Assembly: GCA_900551585.1 (NCBI GenBank)
Contig: URWU01000001.1
Coordinates: forward strand, 1-35,583
Origin: an uncultured Alphaproteobacteria bacterium
GTDB lineage: Bacteria > Pseudomonadota > Alphaproteobacteria > RF32 > CAG-239
Reading direction: 5' to 3'
DNA length: 35,583 bases
The position numbers and the translations under genes are program-made. Of this stretch, positions 1 through 35,583 are shown one piece after another. A model generated the notes under the pieces. It was not told where the DNA came from, ran no database searches, and saw nothing but the letters and a program-made list of their open reading frames with translations. How positions within the stretch are numbered: position 1 is the first letter of the stretch; each line of letters starts with the position of its first letter.

Positions 1-1555
1 AATCAATAACATCATTAAACCATTTGAAAAAACCGGTCGGATTGTCCTGTTTGTCACCGCGCAGGAAAATGGCACACAAAGACGGGCTCAGTGTCAGCGC
101 ATTAAAAGCAGAAAAGACAACCGCTGTGGCAATGGTGACGGCAAACTGCTGATAAATCTTACCGGTGATACCGGCCATTAAACCAACGGGAATAAAAATC
201 GACAGCAAAACGAAAGTGGTGGCGATAATCGCACTGGCAATCTGCTGCATGGCTTTGACGGACGCCGCCTGAGAATCCATTTTTTCATAGACCATCAGAT
301 ACTGCACGCGCTCAACGACAATAATCGCATCATCAACCACCAATCCAATCGCCAGAATCATCGCAAACAGGGTCAGAATATTAATATCAAAGCCCAAAAG
401 ATAGATGACGGCAAAGGTCGCAATCAGCGAAACCGGAATGGTAATCAGCGGAATCAGCGTGGTTTTGGCGCGCTGCAAAAAGACATAAGTGACCAGAACC
501 ACCAGCGAAAACGTGATAATCAGCGTTTCCATAATACTGGCAATCGACGCACTGACATATTTGGTTGAGTCATAGGCGACAATCAGTTCCATATCATCAG
601 GAAAAGAGGCTTTCAAGGTTTCAATTTCTTTATAAATATCTTTCATGATATTCAAAGAGTTTGAGTTCGGCGTCTGGCTCAAGCCGATGATAACCGCCGG
701 AGCATTATCGAAATGGGCATTAACACCATAGCTGTCGGCGCCAAGCTCGATTTTGGCAACGTCTTTTAAGCGGACGATACCACCGTCCGGCGACGTGGCA
801 ATGACGATATTTTCAAAATCTTTGACATTATTGAGCAAACCTTTGGCTGTCAGAGACAAAACAATCGAATTATCTTTCGGGCTCGGTGCCGAACCGATGG
901 TGCCGACGGAAGCCTGAATATTCTGCGAAGAAATGGCATTGGCGACGGTTGTACTGTCTAACCCCAAAGAAGTGAGTTTGTCGGTATTGAGCCAGATGCG
1001 CATTGAATATTGCGGACCGTAAACCTGCACGTTACCAATTCCCTCAACGCGGGCAAGCGGGTTTTGCAGGTTGGTATAAGCATAGTTGCTGAGGTATAAG
1101 TCGCTGTAAGTATTTTTGGGTGAACGCAGCGCCAGCATACCCAGAATATTGGGGTTCTGAGTCTTAACGGTAATTCCTTCCTGCGTGACAATTGCCGGCA
1201 ATTGCGACATGACCTGCGACAAACGGTTCTGGACTTTTACCTGAGCGATGTCAGGATCGGTACCGATGTTAAAGGTAATCGTCAGCGTATATTGGCCGCT
1301 GTCATCAGAGGTTGAGGACATATAGAGCATGTTTTCAACGCCGTTAATCTGGTTTTCAATCGGTACGGCAACCGTATCAACCAAAACCTGCGCATTGGCG
1401 CCGGGATAATCGGTTTGAACCACAATCTGCGGCGGCGTGATTTCCGGATACTGCGAAACCGGCAGAACGGCAATTGCCAGCAAGCCGAGCAGAACCATGA
1501 CGATGGATACTACTCCGGCAAAACGCGGCTTATCAATAAAATATTCTGAAAACAT
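1..1555 (-). CDS. RND (AcrB/HAE1-type) efflux permease, N-terminal ~518 aa; 3' part lies beyond the left window edge
   Basis: Absent from the ORF track because it has no stop inside the window. The reverse complement from the ATG at 1555 reads MFSEYFIDKPRFAGVVSIVMVLLGLLAIAVLPVSQYPEITPPQIVVQTDYPGANAQ..., and later ...LAIGLVVDDAIIVVE.... This is the canonical RND N-terminus, TM1, periplasmic loop and TM4 motif. Its ATG overlaps the TAA of the adaptor gene (TAATG). Confidence 0.9.
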   Translation of the reverse strand, partial: MFSEYFIDKPRFAGVVSIVMVLLGLLAIAVLPVSQYPEITPPQIVVQTDYPGANAQVLVDTVAVPIENQINGVENMLYMSSTSDDSGQYTLTITFNIGTDPDIAQVKVQNRLSQVMSQLPAIVTQEGITVKTQNPNILGMLALRSPKNTYSDLYLSNYAYTNLQNPLARVEGIGNVQVYGPQYSMRIWLNTDKLTSLGLDSTTVANAISSQNIQASVGTIGSAPSPKDNSIVLSLTAKGLLNNVKDFENIVIATSPDGGIVRLKDVAKIELGADSYGVNAHFDNAPAVIIGLSQTPNSNSLNIMKDIYKEIETLKASFPDDMELIVAYDSTKYVSASIASIMETLIITFSLVVLVTYVFLQRAKTTLIPLITIPVSLIATFAVIYLLGFDINILTLFAMILAIGLVVDDAIIVVERVQYLMVYEKMDSQAASVKAMQQIASAIIATTFVLLSIFIPVGLMAGITGKIYQQFAVTIATAVVFSAFNALTLSPSLCAIFLRGDKQDNPTGFFKWFNDVID

Positions 1556-2709
1556 TATTTTTTCTCCGCAGTTTTAGTCCCGATATCCCGTCTGACAATT
1601 TTGACTTTTTCGCCTTCTTTATAACGGCTGACTTTGTCGGTTACCAAATATGTCTCCGGCGCAAAATTATTCTTGAGCAGATAATTGCCGCCGATAGTGT
1701 TGATTATTTCAACCGGAACGCGTTTTAACTGCGAATTTTGGACGGTATAAATAAAATTGCCGTCCGGAGCCAGAGAGACCAAAGTCTGCGGCACCAGAAT
1801 CCCGTCGGGATAAACTTTTTCAAGCAGCACATCAACATAAGCATTGGCAACCAGCGTGCGGTCATGATTTTCAAAATCGGCAAAAACGGCAATGGAATTG
1901 GTTTTGCGGTCAATGGCATTATCCGTAAACTGAAAACGTCCTTCTTTTTCAAAAATGCGGCCGTTGGACAGCCGGAGTTTGATTTTGTCACCGTTGAACA
2001 TGCTGTTCTGCCCTTTGGCAACTTCGTTCAGATATTCCTTGTCGGTAATCGAGAAAACAACGCGAATCGGATTTGTCTGGATAATACTGATGAGCGGTGT
2101 TGAGGCCGGCGAGACATAATCGCCTTTGGTGAGGTTTACATTGCCGACAATGCCGTCTATCGGCGCTTTGATAATGGTGTAATTATAAGTCACCAAGGCC
2201 AAATCGCGGTTGGCTTTGGCCTGAGCCAGAGCCGCCTGGGCCGATAAAAATTTGGCTTTGGCATTGTCGAGTTCGGTTTTGGAAATGGCCTGAGCACCGG
2301 CTTTTTTAACGCGCTGATAATAAAGGCTGGCATTGTTATAATCTGCCTGAGCCTGCAAAACCTGCGCCTTGGCTGCGTCTAATTTGGCCTTGTATTCATC
2401 CTGCTGGATAATAATCAGCGTTTGGCCGGCTTTGACTTCCTCCCCGCCCGAAACCATAATCTTATCAAGATAACCGTTAATATAAGGAACGACCGAAACC
2501 GAATGAATCGGCGTGACATAGCCGACATAACCTGTTTGCAGCGGCACATTCTGCCCTTTCAAGAGCACAACATTGTAGCTCGGCAGAGAATCTGTTTCCC
2601 GGCTTTCGGCCGCAGGCGGTGTCATCAGGGCATAGACCAGCAAAAGAGCTAAAATCACCAGGATTATCAGCAATTTTGAATAGACTTTTTTTCCGACCGG
2701 ATTTTGCAT
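1555..2709 (-). CDS. RND efflux periplasmic adaptor (membrane fusion protein, HlyD/AcrA family)
   Basis: 384-aa ORF with an N-terminal TM anchor (LLIILVILALLLVYALM). It has an A/Q/K-rich coiled-coil hairpin (YKAKLDAAKAQVLQAQADYNNA...AKFLSAQAALAQAKANRDLA) followed by beta-barrel-like segments. SD AGGGGA lies upstream. The stop overlaps the start of the RND permease. Confidence 0.9.
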   Translation of the reverse strand: MQNPVGKKVYSKLLIILVILALLLVYALMTPPAAESRETDSLPSYNVVLLKGQNVPLQTGYVGYVTPIHSVSVVPYINGYLDKIMVSGGEEVKAGQTLIIIQQDEYKAKLDAAKAQVLQAQADYNNASLYYQRVKKAGAQAISKTELDNAKAKFLSAQAALAQAKANRDLALVTYNYTIIKAPIDGIVGNVNLTKGDYVSPASTPLISIIQTNPIRVVFSITDKEYLNEVAKGQNSMFNGDKIKLRLSNGRIFEKEGRFQFTDNAIDRKTNSIAVFADFENHDRTLVANAYVDVLLEKVYPDGILVPQTLVSLAPDGNFIYTVQNSQLKRVPVEIINTIGGNYLLKNNFAPETYLVTDKVSRYKEGEKVKIVRRDIGTKTAEKK

Positions 2710-2852
2710 TGTTTTCGTCCCCTAAAACTTTATGACTAAGGTTTAAATAATGGGCTTAAAAGCTAATTCAATAGGGAAATTTCAGATAAAAATTACGGCC
2801 GGAAAATTATGTTTGATAATCCGCATATATCCAAAGATATAGGTACGTAAGT

Positions 2853-2881
2853 TTGCACAAAACGCTGTTTTATGCTATAAT
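2853..2881 (+). promoter_or_regulatory. sigma70-like promoter TTGCAC-N17-TATAAT upstream of the giant flagellin-family gene
   Basis: TTGCAC at 2853-2858, a 17-nt spacer, and TATAAT at 2876-2881, about 44 nt upstream of the ATG at 2925. Confidence 0.5.
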
Positions 2882-2924
2882 TTTACTTAGGACAGCAGGC
2901 TAACAACGTGTGTGGGAATCAAGA

Positions 2925-4922
2925 ATGATTAATACAAGCCTCAACAGCCCGATGACAATGAATCTGCTTAATTTACAATCTATTACCCAAGAGCAGGCTT
3001 CGGTGCAGCAGAAATTAGCAACCGGTTTGAAGGTCTCTTCTCCCCTGCATAATCCCAATGCATATTATACCGCCATCACCCTGCACAGCCAGGCTCAGGA
3101 GCTCAACAGCTTTATGGACGCGCTCGGCCAGTCGGTACAGGCGCTGAAAAATATTGATAATACCATCAACACCGGCATTAATTTTCTGGAGCAGGCTCTG
3201 GCAACGGCCCGCGTGGCTCTGGGCAACCTCATTAATAACGGCGGTTCGGCTCCGGTTCCGACACCTCCCGATAATGATATTACGCCGACACCGCCAACGC
3301 CCGGCAGCTCGGAAGTAACCCGCACCGATTTGGAAAACATCATGAAAGACAAAGGAATCAGCGGAAAGGTCGTGACCAATCAGGCAGAATTCATTGAGGC
3401 CGTCAACAATGCCGCAGCCGGAGACACTATTGCCATTCTCGGCAAAATCGATTTTTACAATGCCAGTTTTGATTTGAGCAACATAACAATCACCGGCGCC
3501 GACGGGCTTATCCGCAAACACGGGCTGGAGGATCAGTATTATGTCAAAGAAAGCGACCGCGCCGTTCTGAATTTCAGGATCGACGGCAGCGGCGACCATT
3601 CGGGCTTTGTGACCAAAAATAATGTGGCCGTTTCCGACCTGGCTCTTAATTACGAAGTTGAAACCAGCAGCAACGCCATCACCTATCAGATGATTACCAA
3701 CAGCGGTATTCTTGATTTGGAAAATGTCAGCATCTCCTTAAAAAGTGACAACAGGACCAGCGTTTATAATGATTTGATTGAAAATATCGACCGCGGCGCT
3801 ACAAATATTAAAGGCAAGGTCAATATTGATACCAATGATAACCGGACGTATATTTTCCATAACAGCTATTTCGGCCAGGTTATTCTTGATAAAGACGCAA
3901 CGCTTAATGTTGTCACCAAAGGCGATGCCGTCACAGTTTTTGACGGCGGCAAAATCGAGCTTTACGGCACCTTAAATGCCAATGCCGACGCTAATAATTT
4001 TACGCTTATGGATTATGGAAACAACATTATCGGCGGCCGGATAAATATTAATTCTCTTTTCAAATCCAGTTTTGGTTTAGGCGGCCGCAGCAACATCACC
4101 CTGTTGTCTACGGCGGATATCCGTATCAATACCGGAAGTTTTGCAGGCACGGCTTTTTCTTCAGGTTTTAAAATCAAATGGGAAAGCGGCGCTCAAATTA
4201 CATCCAATGAAACAACCAACTGGAAAGCCGGAAGCAGCGGCAATGCGGTTCCGGCAACTGATATCTTTTTCCAGGGCAGTCAGGATTTGAGCGCAATTTT
4301 AGGCTGGAACAAATCCGCCGTCAGAGTTTCGTTGACGGCACCCTCTTCCAAACCGCAAACTTCAGCCGAAAACGAGCTGCTTGATTATCTGAAGAAAGAA
4401 ACCGAAGAACTGACCAGTCAACAAAAAGCAATTTCTCTTGAAGCCGCAGCCAACCGTTATAACAGTATTTTAGATTACTACAATAACTTAATCGGAACCA
4501 ACAGCTATCTGAGTAAAAATCTGCTGCAAGACGATACAATGACGGTTAAATTCAGCACCGGAAAAGACAACAGGCTTGATATTAAGGGCCGCAATATCCA
4601 ATATGAGAAGCTCGGTCTCAATCAGGCCAACTGGGAAAAAGTTGCCGATATTGAAAAAAGCATAGATGAAGTGCAAAATGCTCTGGCCGACCTGCGCCGG
4701 CAAGGGCGCGAGTTCAGCAACTATAACAGCATTATTACCAGCCGTGATGATTTTATGGGAACTTTGTCAAATATCCTGACCGAGGGCGCCGACAAACTGA
4801 CTTTGGCCGATGTCAATGAAGAATCGGCAAATATGCTGGCTCTCAGCAGCCGCCAAATGCTGGCGACAAACGCGCTTTCTCTGGCGGCGCAGTCCAGCCG
4901 TTCCATTCTGTCCTTATTCTAA
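2925..4922 (+). CDS. Flagellin-family protein (665 aa) with ~370-aa central insertion (Pro/Thr linker plus putative parallel beta-helix domain)
   Basis: The track ORF 2910..4922 starts at GTG. The in-frame ATG at 2925 gives MINTSLNS..., a flagellin-like N-terminus. N-terminal QKLATGLKVSSPLHNPNAYYTAITLHSQAQELNS and C-terminal ILTEGADKLTLADVNEESANMLALSSRQMLATNALSLAAQSSRSILSLF align with the three flagellins at 30.4-35.5 kb. The central region has no counterpart in those genes. Confidence 0.85.
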   Translation: MINTSLNSPMTMNLLNLQSITQEQASVQQKLATGLKVSSPLHNPNAYYTAITLHSQAQELNSFMDALGQSVQALKNIDNTINTGINFLEQALATARVALGNLINNGGSAPVPTPPDNDITPTPPTPGSSEVTRTDLENIMKDKGISGKVVTNQAEFIEAVNNAAAGDTIAILGKIDFYNASFDLSNITITGADGLIRKHGLEDQYYVKESDRAVLNFRIDGSGDHSGFVTKNNVAVSDLALNYEVETSSNAITYQMITNSGILDLENVSISLKSDNRTSVYNDLIENIDRGATNIKGKVNIDTNDNRTYIFHNSYFGQVILDKDATLNVVTKGDAVTVFDGGKIELYGTLNANADANNFTLMDYGNNIIGGRININSLFKSSFGLGGRSNITLLSTADIRINTGSFAGTAFSSGFKIKWESGAQITSNETTNWKAGSSGNAVPATDIFFQGSQDLSAILGWNKSAVRVSLTAPSSKPQTSAENELLDYLKKETEELTSQQKAISLEAAANRYNSILDYYNNLIGTNSYLSKNLLQDDTMTVKFSTGKDNRLDIKGRNIQYEKLGLNQANWEKVADIEKSIDEVQNALADLRRQGREFSNYNSIITSRDDFMGTLSNILTEGADKLTLADVNEESANMLALSSRQMLATNALSLAAQSSRSILSLF

Positions 4923-4926
4923 AAAA

Positions 4927-5685
4927 TCAACTCATAAAAGAGCGAATCGAATTTTTCATTTCGGCAATATCGACATCGCGGCCGAGACGGTGGTTGCTGC
5001 CTTTTATCAGTTTGACAATCACGTCTTCACTTTGCAGGCACTTCAACAATTTGAACGGTTTTTGCGGATCAAGGTTTTTGTCCTCCGTTCCGTGAATGAT
5101 ATGAACCGGACAATGCACAGCCAGCGGGCTTTCAAGGAGCAGGTTTTCTCCGGCAGTCTCAAACATTTTCTGAGTGAAAACATAAGTAAAATCTTTCATC
5201 GGAAACAGGCATTTGCCTTTTTCTGCCATTTCGGCTTTGTTCTCCGGCGTGAAAACAAATCTTTCCATATCATAGGTGAAATCCGGCGCCGGCGCCAAGC
5301 CAATCACACCGGCAGCCCGCTGCGGCCGTTCGCGGGCTGCTATCAAACTCAGCCAGCCGCCGATTGATGAGCCGATATATAAAATTTTGCCGGCAATCAT
5401 TTCATCTGTCACTTCTAAAAGCTGCTCTTTCCAAGTATTGAAATCAACCTGTTCATAGCTGTCAATATCCGAGCCGTGGCCGGCCAGTTCGAATCGGAAA
5501 AACGGAATATTCTGTTCTTCACAGAAAGTTTTAATTTCTTCCGGCTTGCGTCCCCAAGGGTCGGAATAGAGGCCATGGACGTAAACGACGGTAAAATCAG
5601 GGCTATTTTTGTTAGTTTCGCAAGAATTTGCTTGGCTGAATTCAAAATTGGTTGTAAATTGCGATTTAAATGTGTGACTTGGCAT
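4927..5685 (-). CDS. alpha/beta-fold hydrolase (serine esterase/lipase-like)
   Basis: Nucleophile elbow GSSIGG, with upstream VVYVHGL and downstream HG..D..L segments. I place the start at the internal ATG 5685 (MPSHTFKSQ...), which has a GGAG SD about 10 nt upstream. The longer track ORF (to 5826) would overlap the divergent glycosyltransferase gene. The stop is only 4 nt from the stop of the convergent flagellin-family gene. Confidence 0.8.
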   Translation of the reverse strand: MPSHTFKSQFTTNFEFSQANSCETNKNSPDFTVVYVHGLYSDPWGRKPEEIKTFCEEQNIPFFRFELAGHGSDIDSYEQVDFNTWKEQLLEVTDEMIAGKILYIGSSIGGWLSLIAARERPQRAAGVIGLAPAPDFTYDMERFVFTPENKAEMAEKGKCLFPMKDFTYVFTQKMFETAGENLLLESPLAVHCPVHIIHGTEDKNLDPQKPFKLLKCLQSEDVIVKLIKGSNHRLGRDVDIAEMKNSIRSFMS

Positions 5686-5732
5686 TTTTGACAAACTCCA
5701 GGTTAAAAATATTGAAGGATTATAGGAAGAAA

Positions 5733-6887
5733 ATGAGTAAAGGTAAAGATAAAAACCCGGTAATTTTACAAGTGCTGCCCGAGTTGGAGACAGGCGGTCT
5801 GGAAGTCGGTACGGTGGAAATGGCAACCGAACTGCAAAAACAGGGAATCAAAAATTTTGTCGCCTCCAAAGGCGGCCGCATGGTTTATGACCTGGATAAA
5901 ATCAAGGTCAAACATTTTACTCTGCCCTTAAAAAGCAAAAATCCTTTTACTATCTGGAAAAATGTCAGCCGTTTGGAAAAAGTCATTAAAGAAAACGGTG
6001 TTAATATTGTTCATGCCCGCTCGCGCGCTCCGGCCTGGAGTGCCTATTGGGCAGCCAAACGCGCAGGCGTGCATTTTGTCACCACTTTCCACGGTACTTA
6101 CGGCCTCGGCCCCTGGGGTTTGAAAAAAGCTTATAACAAGATTATGACTTTCGGCGAAAAAGTGATTGCAATTTCAACGCATATTAAAAATCATCTGCTG
6201 CAAAATTATAAAATCGACGAGAAGAATATCCGCCTGATTCACCGCTGCGCCGATATTGAGCGTTTTGCTCCCGAACTGGTCACTCAGGAAAGAATGATTA
6301 ATAAAATCAAAGAATATAACATTGCCGATGACAAGCCGGTTCTGCTGCTGCCCGGCCGCGTGACCCGCTGGAAAGGACAGCATCTTCTGATTGAAGCCCT
6401 GTCCAAAATGAAAAACCAGAACTACTACTGCATTATCACCGGCGACAGTCAGGGACGTCAGAAATATGTCGACTATCTGCACGAGCTGACCCGTCAATAT
6501 AAACTTGAAAACCGTATCGGCTTTTTCGGCCGCTACAGCGATGTGCCGGCTTTGATGATGGTTTCCAACGTGGTATTGTCAACGGCAATCGAGCCGGAAG
6601 CTTTCGGCCGCATTTCCGTTGAAGGACAGGCCATGGGTAAAATCGTCGTCGCCTCAAATATCGGCGGCTCGCTTGATACGCTTGAAGACGGCAAAACCGG
6701 CAAGCTTTATCAATTTGACGACCCGCAGGCTTTGGCCGATGCTTTGGACTGGGCATTAAACCTCTCCGAAGCAGAAAAAGCCAAAATCGGCAAAGCGGCG
6801 ATTAAAAATGTCAGAGAAAATTTTACAAAACAAATTATGTGTGATAAGACTATTGAAGTGTATAAAGAATTGCTTAATTCCAATTAA
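5733..6887 (+). CDS. GT4-family (group 1) glycosyltransferase
   Basis: N-terminal PELETGGLEVG and C-terminal EPEAFGRISVEGQAMGKIVVASNIGGSLDTLEDGKTG (E-x7-E region) are typical of retaining GT-B/GT4 enzymes. ATG at 5733 is preceded by AGGAAGA. The track start 5670 is an upstream over-extension. Confidence 0.85.
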   Translation: MSKGKDKNPVILQVLPELETGGLEVGTVEMATELQKQGIKNFVASKGGRMVYDLDKIKVKHFTLPLKSKNPFTIWKNVSRLEKVIKENGVNIVHARSRAPAWSAYWAAKRAGVHFVTTFHGTYGLGPWGLKKAYNKIMTFGEKVIAISTHIKNHLLQNYKIDEKNIRLIHRCADIERFAPELVTQERMINKIKEYNIADDKPVLLLPGRVTRWKGQHLLIEALSKMKNQNYYCIITGDSQGRQKYVDYLHELTRQYKLENRIGFFGRYSDVPALMMVSNVVLSTAIEPEAFGRISVEGQAMGKIVVASNIGGSLDTLEDGKTGKLYQFDDPQALADALDWALNLSEAEKAKIGKAAIKNVRENFTKQIMCDKTIEVYKELLNSN

Positions 6888-6995
6888 TTATACTTAAAAA
6901 AGTTTGACCGGCGGCGTTTAGTGCTGTTTTGACTGCCGGTTGTTGACTGTAAAGCAGCAGAATTGAATAAATTTAAGAAAAAAGGAAATTTAAAT

Positions 6996-8927
6996 ATGGT
7001 TGCGATTAAATTGCCTGACGGCAGTAAATTAGATATGGAAAGCGGGGTCAACGGATTTGACATCGCTAATAAGATTAGCTCTAACCTGGCCAAAGCCGCT
7101 TTGGCTATCACCGTTAACGGAAAGACACAAGATCTGAGCACTCCTATCACTACCGACGCAACCGTGACTATCATCACCGGCAAGGATAAAGAGGGTTTGG
7201 AAATTATTCGTCACTCCTGCTCGCATGTTATGGCTCAGGCGGTTAAAGAATTGTGGAAAGACGTTCAGGTTACAATCGGACCGGCTATCGAAAACGGTTT
7301 TTACTATGACTTTGCCCGCAAAGAACCCTTTACGACCGATGATTTTGAAAAAATCGAAGCAAAAATGCACGAGATTATCAAACGCGATGAAAAACTTGAG
7401 CGTCTGGTTATGCCGCGCAATGAAGCGATTAAATACTTCAAAGATATGGGCGAAAATTACAAAGCAGAAATTATTGAAGACCTGCCGGAAGATGAAACAA
7501 TTTCACTATACCGCCAAGGTTCTTTCACCGATTTATGCCGCGGCCCCCACGTTCCGTCAACCGGCAAAATCGGCGATGCTTTCAAACTGATGAAAGTTGC
7601 CGGTGCTTATTGGCGCGGCGATTCAACCAAGGAAATGCTGCAGCGTATTTATGCAACGGCCTGGGCTGACAAAAAAGACCTCAAAGCTTATCTCGAGATG
7701 ATGGAAGAAGCCGCCAAACGCGACCACCGCAAACTCGGCCGCGAAATGGACTTGTTCCATTTTGAACCGGAATATGCACCGGGTGCCGTTTTCTGGCACG
7801 ATAAAGGTTTCAAAATCTATCGCAAACTGATTGAGTATATGCGCAAACGCCAAGAGAACAACGGTTATATCGAAATCGCCACACCGCGTATTATGGACCG
7901 CTGCCTGTGGGAGACATCAGGCCACTGGGATAAATACGGCGCGCATAACTATTCCGGCAAAACCGAAGATGAAAAACAATTCTGCGTTAAACCGATGAAC
8001 TGCCCCGGCGGTCTGCTGGTTTACAAGCAGGGTATCAAATCATACCGCGACCTGCCGCTGCGTGTTGCCGAGTTTGGCATGGTCAACCGTTATGAAGCTT
8101 CCGGCTCACTGATGGGACTTATGCGTGTTCGCGAGTTTACCCAAGATGATGCGCACATCTTCTGCACCTTGGAGCAAATGGAAGAAGAATGCGTTAAAAC
8201 CATTAAACTGATTTTGGACATTTACAAAGACTTTGGTTTCAACGATGTGAAGATTTATCTCTCTACCCGCCCCGACAGCGTTTACCGTATCGGTTCAGAT
8301 GAGGTTTGGGATGTTTCCGAGCAGGCTTTGGCCAATGCTTTGGAGCATAACGGCTATCAGTATGAAATCAACCCCGGCGAAGGCGCTTTCTACGGCCCGA
8401 AACTGGAATTCATTCTCAAAGACGCTATCGGCCGCGAATGGCAGTGCGGTACCGTCCAGATGGATATGAACCTGCCGCAGCGTTTTGATATTTCTTATAT
8501 CGGCGAAGACGGCGAGAAACATCAGCCGGTTATGCTGCACCGCGCTTTGTTCGGCTCAATCGAACGTTTCCTCGGTATTTTGATTGAAAACCATGCCGGC
8601 AAGCTGCCTTTGTGGCTGTCTCCGGAGCAGGTTGTCGTCTGCCCGATTACCAGCGATATGGACGATTATGCCGAAGAAGTTACCAAAAAACTGAAAGCTG
8701 CCGGTTTGTATGCAAAATCTGACCTCAGAAATGAGAAGATTAACTACAAAGTCCGTGAGCATTCAGTTACCAAGATTCCGGTCATTGCCGTTGTCGGTGC
8801 CAAAGAAAAAGAAAACCAGACGGTTACTATCCGCCGTATCGGTTCTGACAAACAGGAAGTGATGAAGCTTGATGACTTTATCAACGCAATGGTCAAAGAA
8901 GCGACAATGCCGTCGCAAGACAGATAG
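6996..8927 (+). CDS. thrS: threonine--tRNA ligase
   Basis: Full-length class II ThrRS: a TGS-like N-terminus (VAIKLPDGS...), the editing-domain HSCSHVMAQA motif, and catalytic-core strings (CRGPHVPSTG, FHFEPEYAPGAVFWHDKG, QDDAHIFC, GAFYGPKLEF). ATG at 6996 has AAGGA upstream. The track start 6963 is a TTG over-extension. Confidence 0.97.
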   Translation: MVAIKLPDGSKLDMESGVNGFDIANKISSNLAKAALAITVNGKTQDLSTPITTDATVTIITGKDKEGLEIIRHSCSHVMAQAVKELWKDVQVTIGPAIENGFYYDFARKEPFTTDDFEKIEAKMHEIIKRDEKLERLVMPRNEAIKYFKDMGENYKAEIIEDLPEDETISLYRQGSFTDLCRGPHVPSTGKIGDAFKLMKVAGAYWRGDSTKEMLQRIYATAWADKKDLKAYLEMMEEAAKRDHRKLGREMDLFHFEPEYAPGAVFWHDKGFKIYRKLIEYMRKRQENNGYIEIATPRIMDRCLWETSGHWDKYGAHNYSGKTEDEKQFCVKPMNCPGGLLVYKQGIKSYRDLPLRVAEFGMVNRYEASGSLMGLMRVREFTQDDAHIFCTLEQMEEECVKTIKLILDIYKDFGFNDVKIYLSTRPDSVYRIGSDEVWDVSEQALANALEHNGYQYEINPGEGAFYGPKLEFILKDAIGREWQCGTVQMDMNLPQRFDISYIGEDGEKHQPVMLHRALFGSIERFLGILIENHAGKLPLWLSPEQVVVCPITSDMDDYAEEVTKKLKAAGLYAKSDLRNEKINYKVREHSVTKIPVIAVVGAKEKENQTVTIRRIGSDKQEVMKLDDFINAMVKEATMPSQDR

Positions 8928-9005
8928 GCGTCTGCAGGCATTATTCTGACATCGTATCTGCTTGCGATACACGTACATTATTCTAAAACTATGTACAGGA
9001 TATCC

Positions 9006-9040
9006 AAAAAAATCCCTCGGAATTTTCGGGGGATTTTTTT
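9006..9040 (+). terminator. rho-independent terminator after thrS
   Basis: AATCCCTCG / CGGGGGATT stem (one G-U pair), loop GAATTTT, followed by a T7 run. Confidence 0.7.
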
Positions 9041-9158
9041 ATCCGGTCAGCGGGTCATTATTTTATATAAATTTTTTGATTAACTATCGGAATCATAAAC
9101 ATTTTTTAATCATTCAATTATAGATTGATTTTGATTTGTTTAATTTTGGAGATAATCA

Positions 9159-9428
9159 ATGACGATTTATAATGAAGACGCTATCCGCGAAGCTGCTTAC
9201 TATATTTGGAAAAATAACGGTTGCCCGGCCAACACCAGCGCTCATGACTGGAATGCGGCTATCAGCCAGCTGAATTCCCTCAGTGCCGCTGCAGCTCTTA
9301 AAAACGGCCGCAAAAAAGCCGCTTCGGCAACTTCCGGCGCAAAATTGGCAAAAGCAGCTTTGGCTCTCAAAGCTTCTGCTTCCGGCAGCCGCAAAATGCC
9401 GCAGATTATTCTGACTTCTAAGAAATAA
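9159..9428 (+). CDS. small DUF2934-like protein with Ala/Lys-rich C-terminal tail
   Basis: 89 aa. The N-terminal IREAAYYIWKNNGCPANTSAHDWNAAISQL matches my recollection of the DUF2934 pattern (I..AY..W...G.P.G....DW..A). SD GGAG lies 7 nt upstream, with a hairpin and T-run downstream. Confidence 0.55.
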   Translation: MTIYNEDAIREAAYYIWKNNGCPANTSAHDWNAAISQLNSLSAAAALKNGRKKAASATSGAKLAKAALALKASASGSRKMPQIILTSKK

Positions 9429-9439
9429 ACCGCAAACGC

Positions 9440-9467
9440 AGAACGGTTAATACCGGTTCTTTTCTTT
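9440..9467 (+). terminator. rho-independent terminator after the DUF2934-like gene
   Basis: AGAACGGT / ACCGGTTCT stem (one bulge), loop TAAT, then TTTCTTT. Confidence 0.55.
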
Positions 9468-9487
9468 GTGAATCAGGATAAAATAAT

Positions 9488-9521
9488 AAAAAATGCCTCA
9501 GATTTTCTGAAGCATTTTTTT
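9488..9521 (-). terminator. hairpin terminator downstream of livF (flanked by A-run and T-run, could act in both directions)
   Basis: AATGCCTCAG / CTGAAGCATT stem (one mismatch) flanked by A6 and T7 runs, in the convergent intergenic region. Confidence 0.55.
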
Positions 9522-9611
9522 ATTCGCGCCTAACCTTCCTTTAAAATTAACAAAAAAAACGGAATTATTCCTTGATTCTCAGGCATTTTCAACAAGATAT
9601 TTTTATTCCTT

Positions 9612-10316
9612 TTACTTTTTGGCAAAAATCTTATTGAGCATTTTTTCCAGCGTTTTTGACTCGGCCTTGCCGTCATAGACAATTTCGCCCTGATCCAGAA
9701 TATATGCCTTATCCGTCAACGGCAGCAAGGTTTTCAGATTATGTTCGACAATGACAAAACCGGTTCCCAGAGTTTGGTTCAGCTCTTTGATTTTATAAAA
9801 AGTATCATTAATCAGCTTTGGCGATAACCCGATTGACGGTTCGTCAAGCAGCACCAGTTTCGGGCGGTTGATAAAGCCTCTTGCCAAAGCCACCATTTGC
9901 TGCTGGCCGCCTGACAAGTTGCCGGCCAGATGATCGAGGCGATTTTTCAAGTCAGGAAAAATCTTTAAAACTTCGGCCAGCCTTACCGGAAATTCTTTAC
10001 GTTTTTTCCAGAAATGTGTTGCCAGTTCAATATTCTCCAGCACGGTCATATTACGGAATACACGTTTGCCCTGAGGAATCATAAAAATGCCCTCCTCAAC
10101 CAGTTTCTGCGGGCTGGGTTTAAGGCTTCGGCCGTCAAGCTCCGCATGGCCTTTCACCAGAGGCAGCAAACCGTACATTGCTTTCAGCAGTGTTGATTTT
10201 CCGGCGCCGTTCGGCCCCATAATAACCGTAATTAATGACGGGTCGATGGTGACCGAAACATCATTTAAAACCATGCGCTTGTCATATCCGGCCGATATAT
10301 TTTTCAATTCCAACAT
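9612..10316 (-). CDS. livF: branched-chain amino acid ABC transporter ATP-binding protein (LivF type)
   Basis: Walker A GPNGAGKST, signature LSGGQQQ, Walker B LVLLDEP, and the typical 234-aa LivF length. Last gene of the operon. Confidence 0.9.
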   Translation of the reverse strand: MLELKNISAGYDKRMVLNDVSVTIDPSLITVIMGPNGAGKSTLLKAMYGLLPLVKGHAELDGRSLKPSPQKLVEEGIFMIPQGKRVFRNMTVLENIELATHFWKKRKEFPVRLAEVLKIFPDLKNRLDHLAGNLSGGQQQMVALARGFINRPKLVLLDEPSIGLSPKLINDTFYKIKELNQTLGTGFVIVEHNLKTLLPLTDKAYILDQGEIVYDGKAESKTLEKMLNKIFAKK

Positions 10317-10319
10317 TGG

Positions 10320-11057
10320 CTACTTTCCTAAATAGGCTTCCTGAACTTTTTTATTTTCCAAAACTTCCTGCGGGGTTCCCTGAGCCAGCAATTTGCCATA
10401 ATCCAACACGATGGTATAATCGCACAATTTTTCAATCAGCCCCATATTATGTTCGATAATCACCAAAGTCTTACCCTGTTTTTTTAAGTCTTCCATAATC
10501 GCGCAGACTTGTTCAACAATCTCAGGAAACAAACCGGTAAAAGGTTCGTCAAAAAAGAAAATATCTGCGTCCTGCATCAATACGCGGCCGATTTCCAGCA
10601 ATTTACGCAAACCATAAGATAAATCTTCGGCATTTTTTTGGCGATGTTCCTCTAAACGGACAATTTTCAAAACCTCGTCCAGGCGTTTTTTATATTTCTT
10701 ATTGCCCAAGTCAAACAAAGCGCGCCACTCGTTTGTTTCAGCGACCGGCAGCAATAAATTATCTTCAACGGAAAGCTGCTCAATTAAACGTCCGTCTTGA
10801 AAAGTGCGGGCAATTTTGAGGCCGCGCAGTCTGGTCGGTTTGATTTTGTAAAAATGCTGCTCACCGATATAAATATCACCGTCATCAGGCCGAAGCAATC
10901 CGGTCAGCAAATTCATCAACGTCGTTTTGCCCGAGCCGTTCGGACCAATCAGCCCCGTGGCCAGCCCTGCCGGAATATTGATGCTCAGATTATCTACGGC
11001 ACTCACACCCATAAACCGCTTGGATAATTTTTTGGTTTTAATCGCATATTTCATCAC
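10320..11057 (-). CDS. livG: branched-chain amino acid ABC transporter ATP-binding protein (LivG type)
   Basis: Walker A GPNGSGKTT, signature-like LSYGLRK, Walker B IFFFDEP. The ATGA start/stop overlap with the upstream permease gene indicates translational coupling. Confidence 0.9.
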   Translation of the reverse strand: MMKYAIKTKKLSKRFMGVSAVDNLSINIPAGLATGLIGPNGSGKTTLMNLLTGLLRPDDGDIYIGEQHFYKIKPTRLRGLKIARTFQDGRLIEQLSVEDNLLLPVAETNEWRALFDLGNKKYKKRLDEVLKIVRLEEHRQKNAEDLSYGLRKLLEIGRVLMQDADIFFFDEPFTGLFPEIVEQVCAIMEDLKKQGKTLVIIEHNMGLIEKLCDYTIVLDYGKLLAQGTPQEVLENKKVQEAYLGK

Positions 11058-11920
11058 ATCTTATACTTTCCTAAGAGACCCTGCGGGCGGAGAACCATCA
11101 TTGCCACCAAAGTTGCACCGTAAATAATCTGCTGCAGCTGCGCGGCTGTTTCATAAGGCAGCCCGATGAAGCGCAGAATTTCCGGCAGCGAAATCAGAAT
11201 CAGCGCTCCGACAATGCTGCCGATATCTGATGACAAGCCGCCGACAATGATAATCGTAAACAGGAAAATTCCTTCCTTTAACTGAAACGTGCTCGGGTCA
11301 ATAAAGGAAATGTAACAGGCAAACATCGCTCCGGCAATTCCTGAAATCATTGCCGACCCGGTAAAGATTATGCTTTTATAATGTTTGGTATTATACCCCA
11401 TAACGCGGGTCAGCTGTTCATCTTCACGCACAGCTTTGAGACAGCGGCCGAAGGCTGATTTGTCAATCATATGATACAGCGCATAAGCAGCTGCCAAAAT
11501 GACAGTGCATAATCCGAGATAAGCTAAGTTTGATGACAAGCGGACGCCAAAAACTTCCGGCTTTTCAATGCCGAAAATACCTAACGGCCCGTTGGTAACC
11601 GATTTCCAATTCAGCAGAACCGAAAAAACAATAATCGACAAGCCGGCGGAGACAATCGTATAATAATCTCCCTGAAACCGCGACAGAATGCGGCCGACAA
11701 CAAAAGCAATTACGCCGTTAATCAAAAGCCCGAGAAAGACAGACGAGAAAAATCCCATTCCCAATGAACTCATGCCGATTGCGGTTGCATAAGCACCGAT
11801 GCCGTAAAAAGCAGCCTGAGCCAGAGACAGCAGCCCGGACATGCCGACGACCATATTCAAGGACAGAGCCAACACACCGTAAATGGCAAAGAGGATGAGC
11901 AGGTTGATGATATATTCCAT
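11054..11920 (-). CDS. livM: branched-chain amino acid ABC transporter permease (LivM type)
   Basis: 288-aa polytopic membrane protein with the LivH/LivM-family pattern (multiple G/A/I/L-rich TM helices, ...REDEQLTRVMGYNT...). Confidence 0.88.
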   Translation of the reverse strand: MEYIINLLILFAIYGVLALSLNMVVGMSGLLSLAQAAFYGIGAYATAIGMSSLGMGFFSSVFLGLLINGVIAFVVGRILSRFQGDYYTIVSAGLSIIVFSVLLNWKSVTNGPLGIFGIEKPEVFGVRLSSNLAYLGLCTVILAAAYALYHMIDKSAFGRCLKAVREDEQLTRVMGYNTKHYKSIIFTGSAMISGIAGAMFACYISFIDPSTFQLKEGIFLFTIIIVGGLSSDIGSIVGALILISLPEILRFIGLPYETAAQLQQIIYGATLVAMMVLRPQGLLGKYKM

Positions 11921-11923
11921 AAT

Positions 11924-13027
11924 TCAGTCCTTTAATTTAACAAAATTACCGTTTTCATATATTTGCACAGAAGGTTTATTTCTAACCAGCCCCTGTTTAT
12001 CAACGTCGAATTTTCCAACAGCTCCTTTCCATTGGCGGATAGATTTAATTTTTTGAATAACATCTTTATTATATGGGAATGTCTCTCCGGGATGAACGGG
12101 AGTATTTTCATAAGCCCAAATAAACATATCTAAATTATCGTAAGAATTTGCAGTACAAGAATTCGGTTCTGTTCCTGTTATTTTTTTGAATTCACTTTTA
12201 AATTCTTCGCTGCCATCTTCACCTCGAACAAACCATTGTCCTTCAATAAGAGGTAAAATATCTGAACTCAGTTCGGCAAAATTCCAAACTGTTGTTAATT
12301 TTCCGGAGGGTTTCATTTCCATAAATTGTTTAACAAAAATATCCATTCCCGGTGCACCCATTTGCATAATGTAATAATCTGGATTTTTCTGCTCTGCTTT
12401 TGTAATTATCATTCGGTAATCTTTCATATCCGCATTAGTTTTTATATAATCAGTCACTTCCAAACCATGAGTCGAAAAATATTCCTGCAAATAATCTCCC
12501 AAATTAACATTGGCATTCCCATTTAAAATAATCAGTGCAATCTTTTGTGCATGATGTTTTTTTAATTCCTTAGTTAAAAGTTCAGCATAATCTTCATTAG
12601 CTGTTTCATTACAAATTGCCAATGGGGGTAATTTGCCTTTTCCCAAGGTACAAGACATACTTATTACATTATTTTTATCAGCTATTTCATCAACAACGCG
12701 ATCAACCGTTCCCCAGATTGAAAGAATCGCTTTAACCCCATCAATATTAATGAAGCGATTGGCATTTAATGCGGCTTGTTGAAATTTTACCATATCATCG
12801 GAAAAAATTAGCTTGTAATTGTATTTAGTATCCTGTTTCTGCCATTTTTGCAATACCATCATCATGGCTTCTTTACTCATATTTCCAAATATCGCAGCAT
12901 CTCCGCTTAAGGGCAGCGTTGCGCCAATTTTGACAATCGGTTTGGTGCTAACGGCGTTATCTTCCTTTTTGTCACAGGCTGAAAGCATCATTGCTGCTGC
13001 ACAAATTATAGATAAATACTTTTTCAT
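11924..13027 (-). CDS. ABC transporter substrate-binding lipoprotein (type I periplasmic binding fold, Leu/Ile/Val-binding family)
   Basis: Signal peptide with lipobox MLSAC, then VKIGATLPLSGDAAIFG, which is typical of LivJ/K-like binding proteins. Noticeably AT-richer than the neighbouring permease genes. Confidence 0.85.
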   Translation of the reverse strand: MKKYLSIICAAAMMLSACDKKEDNAVSTKPIVKIGATLPLSGDAAIFGNMSKEAMMMVLQKWQKQDTKYNYKLIFSDDMVKFQQAALNANRFINIDGVKAILSIWGTVDRVVDEIADKNNVISMSCTLGKGKLPPLAICNETANEDYAELLTKELKKHHAQKIALIILNGNANVNLGDYLQEYFSTHGLEVTDYIKTNADMKDYRMIITKAEQKNPDYYIMQMGAPGMDIFVKQFMEMKPSGKLTTVWNFAELSSDILPLIEGQWFVRGEDGSEEFKSEFKKITGTEPNSCTANSYDNLDMFIWAYENTPVHPGETFPYNKDVIQKIKSIRQWKGAVGKFDVDKQGLVRNKPSVQIYENGNFVKLKD

Positions 13028-13038
13028 ATAAAAACTCC

Positions 13039-13908
13039 TTAGTTCTTCACTTTTTTCTGGAAAATGCCGTGAGGTTTGAAATACAGGAAAGTGATAAAAA
13101 TGACAAAGGCCACCAAATCACGCCATTCTGACGCAAACAGCCATACACCCAGATTCTCGGAAAAAGCCAAGAATATCGCTCCGAAAAAAGCACCCCAGAT
13201 TCCGGCCATGCCGCCGATAATCGCACCGATAATTCCCTTAAACAACAAGTTAAAGCCCATTGTCGGCTCCATGCCGGTATCATATCCGACTAAAATGCCG
13301 GTCAGCCCCAAAATGACGCCGGCCATGATTGAAACAATCATAATGATACGGTCGGTTTTCATGCCGAGAATATAAGACAAGTTAGCACTATCGTTCACAG
13401 CCCGGATTTGTTTGCCGATAAAAGTATGATGTAGGAAATAATCCAAAAAAGCAAAAATCGTAAAGCTGCACATTATCGACAATGCCTGAATAAGCGGAAT
13501 ATCAATATCCAAAACTTTAATGGCCGAACTCTCGGAAATGCTGCCCAGAGTTTGATACTGCGGTCCGAACATCAAATGGACAACGGCCTCAAAAATAGTA
13601 TATATGCCCAGAGAGGCGACAAGAAGAATCATTGACGATGCACCGCGATTGGCCATCGGACGATAAGCAAAAGCCTCAAGCGCCCAGGCAAAAAGGCCGG
13701 AAAAAACCAAGACCGACGGCACGGAAAACCACAAAGGCGCCCCCAGCTGCCGGCTTAAGTAAAACATTAAATAACTGGCAGCCGTGGCAATCGCTCCCAA
13801 AGTGAAGTTGAAAAAGGGAGAAACGGAGAACATCAGTCGAAAGGCCATGGCAACAAGAGCGTAGGAAGAACCGACAATCAGAGTATTGATAATAAAATGT
13901 GCAAGCAT
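13039..13908 (-). CDS. livH: branched-chain amino acid ABC transporter permease (LivH type)
   Basis: 289-aa polytopic membrane protein, first gene of the operon. Contains LivH-like strings (IRAVNDSANLSYILGMKTDR...). Confidence 0.88.
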   Translation of the reverse strand: MLAHFIINTLIVGSSYALVAMAFRLMFSVSPFFNFTLGAIATAASYLMFYLSRQLGAPLWFSVPSVLVFSGLFAWALEAFAYRPMANRGASSMILLVASLGIYTIFEAVVHLMFGPQYQTLGSISESSAIKVLDIDIPLIQALSIMCSFTIFAFLDYFLHHTFIGKQIRAVNDSANLSYILGMKTDRIIMIVSIMAGVILGLTGILVGYDTGMEPTMGFNLLFKGIIGAIIGGMAGIWGAFFGAIFLAFSENLGVWLFASEWRDLVAFVIFITFLYFKPHGIFQKKVKN

Positions 13909-14063
13909 GGAAATTTTCCGGCTGATAAATATTATTGTTTATTAAGCCGATGGTAGCCGATAAACGTAAACATATCTATAATAAAAACAGTTTTTTAACC
14001 TTATTCCTCATGACCTCGGCCCTGACAAAAATCACAAATTGTGATAAATTGTCATTTTTATAC

Positions 14064-14092
14064 TGGACAATCTGAAAAATATGCTTTATAAG
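14064..14092 (+). promoter_or_regulatory. candidate sigma70-like promoter TGGACA-N17-TATAAG for tRNA-Phe
   Basis: TGGACA at 14064-14069 and TATAAG at 14087-14092, about 28 nt upstream of the mature tRNA 5' end. Confidence 0.4.
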
Positions 14093-14119
14093 CTTTTTTG
14101 TTCTATCGCGAATATTAAT

Positions 14120-14195
<76 letters not shown>

Positions 14196-14207
14196 TTTGA
14201 TAAAAAC

Positions 14208-14233
14208 GGCCTCCTTCACGGAGGCTTTTTTTT
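14208..14233 (+). terminator. rho-independent terminator after tRNA-Phe
   Basis: GCCTCC / GGAGGC stem, loop TTCAC, followed by a T8 run. Confidence 0.75.
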
Positions 14234-14347
14234 ATATGCTTAAGGCTTTTTATTCCCAACAAAATATTTGACAATATCCGCCGTGAAAGCTTATAGTCTA
14301 AGCTCAAAAGTTAGAGATATGTATTTATTAATTAAAAAATTTTTCGT

Positions 14348-14593
14348 ATGAGAATTACGCAAATTCAGAAAAAAAGTGACGCTGTTACCGCAATTTGCAG
14401 AACAGGTCTGTGCAGCAGAGAAGTTTATAATATTCCGCTCAGCGACCTTAACGGGTTTGAACTTAAAGAAGGCCAGTTGATTGAAGCTGATGTTGATGAC
14501 AAACAGATTGTTAAGTCTTTGATGATTAATCAGGCTGTTATATTCAGTCTTTCTCAAGAAGAATATCGACAACGCCGTGCTGCAAAGTTTTAA
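14348..14593 (+). CDS. small hypothetical protein (81 aa), possibly DUF3006-like
   Basis: ORF followed by a hairpin and T-run on the same strand. The segment NIPLSDLNGFELKEGQLIEADVDDKQIV loosely resembles DUF3006-type small proteins. There is no convincing SD. An overlapping antisense ORF (14291..14572) is less plausible. Confidence 0.4.
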   Translation: MRITQIQKKSDAVTAICRTGLCSREVYNIPLSDLNGFELKEGQLIEADVDDKQIVKSLMINQAVIFSLSQEEYRQRRAAKF

Positions 14594-14615
14594 TCTAAAA
14601 TCCTAAATGCAAAAA

Positions 14616-14650
14616 ACGCCTGTTGTCATAAAGACAAAGGTGTTTTTTTA
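14616..14650 (+). terminator. probable rho-independent terminator
   Basis: Imperfect stem ACGCCTGTTGTC / GACAAAGGTGT followed by a T7 run. Confidence 0.5.
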
Positions 14651-14762
14651 TTCATTTTCACAAATCAATTGCTAATTTTTTTACAAACAGGCTGGCATTT
14701 TCTTTTACAATCGCTAAAATGACAAAAGCTTGAAAAAAAGAATCAGAAAAGGAAGAAATTTT

Positions 14763-15926
14763 ATGCGCGACTTTATTTTTCAGAACCCGACCAAAATCAT
14801 TTTCGGCGACCATGCCAGCGACAAACTCGGTGATGTGGCCAGCAACTACGGCAAAAAAGCTTTGCTGGTTTATGGGCAGAACAGTATTAAAAAAAGTGGT
14901 TTATATGAAAATATTGCCAATCAACTGCGCGCTAAAAATATTGAATTTGTTGAGCATGGCGGCGTCAAGGCCAACCCTACCCTGCAACACGGACGCGAAG
15001 GTGTTAAAAAGGCGCAGGACGGCAAAGTTGATTTTGTCATTGCCGTCGGCGGCGGCAGCGTTATTGATGAAGCCAAAGCAATTGCTGCCAGTATTGCTTC
15101 CAAACAGGATATTTGGGACTTTTTTACCGGCAAAGCAATGATAACCCGCGTTTTGCCGCTGGTTACGGTTTTGACGCTTCCGGCAACGGCAACCGAGATG
15201 AACGGCAATATGGTCATGACCAATCCGGAAACCGATGAAAAGCTCGGAATGGGCAACATGCGCCTGCACCCGGCCGTTTCAATTCTTGACCCGCTGCTGA
15301 CTTATTCCATTCCGCTGCAATATACCGCTTATGCTGCGGTTGACATGGTTTCACACCTGACGGAAAGTTATTTTAACAATGACGGCGGTTGGACGGTTTT
15401 GCAAAAATATTATGTTGAGGGAATGGTCAAAACCGTGATGGAAGCTTTGGCCCGCGTTTTGAAAAAAGCAGATGATGCCGAAGGACGCGCAACTCTGATG
15501 TGGGCGGCAACCATGGCTTGGAACGGCCTTAATCTGGCCGGTGTCGGCGCGGCAACGACACCTTGCCACAAGTTGGAGCACCCGGTCAGCGCAATTTATG
15601 ATATTGCCCACGGCGCCGGATTGTCCCTTATTACGCCGGCATGGCTGACTTTGCAGCTTGACCATAAAACTGCCGAGATTGCCAGATTTGCCCGCGAAGT
15701 TTTCAAAGTCGACAATCCTGATGATTTGGCTGCCGCCAAAGCCGGAATTGACGCTCTTAAAAACTGGTATATTGAAATCGGCGCGCCGGTTAATTTCCGT
15801 GAAGCGGGAATCGACAATCCTGATATTGCCAAGATGACCGACTTAGTTTTGGCCTCGGTTGCCGGCAATAAAATTCCGCATTTAACCAGAGAATTTATCA
15901 CACAGGTTTATACAATGGCACTTTGA
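14763..15926 (+). CDS. iron-containing (group III) alcohol dehydrogenase, butanol dehydrogenase/YqhD-like
   Basis: AVGGGSVIDEAKAIA dinucleotide-binding motif, plus the metal-binding histidine region (HKLEHPVSAIYDIAHGAGL). ATG at 14763 has AAGGAAGA upstream. The track start 14730 is a TTG over-extension. Confidence 0.9.
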   Translation: MRDFIFQNPTKIIFGDHASDKLGDVASNYGKKALLVYGQNSIKKSGLYENIANQLRAKNIEFVEHGGVKANPTLQHGREGVKKAQDGKVDFVIAVGGGSVIDEAKAIAASIASKQDIWDFFTGKAMITRVLPLVTVLTLPATATEMNGNMVMTNPETDEKLGMGNMRLHPAVSILDPLLTYSIPLQYTAYAAVDMVSHLTESYFNNDGGWTVLQKYYVEGMVKTVMEALARVLKKADDAEGRATLMWAATMAWNGLNLAGVGAATTPCHKLEHPVSAIYDIAHGAGLSLITPAWLTLQLDHKTAEIARFAREVFKVDNPDDLAAAKAGIDALKNWYIEIGAPVNFREAGIDNPDIAKMTDLVLASVAGNKIPHLTREFITQVYTMAL

Positions 15927-15963
15927 GGAATAACTGTGCTTTTACACCGAAACAAGGTATATT

Positions 15964-16002
15964 AATTTGCTGAGATCCTTCGACTACGCTCAGGATGACA
16001 AA
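15964..16002. repeat. REP-like 39-nt element, copy A
   Basis: AATTTGCTGAGATCCTTCGACTACGCTCAGGATGACAAA, identical to copy B 73 nt away. Located between the convergent adh and 713-aa genes. Confidence 0.85.
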
Positions 16003-16036
16003 ATTCTAAGTTCTTACTGAACTAATAATTTATGTC

Positions 16037-16075
16037 AATTTGCTGAGATCCTTCGACTACGCTCAGGATGACAAA
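16037..16075. repeat. REP-like 39-nt element, copy B
   Basis: Exact 39/39 direct repeat of copy A. Confidence 0.85.
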
Positions 16076-16093
16076 CGTTTCGGCAAGTGTACT

Positions 16094-18235
16094 CTATCTC
16101 GTATGTTTGGCATTGAGAATCAGACGGGTAATTTTATTATTATCCGGATGGGTTTGCAGCTTATATTCCTGATAACGGCTATAGGCTTGTGACCAGGCAA
16201 TTTGCTCTTCGCTCATTTTTTCCAGAGCATCACAATAGGCCAGCTGGTCGGCATGGTCGAGGGCGCATTTATCATAAAACACGGCAAGATTTTTTTGCAG
16301 CGGCGTTATGCCTTTTTCGGAAATCTGCCGCTCAAGCCCTTCCAGCAGCTGCTTTTGATAGCCCTTGGCCGCCGAAACGATAAAGTCGGTTGTTGATTGC
16401 GGATAGTCCATCTGGCGGACAGCCTCCTTAACCAGGATATTAAAATCATTTTGATTGAACTCTCTTTGCTGATAGAGCGGCATAATCACTTCCGAAATAC
16501 ATAAATCTTCAATTGCCGTCTGCAATCTTTCCGGTGCTTTTTCATCAAGGCCCGGAAAAATCTCAAGACCTTCCTGCAGGTAATTTTTCAAATTTTCCCG
16601 CGGTTTATTTAGGGAAGCAATATTGCGGCGGCTGAAATTATGTTCAAAATCTGTGAGCATTTTTTCCTTATAATTTAAATCAACATCAAAAATACGCTCG
16701 GAAAACATAACAAATTTTTCTTTTTCGACACCGGGTTTTTCACGACTCAGTTTTTGCAGATAAGCATCGGCCGTGATATTTTGTTCGGCAGCCAGTTCTT
16801 CTTCCGTCAAATCCAGATAAGAGACATAAGCCTGACAATTTTTGGCATAGGCGGTAAAAATTGCGGCCATATTTTTCCAATCGGCCTCTTTTGCTCTTGC
16901 CGGATTTCTCAACAGGTGCTCAACATATTCTATATCATATCCCGAAGAATCCAGAACAATTCCATGGCCGCCTTCACTCTCGAGAAGTTTGAATTGTTCG
17001 CGACTCAACAGGCCGACCAGAATGACATCTTTGGCACAATCCAAAATTTCTTCAGGCGTCATGCTTTTTTGCAGATTGATTGCTGCCAGCTCTTGCAGAC
17101 AACGGGCAGATTTTCGTGATGTCTGCTGCCGCCAGCGTTTATAGCGGGCACCAAAATAATTTCTGACATCTTCAGACTGAATCCGGCGGCTGTCATAGCC
17201 TTCAAAAATCCGCGCTTCTTTTTTGTGGCGTTTATAATCTGCAGAAGTTTCCTGCTCAAGCCGGCGATAATCATAATCAGACAACAATTTGTTCATATCA
17301 TCCTGAGTAAATTCCAGCGCTGATAAAGGCGATGAACTAAATTCGTCTGCCGCCATTTCATTTTTTTGCCAGCTCCTGATATCGGCGATTGTCAGGGCTT
17401 CATAATCCTCAACGGCCTCGGCTGTTTCATGCAGGGCATTTTCAATATTTTTAATGCGGTTATAGCCGGGCTGAGCCGCGGATAAAATCTTTCTGACCTC
17501 AGGCAGGCTGCCACGCAAAGCATTTTGAAAATCGCTGTTTGACGTTACGGGAATTTGCATACGGCGGCAATTATCAAGCATAGTCAGGTATAAACCGCCG
17601 GAAGAGGCCTGCAAGGGCTTATCAAAAGCTTCCAGACAGCCCCAATAAATGCCGAGGTTAATATTCTCCGTTGATAACCCGGGTTCGTTATTATTTTTCA
17701 TCCTGGCGGCAATTGTCACATCAAGCTGTGCTTCTTGAACCTTTTTCCATAAATCTTCCTGCCAGTCGATATTCATATCAATCAGCGCCGTATTGGCGGC
17801 ATAAAGCGTCCGCTGCAGCCAATAAGCGCTCTTGGCGTCAAAATAGTCATCATTTCTGCCGTTGACATAATTCTGGGTTTTAATTAAATCTGTTGCAAAT
17901 TGCGGAGATGAAAGATTGAAACTTAACGGAATATCGCGAAAATGCGGATTGCGGTTCAGTTCTTCCGAAAGCTTGGGAATAAGAGATTCTGCCATGCCGA
18001 TTTTGTTATGGTGTTTCCGCAAAGACAAAACCGGCAGTTTTGCGCCGTAAAAGGCATTCAGCTCACCGGTCAGATTTATCAGTGCCGGAGCCGTCTCGCC
18101 AAGGCGCTCTATATAAACATCAAGGTCATCGGCACGAAGAATTTTGCGGTTTTTACCGGCCAGCATTTTCTCGGCATAAAACACAAAAGTTTTTATGACG
18201 GATTTGTATTCTTTTTCATTTTGAAAATTGAACAT
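16094..18235 (-). CDS. hypothetical protein, 713 aa, no recognisable domain
   Basis: Long uninterrupted ORF with no signal peptide or TM segment. A possible own promoter TTGACA-N17-TTATAT lies in the 74-nt gap after flgE. I recognise no family motif. Confidence 0.75.
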   Translation of the reverse strand: MFNFQNEKEYKSVIKTFVFYAEKMLAGKNRKILRADDLDVYIERLGETAPALINLTGELNAFYGAKLPVLSLRKHHNKIGMAESLIPKLSEELNRNPHFRDIPLSFNLSSPQFATDLIKTQNYVNGRNDDYFDAKSAYWLQRTLYAANTALIDMNIDWQEDLWKKVQEAQLDVTIAARMKNNNEPGLSTENINLGIYWGCLEAFDKPLQASSGGLYLTMLDNCRRMQIPVTSNSDFQNALRGSLPEVRKILSAAQPGYNRIKNIENALHETAEAVEDYEALTIADIRSWQKNEMAADEFSSSPLSALEFTQDDMNKLLSDYDYRRLEQETSADYKRHKKEARIFEGYDSRRIQSEDVRNYFGARYKRWRQQTSRKSARCLQELAAINLQKSMTPEEILDCAKDVILVGLLSREQFKLLESEGGHGIVLDSSGYDIEYVEHLLRNPARAKEADWKNMAAIFTAYAKNCQAYVSYLDLTEEELAAEQNITADAYLQKLSREKPGVEKEKFVMFSERIFDVDLNYKEKMLTDFEHNFSRRNIASLNKPRENLKNYLQEGLEIFPGLDEKAPERLQTAIEDLCISEVIMPLYQQREFNQNDFNILVKEAVRQMDYPQSTTDFIVSAAKGYQKQLLEGLERQISEKGITPLQKNLAVFYDKCALDHADQLAYCDALEKMSEEQIAWSQAYSRYQEYKLQTHPDNNKITRLILNAKHTR

Positions 18236-18309
18236 AAAATAAGCGCCTTAAGTTATATTATAGACACAATATAAACAAAAAGCGCTTGTTTTGTCAACTT
18301 TTAATTAAT

Positions 18310-19527
18310 CTAAGTCTTCAGATTAACAAGCAGCTGCAGCATTTCATTCGTAGCCGTAAAGGAGCTGGAGTTTAATCCATAAGCCCGCTGGACAACCACC
18401 ATTTTGGTGAACTCGGTTTCGACATTGGCGGTTGAACGCTCTAAGGCCTGGCTCTTGATAAAATCTTTATTTGAATCGAGATAATAAGAATCGCCGGTCA
18501 GACCGTTTGCCTCAAACAAAGTACCGGAAACCGAAGTCAGATTATCAGGAGCCGAAAAACCGGTCAAAGCCAGTTTGGCAATATTTACCGTCTGACCGTT
18601 GCTGTAAGAAGCATAGACAATTCCTTCTTCACCGATGGCGCTGAATTTGAAATCGCCGCTTTCTTTACCGTCTTGTTTGACATCGGTAATACCGCTGCTG
18701 CCGTCATACTGGGTCATATTCTCAATATTCATGGCAATTGTATTGCTGCTGCCGTCATCCCAGGCAACATCTACCGTAAAGTCTTTCGGTGACAACAGTT
18801 TGCCGTCCTGCGAGAAAACAGCCTCTATCGGCTCGGCCGTTGTAACGGTTCCGCCATTGACATCAAAAGTGACGTTCCAGGTATTAACCTTGCCCTCAAC
18901 TTTGGTAAAGAGCATATTCATTGTTTCACCGTTATTATTGGGGCCGTAAATCGTAATTCCGTAACTGCTGGTATCTGCCCCCGAAGCCGGAACGTTTGCC
19001 GTAATCGAGGCTTTGGTTGTCGGGGTTGACGGAATTTTTTCCGGATAATTAATCACAATATCCGACGGAGAACCGCCAAAGCCGCCGCCTTCCAAAGCAG
19101 GAAAACCCTGCACGCGCAAACCGTTATTATTGACCAGATACAAACTGCCGTTGGTTGACATTGTTTTAAAATCGCCGGCGCGGGTGTAATAAACATCGCC
19201 GGAATAGCGGTCTTTCAAAGTGAAAAAAGCGTTGCCGGTACCGTTAATAGCAACGTCATAATTATTATTCGACGCCGTTACCTGACCCTGATGCGTTACA
19301 TTGGTGCGGTCATAATAACCAACGCCGTGGATATCTACCCGCGAAGAAGATATGCCGTCCTGACTGCCTTTAACGACAGGATTGGCTCCCAACAAGGTAT
19401 AAAACATCGTCTCACTGCTTTTATAGCCGACAGTGTTGATGTTGGCAATGTTTGTACCAACGGTTTCCAATGCGTGCGATTGAGCAGTCATACCGGTTGT
19501 CGAAGGCATGAACATACTTAAAGCCAT
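18310..19527 (-). CDS. flgE: flagellar hook protein FlgE
   Basis: N-terminal rod/hook motif (TGMTAQSHALETVGTNIANINTVGYKSSE), C-terminal motif (ALERSTANVETEFTKMVVVQRAYGLNSSSFTATNEMLQLLVNL), and ~405 aa, a hook-protein size. ATG at 19527 has GGGAG upstream. The track start 19623 is an over-extension. Confidence 0.82.
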   Translation of the reverse strand: MALSMFMPSTTGMTAQSHALETVGTNIANINTVGYKSSETMFYTLLGANPVVKGSQDGISSSRVDIHGVGYYDRTNVTHQGQVTASNNNYDVAINGTGNAFFTLKDRYSGDVYYTRAGDFKTMSTNGSLYLVNNNGLRVQGFPALEGGGFGGSPSDIVINYPEKIPSTPTTKASITANVPASGADTSSYGITIYGPNNNGETMNMLFTKVEGKVNTWNVTFDVNGGTVTTAEPIEAVFSQDGKLLSPKDFTVDVAWDDGSSNTIAMNIENMTQYDGSSGITDVKQDGKESGDFKFSAIGEEGIVYASYSNGQTVNIAKLALTGFSAPDNLTSVSGTLFEANGLTGDSYYLDSNKDFIKSQALERSTANVETEFTKMVVVQRAYGLNSSSFTATNEMLQLLVNLKT

Positions 19528-19565
19528 GATAAAAATCTCCCTAAAATTTATCTTATGAGAATATA

Positions 19566-19581
19566 TGCAAAAATTGTGCCA
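19566..19581 (-). promoter_or_regulatory. sigma54 (RpoN) -24/-12 promoter upstream of flgE
   Basis: The minus strand reads TGGCACAATTTTTGCA, that is TGGCAC-N5-TTGCA, an exact match to the -24 GG / -12 GC consensus spacing. It ends about 39 nt upstream of the flgE ATG. Confidence 0.65.
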
Positions 19582-19795
19582 AAAGCTATTTCTTGTTTTG
19601 GTTGTTTTAATTAAATACCACACCGTTAATTTCAGGCGTTAACATTTATTTTTAAAAATCACTCAAAAATCGGCCATTTTGATAAAAAAACGGGGTATAT
19701 TTAAGCAAAATTGATAATTTTTGTTGTATTTTGCTGAAATAAGAGATATGAATCAGTCTGATTTTATTTATTTAACATTTAGTGAGAAAATTAAT

Positions 19796-20281
19796 ATGGC
19801 AAATCCATTGGATACTAAAGTTATCAGCAAACTGGCTGAGATTCTTGATAAAAGTAATTTAACCGAGCTTGAATATGAAGATGAAACCTGCAGAATCTGC
19901 CTGACTCGTGAAGTGACTATGGCTGCTCCGGCTTATGCACCGATGCCTGCTCCGATGCCGATGCCCGCAGCACCGGCTTCTCTGCCAGCTCCTGCCGCTG
20001 CTCCTGTTGCCGCTGCGCCGATGAGTGATGAAGATTATGCCAAAAATCCCGGCGCCGTTAAATCTCCGATGGTCGGCGTTGTTTATATGTCTGCCGATCC
20101 GAATTCTCCGGATTATGTCAAAGTCGGCGACACCGTTTCCGAAGGCGACACCGTCTGCCTGATTGAAGCCATGAAAACCTTTAATCCGGTTAAGGCTCAC
20201 AAAGGCGGCAAAGTTACCAATATTCTGGTTGCAACCGGCGATCCCGTTGAATATGGCGAACCTCTGGTAATTATTGAATAA
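19796..20281 (+). CDS. accB: acetyl-CoA carboxylase biotin carboxyl carrier protein
   Basis: Pro/Ala-rich linker followed by a biotinyl domain with the EAMKTFN biotinylation motif. Immediately upstream of accC. ATG at 19796 (MANPLD...). The track start 19721 is an over-extension. Confidence 0.92.
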   Translation: MANPLDTKVISKLAEILDKSNLTELEYEDETCRICLTREVTMAAPAYAPMPAPMPMPAAPASLPAPAAAPVAAAPMSDEDYAKNPGAVKSPMVGVVYMSADPNSPDYVKVGDTVSEGDTVCLIEAMKTFNPVKAHKGGKVTNILVATGDPVEYGEPLVIIE

Positions 20282-20308
20282 TTTGTCCCAACTCTTTAGG
20301 ATTTTAAT

Positions 20309-21658
20309 ATGTTTGAAAAAGTATTAATTGCCAACCGCGGTGAAGTTGCCTTAAGAATTCATCGTGCCTGCCGCGAGATGGGTATCCGTACCGTGGCCGT
20401 GCATTCTGAGGCTGACGCCGATGCCATGCATGTTCGTTTGGCTGATGAAGCCGTTTGTATCGGACCGGCTCGTTCGACCGACTCTTATTTAAATAAGTCG
20501 GCGATTATTTCGGCAGCCCACATTACCGGTGCAGATGCTATTCACCCGGGTTACGGCTTTTTATCCGAAAGCGCCGATTTTGCCGAAATGGTTGAAGAAC
20601 ACGGCATTACGTTTATCGGCCCCCGCGCTGAAACAATGCGCATGATGGGTGACAAAATCACCGCCCGAGAGGCTTCCATCAAAGCCGGCCTGCCGGTTGT
20701 TCCGGGTTCTCCGGCTCTGGAAAGTGTTGAGCAAGCCATCGAATGGGCTCACAAAATCGGTTATCCGGTTATTGTCAAGGCCAAAGACGGCGGCGGCGGA
20801 AAAGGTATGAAAACCGCATTTAACGATGCCGAAATGAAAGAAGCTTATACAATGGCGAAAGCCGAAGCGAAAGCCGCTTTCACCAGCGATATCGTTTATA
20901 TGGAAAAATATTTGCAGAAACCGCGCCATATTGAAATGCAGGTTTTGGCCGACAACTATGGCCATGTTGTGCATTTGGGCGAGCGTGACTGTTCTATCCA
21001 GCGTAATCACCAAAAAGTGATTGAAGAGACTCCGTCTCCGGGATTGAATCAGGCTCAGCGCGCCGAGATTGGCGAGATTGCCCGCAAGGCTGCCGAAACT
21101 CTCGGCTACAGCAACGCCGGCACCATGGAATTTTTGTTTGAAGACGGCAAATTCTATTTTCTGGAAATGAACACCCGTGTTCAGGTTGAACACCCGATTA
21201 CCGAAGCTATCAGCGGTATTGATATTGTCAAAGAGCAAATCCGCGTTGCCAGCGGTGCCGTTCTCGGCTACACTCAGGACGATATCCAGTTCAGCGGCCA
21301 TGCCATTGAATGCCGTATTAATGCCGAAGATCCGGAGACTTTTGTTCCCTGCCCCGGCAAGATTACCGAATGGCATGCTCCCGGCGGTCTCGGCGTCCGC
21401 GTGGATTCCGAAATCTATTCCGGTTACAGCATTCCGCCGTATTATGACAGCATGATTGCCAAATTGATTGTTCACGGCAAAACCCGCAATGCTGCATTAA
21501 TGCGCCTGCGTCGTGCTTTGGAAGAATTTGTTATTGAAGGTGTTAAAACCACTATTCCGCTGCATCAGGAAATTATTTCCCAGGCAGAATATATTGACGG
21601 TCAGTTTAATATTCACTGGCTGGAAAAATTCATGGCTGCCAAAAAATCAGCGAAATAA
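20309..21658 (+). CDS. accC: acetyl-CoA carboxylase biotin carboxylase subunit
   Basis: MFEKVLIANRGEVALRIHRACREMGI..., with the ATP-grasp glycine loop KAKDGGGGKGMK, and EMNTRVQVEHPITE. 449 aa, canonical for AccC. Confidence 0.97.
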   Translation: MFEKVLIANRGEVALRIHRACREMGIRTVAVHSEADADAMHVRLADEAVCIGPARSTDSYLNKSAIISAAHITGADAIHPGYGFLSESADFAEMVEEHGITFIGPRAETMRMMGDKITAREASIKAGLPVVPGSPALESVEQAIEWAHKIGYPVIVKAKDGGGGKGMKTAFNDAEMKEAYTMAKAEAKAAFTSDIVYMEKYLQKPRHIEMQVLADNYGHVVHLGERDCSIQRNHQKVIEETPSPGLNQAQRAEIGEIARKAAETLGYSNAGTMEFLFEDGKFYFLEMNTRVQVEHPITEAISGIDIVKEQIRVASGAVLGYTQDDIQFSGHAIECRINAEDPETFVPCPGKITEWHAPGGLGVRVDSEIYSGYSIPPYYDSMIAKLIVHGKTRNAALMRLRRALEEFVIEGVKTTIPLHQEIISQAEYIDGQFNIHWLEKFMAAKKSAK

Positions 21659-21675
21659 ATTCTTTTTCTATGATA

Positions 21676-21713
21676 AAATCGCGTTCCTTGATAAAAGTAA
21701 CGCGATTTTTTTA
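21676..21713 (+). terminator. rho-independent terminator after accC
   Basis: Perfect 10-bp stem AAATCGCGTT / AACGCGATTT followed by a T-run. Confidence 0.75.
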
Positions 21714-22127
21714 TTGTTCTTCGGCACTCTGGAATGATAATTGATATTTTCTACAAAAACCCCTTGTTTTTGTCCAAAAATTGTGATATAAAGAAAGAAC
21801 TTAATTGAATTATTTACACTTATCATTATCCCCTGATGATTTTCTTTTTCTGTTTTTTGCAGATAAGATAAGTGTCTAAATACAAACCCCATCTAAATCT
21901 AAGCTTCTGCATTTTATAAAGTCCATAACTTTTTAATATACTGATTTTTGTATTTTGATAATTCGATTAGCCTCCTGAATATTTGTCCAGTTATCTTGCG
22001 ATAACCGATACAGATATATCAATTCCGGGCTTGGGAATATAAACAAATCAATTACAAAAATCACCCGTTATTTTCAGCAAAGCAAACAAGCCTTGCGGCG
22101 CCGGAAATAACACAATAATTAAAAATT

Positions 22128-22844
22128 ATGAAGACTACAAATTTTTCAGAAGAAGTGAGAGAATTAGTTGCAGGTTCAATGGTTATTGCCAACCGAATCA
22201 CAGTCGTTAACGTTGCAAGCTCTACCGAACTACGTGCCGTTGCTGCTTACATCCAAAAAGAATACCGGGAAAATATTCTCATTATTCAGGATAAGCAATA
22301 TGCCGCATTTTATTCCGGAGAGATTGAGGCAAATAATTTTTCCCATATCATCCTTGATGATGAAGATTGGGCAATGCCGACAGACTGCGGTTTTTGGGAA
22401 ATCCGTTTCAGACTCAAAAAGCCTTACCAAGAGTTTCTTGATCTTATCAAAGATAAACTTTTGTCTCAGGCCTTGATTTTAAGCGCTGTTCCGGATTTTA
22501 GGACTCTTGATGATGATATCAGCCTGCTTAACAGCGGTTTTGCCAATGACATCAGAGAGGGTTTTAATTTAGGTATGAAAGAAGCTCAGGAAGTCTTATA
22601 CAAACTTTTCTGCTTCTCCAGCATTCTTCAAAATTCTTTGCGAAAAGCCCAATATAATCCTAAAAATTTTAGGGATAAAATGGCTCTAACTTTGCTAAAA
22701 AAAGAGATTGAAGAATTTATCCAAAGCAAAAACTATCTGCTCTGTGTCGAAATGACAAATGCAGGCGTTAGCCGTGTTGTTTCCAGACATTGTCAGAATT
22801 ATGTTCAAAAGCTTTTAACCGCTTTGGAAGAAATTGTAAAATAA
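22128..22844 (+). CDS. hypothetical protein, 238 aa
   Basis: Clean ORF in an AT-rich block, followed by an AAGAGCTC/GAGCTCTT hairpin. No signal peptide and no motif I recognise. Confidence 0.6.
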   Translation: MKTTNFSEEVRELVAGSMVIANRITVVNVASSTELRAVAAYIQKEYRENILIIQDKQYAAFYSGEIEANNFSHIILDDEDWAMPTDCGFWEIRFRLKKPYQEFLDLIKDKLLSQALILSAVPDFRTLDDDISLLNSGFANDIREGFNLGMKEAQEVLYKLFCFSSILQNSLRKAQYNPKNFRDKMALTLLKKEIEEFIQSKNYLLCVEMTNAGVSRVVSRHCQNYVQKLLTALEEIVK

Positions 22845-22899
22845 CTAAAAAAAGAGCTCTGCGGAGCTCTTAACTTTATTCACTTAATTTATATCAAAA

Positions 22900-23352
22900 A
22901 TGAAAAAGAAATTTTTAACACCCATTTTGGCAATCGTTGCCGGTATTCTTTTTTTCACCCTTTTCCAATGTTCCCTTTCCAGTGAAGAAGCTGAGGAGAA
23001 AGCACAAATTGAAAATGTTGAACGCCTGAGCAACTGTCCGACTTACTATGTTGACGGCGTCTCTGATCCATCTGATAAGGAAGAAGGTATCTTTTATGCT
23101 AATCTTTATCGCAAAAATGCGTCAGACGGAACTATCCCCGACAGCATACTTGTTAAGTTTTACGAACAACTGACACCGTCTATTCTCTATCTGAAAGCCG
23201 GTGACAGCATCAAAATAGATTTAGAAGTCGTAACTGATGAGTACCGTCTGGACGGAAGGTATCAGATTTTTAAAACTTATGAAGCATCATTATTTATTTT
23301 TGTTGATCAAATTCCTATCCTGACGGAAAAATACAAACAAAATAACAACTAA
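22900..23352 (+). CDS. hypothetical exported/lipoprotein-like protein, 150 aa
   Basis: N-terminal MKKKFLTPILAIVAGILFFTLFQC looks like a signal peptide with a cysteine at the end of the h-region (an atypical lipobox). A terminator hairpin lies downstream. Confidence 0.6.
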   Translation: MKKKFLTPILAIVAGILFFTLFQCSLSSEEAEEKAQIENVERLSNCPTYYVDGVSDPSDKEEGIFYANLYRKNASDGTIPDSILVKFYEQLTPSILYLKAGDSIKIDLEVVTDEYRLDGRYQIFKTYEASLFIFVDQIPILTEKYKQNNN

Positions 23353-23390
23353 TGGCACCAATCTTTTAATTAACCGAAAAAACACACTAA

Positions 23391-23428
23391 ACAAGCCCTC
23401 TCTGCGAAGAAAGGGCTTGTTGCTTTTT
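23391..23428 (+). terminator. rho-independent terminator after the 150-aa gene
   Basis: ACAAGCCCT / AGGGCTTGT stem followed by TGCTTTTT. Confidence 0.6.
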
Positions 23429-23432
23429 AAAC

Positions 23433-23467
23433 AAAAAACCGCGCTGCAATCCTAAAACACAGCGCGG
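23433..23467 (-). terminator. rho-independent terminator after mlaC
   Basis: CCGCGCTG / CAGCGCGG stem. The A6 run on the plus strand is a T6 run after the hairpin on the minus strand. Confidence 0.55.
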
Positions 23468-23490
23468 TAATTATTCTTAATTCAGAACGG

Positions 23491-24114
23491 TTATTTGCCG
23501 GCCGGTTTTACCGGAGCTTTAACCTTTTTCTGCAAGTCGGCAATCAAAGCATTGATATTGCCGCCGTTGTTTTTGATAAAAGCGGTATATTCATTGCGAG
23601 CGGTAATTGCCAAGCTGACGTTTTCAATAATGATATCAACAATCTTGAAACTGCTGCCGGTTTGCTTAACGCGCCAGATAACTTTTGCCGGAGCGCCCTG
23701 ATTCATGGCAACGGTTGAGTTGATGAAAACCTGATTTTTGGAAGTGGACGGGGTAGAACCGACAAAAACAAAAGACTTGCCTTTGAATTCGTCAAAACGA
23801 GCCGACCAGGTTTTAATATTCAGTTCGCGATAAACTTTGATAAAGTCTTTGCGCTGTTCCGGTGTTGCAATTTTCCAATAGCGGCCGAGAACAAACTGGC
23901 CGATAAAATCCAAATCCAAAGCATCGTTGAACAATTTTTCAAAACGCTGATCTTTAACGGCCTGAGAAACCGGCGCATTGATGATTTCCTCAATACCTTC
24001 GCTGGTCACTTTGCGGACAAAAGCGTCTGCCTTGGCAACATCAACATCAGCCTTGGCTGCTGCCGAAAAGAGAAATACAGAGCCTAAAACAGCGGCAAAA
24101 ATACTTTTTTTCAT
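23491..24114 (-). CDS. mlaC: periplasmic phospholipid-binding protein MlaC (Ttg2D/toluene tolerance family)
   Basis: Signal peptide, then the family-typical DLDFIGQFVLGRYWKIATPEQRKDFIKVYRE region. Adjacent to mlaA. Confidence 0.85.
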   Translation of the reverse strand: MKKSIFAAVLGSVFLFSAAAKADVDVAKADAFVRKVTSEGIEEIINAPVSQAVKDQRFEKLFNDALDLDFIGQFVLGRYWKIATPEQRKDFIKVYRELNIKTWSARFDEFKGKSFVFVGSTPSTSKNQVFINSTVAMNQGAPAKVIWRVKQTGSSFKIVDIIIENVSLAITARNEYTAFIKNNGGNINALIADLQKKVKAPVKPAGK

Positions 24115-24132
24115 CTTTTATTTACTCCTTGG

Positions 24133-24936
24133 TTATTTTACCTGCTCTGCTTCCATTTCGTCAAAGGTCTCATCTTCGTCCTCAATTCCGAAATCAAAAT
24201 CATAAGCAGCATTTTTCTTGTCATCATTGTAGCAGTTCGGCATATCGCTCTTATTCTGCAGATAAGCGGATTTCATCGTTGTATAGAAATCAACCGAATT
24301 GCGCTCTAAATCATCGCCCATATCCATAAAGGCTTCTCTTTCAACAATCGTCTTAACACCGACATAAGCGCTGTAGGCATAAATTCCGTCTTCATAATCT
24401 TCGGTCAGCCAGTAAATCGGCGAGATGAAAGCATCAACCGTGGTACCGACAAAAGCACGCGGGGAAGACGGCCCCAAGAAAGGCAGAACAATGTACGGAC
24501 CGTCTTTAACGCACCATTTGGCCAGTGTCCGTTCAAAGGTATCTTTTTTTCTTTCCAAGCCCCAAGCGGTGGCAACATCAAAAGTACCGCCCAAGCCCAG
24601 GGTCGTGTTGATGACAAAACGTCCGACAGAAATACCTGATTGTTTAATCTCACCCTGCAAAAGCTGGTTAACGGCAGAAACAGGTTCATGAACATTTGTG
24701 ACGGCGCTTCTGACTCTGATACGGACATCTTCGGAAGTGACGGCGCGATATCCTTTAGCAACCGGCTTTAAAATATATTTATCAAGATTATAGTTAAAGG
24801 TAAACATGGCACGGTTAAAACTCTCCAAACCATCTTCCTGCTCATGCTGATCAGCCTGAGTTTGTGAAGAGGCACAGGAAGCAGTAAAAATCAAAGTCAA
24901 AGAAAGGAGAGAAAACCAAAGTGTTTTTTTAGTCAC
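24133..24936 (-). CDS. mlaA: outer-membrane lipoprotein MlaA (VacJ family)
   Basis: Lipobox FTASC, then FNRAMFTFNYNLDKYILKPVAKGYRAV...VTNVHEPVSAVNQLLQG, typical of VacJ/MlaA. GTG start at 24936 with AGGTG upstream. Confidence 0.85.
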   Translation of the reverse strand: MTKKTLWFSLLSLTLIFTASCASSQTQADQHEQEDGLESFNRAMFTFNYNLDKYILKPVAKGYRAVTSEDVRIRVRSAVTNVHEPVSAVNQLLQGEIKQSGISVGRFVINTTLGLGGTFDVATAWGLERKKDTFERTLAKWCVKDGPYIVLPFLGPSSPRAFVGTTVDAFISPIYWLTEDYEDGIYAYSAYVGVKTIVEREAFMDMGDDLERNSVDFYTTMKSAYLQNKSDMPNCYNDDKKNAAYDFDFGIEDEDETFDEMEAEQVK

Positions 24937-24991
24937 GTCACACCTACTGTATGTTAGAAATTTATTTTTAGTTAATATAACATCAAATAAA

Positions 24992-25019
24992 TTGAAATCA
25001 ATAACTTTATTACTATAAT
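24992..25019 (+). promoter_or_regulatory. sigma70-like promoter TTGAAA-N16-TATAAT
   Basis: TTGAAA at 24992-24997 and TATAAT at 25014-25019, 48 nt upstream of the metallophosphoesterase ATG. Confidence 0.5.
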
Positions 25020-25067
25020 ACTGGATAGTTTGGTATGTAATTTTTCCGCAGATTTTAAGGGGTTTTC

Positions 25068-25826
25068 ATGTATATTTTTCAAATTTCGGACCTGCATTTT
25101 CAGGCAGAAGACGAACGCAGCGCCAACAATCTCGATAAAGTTGTCAAAAGCATTGCCGCACAAGATGTTAAGCCGGATTTGCTGCTGATTACCGGTGATA
25201 TTACCCACGGGCAGAAATATGACAGCTATCCGCAGGTTTTTGAAAAAATAAAATCTCTCGGCGTTCCTTTCCTCTGCATTACCGGCAACAATGATTCTTC
25301 TTCCGGCCTCATGAAAGCGCTGCAGGAATTTGTTCCCGCACACCCGCATTCGGAAATGGCTGATTATCTGCAATATGGCGTTGATACTTATCCCTGCCGG
25401 ATAATTGCCCTCGACAGCTTTGCTCCCGGCAATCTTTCCGGCGCCCTGGACGACAAACGCCTTGCCTGGTTTGAAGAAAAGCTCAATAATAATCCCTCTC
25501 ACAAGCCGACCCTGGTAATGATTCACCAGTTTACGCTGCCCAACACGCTGCACCGCGGTTTTCTGCCTTGGTTTGCCGAATTTAACCATTTGATTTCCGA
25601 CCATCAGCAGGATATCCGGCTGGTCGTTTCCGGCCATCTGCATGCTTCTCTCGGCGGCCTGATATGCAAAACACGTTTTATCTCCGCACCCAGCACTAAC
25701 TGGAATTCGATTTTTGATTTTAATAATCACGGCAACCAAATCAGAGATAATTCCGCTCCTGTCGGTTATTTAATCCACCATTTTGACGGCAATGATTTTA
25801 TCAGCTATCACGTTGCTTTAGCCTGA
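25068..25826 (+). CDS. calcineurin-like metallophosphoesterase (CpdA/phosphodiesterase-like)
   Basis: Motifs ISDLH, ITGDITH, ITGNND, MIHQ and SGHLH in the canonical order for the DxH / GD / GNH(D/E) / H / GH metallophosphoesterase signature. SD AGGGG upstream. Confidence 0.85.
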   Translation: MYIFQISDLHFQAEDERSANNLDKVVKSIAAQDVKPDLLLITGDITHGQKYDSYPQVFEKIKSLGVPFLCITGNNDSSSGLMKALQEFVPAHPHSEMADYLQYGVDTYPCRIIALDSFAPGNLSGALDDKRLAWFEEKLNNNPSHKPTLVMIHQFTLPNTLHRGFLPWFAEFNHLISDHQQDIRLVVSGHLHASLGGLICKTRFISAPSTNWNSIFDFNNHGNQIRDNSAPVGYLIHHFDGNDFISYHVALA

Positions 25827-25938
25827 TTTTAGTTTCGCTGCGTTTTTGTTACATTGCTGAAACCTTTTGTGTTTTGCAATCTTTTTGGTTTTACCCTACT
25901 ATCAGCCTCAGTTAAAACAACAATTGAGGATGACCAAT

Positions 25939-27099
25939 ATGACTAACAAACCTTCAAAACCGATTATGCTTTTCGACTGCAAAACTTCTCAGAGCGTTAT
26001 CGGCCAGGAAAAATTTTTAGACTCTTTCAAAACTATTTTGAACCACGGCGGTTATGCCCAGGGTCCCGAAACTCGTGAACTCGATGAAAAACTGGCTAAC
26101 TTTGCCGGCGCAAAATATTGCTCTACCTGCGGTTCCGGAACTGATGCCCTGACTTTGGCCCTGATGGCCTGGGACGTTAAAGCCGGTGACGCCGTATTTG
26201 TTTCTTCTTTCACTTTCGTTGCTTCTGCCGAAGCTCCGGTTTTGCTGGGCGCAACCCCGATTTTCGTTGACTCTGATCCGAACACTTACAACATGGATCC
26301 GAAAGATTTGCAGCGTGCTATTGATGAAGTTAAGAAAGAAGGCAAATTAAACCTCAAAGCCGTTATTGCCGTTGATATTTTCGGTTCTCCCTGCGATTAT
26401 GACGCAATCAACAAAATCGCTCATGCAAACGGCATGAAAGTTTTGTCTGATGCCTGCCAGTCTTTTGGTTCTGTTTACAAAGGCACCAAAACCGGTAATG
26501 TTACCGAAATGACCGCCATTTCTTTCTACCCGACCAAACCTCTGGGCTGCTATGGTGACGGCGGTGCTGTTTTCAGCAACACCAATGAAGAAAACGAACT
26601 GGTTAAATCCTGCCGCGTTCACGGTATGAGCCCGGAAGACCACTATGATAACGTTCGTCTCGGCATGACCGGCAGAATGAACACTTTCCAAGCTGCCGTT
26701 CTGTTGTTGAAATTGTCTGTTTTTGAACAGGAACTCAAAGACCGTTACAGAGTTGCCAGCCGTTATGATAACGAACTGAGCAATTATTTCAACAAACAGC
26801 AGATTTTAGACAACTGCCAGTCTGCTTATGCTTTGTACACCATTAACTGTGAAGACCGCGATGAACTGATGGCTTACCTCAAAGAAAACGGTATTCCCTG
26901 CGGCGCTTATTACCCGCGTCCGGTTCATACTCAAACCGCTTATGCTCAGTGGAATAATCGTCCGCTGCCGGTTTGCGAGAAACTGTCAAAGACTGTTCTG
27001 TCTATCCCGATGACTCCGTATCTTGATAACGAAGCTTTGGATTACATCATTGAGACAATGAACAACTTTGCCGCAAAAAAAATGAATAAAGCTGCTTAA
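25939..27099 (+). CDS. DegT/DnrJ/EryC1/StrS-family PLP-dependent sugar aminotransferase
   Basis: GSGTDALTLAL, DACQSFGS, and a catalytic-lysine context SFYPTKPLGCYGDGGAV. I prefer the ATG at 25939 (GAGG 9 nt upstream). ATG 25930 and the track start 25867 are alternatives. Confidence 0.9.
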   Translation: MTNKPSKPIMLFDCKTSQSVIGQEKFLDSFKTILNHGGYAQGPETRELDEKLANFAGAKYCSTCGSGTDALTLALMAWDVKAGDAVFVSSFTFVASAEAPVLLGATPIFVDSDPNTYNMDPKDLQRAIDEVKKEGKLNLKAVIAVDIFGSPCDYDAINKIAHANGMKVLSDACQSFGSVYKGTKTGNVTEMTAISFYPTKPLGCYGDGGAVFSNTNEENELVKSCRVHGMSPEDHYDNVRLGMTGRMNTFQAAVLLLKLSVFEQELKDRYRVASRYDNELSNYFNKQQILDNCQSAYALYTINCEDRDELMAYLKENGIPCGAYYPRPVHTQTAYAQWNNRPLPVCEKLSKTVLSIPMTPYLDNEALDYIIETMNNFAAKKMNKAA

Positions 27100-27120
27100 G
27101 CACGAAAGTGTTTAATCCTT

Positions 27121-27164
27121 AAAAACAAAATACCCTTAGATTTTTCTAAGGGTATTTTTGTTTG
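27121..27164. terminator. strong bidirectional hairpin terminator between the convergent DegT and Sel1 genes
   Basis: Perfect 14-bp stem AAAATACCCTTAGA / TCTAAGGGTATTTT with a TTTT loop, flanked by an A-rich and a T-rich run. Confidence 0.7.
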
Positions 27165-27194
27165 TAAATACGAGAGTATTTTTAATCTCGGCAA

Positions 27195-28343
27195 CTATTT
27201 TTTACTGCTGTTGCGTTTTTGGCGGGCAGCCAAGCCGTCATCAATATATTTTTTGATATTCGGACCGAAAGTTTGATGAATATAAACCGTCAATTCACTG
27301 GGCTTTTCAACATAAGCTTCCGCTTCGGTCTGAGCCTGCAGCAATTCTTCAATCTTCAAATTCTTTTCAAGAACATTACGGCGGTTGTCAGCGTCATCGG
27401 CACCGCGGACAGAAGCAACGTTAAACAGAATGTGCGCCTTATAAATGTTGCGGGGATATTTCTGACCGATTGCCAGAATATTACCGAGTTCCATCATGGC
27501 GTCAATATTGCCCTGAGCCATTGCTTTGTTCAATGCCTTGACCGCATTACCGTAGTTTTGCGGAGTTCCCCAGCCATTCATATACATCAGAGACAAAATG
27601 AACTGTGCGTCATCATAACCGGCATTGGCTGATTTTCTGATTAAATCAAAAGCATGGCGGAAATCTTTTTCAACAATATAGCCGCGGAAATAAGCATAAC
27701 CGAGCATAAAATTGGCGGTCGGATTATCACTCTCGGCGGCTTTTTCAAATAAATGTATCGCCTCTTCGGGATTTTGGACAATTCCCTGTCCCGAAAGATA
27801 AATAAAAGCCAGATTGACCATGGCTTCAACATTGCCGAGCTCGGCGGCTGCGGCAAACATTTTTGCGGCCATCAGCGGATTGCGCGGCGTGCCGATACCG
27901 CTGTAATATAAACTGCCGAGGTTGTTGATTGCGACATTGTCTTTGCGTTCTGCCGCCATTTTATAATAGTCAAAAGCTTTTTTGTGGTCGACAGAAACAC
28001 CGTCTTCACCATAGAGATACATATAGCCCAAAGTCAGCTGCGAATTGACGTCGCCCTCTGCGGCGGTTCGGGTCAGTTTTTGTAAAACCGTTTCGGTTGA
28101 GCCGGGCTCCACGGTTACTTCCGTTTTTTTCTTATCGCCCCAAAAATTGAGAAAAGAGAAAATGCCTTTATCTTCTTTTTTTGCAGCAACATCCGCTTTG
28201 TCTTCCGTTTCTTTTTTTTCTTCCTCTTTGGATGCCGGCGCCGCCAAAACTAAATCACCATCTAGTGACAAAACGGCTTCCTGAGCCTGAGCTAAAGATG
28301 TGGAAGCAAGCAGACTGAATAAAAACAAAGATAAGCGACGCAT
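27195..28343 (-). CDS. secreted Sel1-like repeat (SLR/TPR-like) protein
   Basis: ATG at 28343 gives MRRLSLFLFSLLASTSLAQAQE, a signal peptide with AQA cleavage. An acidic/Lys-rich linker follows, then about 7 repeats of the Sel1 pattern (A..L G.MY..G.GV..D...A..YY..AA). The GGAG SD overlaps the stop codon of the upstream gene. Confidence 0.85.
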   Translation of the reverse strand: MRRLSLFLFSLLASTSLAQAQEAVLSLDGDLVLAAPASKEEEKKETEDKADVAAKKEDKGIFSFLNFWGDKKKTEVTVEPGSTETVLQKLTRTAAEGDVNSQLTLGYMYLYGEDGVSVDHKKAFDYYKMAAERKDNVAINNLGSLYYSGIGTPRNPLMAAKMFAAAAELGNVEAMVNLAFIYLSGQGIVQNPEEAIHLFEKAAESDNPTANFMLGYAYFRGYIVEKDFRHAFDLIRKSANAGYDDAQFILSLMYMNGWGTPQNYGNAVKALNKAMAQGNIDAMMELGNILAIGQKYPRNIYKAHILFNVASVRGADDADNRRNVLEKNLKIEELLQAQTEAEAYVEKPSELTVYIHQTFGPNIKKYIDDGLAARQKRNSSKK

Positions 28344-28351
28344 TTTAACTC

Positions 28352-30184
28352 CTAACGAGTACAACCCTGAAACTTTCCCCAAGCTCTTTTGGCATTGTGC
28401 TTTTGAGCCTGACGTTGTTTATTATGATAATTTCTGCGGTTTTTATCAAGTGTTTTGTAAATATTTTTCTTTGACGGCCTATAACCGCCTTCCATCCGGC
28501 TCAAAACCTCTAATTCATCTCGGGTCGGAACATTGGTGTCAAGCGGCCGCTCATTCCAGGCATCTTGAGCAAAATGTTCTTTATTGGTCGAATGTTCCAG
28601 CGGCATGGCAAAGAAATGCGCTTCGCTGCCGGTAATGCGGCCATTATATTTTTCCATAATAAACGGGCTGTACCGCTCGGCGAAATCCTGAATCTGGTCA
28701 GAGGTGACCAACAGGCCGAGAGACTTTAACTCATCATCGGTCACATTGAATGCCTGACTCATATCAAAAGCCTTAAACGGGCGATACATAAAGTTTTTGC
28801 TAATGAAGTCAGCTACACCGCTGAAAATTTTTTCATTCTTGCGCGTTTGGCAGCTGTAAACTTCAGAATCAAACTTTTTGTCATTGGCCAGTTTGGCATC
28901 TTCAATACGGAAAGCCTTGTCCAAAACCTGCAGATTGTAGGCACGGATAGCTTCTTTGTTACGCTTTTGAATGGCCAGCTGCAATTTGAAAATATTCATT
29001 TTGGCAATCAGGCGATCGGCCGTTCCTTTGAAGCGTTTGAGATTTTCTTCCCAAAAGCGCAGCCCTTTTTTAGCGGTATGCTTAGATGTAATCAGCAAAA
29101 CATTATCATTGCGGCTTTCGGCATTTTCCTCGCCGGCATAAATCGCGTGCGTATCAATATCGCCCTCATAAAGCTTGGTGATTTTAATCTGGGTTTCAAC
29201 TTTGAAAGAATTGCCGTTGACCTTCATATTCAGATAAGCGCGTTTTTCACGGTAGTTTTTCTGATTATAAATTTTGCTGTCGCTGATATTTCCGTAAAAG
29301 CTGTCTTTAATCTCGGCAATGCTGACATTATACTGGCTGTCGTTTTTGAACATCTCAAGCGTTTCGACCGTATCCGTATAATATTTACGGGTAATCGTCA
29401 TACGGACCATATCTTTTAAGCGCTCATAAGGTTTCGGAAGCGCCGCAATTTCCTGCCGGACAGAAGCTTCTTCCGCAGCCAGGGCTTTGCGATACGCCCC
29501 GGTGTTTTCACCATATTTCAAGCGCAGGTCAGCTGTGTGTTTGAGGCGGATTTTAGCAGCATCATCACTATATTGTTTATAATATTTGCCGCCCTCTGAG
29601 ATAACTTTGCCGTTTTTATCCATTACCGGCATTTTGATTTTATCAATCGCACGGCGGATATTTTTCAATCCCGGCAAAATGACATAAACCGGATTATCGC
29701 GGAAATCATAAAAAGTCAGCCGCATATTGGTGAAAGGGGTAATATGTTTGGCGCGATATTCTTTATATTTTGACATATTATTATGGAAACCGCCAACCAT
29801 TTGGTTTTCTTCGACAATACCGGTATCCAAGTCTATCGCGTTAATCTCGTCCGGTGCCGGTTCTTCACCCAGCTCGGCAAGACGTTTTATCTTGTGCGGA
29901 CGATATTCTTTTAACAGCGTCGCGGTAATGTTTTTATATAATGTGCGGTAAGTTTCCATAGCATCGCCGTAGATTCCGCGCAGATAATCGGCGGCTTCCC
30001 GGTCAATCAATTTATTTTCTAAGGCTCTGTCAATATAGTTGAGGCTATATTCATTGAAGATATTCTGGATATTATCAATTTGTTCCGCTGTAAAATGCTC
30101 GATATCAGCAGCGGTGATTTTAATGTCTTCATCTTTGGCCAGAGCGGCTTTGACTCTGGATACTAATTCTTCGTATTCAGCCAT
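28352..30184 (-). CDS. hypothetical 610-aa protein with a possible RelA/SpoT-like nucleotidyltransferase core (tentative)
   Basis: Long clean ORF with no signal peptide or TM segment. Residues 213-349 carry RLKHTADLRLK ... DMVRMTIT ... NYREKRAYLNMKV ... FKVETQIKITKLYEGDIDTHAIY. This order and spacing is reminiscent of the RSH synthetase motifs (RxKxxxSxxxK ... GYRSxH ... ExQIRT-x10-H-xx-Y). The gene has its own promoter and is coupled to the Sel1 gene. Confidence 0.75.
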   Translation of the reverse strand: MAEYEELVSRVKAALAKDEDIKITAADIEHFTAEQIDNIQNIFNEYSLNYIDRALENKLIDREAADYLRGIYGDAMETYRTLYKNITATLLKEYRPHKIKRLAELGEEPAPDEINAIDLDTGIVEENQMVGGFHNNMSKYKEYRAKHITPFTNMRLTFYDFRDNPVYVILPGLKNIRRAIDKIKMPVMDKNGKVISEGGKYYKQYSDDAAKIRLKHTADLRLKYGENTGAYRKALAAEEASVRQEIAALPKPYERLKDMVRMTITRKYYTDTVETLEMFKNDSQYNVSIAEIKDSFYGNISDSKIYNQKNYREKRAYLNMKVNGNSFKVETQIKITKLYEGDIDTHAIYAGEENAESRNDNVLLITSKHTAKKGLRFWEENLKRFKGTADRLIAKMNIFKLQLAIQKRNKEAIRAYNLQVLDKAFRIEDAKLANDKKFDSEVYSCQTRKNEKIFSGVADFISKNFMYRPFKAFDMSQAFNVTDDELKSLGLLVTSDQIQDFAERYSPFIMEKYNGRITGSEAHFFAMPLEHSTNKEHFAQDAWNERPLDTNVPTRDELEVLSRMEGGYRPSKKNIYKTLDKNRRNYHNKQRQAQKHNAKRAWGKFQGCTR

Positions 30185-30221
30185 GGCTAACTCACTATTA
30201 TTTTGTCTATTCCAGCTAATT

Positions 30222-30249
30222 ATTATAGCTTAGATTCTTTTTTATGCAA
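30222..30249 (-). promoter_or_regulatory. sigma70-like promoter TTGCAT-N16-TATAAT for the 610-aa/Sel1 operon
   Basis: The minus strand reads TTGCAT (30249-30244), a 16-nt spacer, and TATAAT (30227-30222), about 38 nt upstream of the ATG at 30184. Confidence 0.5.
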
Positions 30250-30342
30250 CAGAAAATCTGATACCGGCGGTCAATTTTTCTGTCAAAAATGACTAATAAA
30301 CCAGAAATAATAAGAAAATCGGCTTTTACAAGAAGCAAACAT

Positions 30343-30374
30343 AAAAAAACTCCCGGCTTGGCAGCAGCCGGGAG
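30343..30374 (-). terminator. rho-independent terminator after flagellin 1
   Basis: CTCCCGGCT / AGCCGGGAG stem. The A7 run on the plus strand is a T7 run after the hairpin on the minus strand. Confidence 0.78.
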
Positions 30375-30399
30375 TATAAGTATCGGAGCAGTAACTGTC

Positions 30400-31803
30400 C
30401 TAGAATAGTTTCAAAACAGACTGAGCAGCCTGAGAAGCCAAACTCAAAGAGTTAATAGCCAATTGCTGTCTGGTCTGCAGAGCCAACATGTTTGCGGACT
30501 CTTCGTTCATATCGGCCAAGGTCAGTTTGTCAGCGCCTTCGGTCAATACGTTAATCAGGTTATCGGTAAATTCTTCACGGCTTTGAACAACCGAGTAGTT
30601 GTTACCGAAGTCAGATGCCATGGTACGCAGTTTGGAAACGGCGCCTTCAATATCGCTGATTGAGGTTTCGATATTGCTGTCTTTTTGCCAATCATTCTGA
30701 GCCTGAGAGATACCCAGACCTTTAGAAGAAGCATCAACACCGGTGATTTCAATCATTGAAGAACGGTCTTCGTTGAAGATGACTTTCAGGTCATTTTCCT
30801 GCAACAGGTTAATACCTTTATAGCCGGCATCATTTGCCAACTGGTCAATCTGATCCAGAATTTCGTTAAATTGTTTTGCATAACTCTTACGTTCTGCGGT
30901 AGGTGCTGTTGCGTCGCCGGCTTTGCGTGTTCCACCGAGACCCAAATCTTTCAGAGCATTTTGGTTAGCATTGGTACTGTCGGCAAAAATACGGAATTCT
31001 TTTCCGGTTGCGGTAACAGACAAAGCTTTACCATCTGCAGCGGCTTTAACTCCTAAATCGGTTTCAGCAGCGGCATTAATAGCAGAAGCAATGGTTGCGG
31101 AGTTAGCACCTTTAGCTGCATCTAAAGTTACAACTTTGGCGGCCTCTGTTGCAGTGGCAATACCATTGGTTGCATCGTTGACATAAGAGACAGCGGAACC
31201 GTCAGTTGTTGAAACGGTGATTGTTGCGCCGGTTGCGTCAGCTTTGGCATTCAAACCCATACCCTGCAACTGATTAATGGCATCATTGGCAACTGCTTTT
31301 TCGTCAGCGGCACCAGCAGCCAGAGTAATTTCCTTTTGGGTTCCGTCTGCTAAATAAATTGTGAATTTTTTGCCTTTGTCAGCAGCCACAAAAGTCATAT
31401 CAAATGTGCTTAAATCATCACGGGCATCAACGATGATATCGCCGGTTACCGGAGTTTTTACTTCATTTGAAGTAATTGCATATTTATCAAAGTTACCGGA
31501 AACATCGCGTGCGGAGTTTGCAATAGCTTTGGCCTGCTCGGCAAAAGAGGTAATTGTTTTAATCGCTTCGTCAGCCGCCTTAATGGTTTGAATACCCTGA
31601 CCCATGCTATCCAGCAAAGAGCTAAGGTCATTCGCGCGGTTGTTTAACGATTGTGCGGTATAATAGGAAGAAGGGTTATCGATAGCCGAGTTAACCTTCT
31701 TTCCGGTGGAGAGGCGTTCTTGCGTCATGTCCATCAGACTCTGAGTGGACTGTAACGATAACAAGTTCGAACGCATGCTCGCTGTAAGTGAAATATCTGC
31801 CAT
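30400..31803 (-). CDS. fliC: flagellin (paralogue 1, 467 aa)
   Basis: MADISLTASMRSNLLSLQSTQSLMDMTQERLSTGKKVNSAIDNPSSYYTAQSLNNRANDL N-domain and ...TEGADKLTLADMNEESANMLALQTRQQLAINSLSLASQAAQSVLKLF C-domain. ATG at 31803 has GGAG upstream. The track start 31815 is a TTG over-extension. Confidence 0.92.
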   Translation of the reverse strand: MADISLTASMRSNLLSLQSTQSLMDMTQERLSTGKKVNSAIDNPSSYYTAQSLNNRANDLSSLLDSMGQGIQTIKAADEAIKTITSFAEQAKAIANSARDVSGNFDKYAITSNEVKTPVTGDIIVDARDDLSTFDMTFVAADKGKKFTIYLADGTQKEITLAAGAADEKAVANDAINQLQGMGLNAKADATGATITVSTTDGSAVSYVNDATNGIATATEAAKVVTLDAAKGANSATIASAINAAAETDLGVKAAADGKALSVTATGKEFRIFADSTNANQNALKDLGLGGTRKAGDATAPTAERKSYAKQFNEILDQIDQLANDAGYKGINLLQENDLKVIFNEDRSSMIEITGVDASSKGLGISQAQNDWQKDSNIETSISDIEGAVSKLRTMASDFGNNYSVVQSREEFTDNLINVLTEGADKLTLADMNEESANMLALQTRQQLAINSLSLASQAAQSVLKLF

Positions 31804-31869
31804 TTTTTTCTCCAATACTTTGGAATATTATCTTGCTGTCGTTGTACTGACGCAGCAAGTCGTTGTACA

Positions 31870-31897
31870 AAATCCGACACCCTTTTGAGTGCCTTTA
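31870..31897 (-). promoter_or_regulatory. conserved upstream motif TAAAGGCA-N11-GTCGGATTT (candidate flagellin promoter, sigma28-like at best)
   Basis: Shared with the region upstream of flagellin 2 (AAAAGGCA-N10-GCCGGATTT), and partly with flagellin 3 (GCCGGACTT at the window edge). Resembles, but does not match, TAAA-N15-GCCGATAA. Confidence 0.3.
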
Positions 31898-32107
31898 ACT
31901 ATTTTTAATACCATATCAGTAAATAAATAGTTAACTGCAAAAATAAGTTTTTCAACGAGTCGCAAACTGTTTATCTGCCTGCTTGTCTGACTGAAATACT
32001 CTCTGCATAAAATTATTATAGACGCTAATATATTAAAATTTTGATAATGAGAAATATTGTTGAATGAAAAACGGCAAATTTTACCGGAACTGACTAATGA
32101 TAATTAA

Positions 32108-32140
32108 GCTGAGATGTTTCGACAAGCTCAACATGACAAT
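32108..32140. repeat. degenerate copy of the REP-like element
   Basis: GCTGAGATGTTTCGACAAGCTCAACATGACAAT, compared with GCTGAGATCCTTCGACTACGCTCAGGATGACAAA at 15969-16002. The ATCCT/AGGAT stem is replaced by ATGTT/AACAT. Confidence 0.6.
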
Positions 32141-32222
32141 GTTGCTATATTGTTTGACTGGTTTCTTCACGAAGCACTGCGTATCCGTTCAGAATAACGT
32201 GTGTGGCTGTATGGACTATAAG

Positions 32223-32256
32223 GCTGAGATCCTTCGGCTTCGCTCAGGATGACAAT
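32223..32256. repeat. copy of the REP-like element
   Basis: GCTGAGATCCTTCGGCTTCGCTCAGGATGACAAT, differing from the 16-kb copies only in the loop and the last base. Confidence 0.8.
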
Positions 32257-32320
32257 AAAATGCTCAGGATGACAATAAAGTACTCAAGGGGACAATAAAA
32301 ATATTCAGGGCGGCATACAT
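32241..32320. repeat. 20-bp tandem repeat (about 4 units, progressively degenerate) derived from the 3' half of the REP-like element
   Basis: Units CGCTCAGGATGACAATAAAA / TGCTCAGGATGACAATAAAG / TACTCAAGGGGACAATAAAA / ATATTCAGGGCGGCATACAT, in exact 20-nt register. Confidence 0.7.
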
Positions 32321-32323
32321 AAT

Positions 32324-32351
32324 AAAAAAGCTCCCGGGAAAACCCGGGAGC
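32324..32351 (-). terminator. rho-independent terminator after flagellin 2
   Basis: GCTCCCGGG / CCCGGGAGC perfect stem with an AAAA loop. The A6 run on the plus strand is a T6 run on the minus strand. Confidence 0.8.
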
Positions 32352-32376
32352 CTGATATTCAATCGTTGATTAGCGA

Positions 32377-33765
32377 TTAGAACAGTTTCAAAACAGACTG
32401 AGCAGCCTGAGAAGCCAAACTCAAAGAGTTAATAGCCAGTTGCTGTCTGGTTTGCAGAGCCAGCATGTTTGCGGACTCTTCGTTCATATCGGCCAAGGTC
32501 AGCTTATCGGCGCCCTCGGTCAAAACGTTAATCAGGTTATCAGTAAATTCTTCACGGCTCTGAACAACTGAGTAGTTGTTACCGAAGTCGGAAGCCATTG
32601 TACGCAGTTTGGAAACAGCGCCTTCAATTCCGGAAATTGCGGATTCAATGTTGCTGTCTTTCTGCCAATCATTCTGAGCCTGAGAGATACCCAAGCCTTT
32701 TGCAGAAGCGTCAACACCTTTAATTTCAATCATTGAAGAGCGGTCTTCGTTGAAGATTACTTTCAAGTCATTTTCCTGCAGCAGGTTAATACCTTTATAA
32801 CCGGCGTCTTGAGCCAAGGCGTCAATCTGAGACAGGATTTCGTTGAATTGTTTTGCATAACTTTTACGCTCTGCCGTCACGGCTGAAGCGTCACCTGCTT
32901 TACGGCTGCCTTCAATACCTAAAGATTTCAGAGCAGCTGCATTCGCATTGGTTCCGTCACTAAAGACGCGGAACTCAAGATCTGTTGCCGTGACTGAAAA
33001 AGCTTTACCGTCGGCAGTTGCCGTCAAACCGGTAACACCGGCTGCATTGATAGCAGCGCTGATTGTTGCCGAGTTGGCACCTTTAGCTGCATCTAAAGTA
33101 ACAACTTTGGCTGCCTGGGTTGCGGTAGCAAGGCCGGCAGTTGCATCGTTAACATAAGAAACAGCCGAGCCGTCAGTGGTGGATACGGTAATTTTACCGG
33201 CTCCGTCGCCTTTGGCATTCAAGCCCATGCCCTGCAACTGGGTAATTGCACTAGCTTCAACCTCAGCAGCGTTTGTACCGGCAAGAGTAATTTCTTTGCT
33301 GGTACCATCAGCCATATAAACAGTAAATTTTTTGTCTTTATCGCCAGCAACAACATCCATTTCGAATGTACTCAAATCTTTACGAGCATCAACGATAAAG
33401 CTGCCAGTAACCGGATCGGTGATCTCATTAGATGTAATTGCGTACTTGTCATAGTTACCGGAAACATCACGTGCGGAGTTTGCGATAGCTTTGGCTTGTT
33501 CTGCAAAAGAGGTGATTGTTTTAATCGCTTCATCGGCCGCTTTAATAGTCTGAATGCCCTGGCCCATGCTGTCAAGCAATTGGCTTAAGTCATTCGCGCG
33601 GTTGTTTAATGATTGAGCGGTGTAATAGGAAGAAGGGTTGTCGATAGCCGAGTTAACCTTTTTTCCGGTGGAGAGACGCTCTTGTGTCATATCCATCAAA
33701 CTTTGAGTTGATTGTAAAGACAACAGGTTTGAGCGCATGCTCGCTGTAAGTGATATATCTGCCAT
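32377..33765 (-). CDS. fliC: flagellin (paralogue 2, 462 aa)
   Basis: Same N- and C-terminal domains as paralogue 1, with a divergent central ~190 aa. SD GGAG upstream. Confidence 0.93.
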   Translation of the reverse strand: MADISLTASMRSNLLSLQSTQSLMDMTQERLSTGKKVNSAIDNPSSYYTAQSLNNRANDLSQLLDSMGQGIQTIKAADEAIKTITSFAEQAKAIANSARDVSGNYDKYAITSNEITDPVTGSFIVDARKDLSTFEMDVVAGDKDKKFTVYMADGTSKEITLAGTNAAEVEASAITQLQGMGLNAKGDGAGKITVSTTDGSAVSYVNDATAGLATATQAAKVVTLDAAKGANSATISAAINAAGVTGLTATADGKAFSVTATDLEFRVFSDGTNANAAALKSLGIEGSRKAGDASAVTAERKSYAKQFNEILSQIDALAQDAGYKGINLLQENDLKVIFNEDRSSMIEIKGVDASAKGLGISQAQNDWQKDSNIESAISGIEGAVSKLRTMASDFGNNYSVVQSREEFTDNLINVLTEGADKLTLADMNEESANMLALQTRQQLAINSLSLASQAAQSVLKLF

Positions 33766-33838
33766 TTTCTTTCTCCAATACTTTGGAACACATTAACTTG
33801 TGAATGTTCTACTAACATTACAAGTTTTATATTAACAC

Positions 33839-33870
33839 AAATCCGGCACCTAATCAATGCCTTTTTTAAA
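33839..33870 (-). promoter_or_regulatory. conserved upstream motif AAAAGGCA-N10-GCCGGATTT (candidate flagellin promoter)
   Basis: Same motif pair as upstream of flagellin 1, at a similar distance (about 70-75 nt) from the ATG. Confidence 0.3.
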
Positions 33871-34019
33871 GATAAAATTCCCTTTACAAATCTATTTAAG
33901 CCTTAAGCATTGATTTTACAGCATTTACTATACTAAAGTCTTATATAAATTCGTTTACCCATATATCTATTGTCTATCTTATAAGATAAAGTGTTAATTT
34001 TTTGATAACAAAAAAAGCT

Positions 34020-34052
34020 CCCGGACAAAGTATTCCGGGAGCTGTAAGAGAA
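34020..34052 (-). terminator. rho-independent terminator after flagellin 3
   Basis: GCTCCCGGA / TCCGGGAGC stem. The A7 run on the plus strand is a T7 run on the minus strand. Confidence 0.8.
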
Positions 34053-34065
34053 AGAAAATTTGTTC

Positions 34066-35469
34066 TTAGAACAGTTTCAAGACCGACTGGGCTGCCTGAG
34101 AAGCCAAACTCAAAGAGTTAATAGCCAGTTGCTGTCTGGTCTGCAGAGCCAGCATATTTGCCGATTCTTCGTTCATATCAGCCAAAGTCAGCTTATCGGC
34201 ACCTTCAGTCAAGACGTTAATCAGGTTATCGGTGAAGTTCTCACGGCTTTGAACAACTGAGTAGTTGTTACCAAAGTCAGATGCCATGGTGCGTAGTTTG
34301 GAAATTGCGCCTTCAATATTGTTGATTGAGGTTTCAATGTTGCTGTCTTTCTGCCAAGCATTCTGAGCCTGAGAAATACCCAAGCCTTTGGAAGATGCAT
34401 CAACACCGGTGATTTCAATCATTGAAGAACGGTCTTCGTTGAAAATAACTTTCAAGTTATTTTCCTGCAACAGGTTAACACCTTTATAACCGGCGTCCTG
34501 AGCCAGAGAATCGATTTGTTCCAAAATTTCGTTAAACTGTTTGGAATAGCTGGAACGTTCCAAGCTTTCGGCGCTGGAATCACCGGCTTTACGAGAACCG
34601 GCGATATTCAAATCGCGAAGGGCATTATCACTGGCAGTGGTACCATCACTGAAAATGGTAAATTGTTTATTGGTCGCGCTGACAGAGAAAGTTTTTCCGT
34701 CAGGTGTTGCGGTAATAGCCATTGCCGGAGCTGTCTGAGCAATACGGTTGATTTCAGCAGCAATTGTTGCCGAGTTAGCACCGGTATTAGCAGACGCCAA
34801 AGTTACAACGCGGGCAGCAGTTGTCGAATCAGCCAGACCGTCAGTTCCGTCATTAACCCAAGAAACGGAAGAGTTATCTGTTGTGGAAACGTTAATATTA
34901 CCGGTTCCGTCACCTTTGGCGTTCAAGCCCATGCCCTGCAGCTGGTTAACGGCATTTGCCTCAACCTCGGCAGCATTTGTACCGGCAAGAGTTAATTCTT
35001 TTTTGGTTCCGTCAGCAAGATATACCGTAAACTTTTTAGTAGCATCACCAGCTTCTACTTTCAAAGTAAAAGTGCTCAAATCATTGCGGGCATCCATAAT
35101 AAAAGTACCGTCGATGGGGTCTGTAACTTCATTGGATGAAATGGCATATTTATCAAAGTTACTGGGAATATCTCGAGCGGAGTTGGCAATCGCTTTAGCT
35201 TGTTCAGCAAAAGAAGTAATTGTTTTAATCGCTTCATCAGCAGCTTTAATCGTCTGAATCCCCTGACCCATGCTGTCCAGCAATGAGTTTAAGTCATTCG
35301 CGCGGTTATTCAGAGACTGTGCGGTGTAATAAGAAGAAGGGTTATCGATTGCCGAGTTGACCTTCTTTCCGGTTGATAAACGTTCCTGGGTCATATCCAT
35401 TAAGCTTTGCGTATTCTGCAAAGACAATAAGTTGGAACGCATGCTTGCTGTAAGTGATATATCTGCCAT
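34066..35469 (-). CDS. fliC: flagellin (paralogue 3, 467 aa)
   Basis: Same architecture as paralogues 1 and 2. ATG at 35469 gives MADISLTAS.... The track start 35499 is an over-extension. Confidence 0.92.
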   Translation of the reverse strand: MADISLTASMRSNLLSLQNTQSLMDMTQERLSTGKKVNSAIDNPSSYYTAQSLNNRANDLNSLLDSMGQGIQTIKAADEAIKTITSFAEQAKAIANSARDIPSNFDKYAISSNEVTDPIDGTFIMDARNDLSTFTLKVEAGDATKKFTVYLADGTKKELTLAGTNAAEVEANAVNQLQGMGLNAKGDGTGNINVSTTDNSSVSWVNDGTDGLADSTTAARVVTLASANTGANSATIAAEINRIAQTAPAMAITATPDGKTFSVSATNKQFTIFSDGTTASDNALRDLNIAGSRKAGDSSAESLERSSYSKQFNEILEQIDSLAQDAGYKGVNLLQENNLKVIFNEDRSSMIEITGVDASSKGLGISQAQNAWQKDSNIETSINNIEGAISKLRTMASDFGNNYSVVQSRENFTDNLINVLTEGADKLTLADMNEESANMLALQTRQQLAINSLSLASQAAQSVLKLF

Positions 35470-35583
35470 TTCTTTCTCTTCCCCAATACTGTGGAACACA
35501 CACCTGCAACTTTTTACTTTTGGGCAGGTTTTAAGTTATAAACTTTTGAGCCTTTATATTTATTTGCAAGTCCGGCTCTGAAC

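Follow-up and report, generated by a model that had tools for sequence, protein, structure and literature searches.

The gene described here, located at positions 2925-4922 of the window (the whole 35,583-nucleotide stretch of DNA from an uncultured alphaproteobacterium that was analyzed), encodes a probable flagellin paralogue whose center is predicted to fold as a right-handed parallel β-helix. The gene product would be a specialized minor flagellin in which the usual variable region has been swapped for a β-helix of ~345 residues. The interpretation we favor, at slightly better than even odds (~0.55), is that this flagellin is separately regulated, is incorporated into the filament, and carries its β-helix facing outward as a non-enzymatic domain. 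The features on which this interpretation is built are collected in Table 1.

Table 1. Features of the β-helix flagellin gene and its surroundings (positions in the window).
Feature	Position	Strand	Details
-35 element TTGCAC	2853..2858	+	sequence reading; TTG conserved, remainder variable
Extended -10 element TGcTATAAT	2873..2881	+	sequence reading; TATAAT 2876-2881, TG 2873-2874
GTGTGTGGG block, short 5' UTR	2908..2916	+	directly 5' of a weak Shine-Dalgarno; GTGTG-G invariant in 5/5 loci
β-helix flagellin CDS	2925..4922	+	665 aa, ATG start; stop codon included
N-terminal flagellin D0/D1 helices, residues 1-104	2925..3236	+	43% identity to canonical flagellin; modeled helices 10-32, 44-104
Pro/Thr-rich linker, residues 105-127	3237..3305	+	pLDDT below 50
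Predicted right-handed parallel β-helix outer domain, residues 128-472	3306..4340	+	AF2, Foldseek (PDB, BFVD), profile search for relatives
Short return linker, residues 473-485	4341..4379	+	low pLDDT
C-terminal flagellin D1/D0 helices, residues 486-665	4380..4919	+	FljK profile alignment and 45% identity
Mosaic tract	4406..4536	+	holds 33/54 nucleotide differences from L095
Hydrolase (α/β)	4927-5685	-	downstream of flagellin
GT4 glycosyltransferase	5733-6887	+	downstream of flagellin

The Gene, Its Relatives, and Its Neighborhood

The choice of the ATG as start codon is backed by the N-terminal motif M-x-N-x-SLNS, which is kept across homologues; an alternative GTG upstream of it (2910) does not stay in frame in locus L003. 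The encoded protein contains no cysteine and no signal peptide, as is also the case for the canonical flagellin. The original prediction called this protein a giant flagellin, a label that is incorrect, as the published class is defined by a length of >1000 aa (Thomson et al. 2018, PMC6248924).

Several lines of comparison suggest that the gene is real and maintained, namely the existence of intact syntenic orthologues and the recovery, in an exhaustive profile search, of ~34 flagellin cluster representatives with the same architecture. The syntenic orthologues share 98, 62, 57, and 37% identity with the target and lie between an RND operon and the hydrolase, a position also occupied by P0006, which is 40% identical over the central domain. 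Every inspected locus of β-helix flagellins presents an orphan gene amid housekeeping genes. When GTDB species genomes were scanned with patterns derived from the central domain no relative was found, indicating that the species of the window and its β-helix flagellin are absent from that collection. The contig of the window is 98.7% identical overall to a conspecific contig (L095), with most of the differences falling in the mosaic tract listed in Table 1, and a FlaF regulator is encoded on the conspecific contig.

The same central domain is also found without flagellin termini in P0022, P0036, and P0037, which are Cys-rich and begin with a hydrophobic, signal-peptide-like N-terminus. Given these non-flagellin carriers, the β-helix domain may be a module that is used outside the cell. 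Two MBG_2 repeat proteins (P0015 and P0023) were rejected as homologues, as many of their short stretches align to a single profile segment, the behavior of repeat or compositional matches.

The distance between the gene and the flagellin array is 25.5 kb, in line with the 25 kb originally given. The gene had also been described as flanked by a GT4 glycosyltransferase and a hydrolase. Both genes are present, but both are downstream, and the upstream neighbor is an RND membrane-fusion gene. A functional link to either gene (e.g. flagellin glycosylation) was considered and set aside, as the GT4-ThrRS pair persists in relatives with no flagellin in the stretch of upstream DNA examined. In the relatives L007-L010 (ThrRS 86-91% identical) this pair is kept, with the hydrolase also present in L007 and L009, and no flagellin occurs within the 2.9-6 kb of upstream DNA examined. 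The GT4/hydrolase neighborhood is thus judged to be coincidental.

The Flagellin Core

The termini of the protein can be aligned with the canonical flagellins of the window, as had been proposed. BLASTP against the canonical flagellin encoded at 32377-33765 on the reverse strand gives identities of 43% for residues 5-98 (E 6e-19) and 45% for residues 509-665 (E 3e-38), and the match of LTEGADKLTLAD[V/M]NEESANMLAL to the canonical flagellins, quoted at the outset, is real. A profile search of the PDB returned flagellins only (E 4.7e-14 to 4e-9), among them Flagellin A (7sn9, E 4.7e-14) and Caulobacter FljK/L/M/N, and profile positions 486-666 align to residues 87-270 of Caulobacter FljK. The Pfam scores of the target are below threshold for both Flagellin_N (16.1 bits, gathering threshold 26.6) and Flagellin_C (17.8 bits, threshold 23). 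More distant members of the β-helix family (P0011, P0016, P0017, P0021, P0013, and P0020) score above the Pfam flagellin thresholds, indicating that the shortfall reflects divergence of the subclade and not membership in a different family. Relative to P0002 and P0003, the N-terminus is 83-85% identical and the C-terminus 74-75% identical, versus 44-53% for the center; at the level of sequence comparison, this gap indicates purifying selection on D0/D1. Results from these comparisons support the assignment of the gene product as a flagellin paralogue.

The same searches bear on the possibility that the protein is not a flagellin but a hook-filament junction protein (FlgL/HAP3-type) or another axial protein. 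FlgL has flagellin-like D0/D1 helices, and the canonical flagellins themselves match FlgL weakly. However, the target has no match to the FlgL model TIGR02550 at E ≤ 0.1 and its NCBIfam matches are to flagellin subfamilies only; together with the PDB profile results and the 45% identity of its C-terminal 157 residues to the neighboring flagellins, this makes a junction protein barely credible.

The Central Domain

The central region (nt ~3240-4349, ~370 aa) cannot be aligned significantly with the variable region of the canonical flagellins (~205 aa), which it exceeds ~1.8-fold in length, consistent with the original description of an unrelated region about twice the canonical length. The domain was modeled with AF2 over residues 123-472 using a 16-sequence alignment, giving a pLDDT of 91.3, a pTM of 0.90, and ~30 short strands. 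In the model, an α/β N-terminal cap containing the GDTI motif is followed by ~11 coils. Foldseek comparison of the model to the PDB identified right-handed parallel β-helices as all of the best 50 matches, with scores that are weak (best E 3.4e-3, TM ≤ 0.38), and most of the annotated matches in BFVD are right-handed β-helices as well. The β-helix suspected from the sequence is therefore predicted with confidence by the structural approach, and the center is assigned as a right-handed parallel β-helix on the basis of the prediction and the uniformity of the matches.

The fold is not accompanied by a match to known β-helix families at the sequence level, where Beta_helix, Pectate_lyase_3, and NosD had been put forward as candidates. 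Neither these Pfam families nor Pectate_lyase_5 match the target at E ≤ 10 or the 16 family members at E ≤ 1. Searches of PDB sequences with the single central domain and with the 16-sequence profile found nothing credible, and searches of Pfam at permissive E-values with four and then 16 members found no sequence relative of the domain. Isolated, sub-threshold matches to ThiI_fer, sarcoglycan, and similar families were judged to be due to chance. PF20585 ("pectate lyase-like adhesive domain") gives a weak match in the distant member P0016 (E 0.0054), which is below the cut-off.

The Pro/Thr linker named in the original prediction, APVPTPPDNDITPTPPTPGSS, was located at residues 109-129. The linker is Pro-rich throughout P0001-P0012, and its sequence itself is not conserved. 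In the proposed arrangement, the coils would form a rod ~5 nm in length whose C-terminal end passes with little interruption into the C-terminal D1 helix, while the cap would be tied to the N-terminal D1 helix via the 23-residue linker. By arithmetic only, this linker would span ~7 nm if extended, which would be enough to return along the rod. The reach of the linker and the near-direct C-terminal junction suggest that the β-helix projects from the filament with its cap outward. In the full-length AF2 model the termini have low confidence (pLDDT 30-50), and that model was set aside as a guide to how D0/D1 are oriented with respect to the helix. Inserts of this kind should be sterically feasible, as flagellins of >1000 aa build filaments (PMC6248924).

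Enzymatic or Adhesive Function

Conservation within the family was used to weigh the two roles originally offered for the domain, enzymatic or adhesive. Among the 16 family members, the columns conserved at ≥ 60% contain Gly, Asn, or hydrophobic residues, the exceptions being E155, D167, and D238. The restriction of conservation to a Gly/Asn/hydrophobic scaffold suggests a surface, adhesive, or glycan-binding module without enzymatic activity, in preference to a lyase or hydrolase. Consequently, a structural or adhesive role is favored, while the enzymatic half of the proposal is left without positive evidence or a catalytic signature.

On the enzymatic reading, the filament would carry numerous copies of a polysaccharide lyase or glycoside hydrolase, through which a gut bacterium could cut mucus or dietary glycans while swimming, by analogy with the proteolytic flagellins (flagellinolysins). 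Enzymatic flagellins have precedent (PMC7643111), and enzymes are among the best fold matches, including exopolygalacturonase 3jur (prob 0.97), pectate lyase A (1jrg/1ooc, TM 0.34-0.38), and PL6 alginate lyases; however, the adhesin β-helices Ag43, PfbA, and SRRP score similarly. Several polar residues are invariant in five close homologues, namely E202 and D203 of an LED motif at 201-203, H312, Y315, and D454, but across the 16 family members no conserved acidic or basic residue is found in the middle coils. Furthermore, no Pfam or PDB enzyme family is matched at the sequence level, and a regex scan found none of the PL1 (WxDH, RxPxxR) or GH28 (NTD, DD, GHG, RIK) motifs. An enzymatic function is therefore considered quite unlikely, and a non-enzymatic domain continues to be the preferred reading. 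It may be added that a clade-specific active site is compatible with the absence of a family-wide catalytic motif, with LED 201-203 and H312 as examples.

Promoter and Leader

The gene was originally assigned a near-consensus promoter, TTGCAC-N17-TATAAT. Both elements and the 17-nt spacer are present, but the -35 element agrees with TTGACA at only 3/6 positions, leaving the -10 as the only element at consensus. The form TTG-N20-TGnTATAAT is conserved in five syntenic loci. The -35 elements of the five homologous loci read TTGCAC, TTGCAT, TTGCCT, TTGCCT, and TTGTAT, and the -10 elements read TATAAT in three loci, TATGAT in L091, and TACACT in L002, with the TG present in 5/5. Transcription would accordingly proceed from the gene's own housekeeping-type promoter with an extended -10.

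The promoter was also said to differ from a motif common to the other flagellin genes. This holds for two of the three canonical flagellin genes, which is the scope of the upstream comparison, as the third is truncated at the window end. These two genes have a common upstream TAAA-N15-G[TC]CGGATTT motif and leaders with two hairpins (z = -4.9 and -3.5), and a hairpin in the canonical leaders sequesters the Shine-Dalgarno. A σ28-like reading of this motif is tentative; a σ54 reading (GGCAC-N5-...) was rejected, as a correctly spaced TTGC element is missing. Upstream of the β-helix flagellin gene, both the σ28-like motif and the two leader hairpins are absent, the leader does not fold significantly (z = +0.5), and Rfam reports no known RNA element near the gene. 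The lack of a σ28-like motif and of a structured leader suggests that supply of this protein is probably regulated apart from that of bulk flagellin.

Filament Incorporation or Secretion

As the D0/D1 core is homologous to canonical flagellins, the most likely route for the protein would be flagellar type III export followed by assembly into the filament, where it would probably copolymerize with the three canonical flagellins. Flagellin-like proteins can have another fate. Campylobacter FlaC is a reported flagellin-like secreted substrate whose termini serve as export signals, and by analogy D0/D1 could act here mainly as export and chaperone signals for a β-helix that functions outside the filament as a soluble adhesin or effector. 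The orphan position of the gene, its own σ70-type promoter, and the lack of a flagellin-type leader would fit with such a substrate, as would the flexible Pro-rich tether, which is atypical of tightly packed outer domains. Divergence of the termini from canonical flagellin, to below the Pfam thresholds, points in the same direction: terminal identity is 42-45% for the target and its close relatives, versus 60-70% for more distant β-helix flagellins. However, these distant members are near-canonical at their termini and pass Pfam, and in the target both D0 and D1 are full-length and are better conserved among orthologues than the rest of the protein, which exceeds what an export signal needs. 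Secretion as the main fate is thus considered fairly unlikely, and incorporation as a minor filament component is preferred. Within the family, no termini diverge further from canonical flagellin than those of the target and its close relatives, which could reflect relaxed or altered polymerization constraints.

Relationship to Known Systems

A pectate-lyase-like outer domain has already been noted, as cluster #35, in an AlphaFold-based survey of flagellins (PMC11532411). Going by the survey's description of that cluster, the two share a D0/D1 core with a predicted pectate-lyase-like outer domain, in both cases from predictions alone. The comparator named for cluster #35 is a small PL3 lyase of C. 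bescii, which is only a marginal match here (3t9g, rank 50, E 1.5). The present family differs in its larger helix of ~345 residues, in the Pro-rich tether of one subclade, and in the orphan position of its genes. The protein would be an uncharacterized variant of the domain type noted in the survey (PMC11532411).

The D0/D1 sequence type and the presence of several flagellin paralogues per genome are shared with Caulobacter FljJ-O, 7sn9, and the PRK12688 and PRK14708 families. Unlike the target, Caulobacter flagellins are 270-273 aa in length with no outer domain, and the variable region of PRK12688-type flagellins is unrelated to the center of the target. The target also differs from a multi-flagellin array in being located outside it, without the array's promoter motif and leader hairpins. 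Flagellinolysins (PMC7643111) are similar in that a whole foreign domain is placed in the hypervariable region and multi-copy display is expected, but that domain is a HEXXH metallopeptidase, whereas the target has a different fold and no catalytic signature; the HEXXH motif is absent from its translation, and Pfam reports no peptidase domain. The giant flagellins of Bermanella/Oleibacter (PMC6248924) likewise have an enlarged hypervariable region, but are >1000 aa as opposed to 665 aa and have unrelated inserts. The β-helix adhesins and tailspikes (Ag43, PfbA, the L. reuteri SRRP binding region, and the P22 tailspike) resemble the target in fold class and in their Asn/Gly-rich coil scaffold, and function in extracellular binding of glycans or surfaces. 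These proteins have no sequence relationship to the target, none is a flagellin insertion, and they are exported by type V secretion, by Sec with sortase anchoring, or by phage assembly.

Significance

Adhesion, enzymatic activity, and immune evasion are among the functions beyond motility that are increasingly attributed to flagellin outer domains, while structural and functional work on them has so far been almost entirely on Ig-like or Salmonella-type domains. Up to now, the β-helix outer domain has received a single line of comment in the AlphaFold survey (PMC11532411). The locus described here provides a concrete, well-modeled family with ~34 clusters, conserved synteny, distinct control signals, and non-flagellar secreted carriers. 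Incorporated into the filament, the protein would offer an example from nature of multivalent display, with a rigid binding or cleaving rod of ~5 nm borne on a rotating structure in a probable gut bacterium, and it could serve as a scaffold for engineering such display. If it stays outside the filament, it would provide a new instance of secretion through the flagellar export apparatus.

A broader and more speculative reading, to which we would give rather low odds, is that these genes represent a widespread, unrecognized class of orphan flagellins that occurs in alphaproteobacteria, uncultured and probably gut-associated, as well as in other bacteria. Here, a β-helix module exchanged with Sec-secreted, Cys-rich surface proteins would be joined to a flagellin core through a proline tether, with expression under housekeeping-type control and uncoupled from a FlaF/FlbT-type flagellin checkpoint. 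Were this the case, the flagellar apparatus would serve to display or secrete a glycan-binding or -cleaving rod, giving the filament a second function beyond motility.

Flagellin identity of the large gene

The large gene encodes a 665-aa protein whose ATG start at 2925 is conserved (homologue N-termini read M-x-N-x-SLNS); a GTG upstream of this codon is out of frame in one homologue. BLASTP comparison with a canonical flagellin of the window (the reference gene in the table) gave 43% identity over residues 5-98 (E 6e-19) and 45% over residues 509-665 (E 3e-38), with no alignment between residues 98 and 509. These results bear out the original observation of flagellin termini around a distinct, large centre, as the unrelated region spans ~370 residues vs ~205 in the canonical flagellins. 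The TATAAT box, the Pro/Thr stretch and the segment containing GDTI are likewise all present as described, and so is the 25.5 kb separation from the three-gene flagellin array (30400-35499, -). The Pfam models Flagellin_N (16.1 bits) and Flagellin_C (17.8 bits) both score below threshold, and among NCBIfam models the protein matches only flagellin subfamilies (PRK12688 at E 1e-28), with no match to FlgL. A profile of five close homologues recovered exclusively flagellins from the PDB, namely Flagellin A (7sn9) and Caulobacter FljK/L/M/N (E 5e-14 to 4e-9). Like the canonical flagellin, the protein lacks both cysteine and a signal peptide. The termini are the best-conserved part of the protein among orthologues, with identities to the family representatives P0002 and P0003 of 83-85% (N-terminus) and 74-75% (C-terminus) vs 44-53% for the centre. 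Judged by its sequence matches, the protein is a flagellin despite the sub-threshold Pfam scores.

Coordinates of features in the window and on related contigs
Feature	Position	Strand
Conserved intergenic block	2741-2774	
Beta-helix flagellin gene	2925-4922	+
Divergent tract within the beta-helix flagellin gene	4406-4536	
Unaligned segment of substrate-binding protein gene	11935-12893	
713-aa ORF	16094-18235	-
Hook gene flgE	18310-19530	
DegT/PseC-like aminotransferase gene	25867-27099	+
610-aa ORF and Sel1-repeat protein gene	27195-30184	-
Three tandem canonical flagellin genes	30400-35583	-
Reference canonical flagellin gene	32377-33765	-
Exact matches of GGTG[TC]CGGATTT	31870-31881 and 33839-33850	
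Canonical flagellin leaders, two hairpins each	31804-31862 and 33766-33832	-
FlaF gene (PF07309), conspecific contig	L095 170-547	-
Non-flagellin protein with the same domain, example	L094 8001-9866	

Predicted structure and distribution of the central domain

The fold of the centre has been modelled with AlphaFold2. In the full-length run residues 125-400 are all beta (pLDDT 85-97), and the model of residues 123-482 based on a 16-sequence family alignment (mean pLDDT 91.3, pTM 0.90) contains an alpha/beta N-terminal cap followed by ~30 short strands, which are read here as ~11 three-stranded coils. All of the top 50 Foldseek matches in the PDB are right-handed parallel beta-helices, including exopolygalacturonase 3jur, pectate lyase A, PL6 alginate lyases, phage tailspikes and Ag43, and a search of BFVD returned mostly tailspikes, tail fibres and pectate-lyase-like or right-handed beta-helix proteins. 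The beta-helix fold class originally proposed is thus supported by a confident model and by uniform matches, though the PDB matches are weak (best E 3.4e-3, TM <=0.38). Assignment to a named HMM family did not follow: no Pfam match to the centre was found for any of the 16 family members, and sequence search found no relatives of it in the PDB. The sole sequence link is a sub-threshold match of the distant member P0016 to PF20585, the 'pectate lyase-like adhesive domain'.

A word-indexed search identified only four relatives (98, 62, 57 and 37% identity; 661-666 aa), all from Logan assemblies. An exhaustive search with a profile of the central domain gave 39 cluster representatives, ~34 of which carry flagellin N- and/or C-termini of the same subfamily (580-700 aa), indicating that the beta-helix flagellin is recurrent rather than a one-off fusion. 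In three others (P0022, P0036 and P0037) flagellin termini are absent, and the domain follows a hydrophobic N-terminus typical of signal peptides and a Cys-rich region of ~300 residues with 33-39 cysteines. The module is therefore common to flagellins and to proteins that look Sec-secreted, which is evidence that it moves between the two.

The ends of a beta-helix sit at opposite poles, yet a domain inserted into the flagellin D1 hairpin must have both of its chain ends close to the core. In the full-length model and the profile alignment, only ~13 low-confidence residues join the domain at its C-terminal end to the C-terminal D1 helices, and a 23-residue Pro/Thr linker, disordered in the model, leads into the N-terminal cap. 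By arithmetic only, this linker spans ~7 nm (~3.1 Å per residue) and the rod ~5.3 nm (eleven coils of 4.8 Å), so that the linker could reach back over the length of the rod. The beta-helix could consequently project from the filament, cap outermost. Members P0001-P0012 have Pro-rich linkers, which the more distant members lack.

Enzyme or adhesin

The role of the centre was assessed from residue conservation. In the 16-member alignment, columns conserved at >=60% are Gly, Asn, Ile/Leu/Val/Phe, Ala and Trp, a pattern characteristic of a beta-helix scaffold. An enzymatic centre is improbable, as the beta-helix flagellin has none of the catalytic motifs of GH28 or PL1 and conserved charged residues in this alignment are limited to D238 and two residues of the N-terminal cap, E155 and D167; a clade-specific site is nevertheless possible, since E202, D203, H312, Y315 and D454 are common to the five close homologues. 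A structural or adhesive role for the centre is favoured, with a probability of roughly 55%, and we infer adhesive or structural display as the function of the flagellin as a whole.

Gene neighbourhood

At every inspected locus the beta-helix flagellin is a solitary gene amid housekeeping genes. Its orthologues in L001, L003, L091 and the conspecific contig L095 lie between an RND efflux operon and a hydrolase-GT4-ThrRS block, and the short contig L002 shows the RND side alone. The gene had been described as flanked by a GT4 glycosyltransferase and a hydrolase; both are present, but both lie downstream, with an RND membrane-fusion gene upstream. By ThrRS the nearest GTDB species, at 91, 87, 86 and 79% identity, are all MAGs of uncultured alphaproteobacteria; one is labelled 'uncultured Azospirillum sp.', and a 71% relative comes from yak rumen. 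GT4-ThrRS is kept in all four nearest species (the hydrolase also in L007 and L009), and no beta-helix flagellin was seen in the 2.9-6 kb of upstream sequence covered for these loci. The proximity of the glycosyltransferase and hydrolase genes to the flagellin is therefore a coincidence and not a link, and the flagellin gene has been either lost or inserted within this lineage.

Two segments diverge from L095, which shares 98.7% nucleotide identity overall. A 131-bp tract coding for residues ~494-538, at the beginning of the C-terminal D1 helix, holds 33 of the 54 nucleotide differences in the beta-helix flagellin gene and has the appearance of a patch introduced from a diverged allele by recombination or gene conversion; the canonical flagellin genes were ruled out as donor. 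In the gene for the periplasmic substrate-binding protein of a branched-chain amino-acid-type ABC transporter, the middle is unaligned by blastn and looks like a hypervariable or replaced allele.

Control of the flagellin genes

Two canonical flagellin genes have in common a sigma-28-like motif, TAAA-N15-GGTG[TC]CGGATTT, whose GGTG[TC]CGGATTT part has exact matches only at the two positions in the table. The claim of a motif shared by the other flagellin genes holds for these two; the third gene's upstream region is beyond the window end. Their leaders fold with z = -4.9 and -3.5. The stem of the first hairpin is kept through compensatory differences between the two genes, and in the second UUCC pairs with the GGAG Shine-Dalgarno sequence, such that the hairpins may be a translational control element, possibly a FlbT/FlaF target. 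FlaF/FlbT control flagellin post-transcriptionally in Caulobacter. A FlaF gene lies just outside the window on L095, 8 kb upstream of the beta-helix flagellin, which suggests control of this type in the present organism.

The beta-helix flagellin gene was predicted to have a near-consensus promoter. Its strong element is the -10, which is perfect and carries a TGn extension, but the -35 in the N17 register matches at only three of six consensus positions. A TTG-N20-TGnTATAAT promoter is kept in five loci whose proteins are 98% to 37% identical, with the surrounding intergenic DNA diverging. Single consensus matches are common in this AT-rich region (10 observed vs 4.4 expected), and it is the conservation that constitutes real evidence. 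A short GTGTGTG block just 5' of the ribosome-binding site does not vary among the five loci, and the leaders from three loci fold no better than shuffled sequence. Neither layer of canonical flagellin control thus appears to act on this gene.

A separate block, TTTAAATAATGGGCTTAAAAGCTAATTCAATAGG, is better conserved than any other part of the intergenic region, and within it GCTAATTCAAT does not vary across five loci. The distance of the block upstream of the divergent RND membrane-fusion gene is 32-65 nt, and on the minus strand it reads TTGAAT-N16-TATTTA; it is therefore probably a promoter or operator of the efflux operon and not a flagellin control region.

Other genes near flagellar loci

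A 610-aa ORF without family match and a Sel1-repeat protein gene, which overlap by 31 bp, follow the flagellin array directly on its downstream side and share its strand. An aminotransferase gene 3 kb from the array (TIGR03588 PseC, E 5e-66, below cut-off) may act in flagellin glycosylation as part of a nonulosonic-acid or amino-sugar pathway. The 713-aa ORF directly downstream of flgE has no match in Pfam or NCBIfam and may be an unrecognised flagellar component; L003 has a 715-aa ORF, with no Pfam match on record, beside flgE, the likeness being one of position and size.

Precedents and significance

The general idea of a beta-helix flagellin outer domain has already been recorded, without further analysis, in an AlphaFold survey (PMC11532411), with a pectate-lyase-like cluster #35 to which the present family may or may not belong. 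Two further precedents are enzymatic flagellins (PMC7643111) and giant flagellins, which exceed 1000 aa (PMC6248924); the 665-aa protein falls under neither definition. It is a real, conserved and well-modelled flagellin paralogue with a predicted beta-helix outer domain, encoded by an orphan gene with what appear to be its own control signals. Although not deeply surprising to a specialist, it is an attractive target for structural and functional work.

Follow-up and report, generated by a model that had tools for sequence, protein, structure and literature searches.

On balance, we favor the view that a two-gene operon from an uncultured Alphaproteobacteria bacterium is a conserved module of an uncultured gut Alphaproteobacteria clade, one in which a probable pyrophosphate-transferring enzyme, a very divergent relative of the RelA/SpoT (RSH) synthetases that produce the alarm nucleotides (p)ppGpp and (p)ppApp of bacteria, is paired with an exported Sel1-repeat solenoid. 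The operon lies within a stretch of 35,583 nucleotides (the window), and this pairing of an RSH-like protein with a Sel1 protein has not been described before.

Organization of the operon

Both open reading frames proposed in a first-pass annotation of this DNA were recovered; they lie on the minus strand, as do all directional features described below. The first encodes a 610-aa RSH-like protein (28352..30184, stop codon included), and the second encodes a 382-aa exported Sel1-repeat (SLR) protein (27195..28343, start codon ATG at 28343). An alternative TTG start for the second gene was offered at 28382 by the ORF listing, but the ATG at 28343 is preferred because it is preceded by an AGGAG Shine-Dalgarno sequence. 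Direct reading of the junction (ACT CGT TAG GAG TTAAA ATG, with TAG-GAG-TTAAA-ATG at 28341..28354) showed that the TAG with which gene 1 ends shares bases with the AGGAG ribosome-binding site of gene 2, as had been proposed, and gene 2 is translationally linked to gene 1.

The operon was also said to have its own sigma70-like promoter, TTGCAT-N16-TATAAT (30222..30249), and this could be read directly from the sequence (TTGCAT at 30249-30244 and TATAAT at 30227-30222, separated by a 16-nt spacer). The −35 hexamer matches TTGACA at three of six positions, which explains why a consensus scan missed this promoter. Alignment of orthologous upstream regions from eight lineages showed that the order of terminator, TTGnAn, ∼17 nt, and TATAAT is kept, with a near-invariant −10 hexamer and a conserved −35 TTG. 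The promoter class differs from that of the flagellin genes, at which the promoters are sigma28-like. The same alignment contains a conserved element, AATAGACAAAA, between the −10 hexamer and the start codon (30201..30211); a single exact copy is present in the whole window, and a role as operator or 5′UTR element is conceivable.

The hairpin terminators predicted on either side of the operon were confirmed at 30375-30349 and 27127-27158. The upstream one (30349..30375; a 10-bp stem with 7 GC pairs, then a T-run) is the intrinsic terminator of the preceding flagellin gene, has an equivalent hairpin and T-run upstream of the operon in eight lineages, and insulates the operon. The downstream one (27127..27158) is a bidirectional hairpin with a 14-bp stem that is common to the operon and a convergent DegT-family aminotransferase gene.

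An RSH-like domain in the 610-aa protein

The first-pass annotation could not place the 610-aa protein in any family, and we likewise obtained no match to it in Pfam, NCBIfam, PADLOC, or PHROG. Its 37 full-length-type homologues are all unnamed. The annotation did propose a RelA/SpoT-like domain, and this proposal held at the level of profile comparison with PDB sequences and of structure, but not in a search with the RelA/SpoT profile PF04607. The window protein gave no PF04607 match even at an E value of 10, and only 3 of 38 relatives gave weak ones (best E 0.073, for a profile with a gathering score of 27 bits), although RelA_SpoT was the most frequent weak Pfam match among family members. 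Because PF04607 fails, the protein is to be described as a relative of the RSH family and not as a recognized member.

When a family profile built from 38 sequences was run against 177,635 PDB sequences, five matches were obtained at E < 10, every one of them to a small alarmone synthetase (best, YwaC, E 9.7e-4). Outside the RSH-like region, this whole-protein profile matched no PDB sequence. The annotation had called for an AlphaFold model and a Foldseek search, and these placed RSH synthetases at the top of the PDB matches for both the whole-protein model (pLDDT 78.6; top 33 all RSH synthetases, probability up to 0.99) and a model of the domain (pLDDT 86.2, pTM 0.71; top 43 all RSH synthetases, probability up to 1.00). 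E values for the two models ranged from 7e-4 to 1e-3; for the domain model the best was 7e-4, and the next fold after RSH was Pol mu at E > 0.5. These top ranks indicate an RSH synthetase fold, with TM scores of only 0.34-0.43 (all below 0.5); in that fold, the nucleotidyltransferase core is built on a mixed beta-sheet, a phosphate-binding helix precedes the sheet, and another helix comes after the catalytic strand. In a Foldseek search of viral structures (BFVD), ranks 1, 5, 6, 7, and 10 were annotated as RelA/SpoT-type, which is five of the top ten. Comparison with a small RSH profile by hhalign gave E values of 6e-5 to 1e-4 at a probability of only 57-66%, and a reverse search of the family members with that profile gave no significant score. 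The order of secondary-structure elements in the model agrees with that of RSH enzymes. Based on these results, we conclude that the core of the 610-aa protein is a very divergent RSH synthetase homologue and that the RSH reading is largely right.

This RSH-like nucleotidyltransferase domain spans residues ∼150-350 (29135..29737), as supported by Foldseek, the family profile, and hhalign. It follows an all-helical N-terminal domain (residues 1-105, 29870..30184; AlphaFold2 pLDDT 87-94) that is conserved across the superfamily and is the only part matched by four fragments (P0052, P0057, P0059, and P0064). On the other side lies a mostly helical C-terminal region (residues 366-545, 28550..29089) with conserved NLQVLDKAFR.ED and NF.YRPFKA.D motifs, and then a basic tail modeled with low confidence (28355..28549; pLDDT about 45-63). 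The last 40 residues hold 13 K/R and 1 D/E, and an Arg closes the chain in 28 of 38 close homologues and in 19 of 30 distant ones. Within the RSH-like domain, residues ∼200-250 (29435..29587; model helices 200-224 and 229-247) form a helical hairpin insertion that varies in length from almost absent (P0047) to ∼200 aa (P0046 and P0066).

All four motif strings listed in the first-pass annotation are present at the residues claimed, and three of them align with RSH motifs. The pairings made by the profile alignments include D258, KD293-294, YR311-312, E330xQxK, and TH346xxY. D258-M-V-R261 (29402..29413; both end residues invariant) corresponds to the DxxGxR strand, its D258 pairing with the Mg-binding Asp of DIAGVR in YwaC. 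N310-Y-R-E-K-R315 (29240..29257) aligns with GYRSLH, E330-T-Q-I-K334 (29183..29197; E330 invariant) with the catalytic Glu strand EIQIR(T), and H346-A-I-Y349 (29138..29149) with the H..Y (HxxxY) helix that follows this strand. The catalytic Asp and Glu of RSH synthetases are therefore both represented, by D258 and E330. As the annotation had noted, the glycine loop is noncanonical: the family version of DxxGxR is D-(I/V)-x-R-x-(T/S), with no glycine and with the Arg moved by two positions, and the GYxSxH position reads NYR(D/E)x(K/R).

The remaining string, R213-L-K...K223, which is the first in the series, had been compared with RxKxxxSxxxK. We rejected it as a counterpart, since it falls in the variable hairpin insertion, which is missing or greatly shortened in many homologues, and it is not conserved. 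A better candidate for the ATP-phosphate-binding helix is likely to be K174-N-I-R-R178-A-I-D-K182 (29639..29665), on the strength of its spacing and topology. Its K, +4, +8 spacing is that of RxKxxxSxxxK, with Gly172 in place of the first Arg, and helix 176-183 comes after strand 165-170 in the model, an order also seen in RSH enzymes; the hhalign alignment did not place this helix.

Across 38 sequences with identities down to 17%, the sole invariant residues are K174, R178, K182, D258, R261, E330, H346, and R376. On this evidence, the similarity is more than chance. Of the residues whose conservation the annotation had put up for checking, those of the R213-K223 string did not hold, whereas E330, Q332, H346, and Y349 did. 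Among 29 family members, D258, N310/Y311/R312, E330, Q332, and Y349 never vary; Q332 is nearly invariant in the wider family comparison, and three of the 29 close relatives have Ser for H346. The missing G of DxxGxR and R of RxK, the tentative assignment of the RxKxxxSxxxK helix, the PF04607 results, the TM scores below 0.5, the hhalign probability, and the nonsignificant reverse search were counted against our preferred explanation of the operon.

The best structural and sequence matches are the small alarmone synthetases (RelQ/SAS1 YjbM and RelP/SAS2 YwaC; PDB 5ded, 6ewz, and 6fgk), with which the 610-aa protein shares the strand-helix order, the Mg-binding Asp, and the ExQx(R/K) strand followed by the H..Y helix. 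In contrast to these ∼200-aa single-domain tetramers, which PF04607 detects, it has neither the glycine of the G-loop nor the arginine of RxK, shows NYR(D/E)x(K/R) for GYxSxH, and adds a helical insertion of 50-200 aa together with the N- and C-terminal domains. With the long RSH proteins (Rel/SpoT/RelA), for which we took the genuine SpoT of a related metagenome-assembled genome (L021) as the reference, it has the catalytic superfamily in common, but it is without their HD hydrolase, TGS, RIS, and ACT domains, and its synthetase core is hardly recognizable by sequence.

The Sel1-repeat partner and conservation of the gene pair

The product of gene 2 matches the Pfam Sel1 model (PF08238; cut-off 30.7 bits) at 148 bits, with E 3.8e-44. 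The annotation had counted about seven repeats; the repeats are there, in six matched stretches that form a solenoid over residues ∼96-335 (27339..28058, approximate boundaries; best stretch 173-207). Inspection also bore out its signal peptide, a Sec-type sequence, MRRLSLFLFSLLASTSLAQA (28284..28343), with predicted cleavage after AQA and before QE. Of 16 orthologues examined, 15 have a comparable A-x-A signal peptide, after which comes the motif Q(D/E)AVLSL(T/S)GD; in the remaining one (L017), translation began inside the gene, so that its N terminus was unseen. The 610-aa protein, as previously claimed, has no signal peptide visible in its sequence, and it likewise has no transmembrane segment. 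We counted this combination of an exported partner and an enzyme devoid of both features against our preferred explanation, since it leaves a direct interaction unaccounted for.

A search with the Sel1 protein returned 468 homologues at E ≤ 1e-30. Like the periplasmic SLR proteins that serve the envelope or the flagellum (MotX of Vibrio, ExoR of Sinorhizobium, and AlgK), it is a Sec-exported SLR solenoid, but its NCBIfam matches to MotX, ExoR, AlgK, and MerG are weak and all fall far below the family cut-offs (for MotX, NF047621, 50 bits against an equivalog cut-off of 330 bits). Because the scores are so low, the likeness to MotX, ExoR, and AlgK is generic to the repeat. Unlike those proteins, it carries its own conserved motifs, AVLSLTGD and DKGIFSF in the N-terminal part and QTFGxNxxxYID in the C-terminal part.

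A survey of gene neighborhoods, as the first-pass annotation had suggested, found the RSH-like gene directly upstream of the Sel1 gene in 21 lineages, reached from either gene: the Sel1 gene came next in 18 distinct lineages when we started from gene 1, and a family member lay upstream in all three lineages looked up from the Sel1 protein. The two genes occur together in all close relatives and in most distant ones, separated by 1-60 nt across all relatives. The pairing survives where the RSH-like proteins share 26-29% identity and the Sel1 proteins 49-54%, and by this comparison of sequences the Sel1 protein evolves much more slowly than its partner.

The 610-aa gene is surrounded by flagellar genes, and the DegT aminotransferase gene is nearby. 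The flagellin array described in the annotation is a frequent neighbor, usually directly before the operon, but not an obligatory one: in L024 and L028 this adjacency is lost with the Sel1 link kept. The family is restricted to uncultured Alphaproteobacteria. Synteny of the operon is conserved, its GC content is that of the window, and the Pfam annotations of neighboring genes contain no integrase or transposase domains. The locus is thus a core gene set across the clade and is not patchy or mobile. No toxin-antitoxin, defense, or mobile-element marks were found in the family by PADLOC, PHROG, GC content, or neighboring genes, and the annotation had likewise known no toxin-antitoxin or defense architecture of this kind. 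Taken as a whole, its interpretation is partly supported.

Alternative explanations and probable function

The RSH likeness might reflect chance or a generic nucleotidyltransferase-fold similarity with no RelA/SpoT kinship, as all the statistics are borderline (E ∼1e-3, TM < 0.5, hhalign probability ∼60%), Pfam gave no match, and the reverse profile search was not significant. We regard this as highly unlikely, because RSH proteins alone came out on top in four independent searches (one of PDB sequences, two of PDB structures, and one of viral structures), the aligned positions are the family's invariant residues, and the secondary-structure order is as in RSH. The chance that the operon is a toxSAS-type toxin-antitoxin or anti-phage module, with the RSH-like protein as toxin and its neighbor as antidote, is close to negligible. 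The toxSAS proteins (FaRel2, PDB 8pu4 and 8pu1; CapRel) also use an RSH fold outside the stringent response, FaRel2 is among the structural matches, the operon is tight with overlapping signals, and the large protein diverges rapidly. However, the toxSAS proteins are small and patchy or mobile, and their antitoxin is either a separate cytoplasmic partner or a fused domain, whereas here 610 aa far exceeds known toxSAS sizes, PADLOC found no match, and the locus keeps a fixed, syntenic place throughout the clade, with neither mobile-element genes nor atypical GC content. The sole partner, moreover, bears a conserved Sec signal peptide and therefore cannot neutralize a cytoplasmic toxin.

It is also conceivable, though distinctly unlikely, that the 610-aa protein is an exported RSH-type effector that acts extracellularly or within a target or host cell, having left by the surrounding flagellar type III apparatus or by a type IV system that recognizes the basic Arg tail; the periplasmic Sel1 protein would then be a helper, tether, or protector. 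Substrates of VirB/D4 systems carry positively charged C-terminal signals, which the basic tail with its conserved terminal Arg resembles. The Sel1 partner is itself exported, the operon usually sits directly after flagellin genes, and the 610-aa protein evolves much faster than its neighbors (26-29% against 49-54% identity for Sel1). RSH synthetase domains occur on many secretion modules, and in secreted RSH effectors (SaEAS, PDB 8vx3; Apk1/Tas1; XopAD) they are embedded, as here, in larger lineage-specific architectures (PMC12691689; PMC3482391); SaEAS ranks at the top among both the structural and the sequence matches. Export of such synthetases goes with either a Sec signal peptide or a recognized delivery domain (LXG/WXG, PAAR/Rhs, MuF, XopAD repeats, or DUF4157), but none was detected here, and searches of Pfam and NCBIfam found no recognized secretion-targeting domain on the 610-aa protein, on which an unrecognized C-terminal secretion signal is possible. 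Its N terminus is a confidently folded helix, unlike a disordered type III signal, the operon promoter is sigma70-like where that of flagellin is sigma28-like, a cytoplasmic immunity gene is absent, and no secretion system was linked to the protein in this analysis. Somewhat less unlikely, and the alternative we take most seriously, is an RSH fold with other chemistry or no catalysis, such as nucleotidylylation or phosphorylation of a protein, for instance flagellin, or a nucleotide-binding role in regulating or scaffolding flagellar or envelope assembly. The noncanonical G-loop and RxK arginine, the replacement of GYxSxH, the large family-specific extra domains, and the location amid flagellar genes, with a DegT aminotransferase of possible use in glycan synthesis nearby, are consistent with it. 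On the other hand, we know of no protein-modifying RSH enzyme, some lineages keep the Sel1 link without flagellin next to the operon, and strict conservation of the Mg-binding Asp/Glu pair and ExQ strand points to RSH-type catalysis.

In the explanation that we prefer, that of a conserved enzyme-solenoid module, the product of gene 1, assumed to be cytoplasmic, would be a multidomain protein in which helical domains peculiar to the family flank the RSH core (∼150-350) on its N- and C-terminal sides and a basic, Arg-terminated tail comes last, with the lineage-variable hairpin inserted between the putative ATP-phosphate-binding helix and the Mg-binding strand. Strict conservation of D258, E330, Q332, H346, Y349, K174, R178, and K182, the counterparts of the metal, catalytic, and nucleotide-contacting residues of RSH enzymes, suggests that the RSH-like domain is most likely an active Mg2+-dependent enzyme. 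Judged from these residues, the protein is probably an active pyrophosphokinase, which would transfer pyrophosphate from ATP onto a 3′-OH acceptor; this acceptor may be other than GDP or GTP, because NYR(D/E)x(K/R) replaces GYxSxH and the G-loop is absent. Gene 2 would supply a Sec-exported Sel1-repeat solenoid made in translational linkage with gene 1, and the RSH-like protein may be functionally coupled to this solenoid or to the flagellum. As a canonical long RSH (SpoT) is also present in one lineage of the family (L021), the 610-aa protein is an additional enzyme.

Relationship of the 610-aa protein to RelA/SpoT synthetases

The 610-aa protein (28352–30184, − strand) had zero matches in Pfam, NCBIfam, PADLOC, and PHROGs, the same scans yielded nothing usable when distant relatives were included, and none of the 10 distant members scanned contained a Pfam domain. 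A word-indexed search recovered 37 relatives (47–100% identity, ∼570–611 aa), all from metagenomes and none of them named, and the family profile, run exhaustively with HMMER against 1.84 billion representative proteins, returned only 46 clusters. When the loci in species-representative genomes were inspected, 13 of 13 came from metagenome-assembled genomes (MAGs) labelled uncultured Alphaproteobacteria or proteobacterium, one title including an identifier from a human-gut catalogue (MGYG-HGUT, GUT_GENOME) and a second naming a Hadza sample. The family loci inspected are chromosomal. FlbT is typical of Alphaproteobacteria, and the FlbT gene that neighbors family loci agrees with this class.

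A family profile was needed for the PDB sequence search, as a single-sequence phmmer search with the 610-aa protein gave just one meaningless match (E 1.5). In the full set of PDB sequences, a profile built from 38 members with identities as low as 17% had five matches at E < 10, each of them a small alarmone synthetase (YwaC at E 9.7e-4, SaSAS, 3l9d, and two RelP entries). In this alignment, D258 lies opposite the Asp of DIAGVR, K293-D294 opposite the KD of VKDYI, Y311-R312 opposite GYRSLH, E330-x-Q-x-K opposite EIQIR, and T-H346-x-x-Y349 opposite EHKIY.

Predicted structures gave the same assignment. For the full-length AlphaFold2 model (pLDDT 78.6), the top 33 Foldseek matches in PDB were RelA/SpoT (RSH) synthetases, among them SAS1, RelP, FaRel2, SpoT, and an exported small alarmone synthetase (probability up to 0.99, best E 9.5e-4); DNA polymerases mu and beta came next with much weaker scores. 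When residues 140–365 were modeled separately (pLDDT 86.2, pTM 0.71), the top 43 matches were RSH synthetases (probability up to 1.00, E 7e-4), with TM-scores of 0.34–0.43 that reflect a similar core and a poor global superposition, which we attribute to a long helical insertion. In a viral structure library, the first-ranked match and five of the top 10 (ranks 1, 5, 6, 7, and 10) were annotated as RelA/SpoT-type.

Weaker support came from hhalign, in which the family domain matched a small RSH profile, made from PDB alignments and a genuine SpoT encoded by a related MAG, over D258–Y349 (E 6e-5 to 1e-4, probability 57–66%). RelA_SpoT was also the commonest weak Pfam match among members (3 of 38, best E 0.073). 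Two results speak against the RSH reading: the 610-aa protein of the window itself never reached PF04607 in the Pfam scan, and in a reverse hmmsearch with a six-sequence RSH profile from the L021 SpoT and PDB alignments, family members clustered near the top and none was significant. The profile and structure comparisons proposed in the first-pass annotation recovered the RSH relationship through the family profile and the models but not through PF04607. Based on these results, the central domain is very probably a genuine, if very distant, relative of the RSH synthetases, and the earlier RSH interpretation largely stands, with one motif reassigned.

Conserved residues and the proposed active site

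In the 38-sequence alignment, only K174, R178, K182, D258, R261, E330, H346, and R376 are invariant. Among 29 close relatives, N310, Y311, R312, Q332, K334, and Y349 are invariant as well, and H346 is replaced by Ser in three. The motif strings previously picked out around D258, N310-Y-R, E330-T-Q-I-K, and H346-A-I-Y349 therefore coincide with the conserved core and with RSH motifs. In contrast, the R213–K223 string, which had been compared with RxKxxxSxxxK, falls within modeled helices 200–224/229–247, a region that many relatives have lost or replaced; the size of this insertion region ranges from almost nothing (homolog P0047) to ∼200 residues (P0046 and P0066). As the counterpart of RxKxxxSxxxK, we propose K174-x3-R178-x3-K182, by topology and spacing only: in the model it occupies helix 176–183 directly after β strand 165–170, and its residues have the same K, +4, +8 spacing. 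In the global hhalign run, the K174 helix was not aligned with RxKxxxSxxxK.

Neither the glycine of DxxGxR nor the first arginine of RxK is found in the family, and NYR(D/E)x(K/R) takes the place of the RSH GYxSxH. Because it retains the Asp/Glu pair and the ExQ strand, the RSH-like protein is probably an active enzyme; given the altered acceptor-side motifs, its acceptor may not be GDP or GTP. We infer that it is probably an active pyrophosphokinase.

Organization and conservation of the gene pair

The 610-aa ORF is followed on the same strand by a 382-aa ORF (ATG at 28343, ending at 27195) whose product matches Pfam Sel1 (E 3.8e-44, six repeats) and begins with the signal peptide MRRLSLFLFSLLASTSLAQA|QE. 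Of 16 Sel1-protein orthologs inspected, 15 had an equivalent A-x-A signal peptide with Q(D/E)AVLSL(T/S)GD after it; translation of the sixteenth (locus L017) started inside the gene, placing its N terminus outside the comparison. At the junction between the two genes, ACT CGT TAG GAG TTAAA ATG, the AGGAG ribosome-binding site of the Sel1 gene encloses the upstream stop codon. The promoter on the − strand consists of TTGCAT (30249–30244), a 16-nt spacer, and TATAAT (30227–30222), 37 nt upstream of the start codon; its −35 hexamer matches three of six consensus positions and was absent from the pattern-scan listing. Hairpin scans placed a terminator upstream of the operon (30375–30349, − strand) and a bidirectional terminator downstream (27127–27158). 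The first-pass annotation had described a two-gene operon with these overlapping signals, its own promoter, flanking terminators, and an exported second product, and sequence reading together with the scans confirmed each of these elements.

The upstream layout is identical in all eight aligned orthologs, including one whose protein is only 28% identical: a flagellin stop codon is followed by a GC-rich hairpin and T-run, then by TTGnAn, ∼17 nt, TATAAT (almost invariant), a conserved AATAGACAAAA, and finally the start codon. The AATAGACAAAA element (30201–30211, − strand) may be an operator or leader element, and a search across the window found no copy beyond this single exact one.

A σ28- or σ54-type promoter was sought in front of the operon and rejected; the motif TAAA-N15-G(T/C)CGGATT of the flagellin genes is not found there. 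At 31816–31915 and 33766–33870 (− strand), the flagellin genes share this different, σ28-like motif and a long leader with TTCCAAAGTATTGGAGAAA at its end, immediately before the ATG, an arrangement that fits translational control of the FlbT/FlaF type; the RSH-like operon has neither the motif nor the leader. The flagellin intergenic region (32090–32300, − strand) contains three direct copies of a ∼19-nt TTTATTGTCATCCTGAGC-like sequence and hairpin-forming GTCATCCTGAGCGAAGCCGAAGGATCTCAGC-type elements that resemble small dispersed repeats. Elsewhere in the window, a 713-aa ORF (16094–18235, − strand) adjoining the hook gene flgE (18310–19623) has no Pfam family at E 0.01 and could be an unrecognized flagellar protein. 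The sole match of a 670-aa ORF (2910–4922, + strand) is a weak one to Flagellin_C at its C terminus (E 0.004), and its product may be an axial protein of the hook-associated or flagellin-like type. Two + strand ORFs (22128–22844, 238 aa, and 22900–23352, 150 aa) matched no Pfam family; genes of 150–154 aa, also Pfam-less, occur at a similar position in several related loci (L001, L002, L004, and L005), a likeness to the window ORFs that is positional.

When the window proteins were compared with all fetched loci by tblastn, a Sel1 gene was found immediately downstream (1–60 nt) in every close relative, and the pairing was kept in three distant clades (L023, L024/L025, and L026) in which the RSH-like protein is 26–29% identical versus 49–54% for the Sel1 protein. 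Across close relatives and distant clades, the pair was recovered from both sides in 21 distinct lineages, bearing out its earlier description as a unit. Three very divergent members (L021, L022, and L027) lack a downstream Sel1 gene. The RSH-like protein evolves much faster than its Sel1 partner, the flagellin (62–76%), or the product of the convergent DegT gene (79–89%). Flagellin genes lie directly upstream of the operon in most lineages, as noted previously for the window, but this setting does not hold throughout: in L024 they are 8 kb away with housekeeping genes between, and in L028 the 6 kb fetched upstream contained none. The robust partner of the RSH-like gene is the Sel1 gene, not flagellin.

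Possible roles of the RSH-like protein and its partner

A toxSAS toxin-antitoxin or defense module is unlikely. The GC content of the operon is that of the window, with no trace of recent transfer in the GC profile; its position is fixed and syntenic; Pfam annotations of neighboring genes include no integrase or transposase domains; PADLOC found no match to defense families; and the Sel1 partner, being exported, is not a cytoplasmic antitoxin. The protein is also an extra enzyme rather than the stringent factor, since the lineage has a normal long RSH, as seen in the related locus L021 (15060–17207, − strand; 715-aa SpoT/Rel with HD, RelA_SpoT, TGS, and ACT domains). About 4 kb from this gene, L021 encodes a divergent 458-aa member of the RSH-like family (10001–11377, + strand) with no Sel1 gene after it, which could be a paralog. 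Secreted RSH effectors are well documented and carry targeting domains (PMC12691689, PMC3482391), whereas none is present on the RSH-like protein, which also lacks a signal peptide, in contrast to its predicted periplasmic partner.

The basic C-terminal tail of the RSH-like protein (28355–28549, − strand) is modeled with low confidence (pLDDT ∼45–63) and, apart from its last residue, is barely alignable and strongly basic. Arg occupies that final position in 28 of 38 close and 19 of 30 distant homologs (P0001–P0081), including some below 30% identity. The downstream ribosome-binding site was rejected as the cause, because the CGT codon lies outside AGGAG and Arg is kept in homologs without a downstream Sel1 gene. 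The tail may direct export as a C-terminal signal, may dock as a peptide into the TPR-like groove of its Sel1 partner, or may be autoinhibitory.

RSH enzymes are central in bacterial stress signaling and have lately also been recognized as toxins, phage-defense sensors, and exported enzymes. The superfamily is already known; the architecture and the conserved Sel1 partner are new, and literature searches for alarmone synthetases together with Sel1 turned up no account of such a pairing. RSH censuses have probably missed the family because the standard RelA_SpoT profile does not catch it. A bolder reading, which we consider improbable, is that the protein founds a deep, unrecognized RSH branch, works in obligate partnership with the exported Sel1-repeat protein, and makes not (p)ppGpp but either a nucleotide messenger of a new kind or a macromolecule carrying pyrophosphate. 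In one version, the pair would couple envelope or flagellar status to nucleotide signaling; in another, the Arg-terminated basic tail would mediate export of the enzyme, which would then act extracellularly in the gut. If the enzyme is an ordinary (p)ppGpp synthetase, the finding shrinks to a distant new subfamily. The RSH fold appears here within a new architecture, alongside an exported Sel1 partner that is strictly conserved, in a human-gut clade of uncultured Alphaproteobacteria. The product and acceptor, once identified, would broaden the known chemistry or biology of the RSH superfamily and would offer a first way into the function of a conserved gene pair beside the flagellin genes of these organisms.
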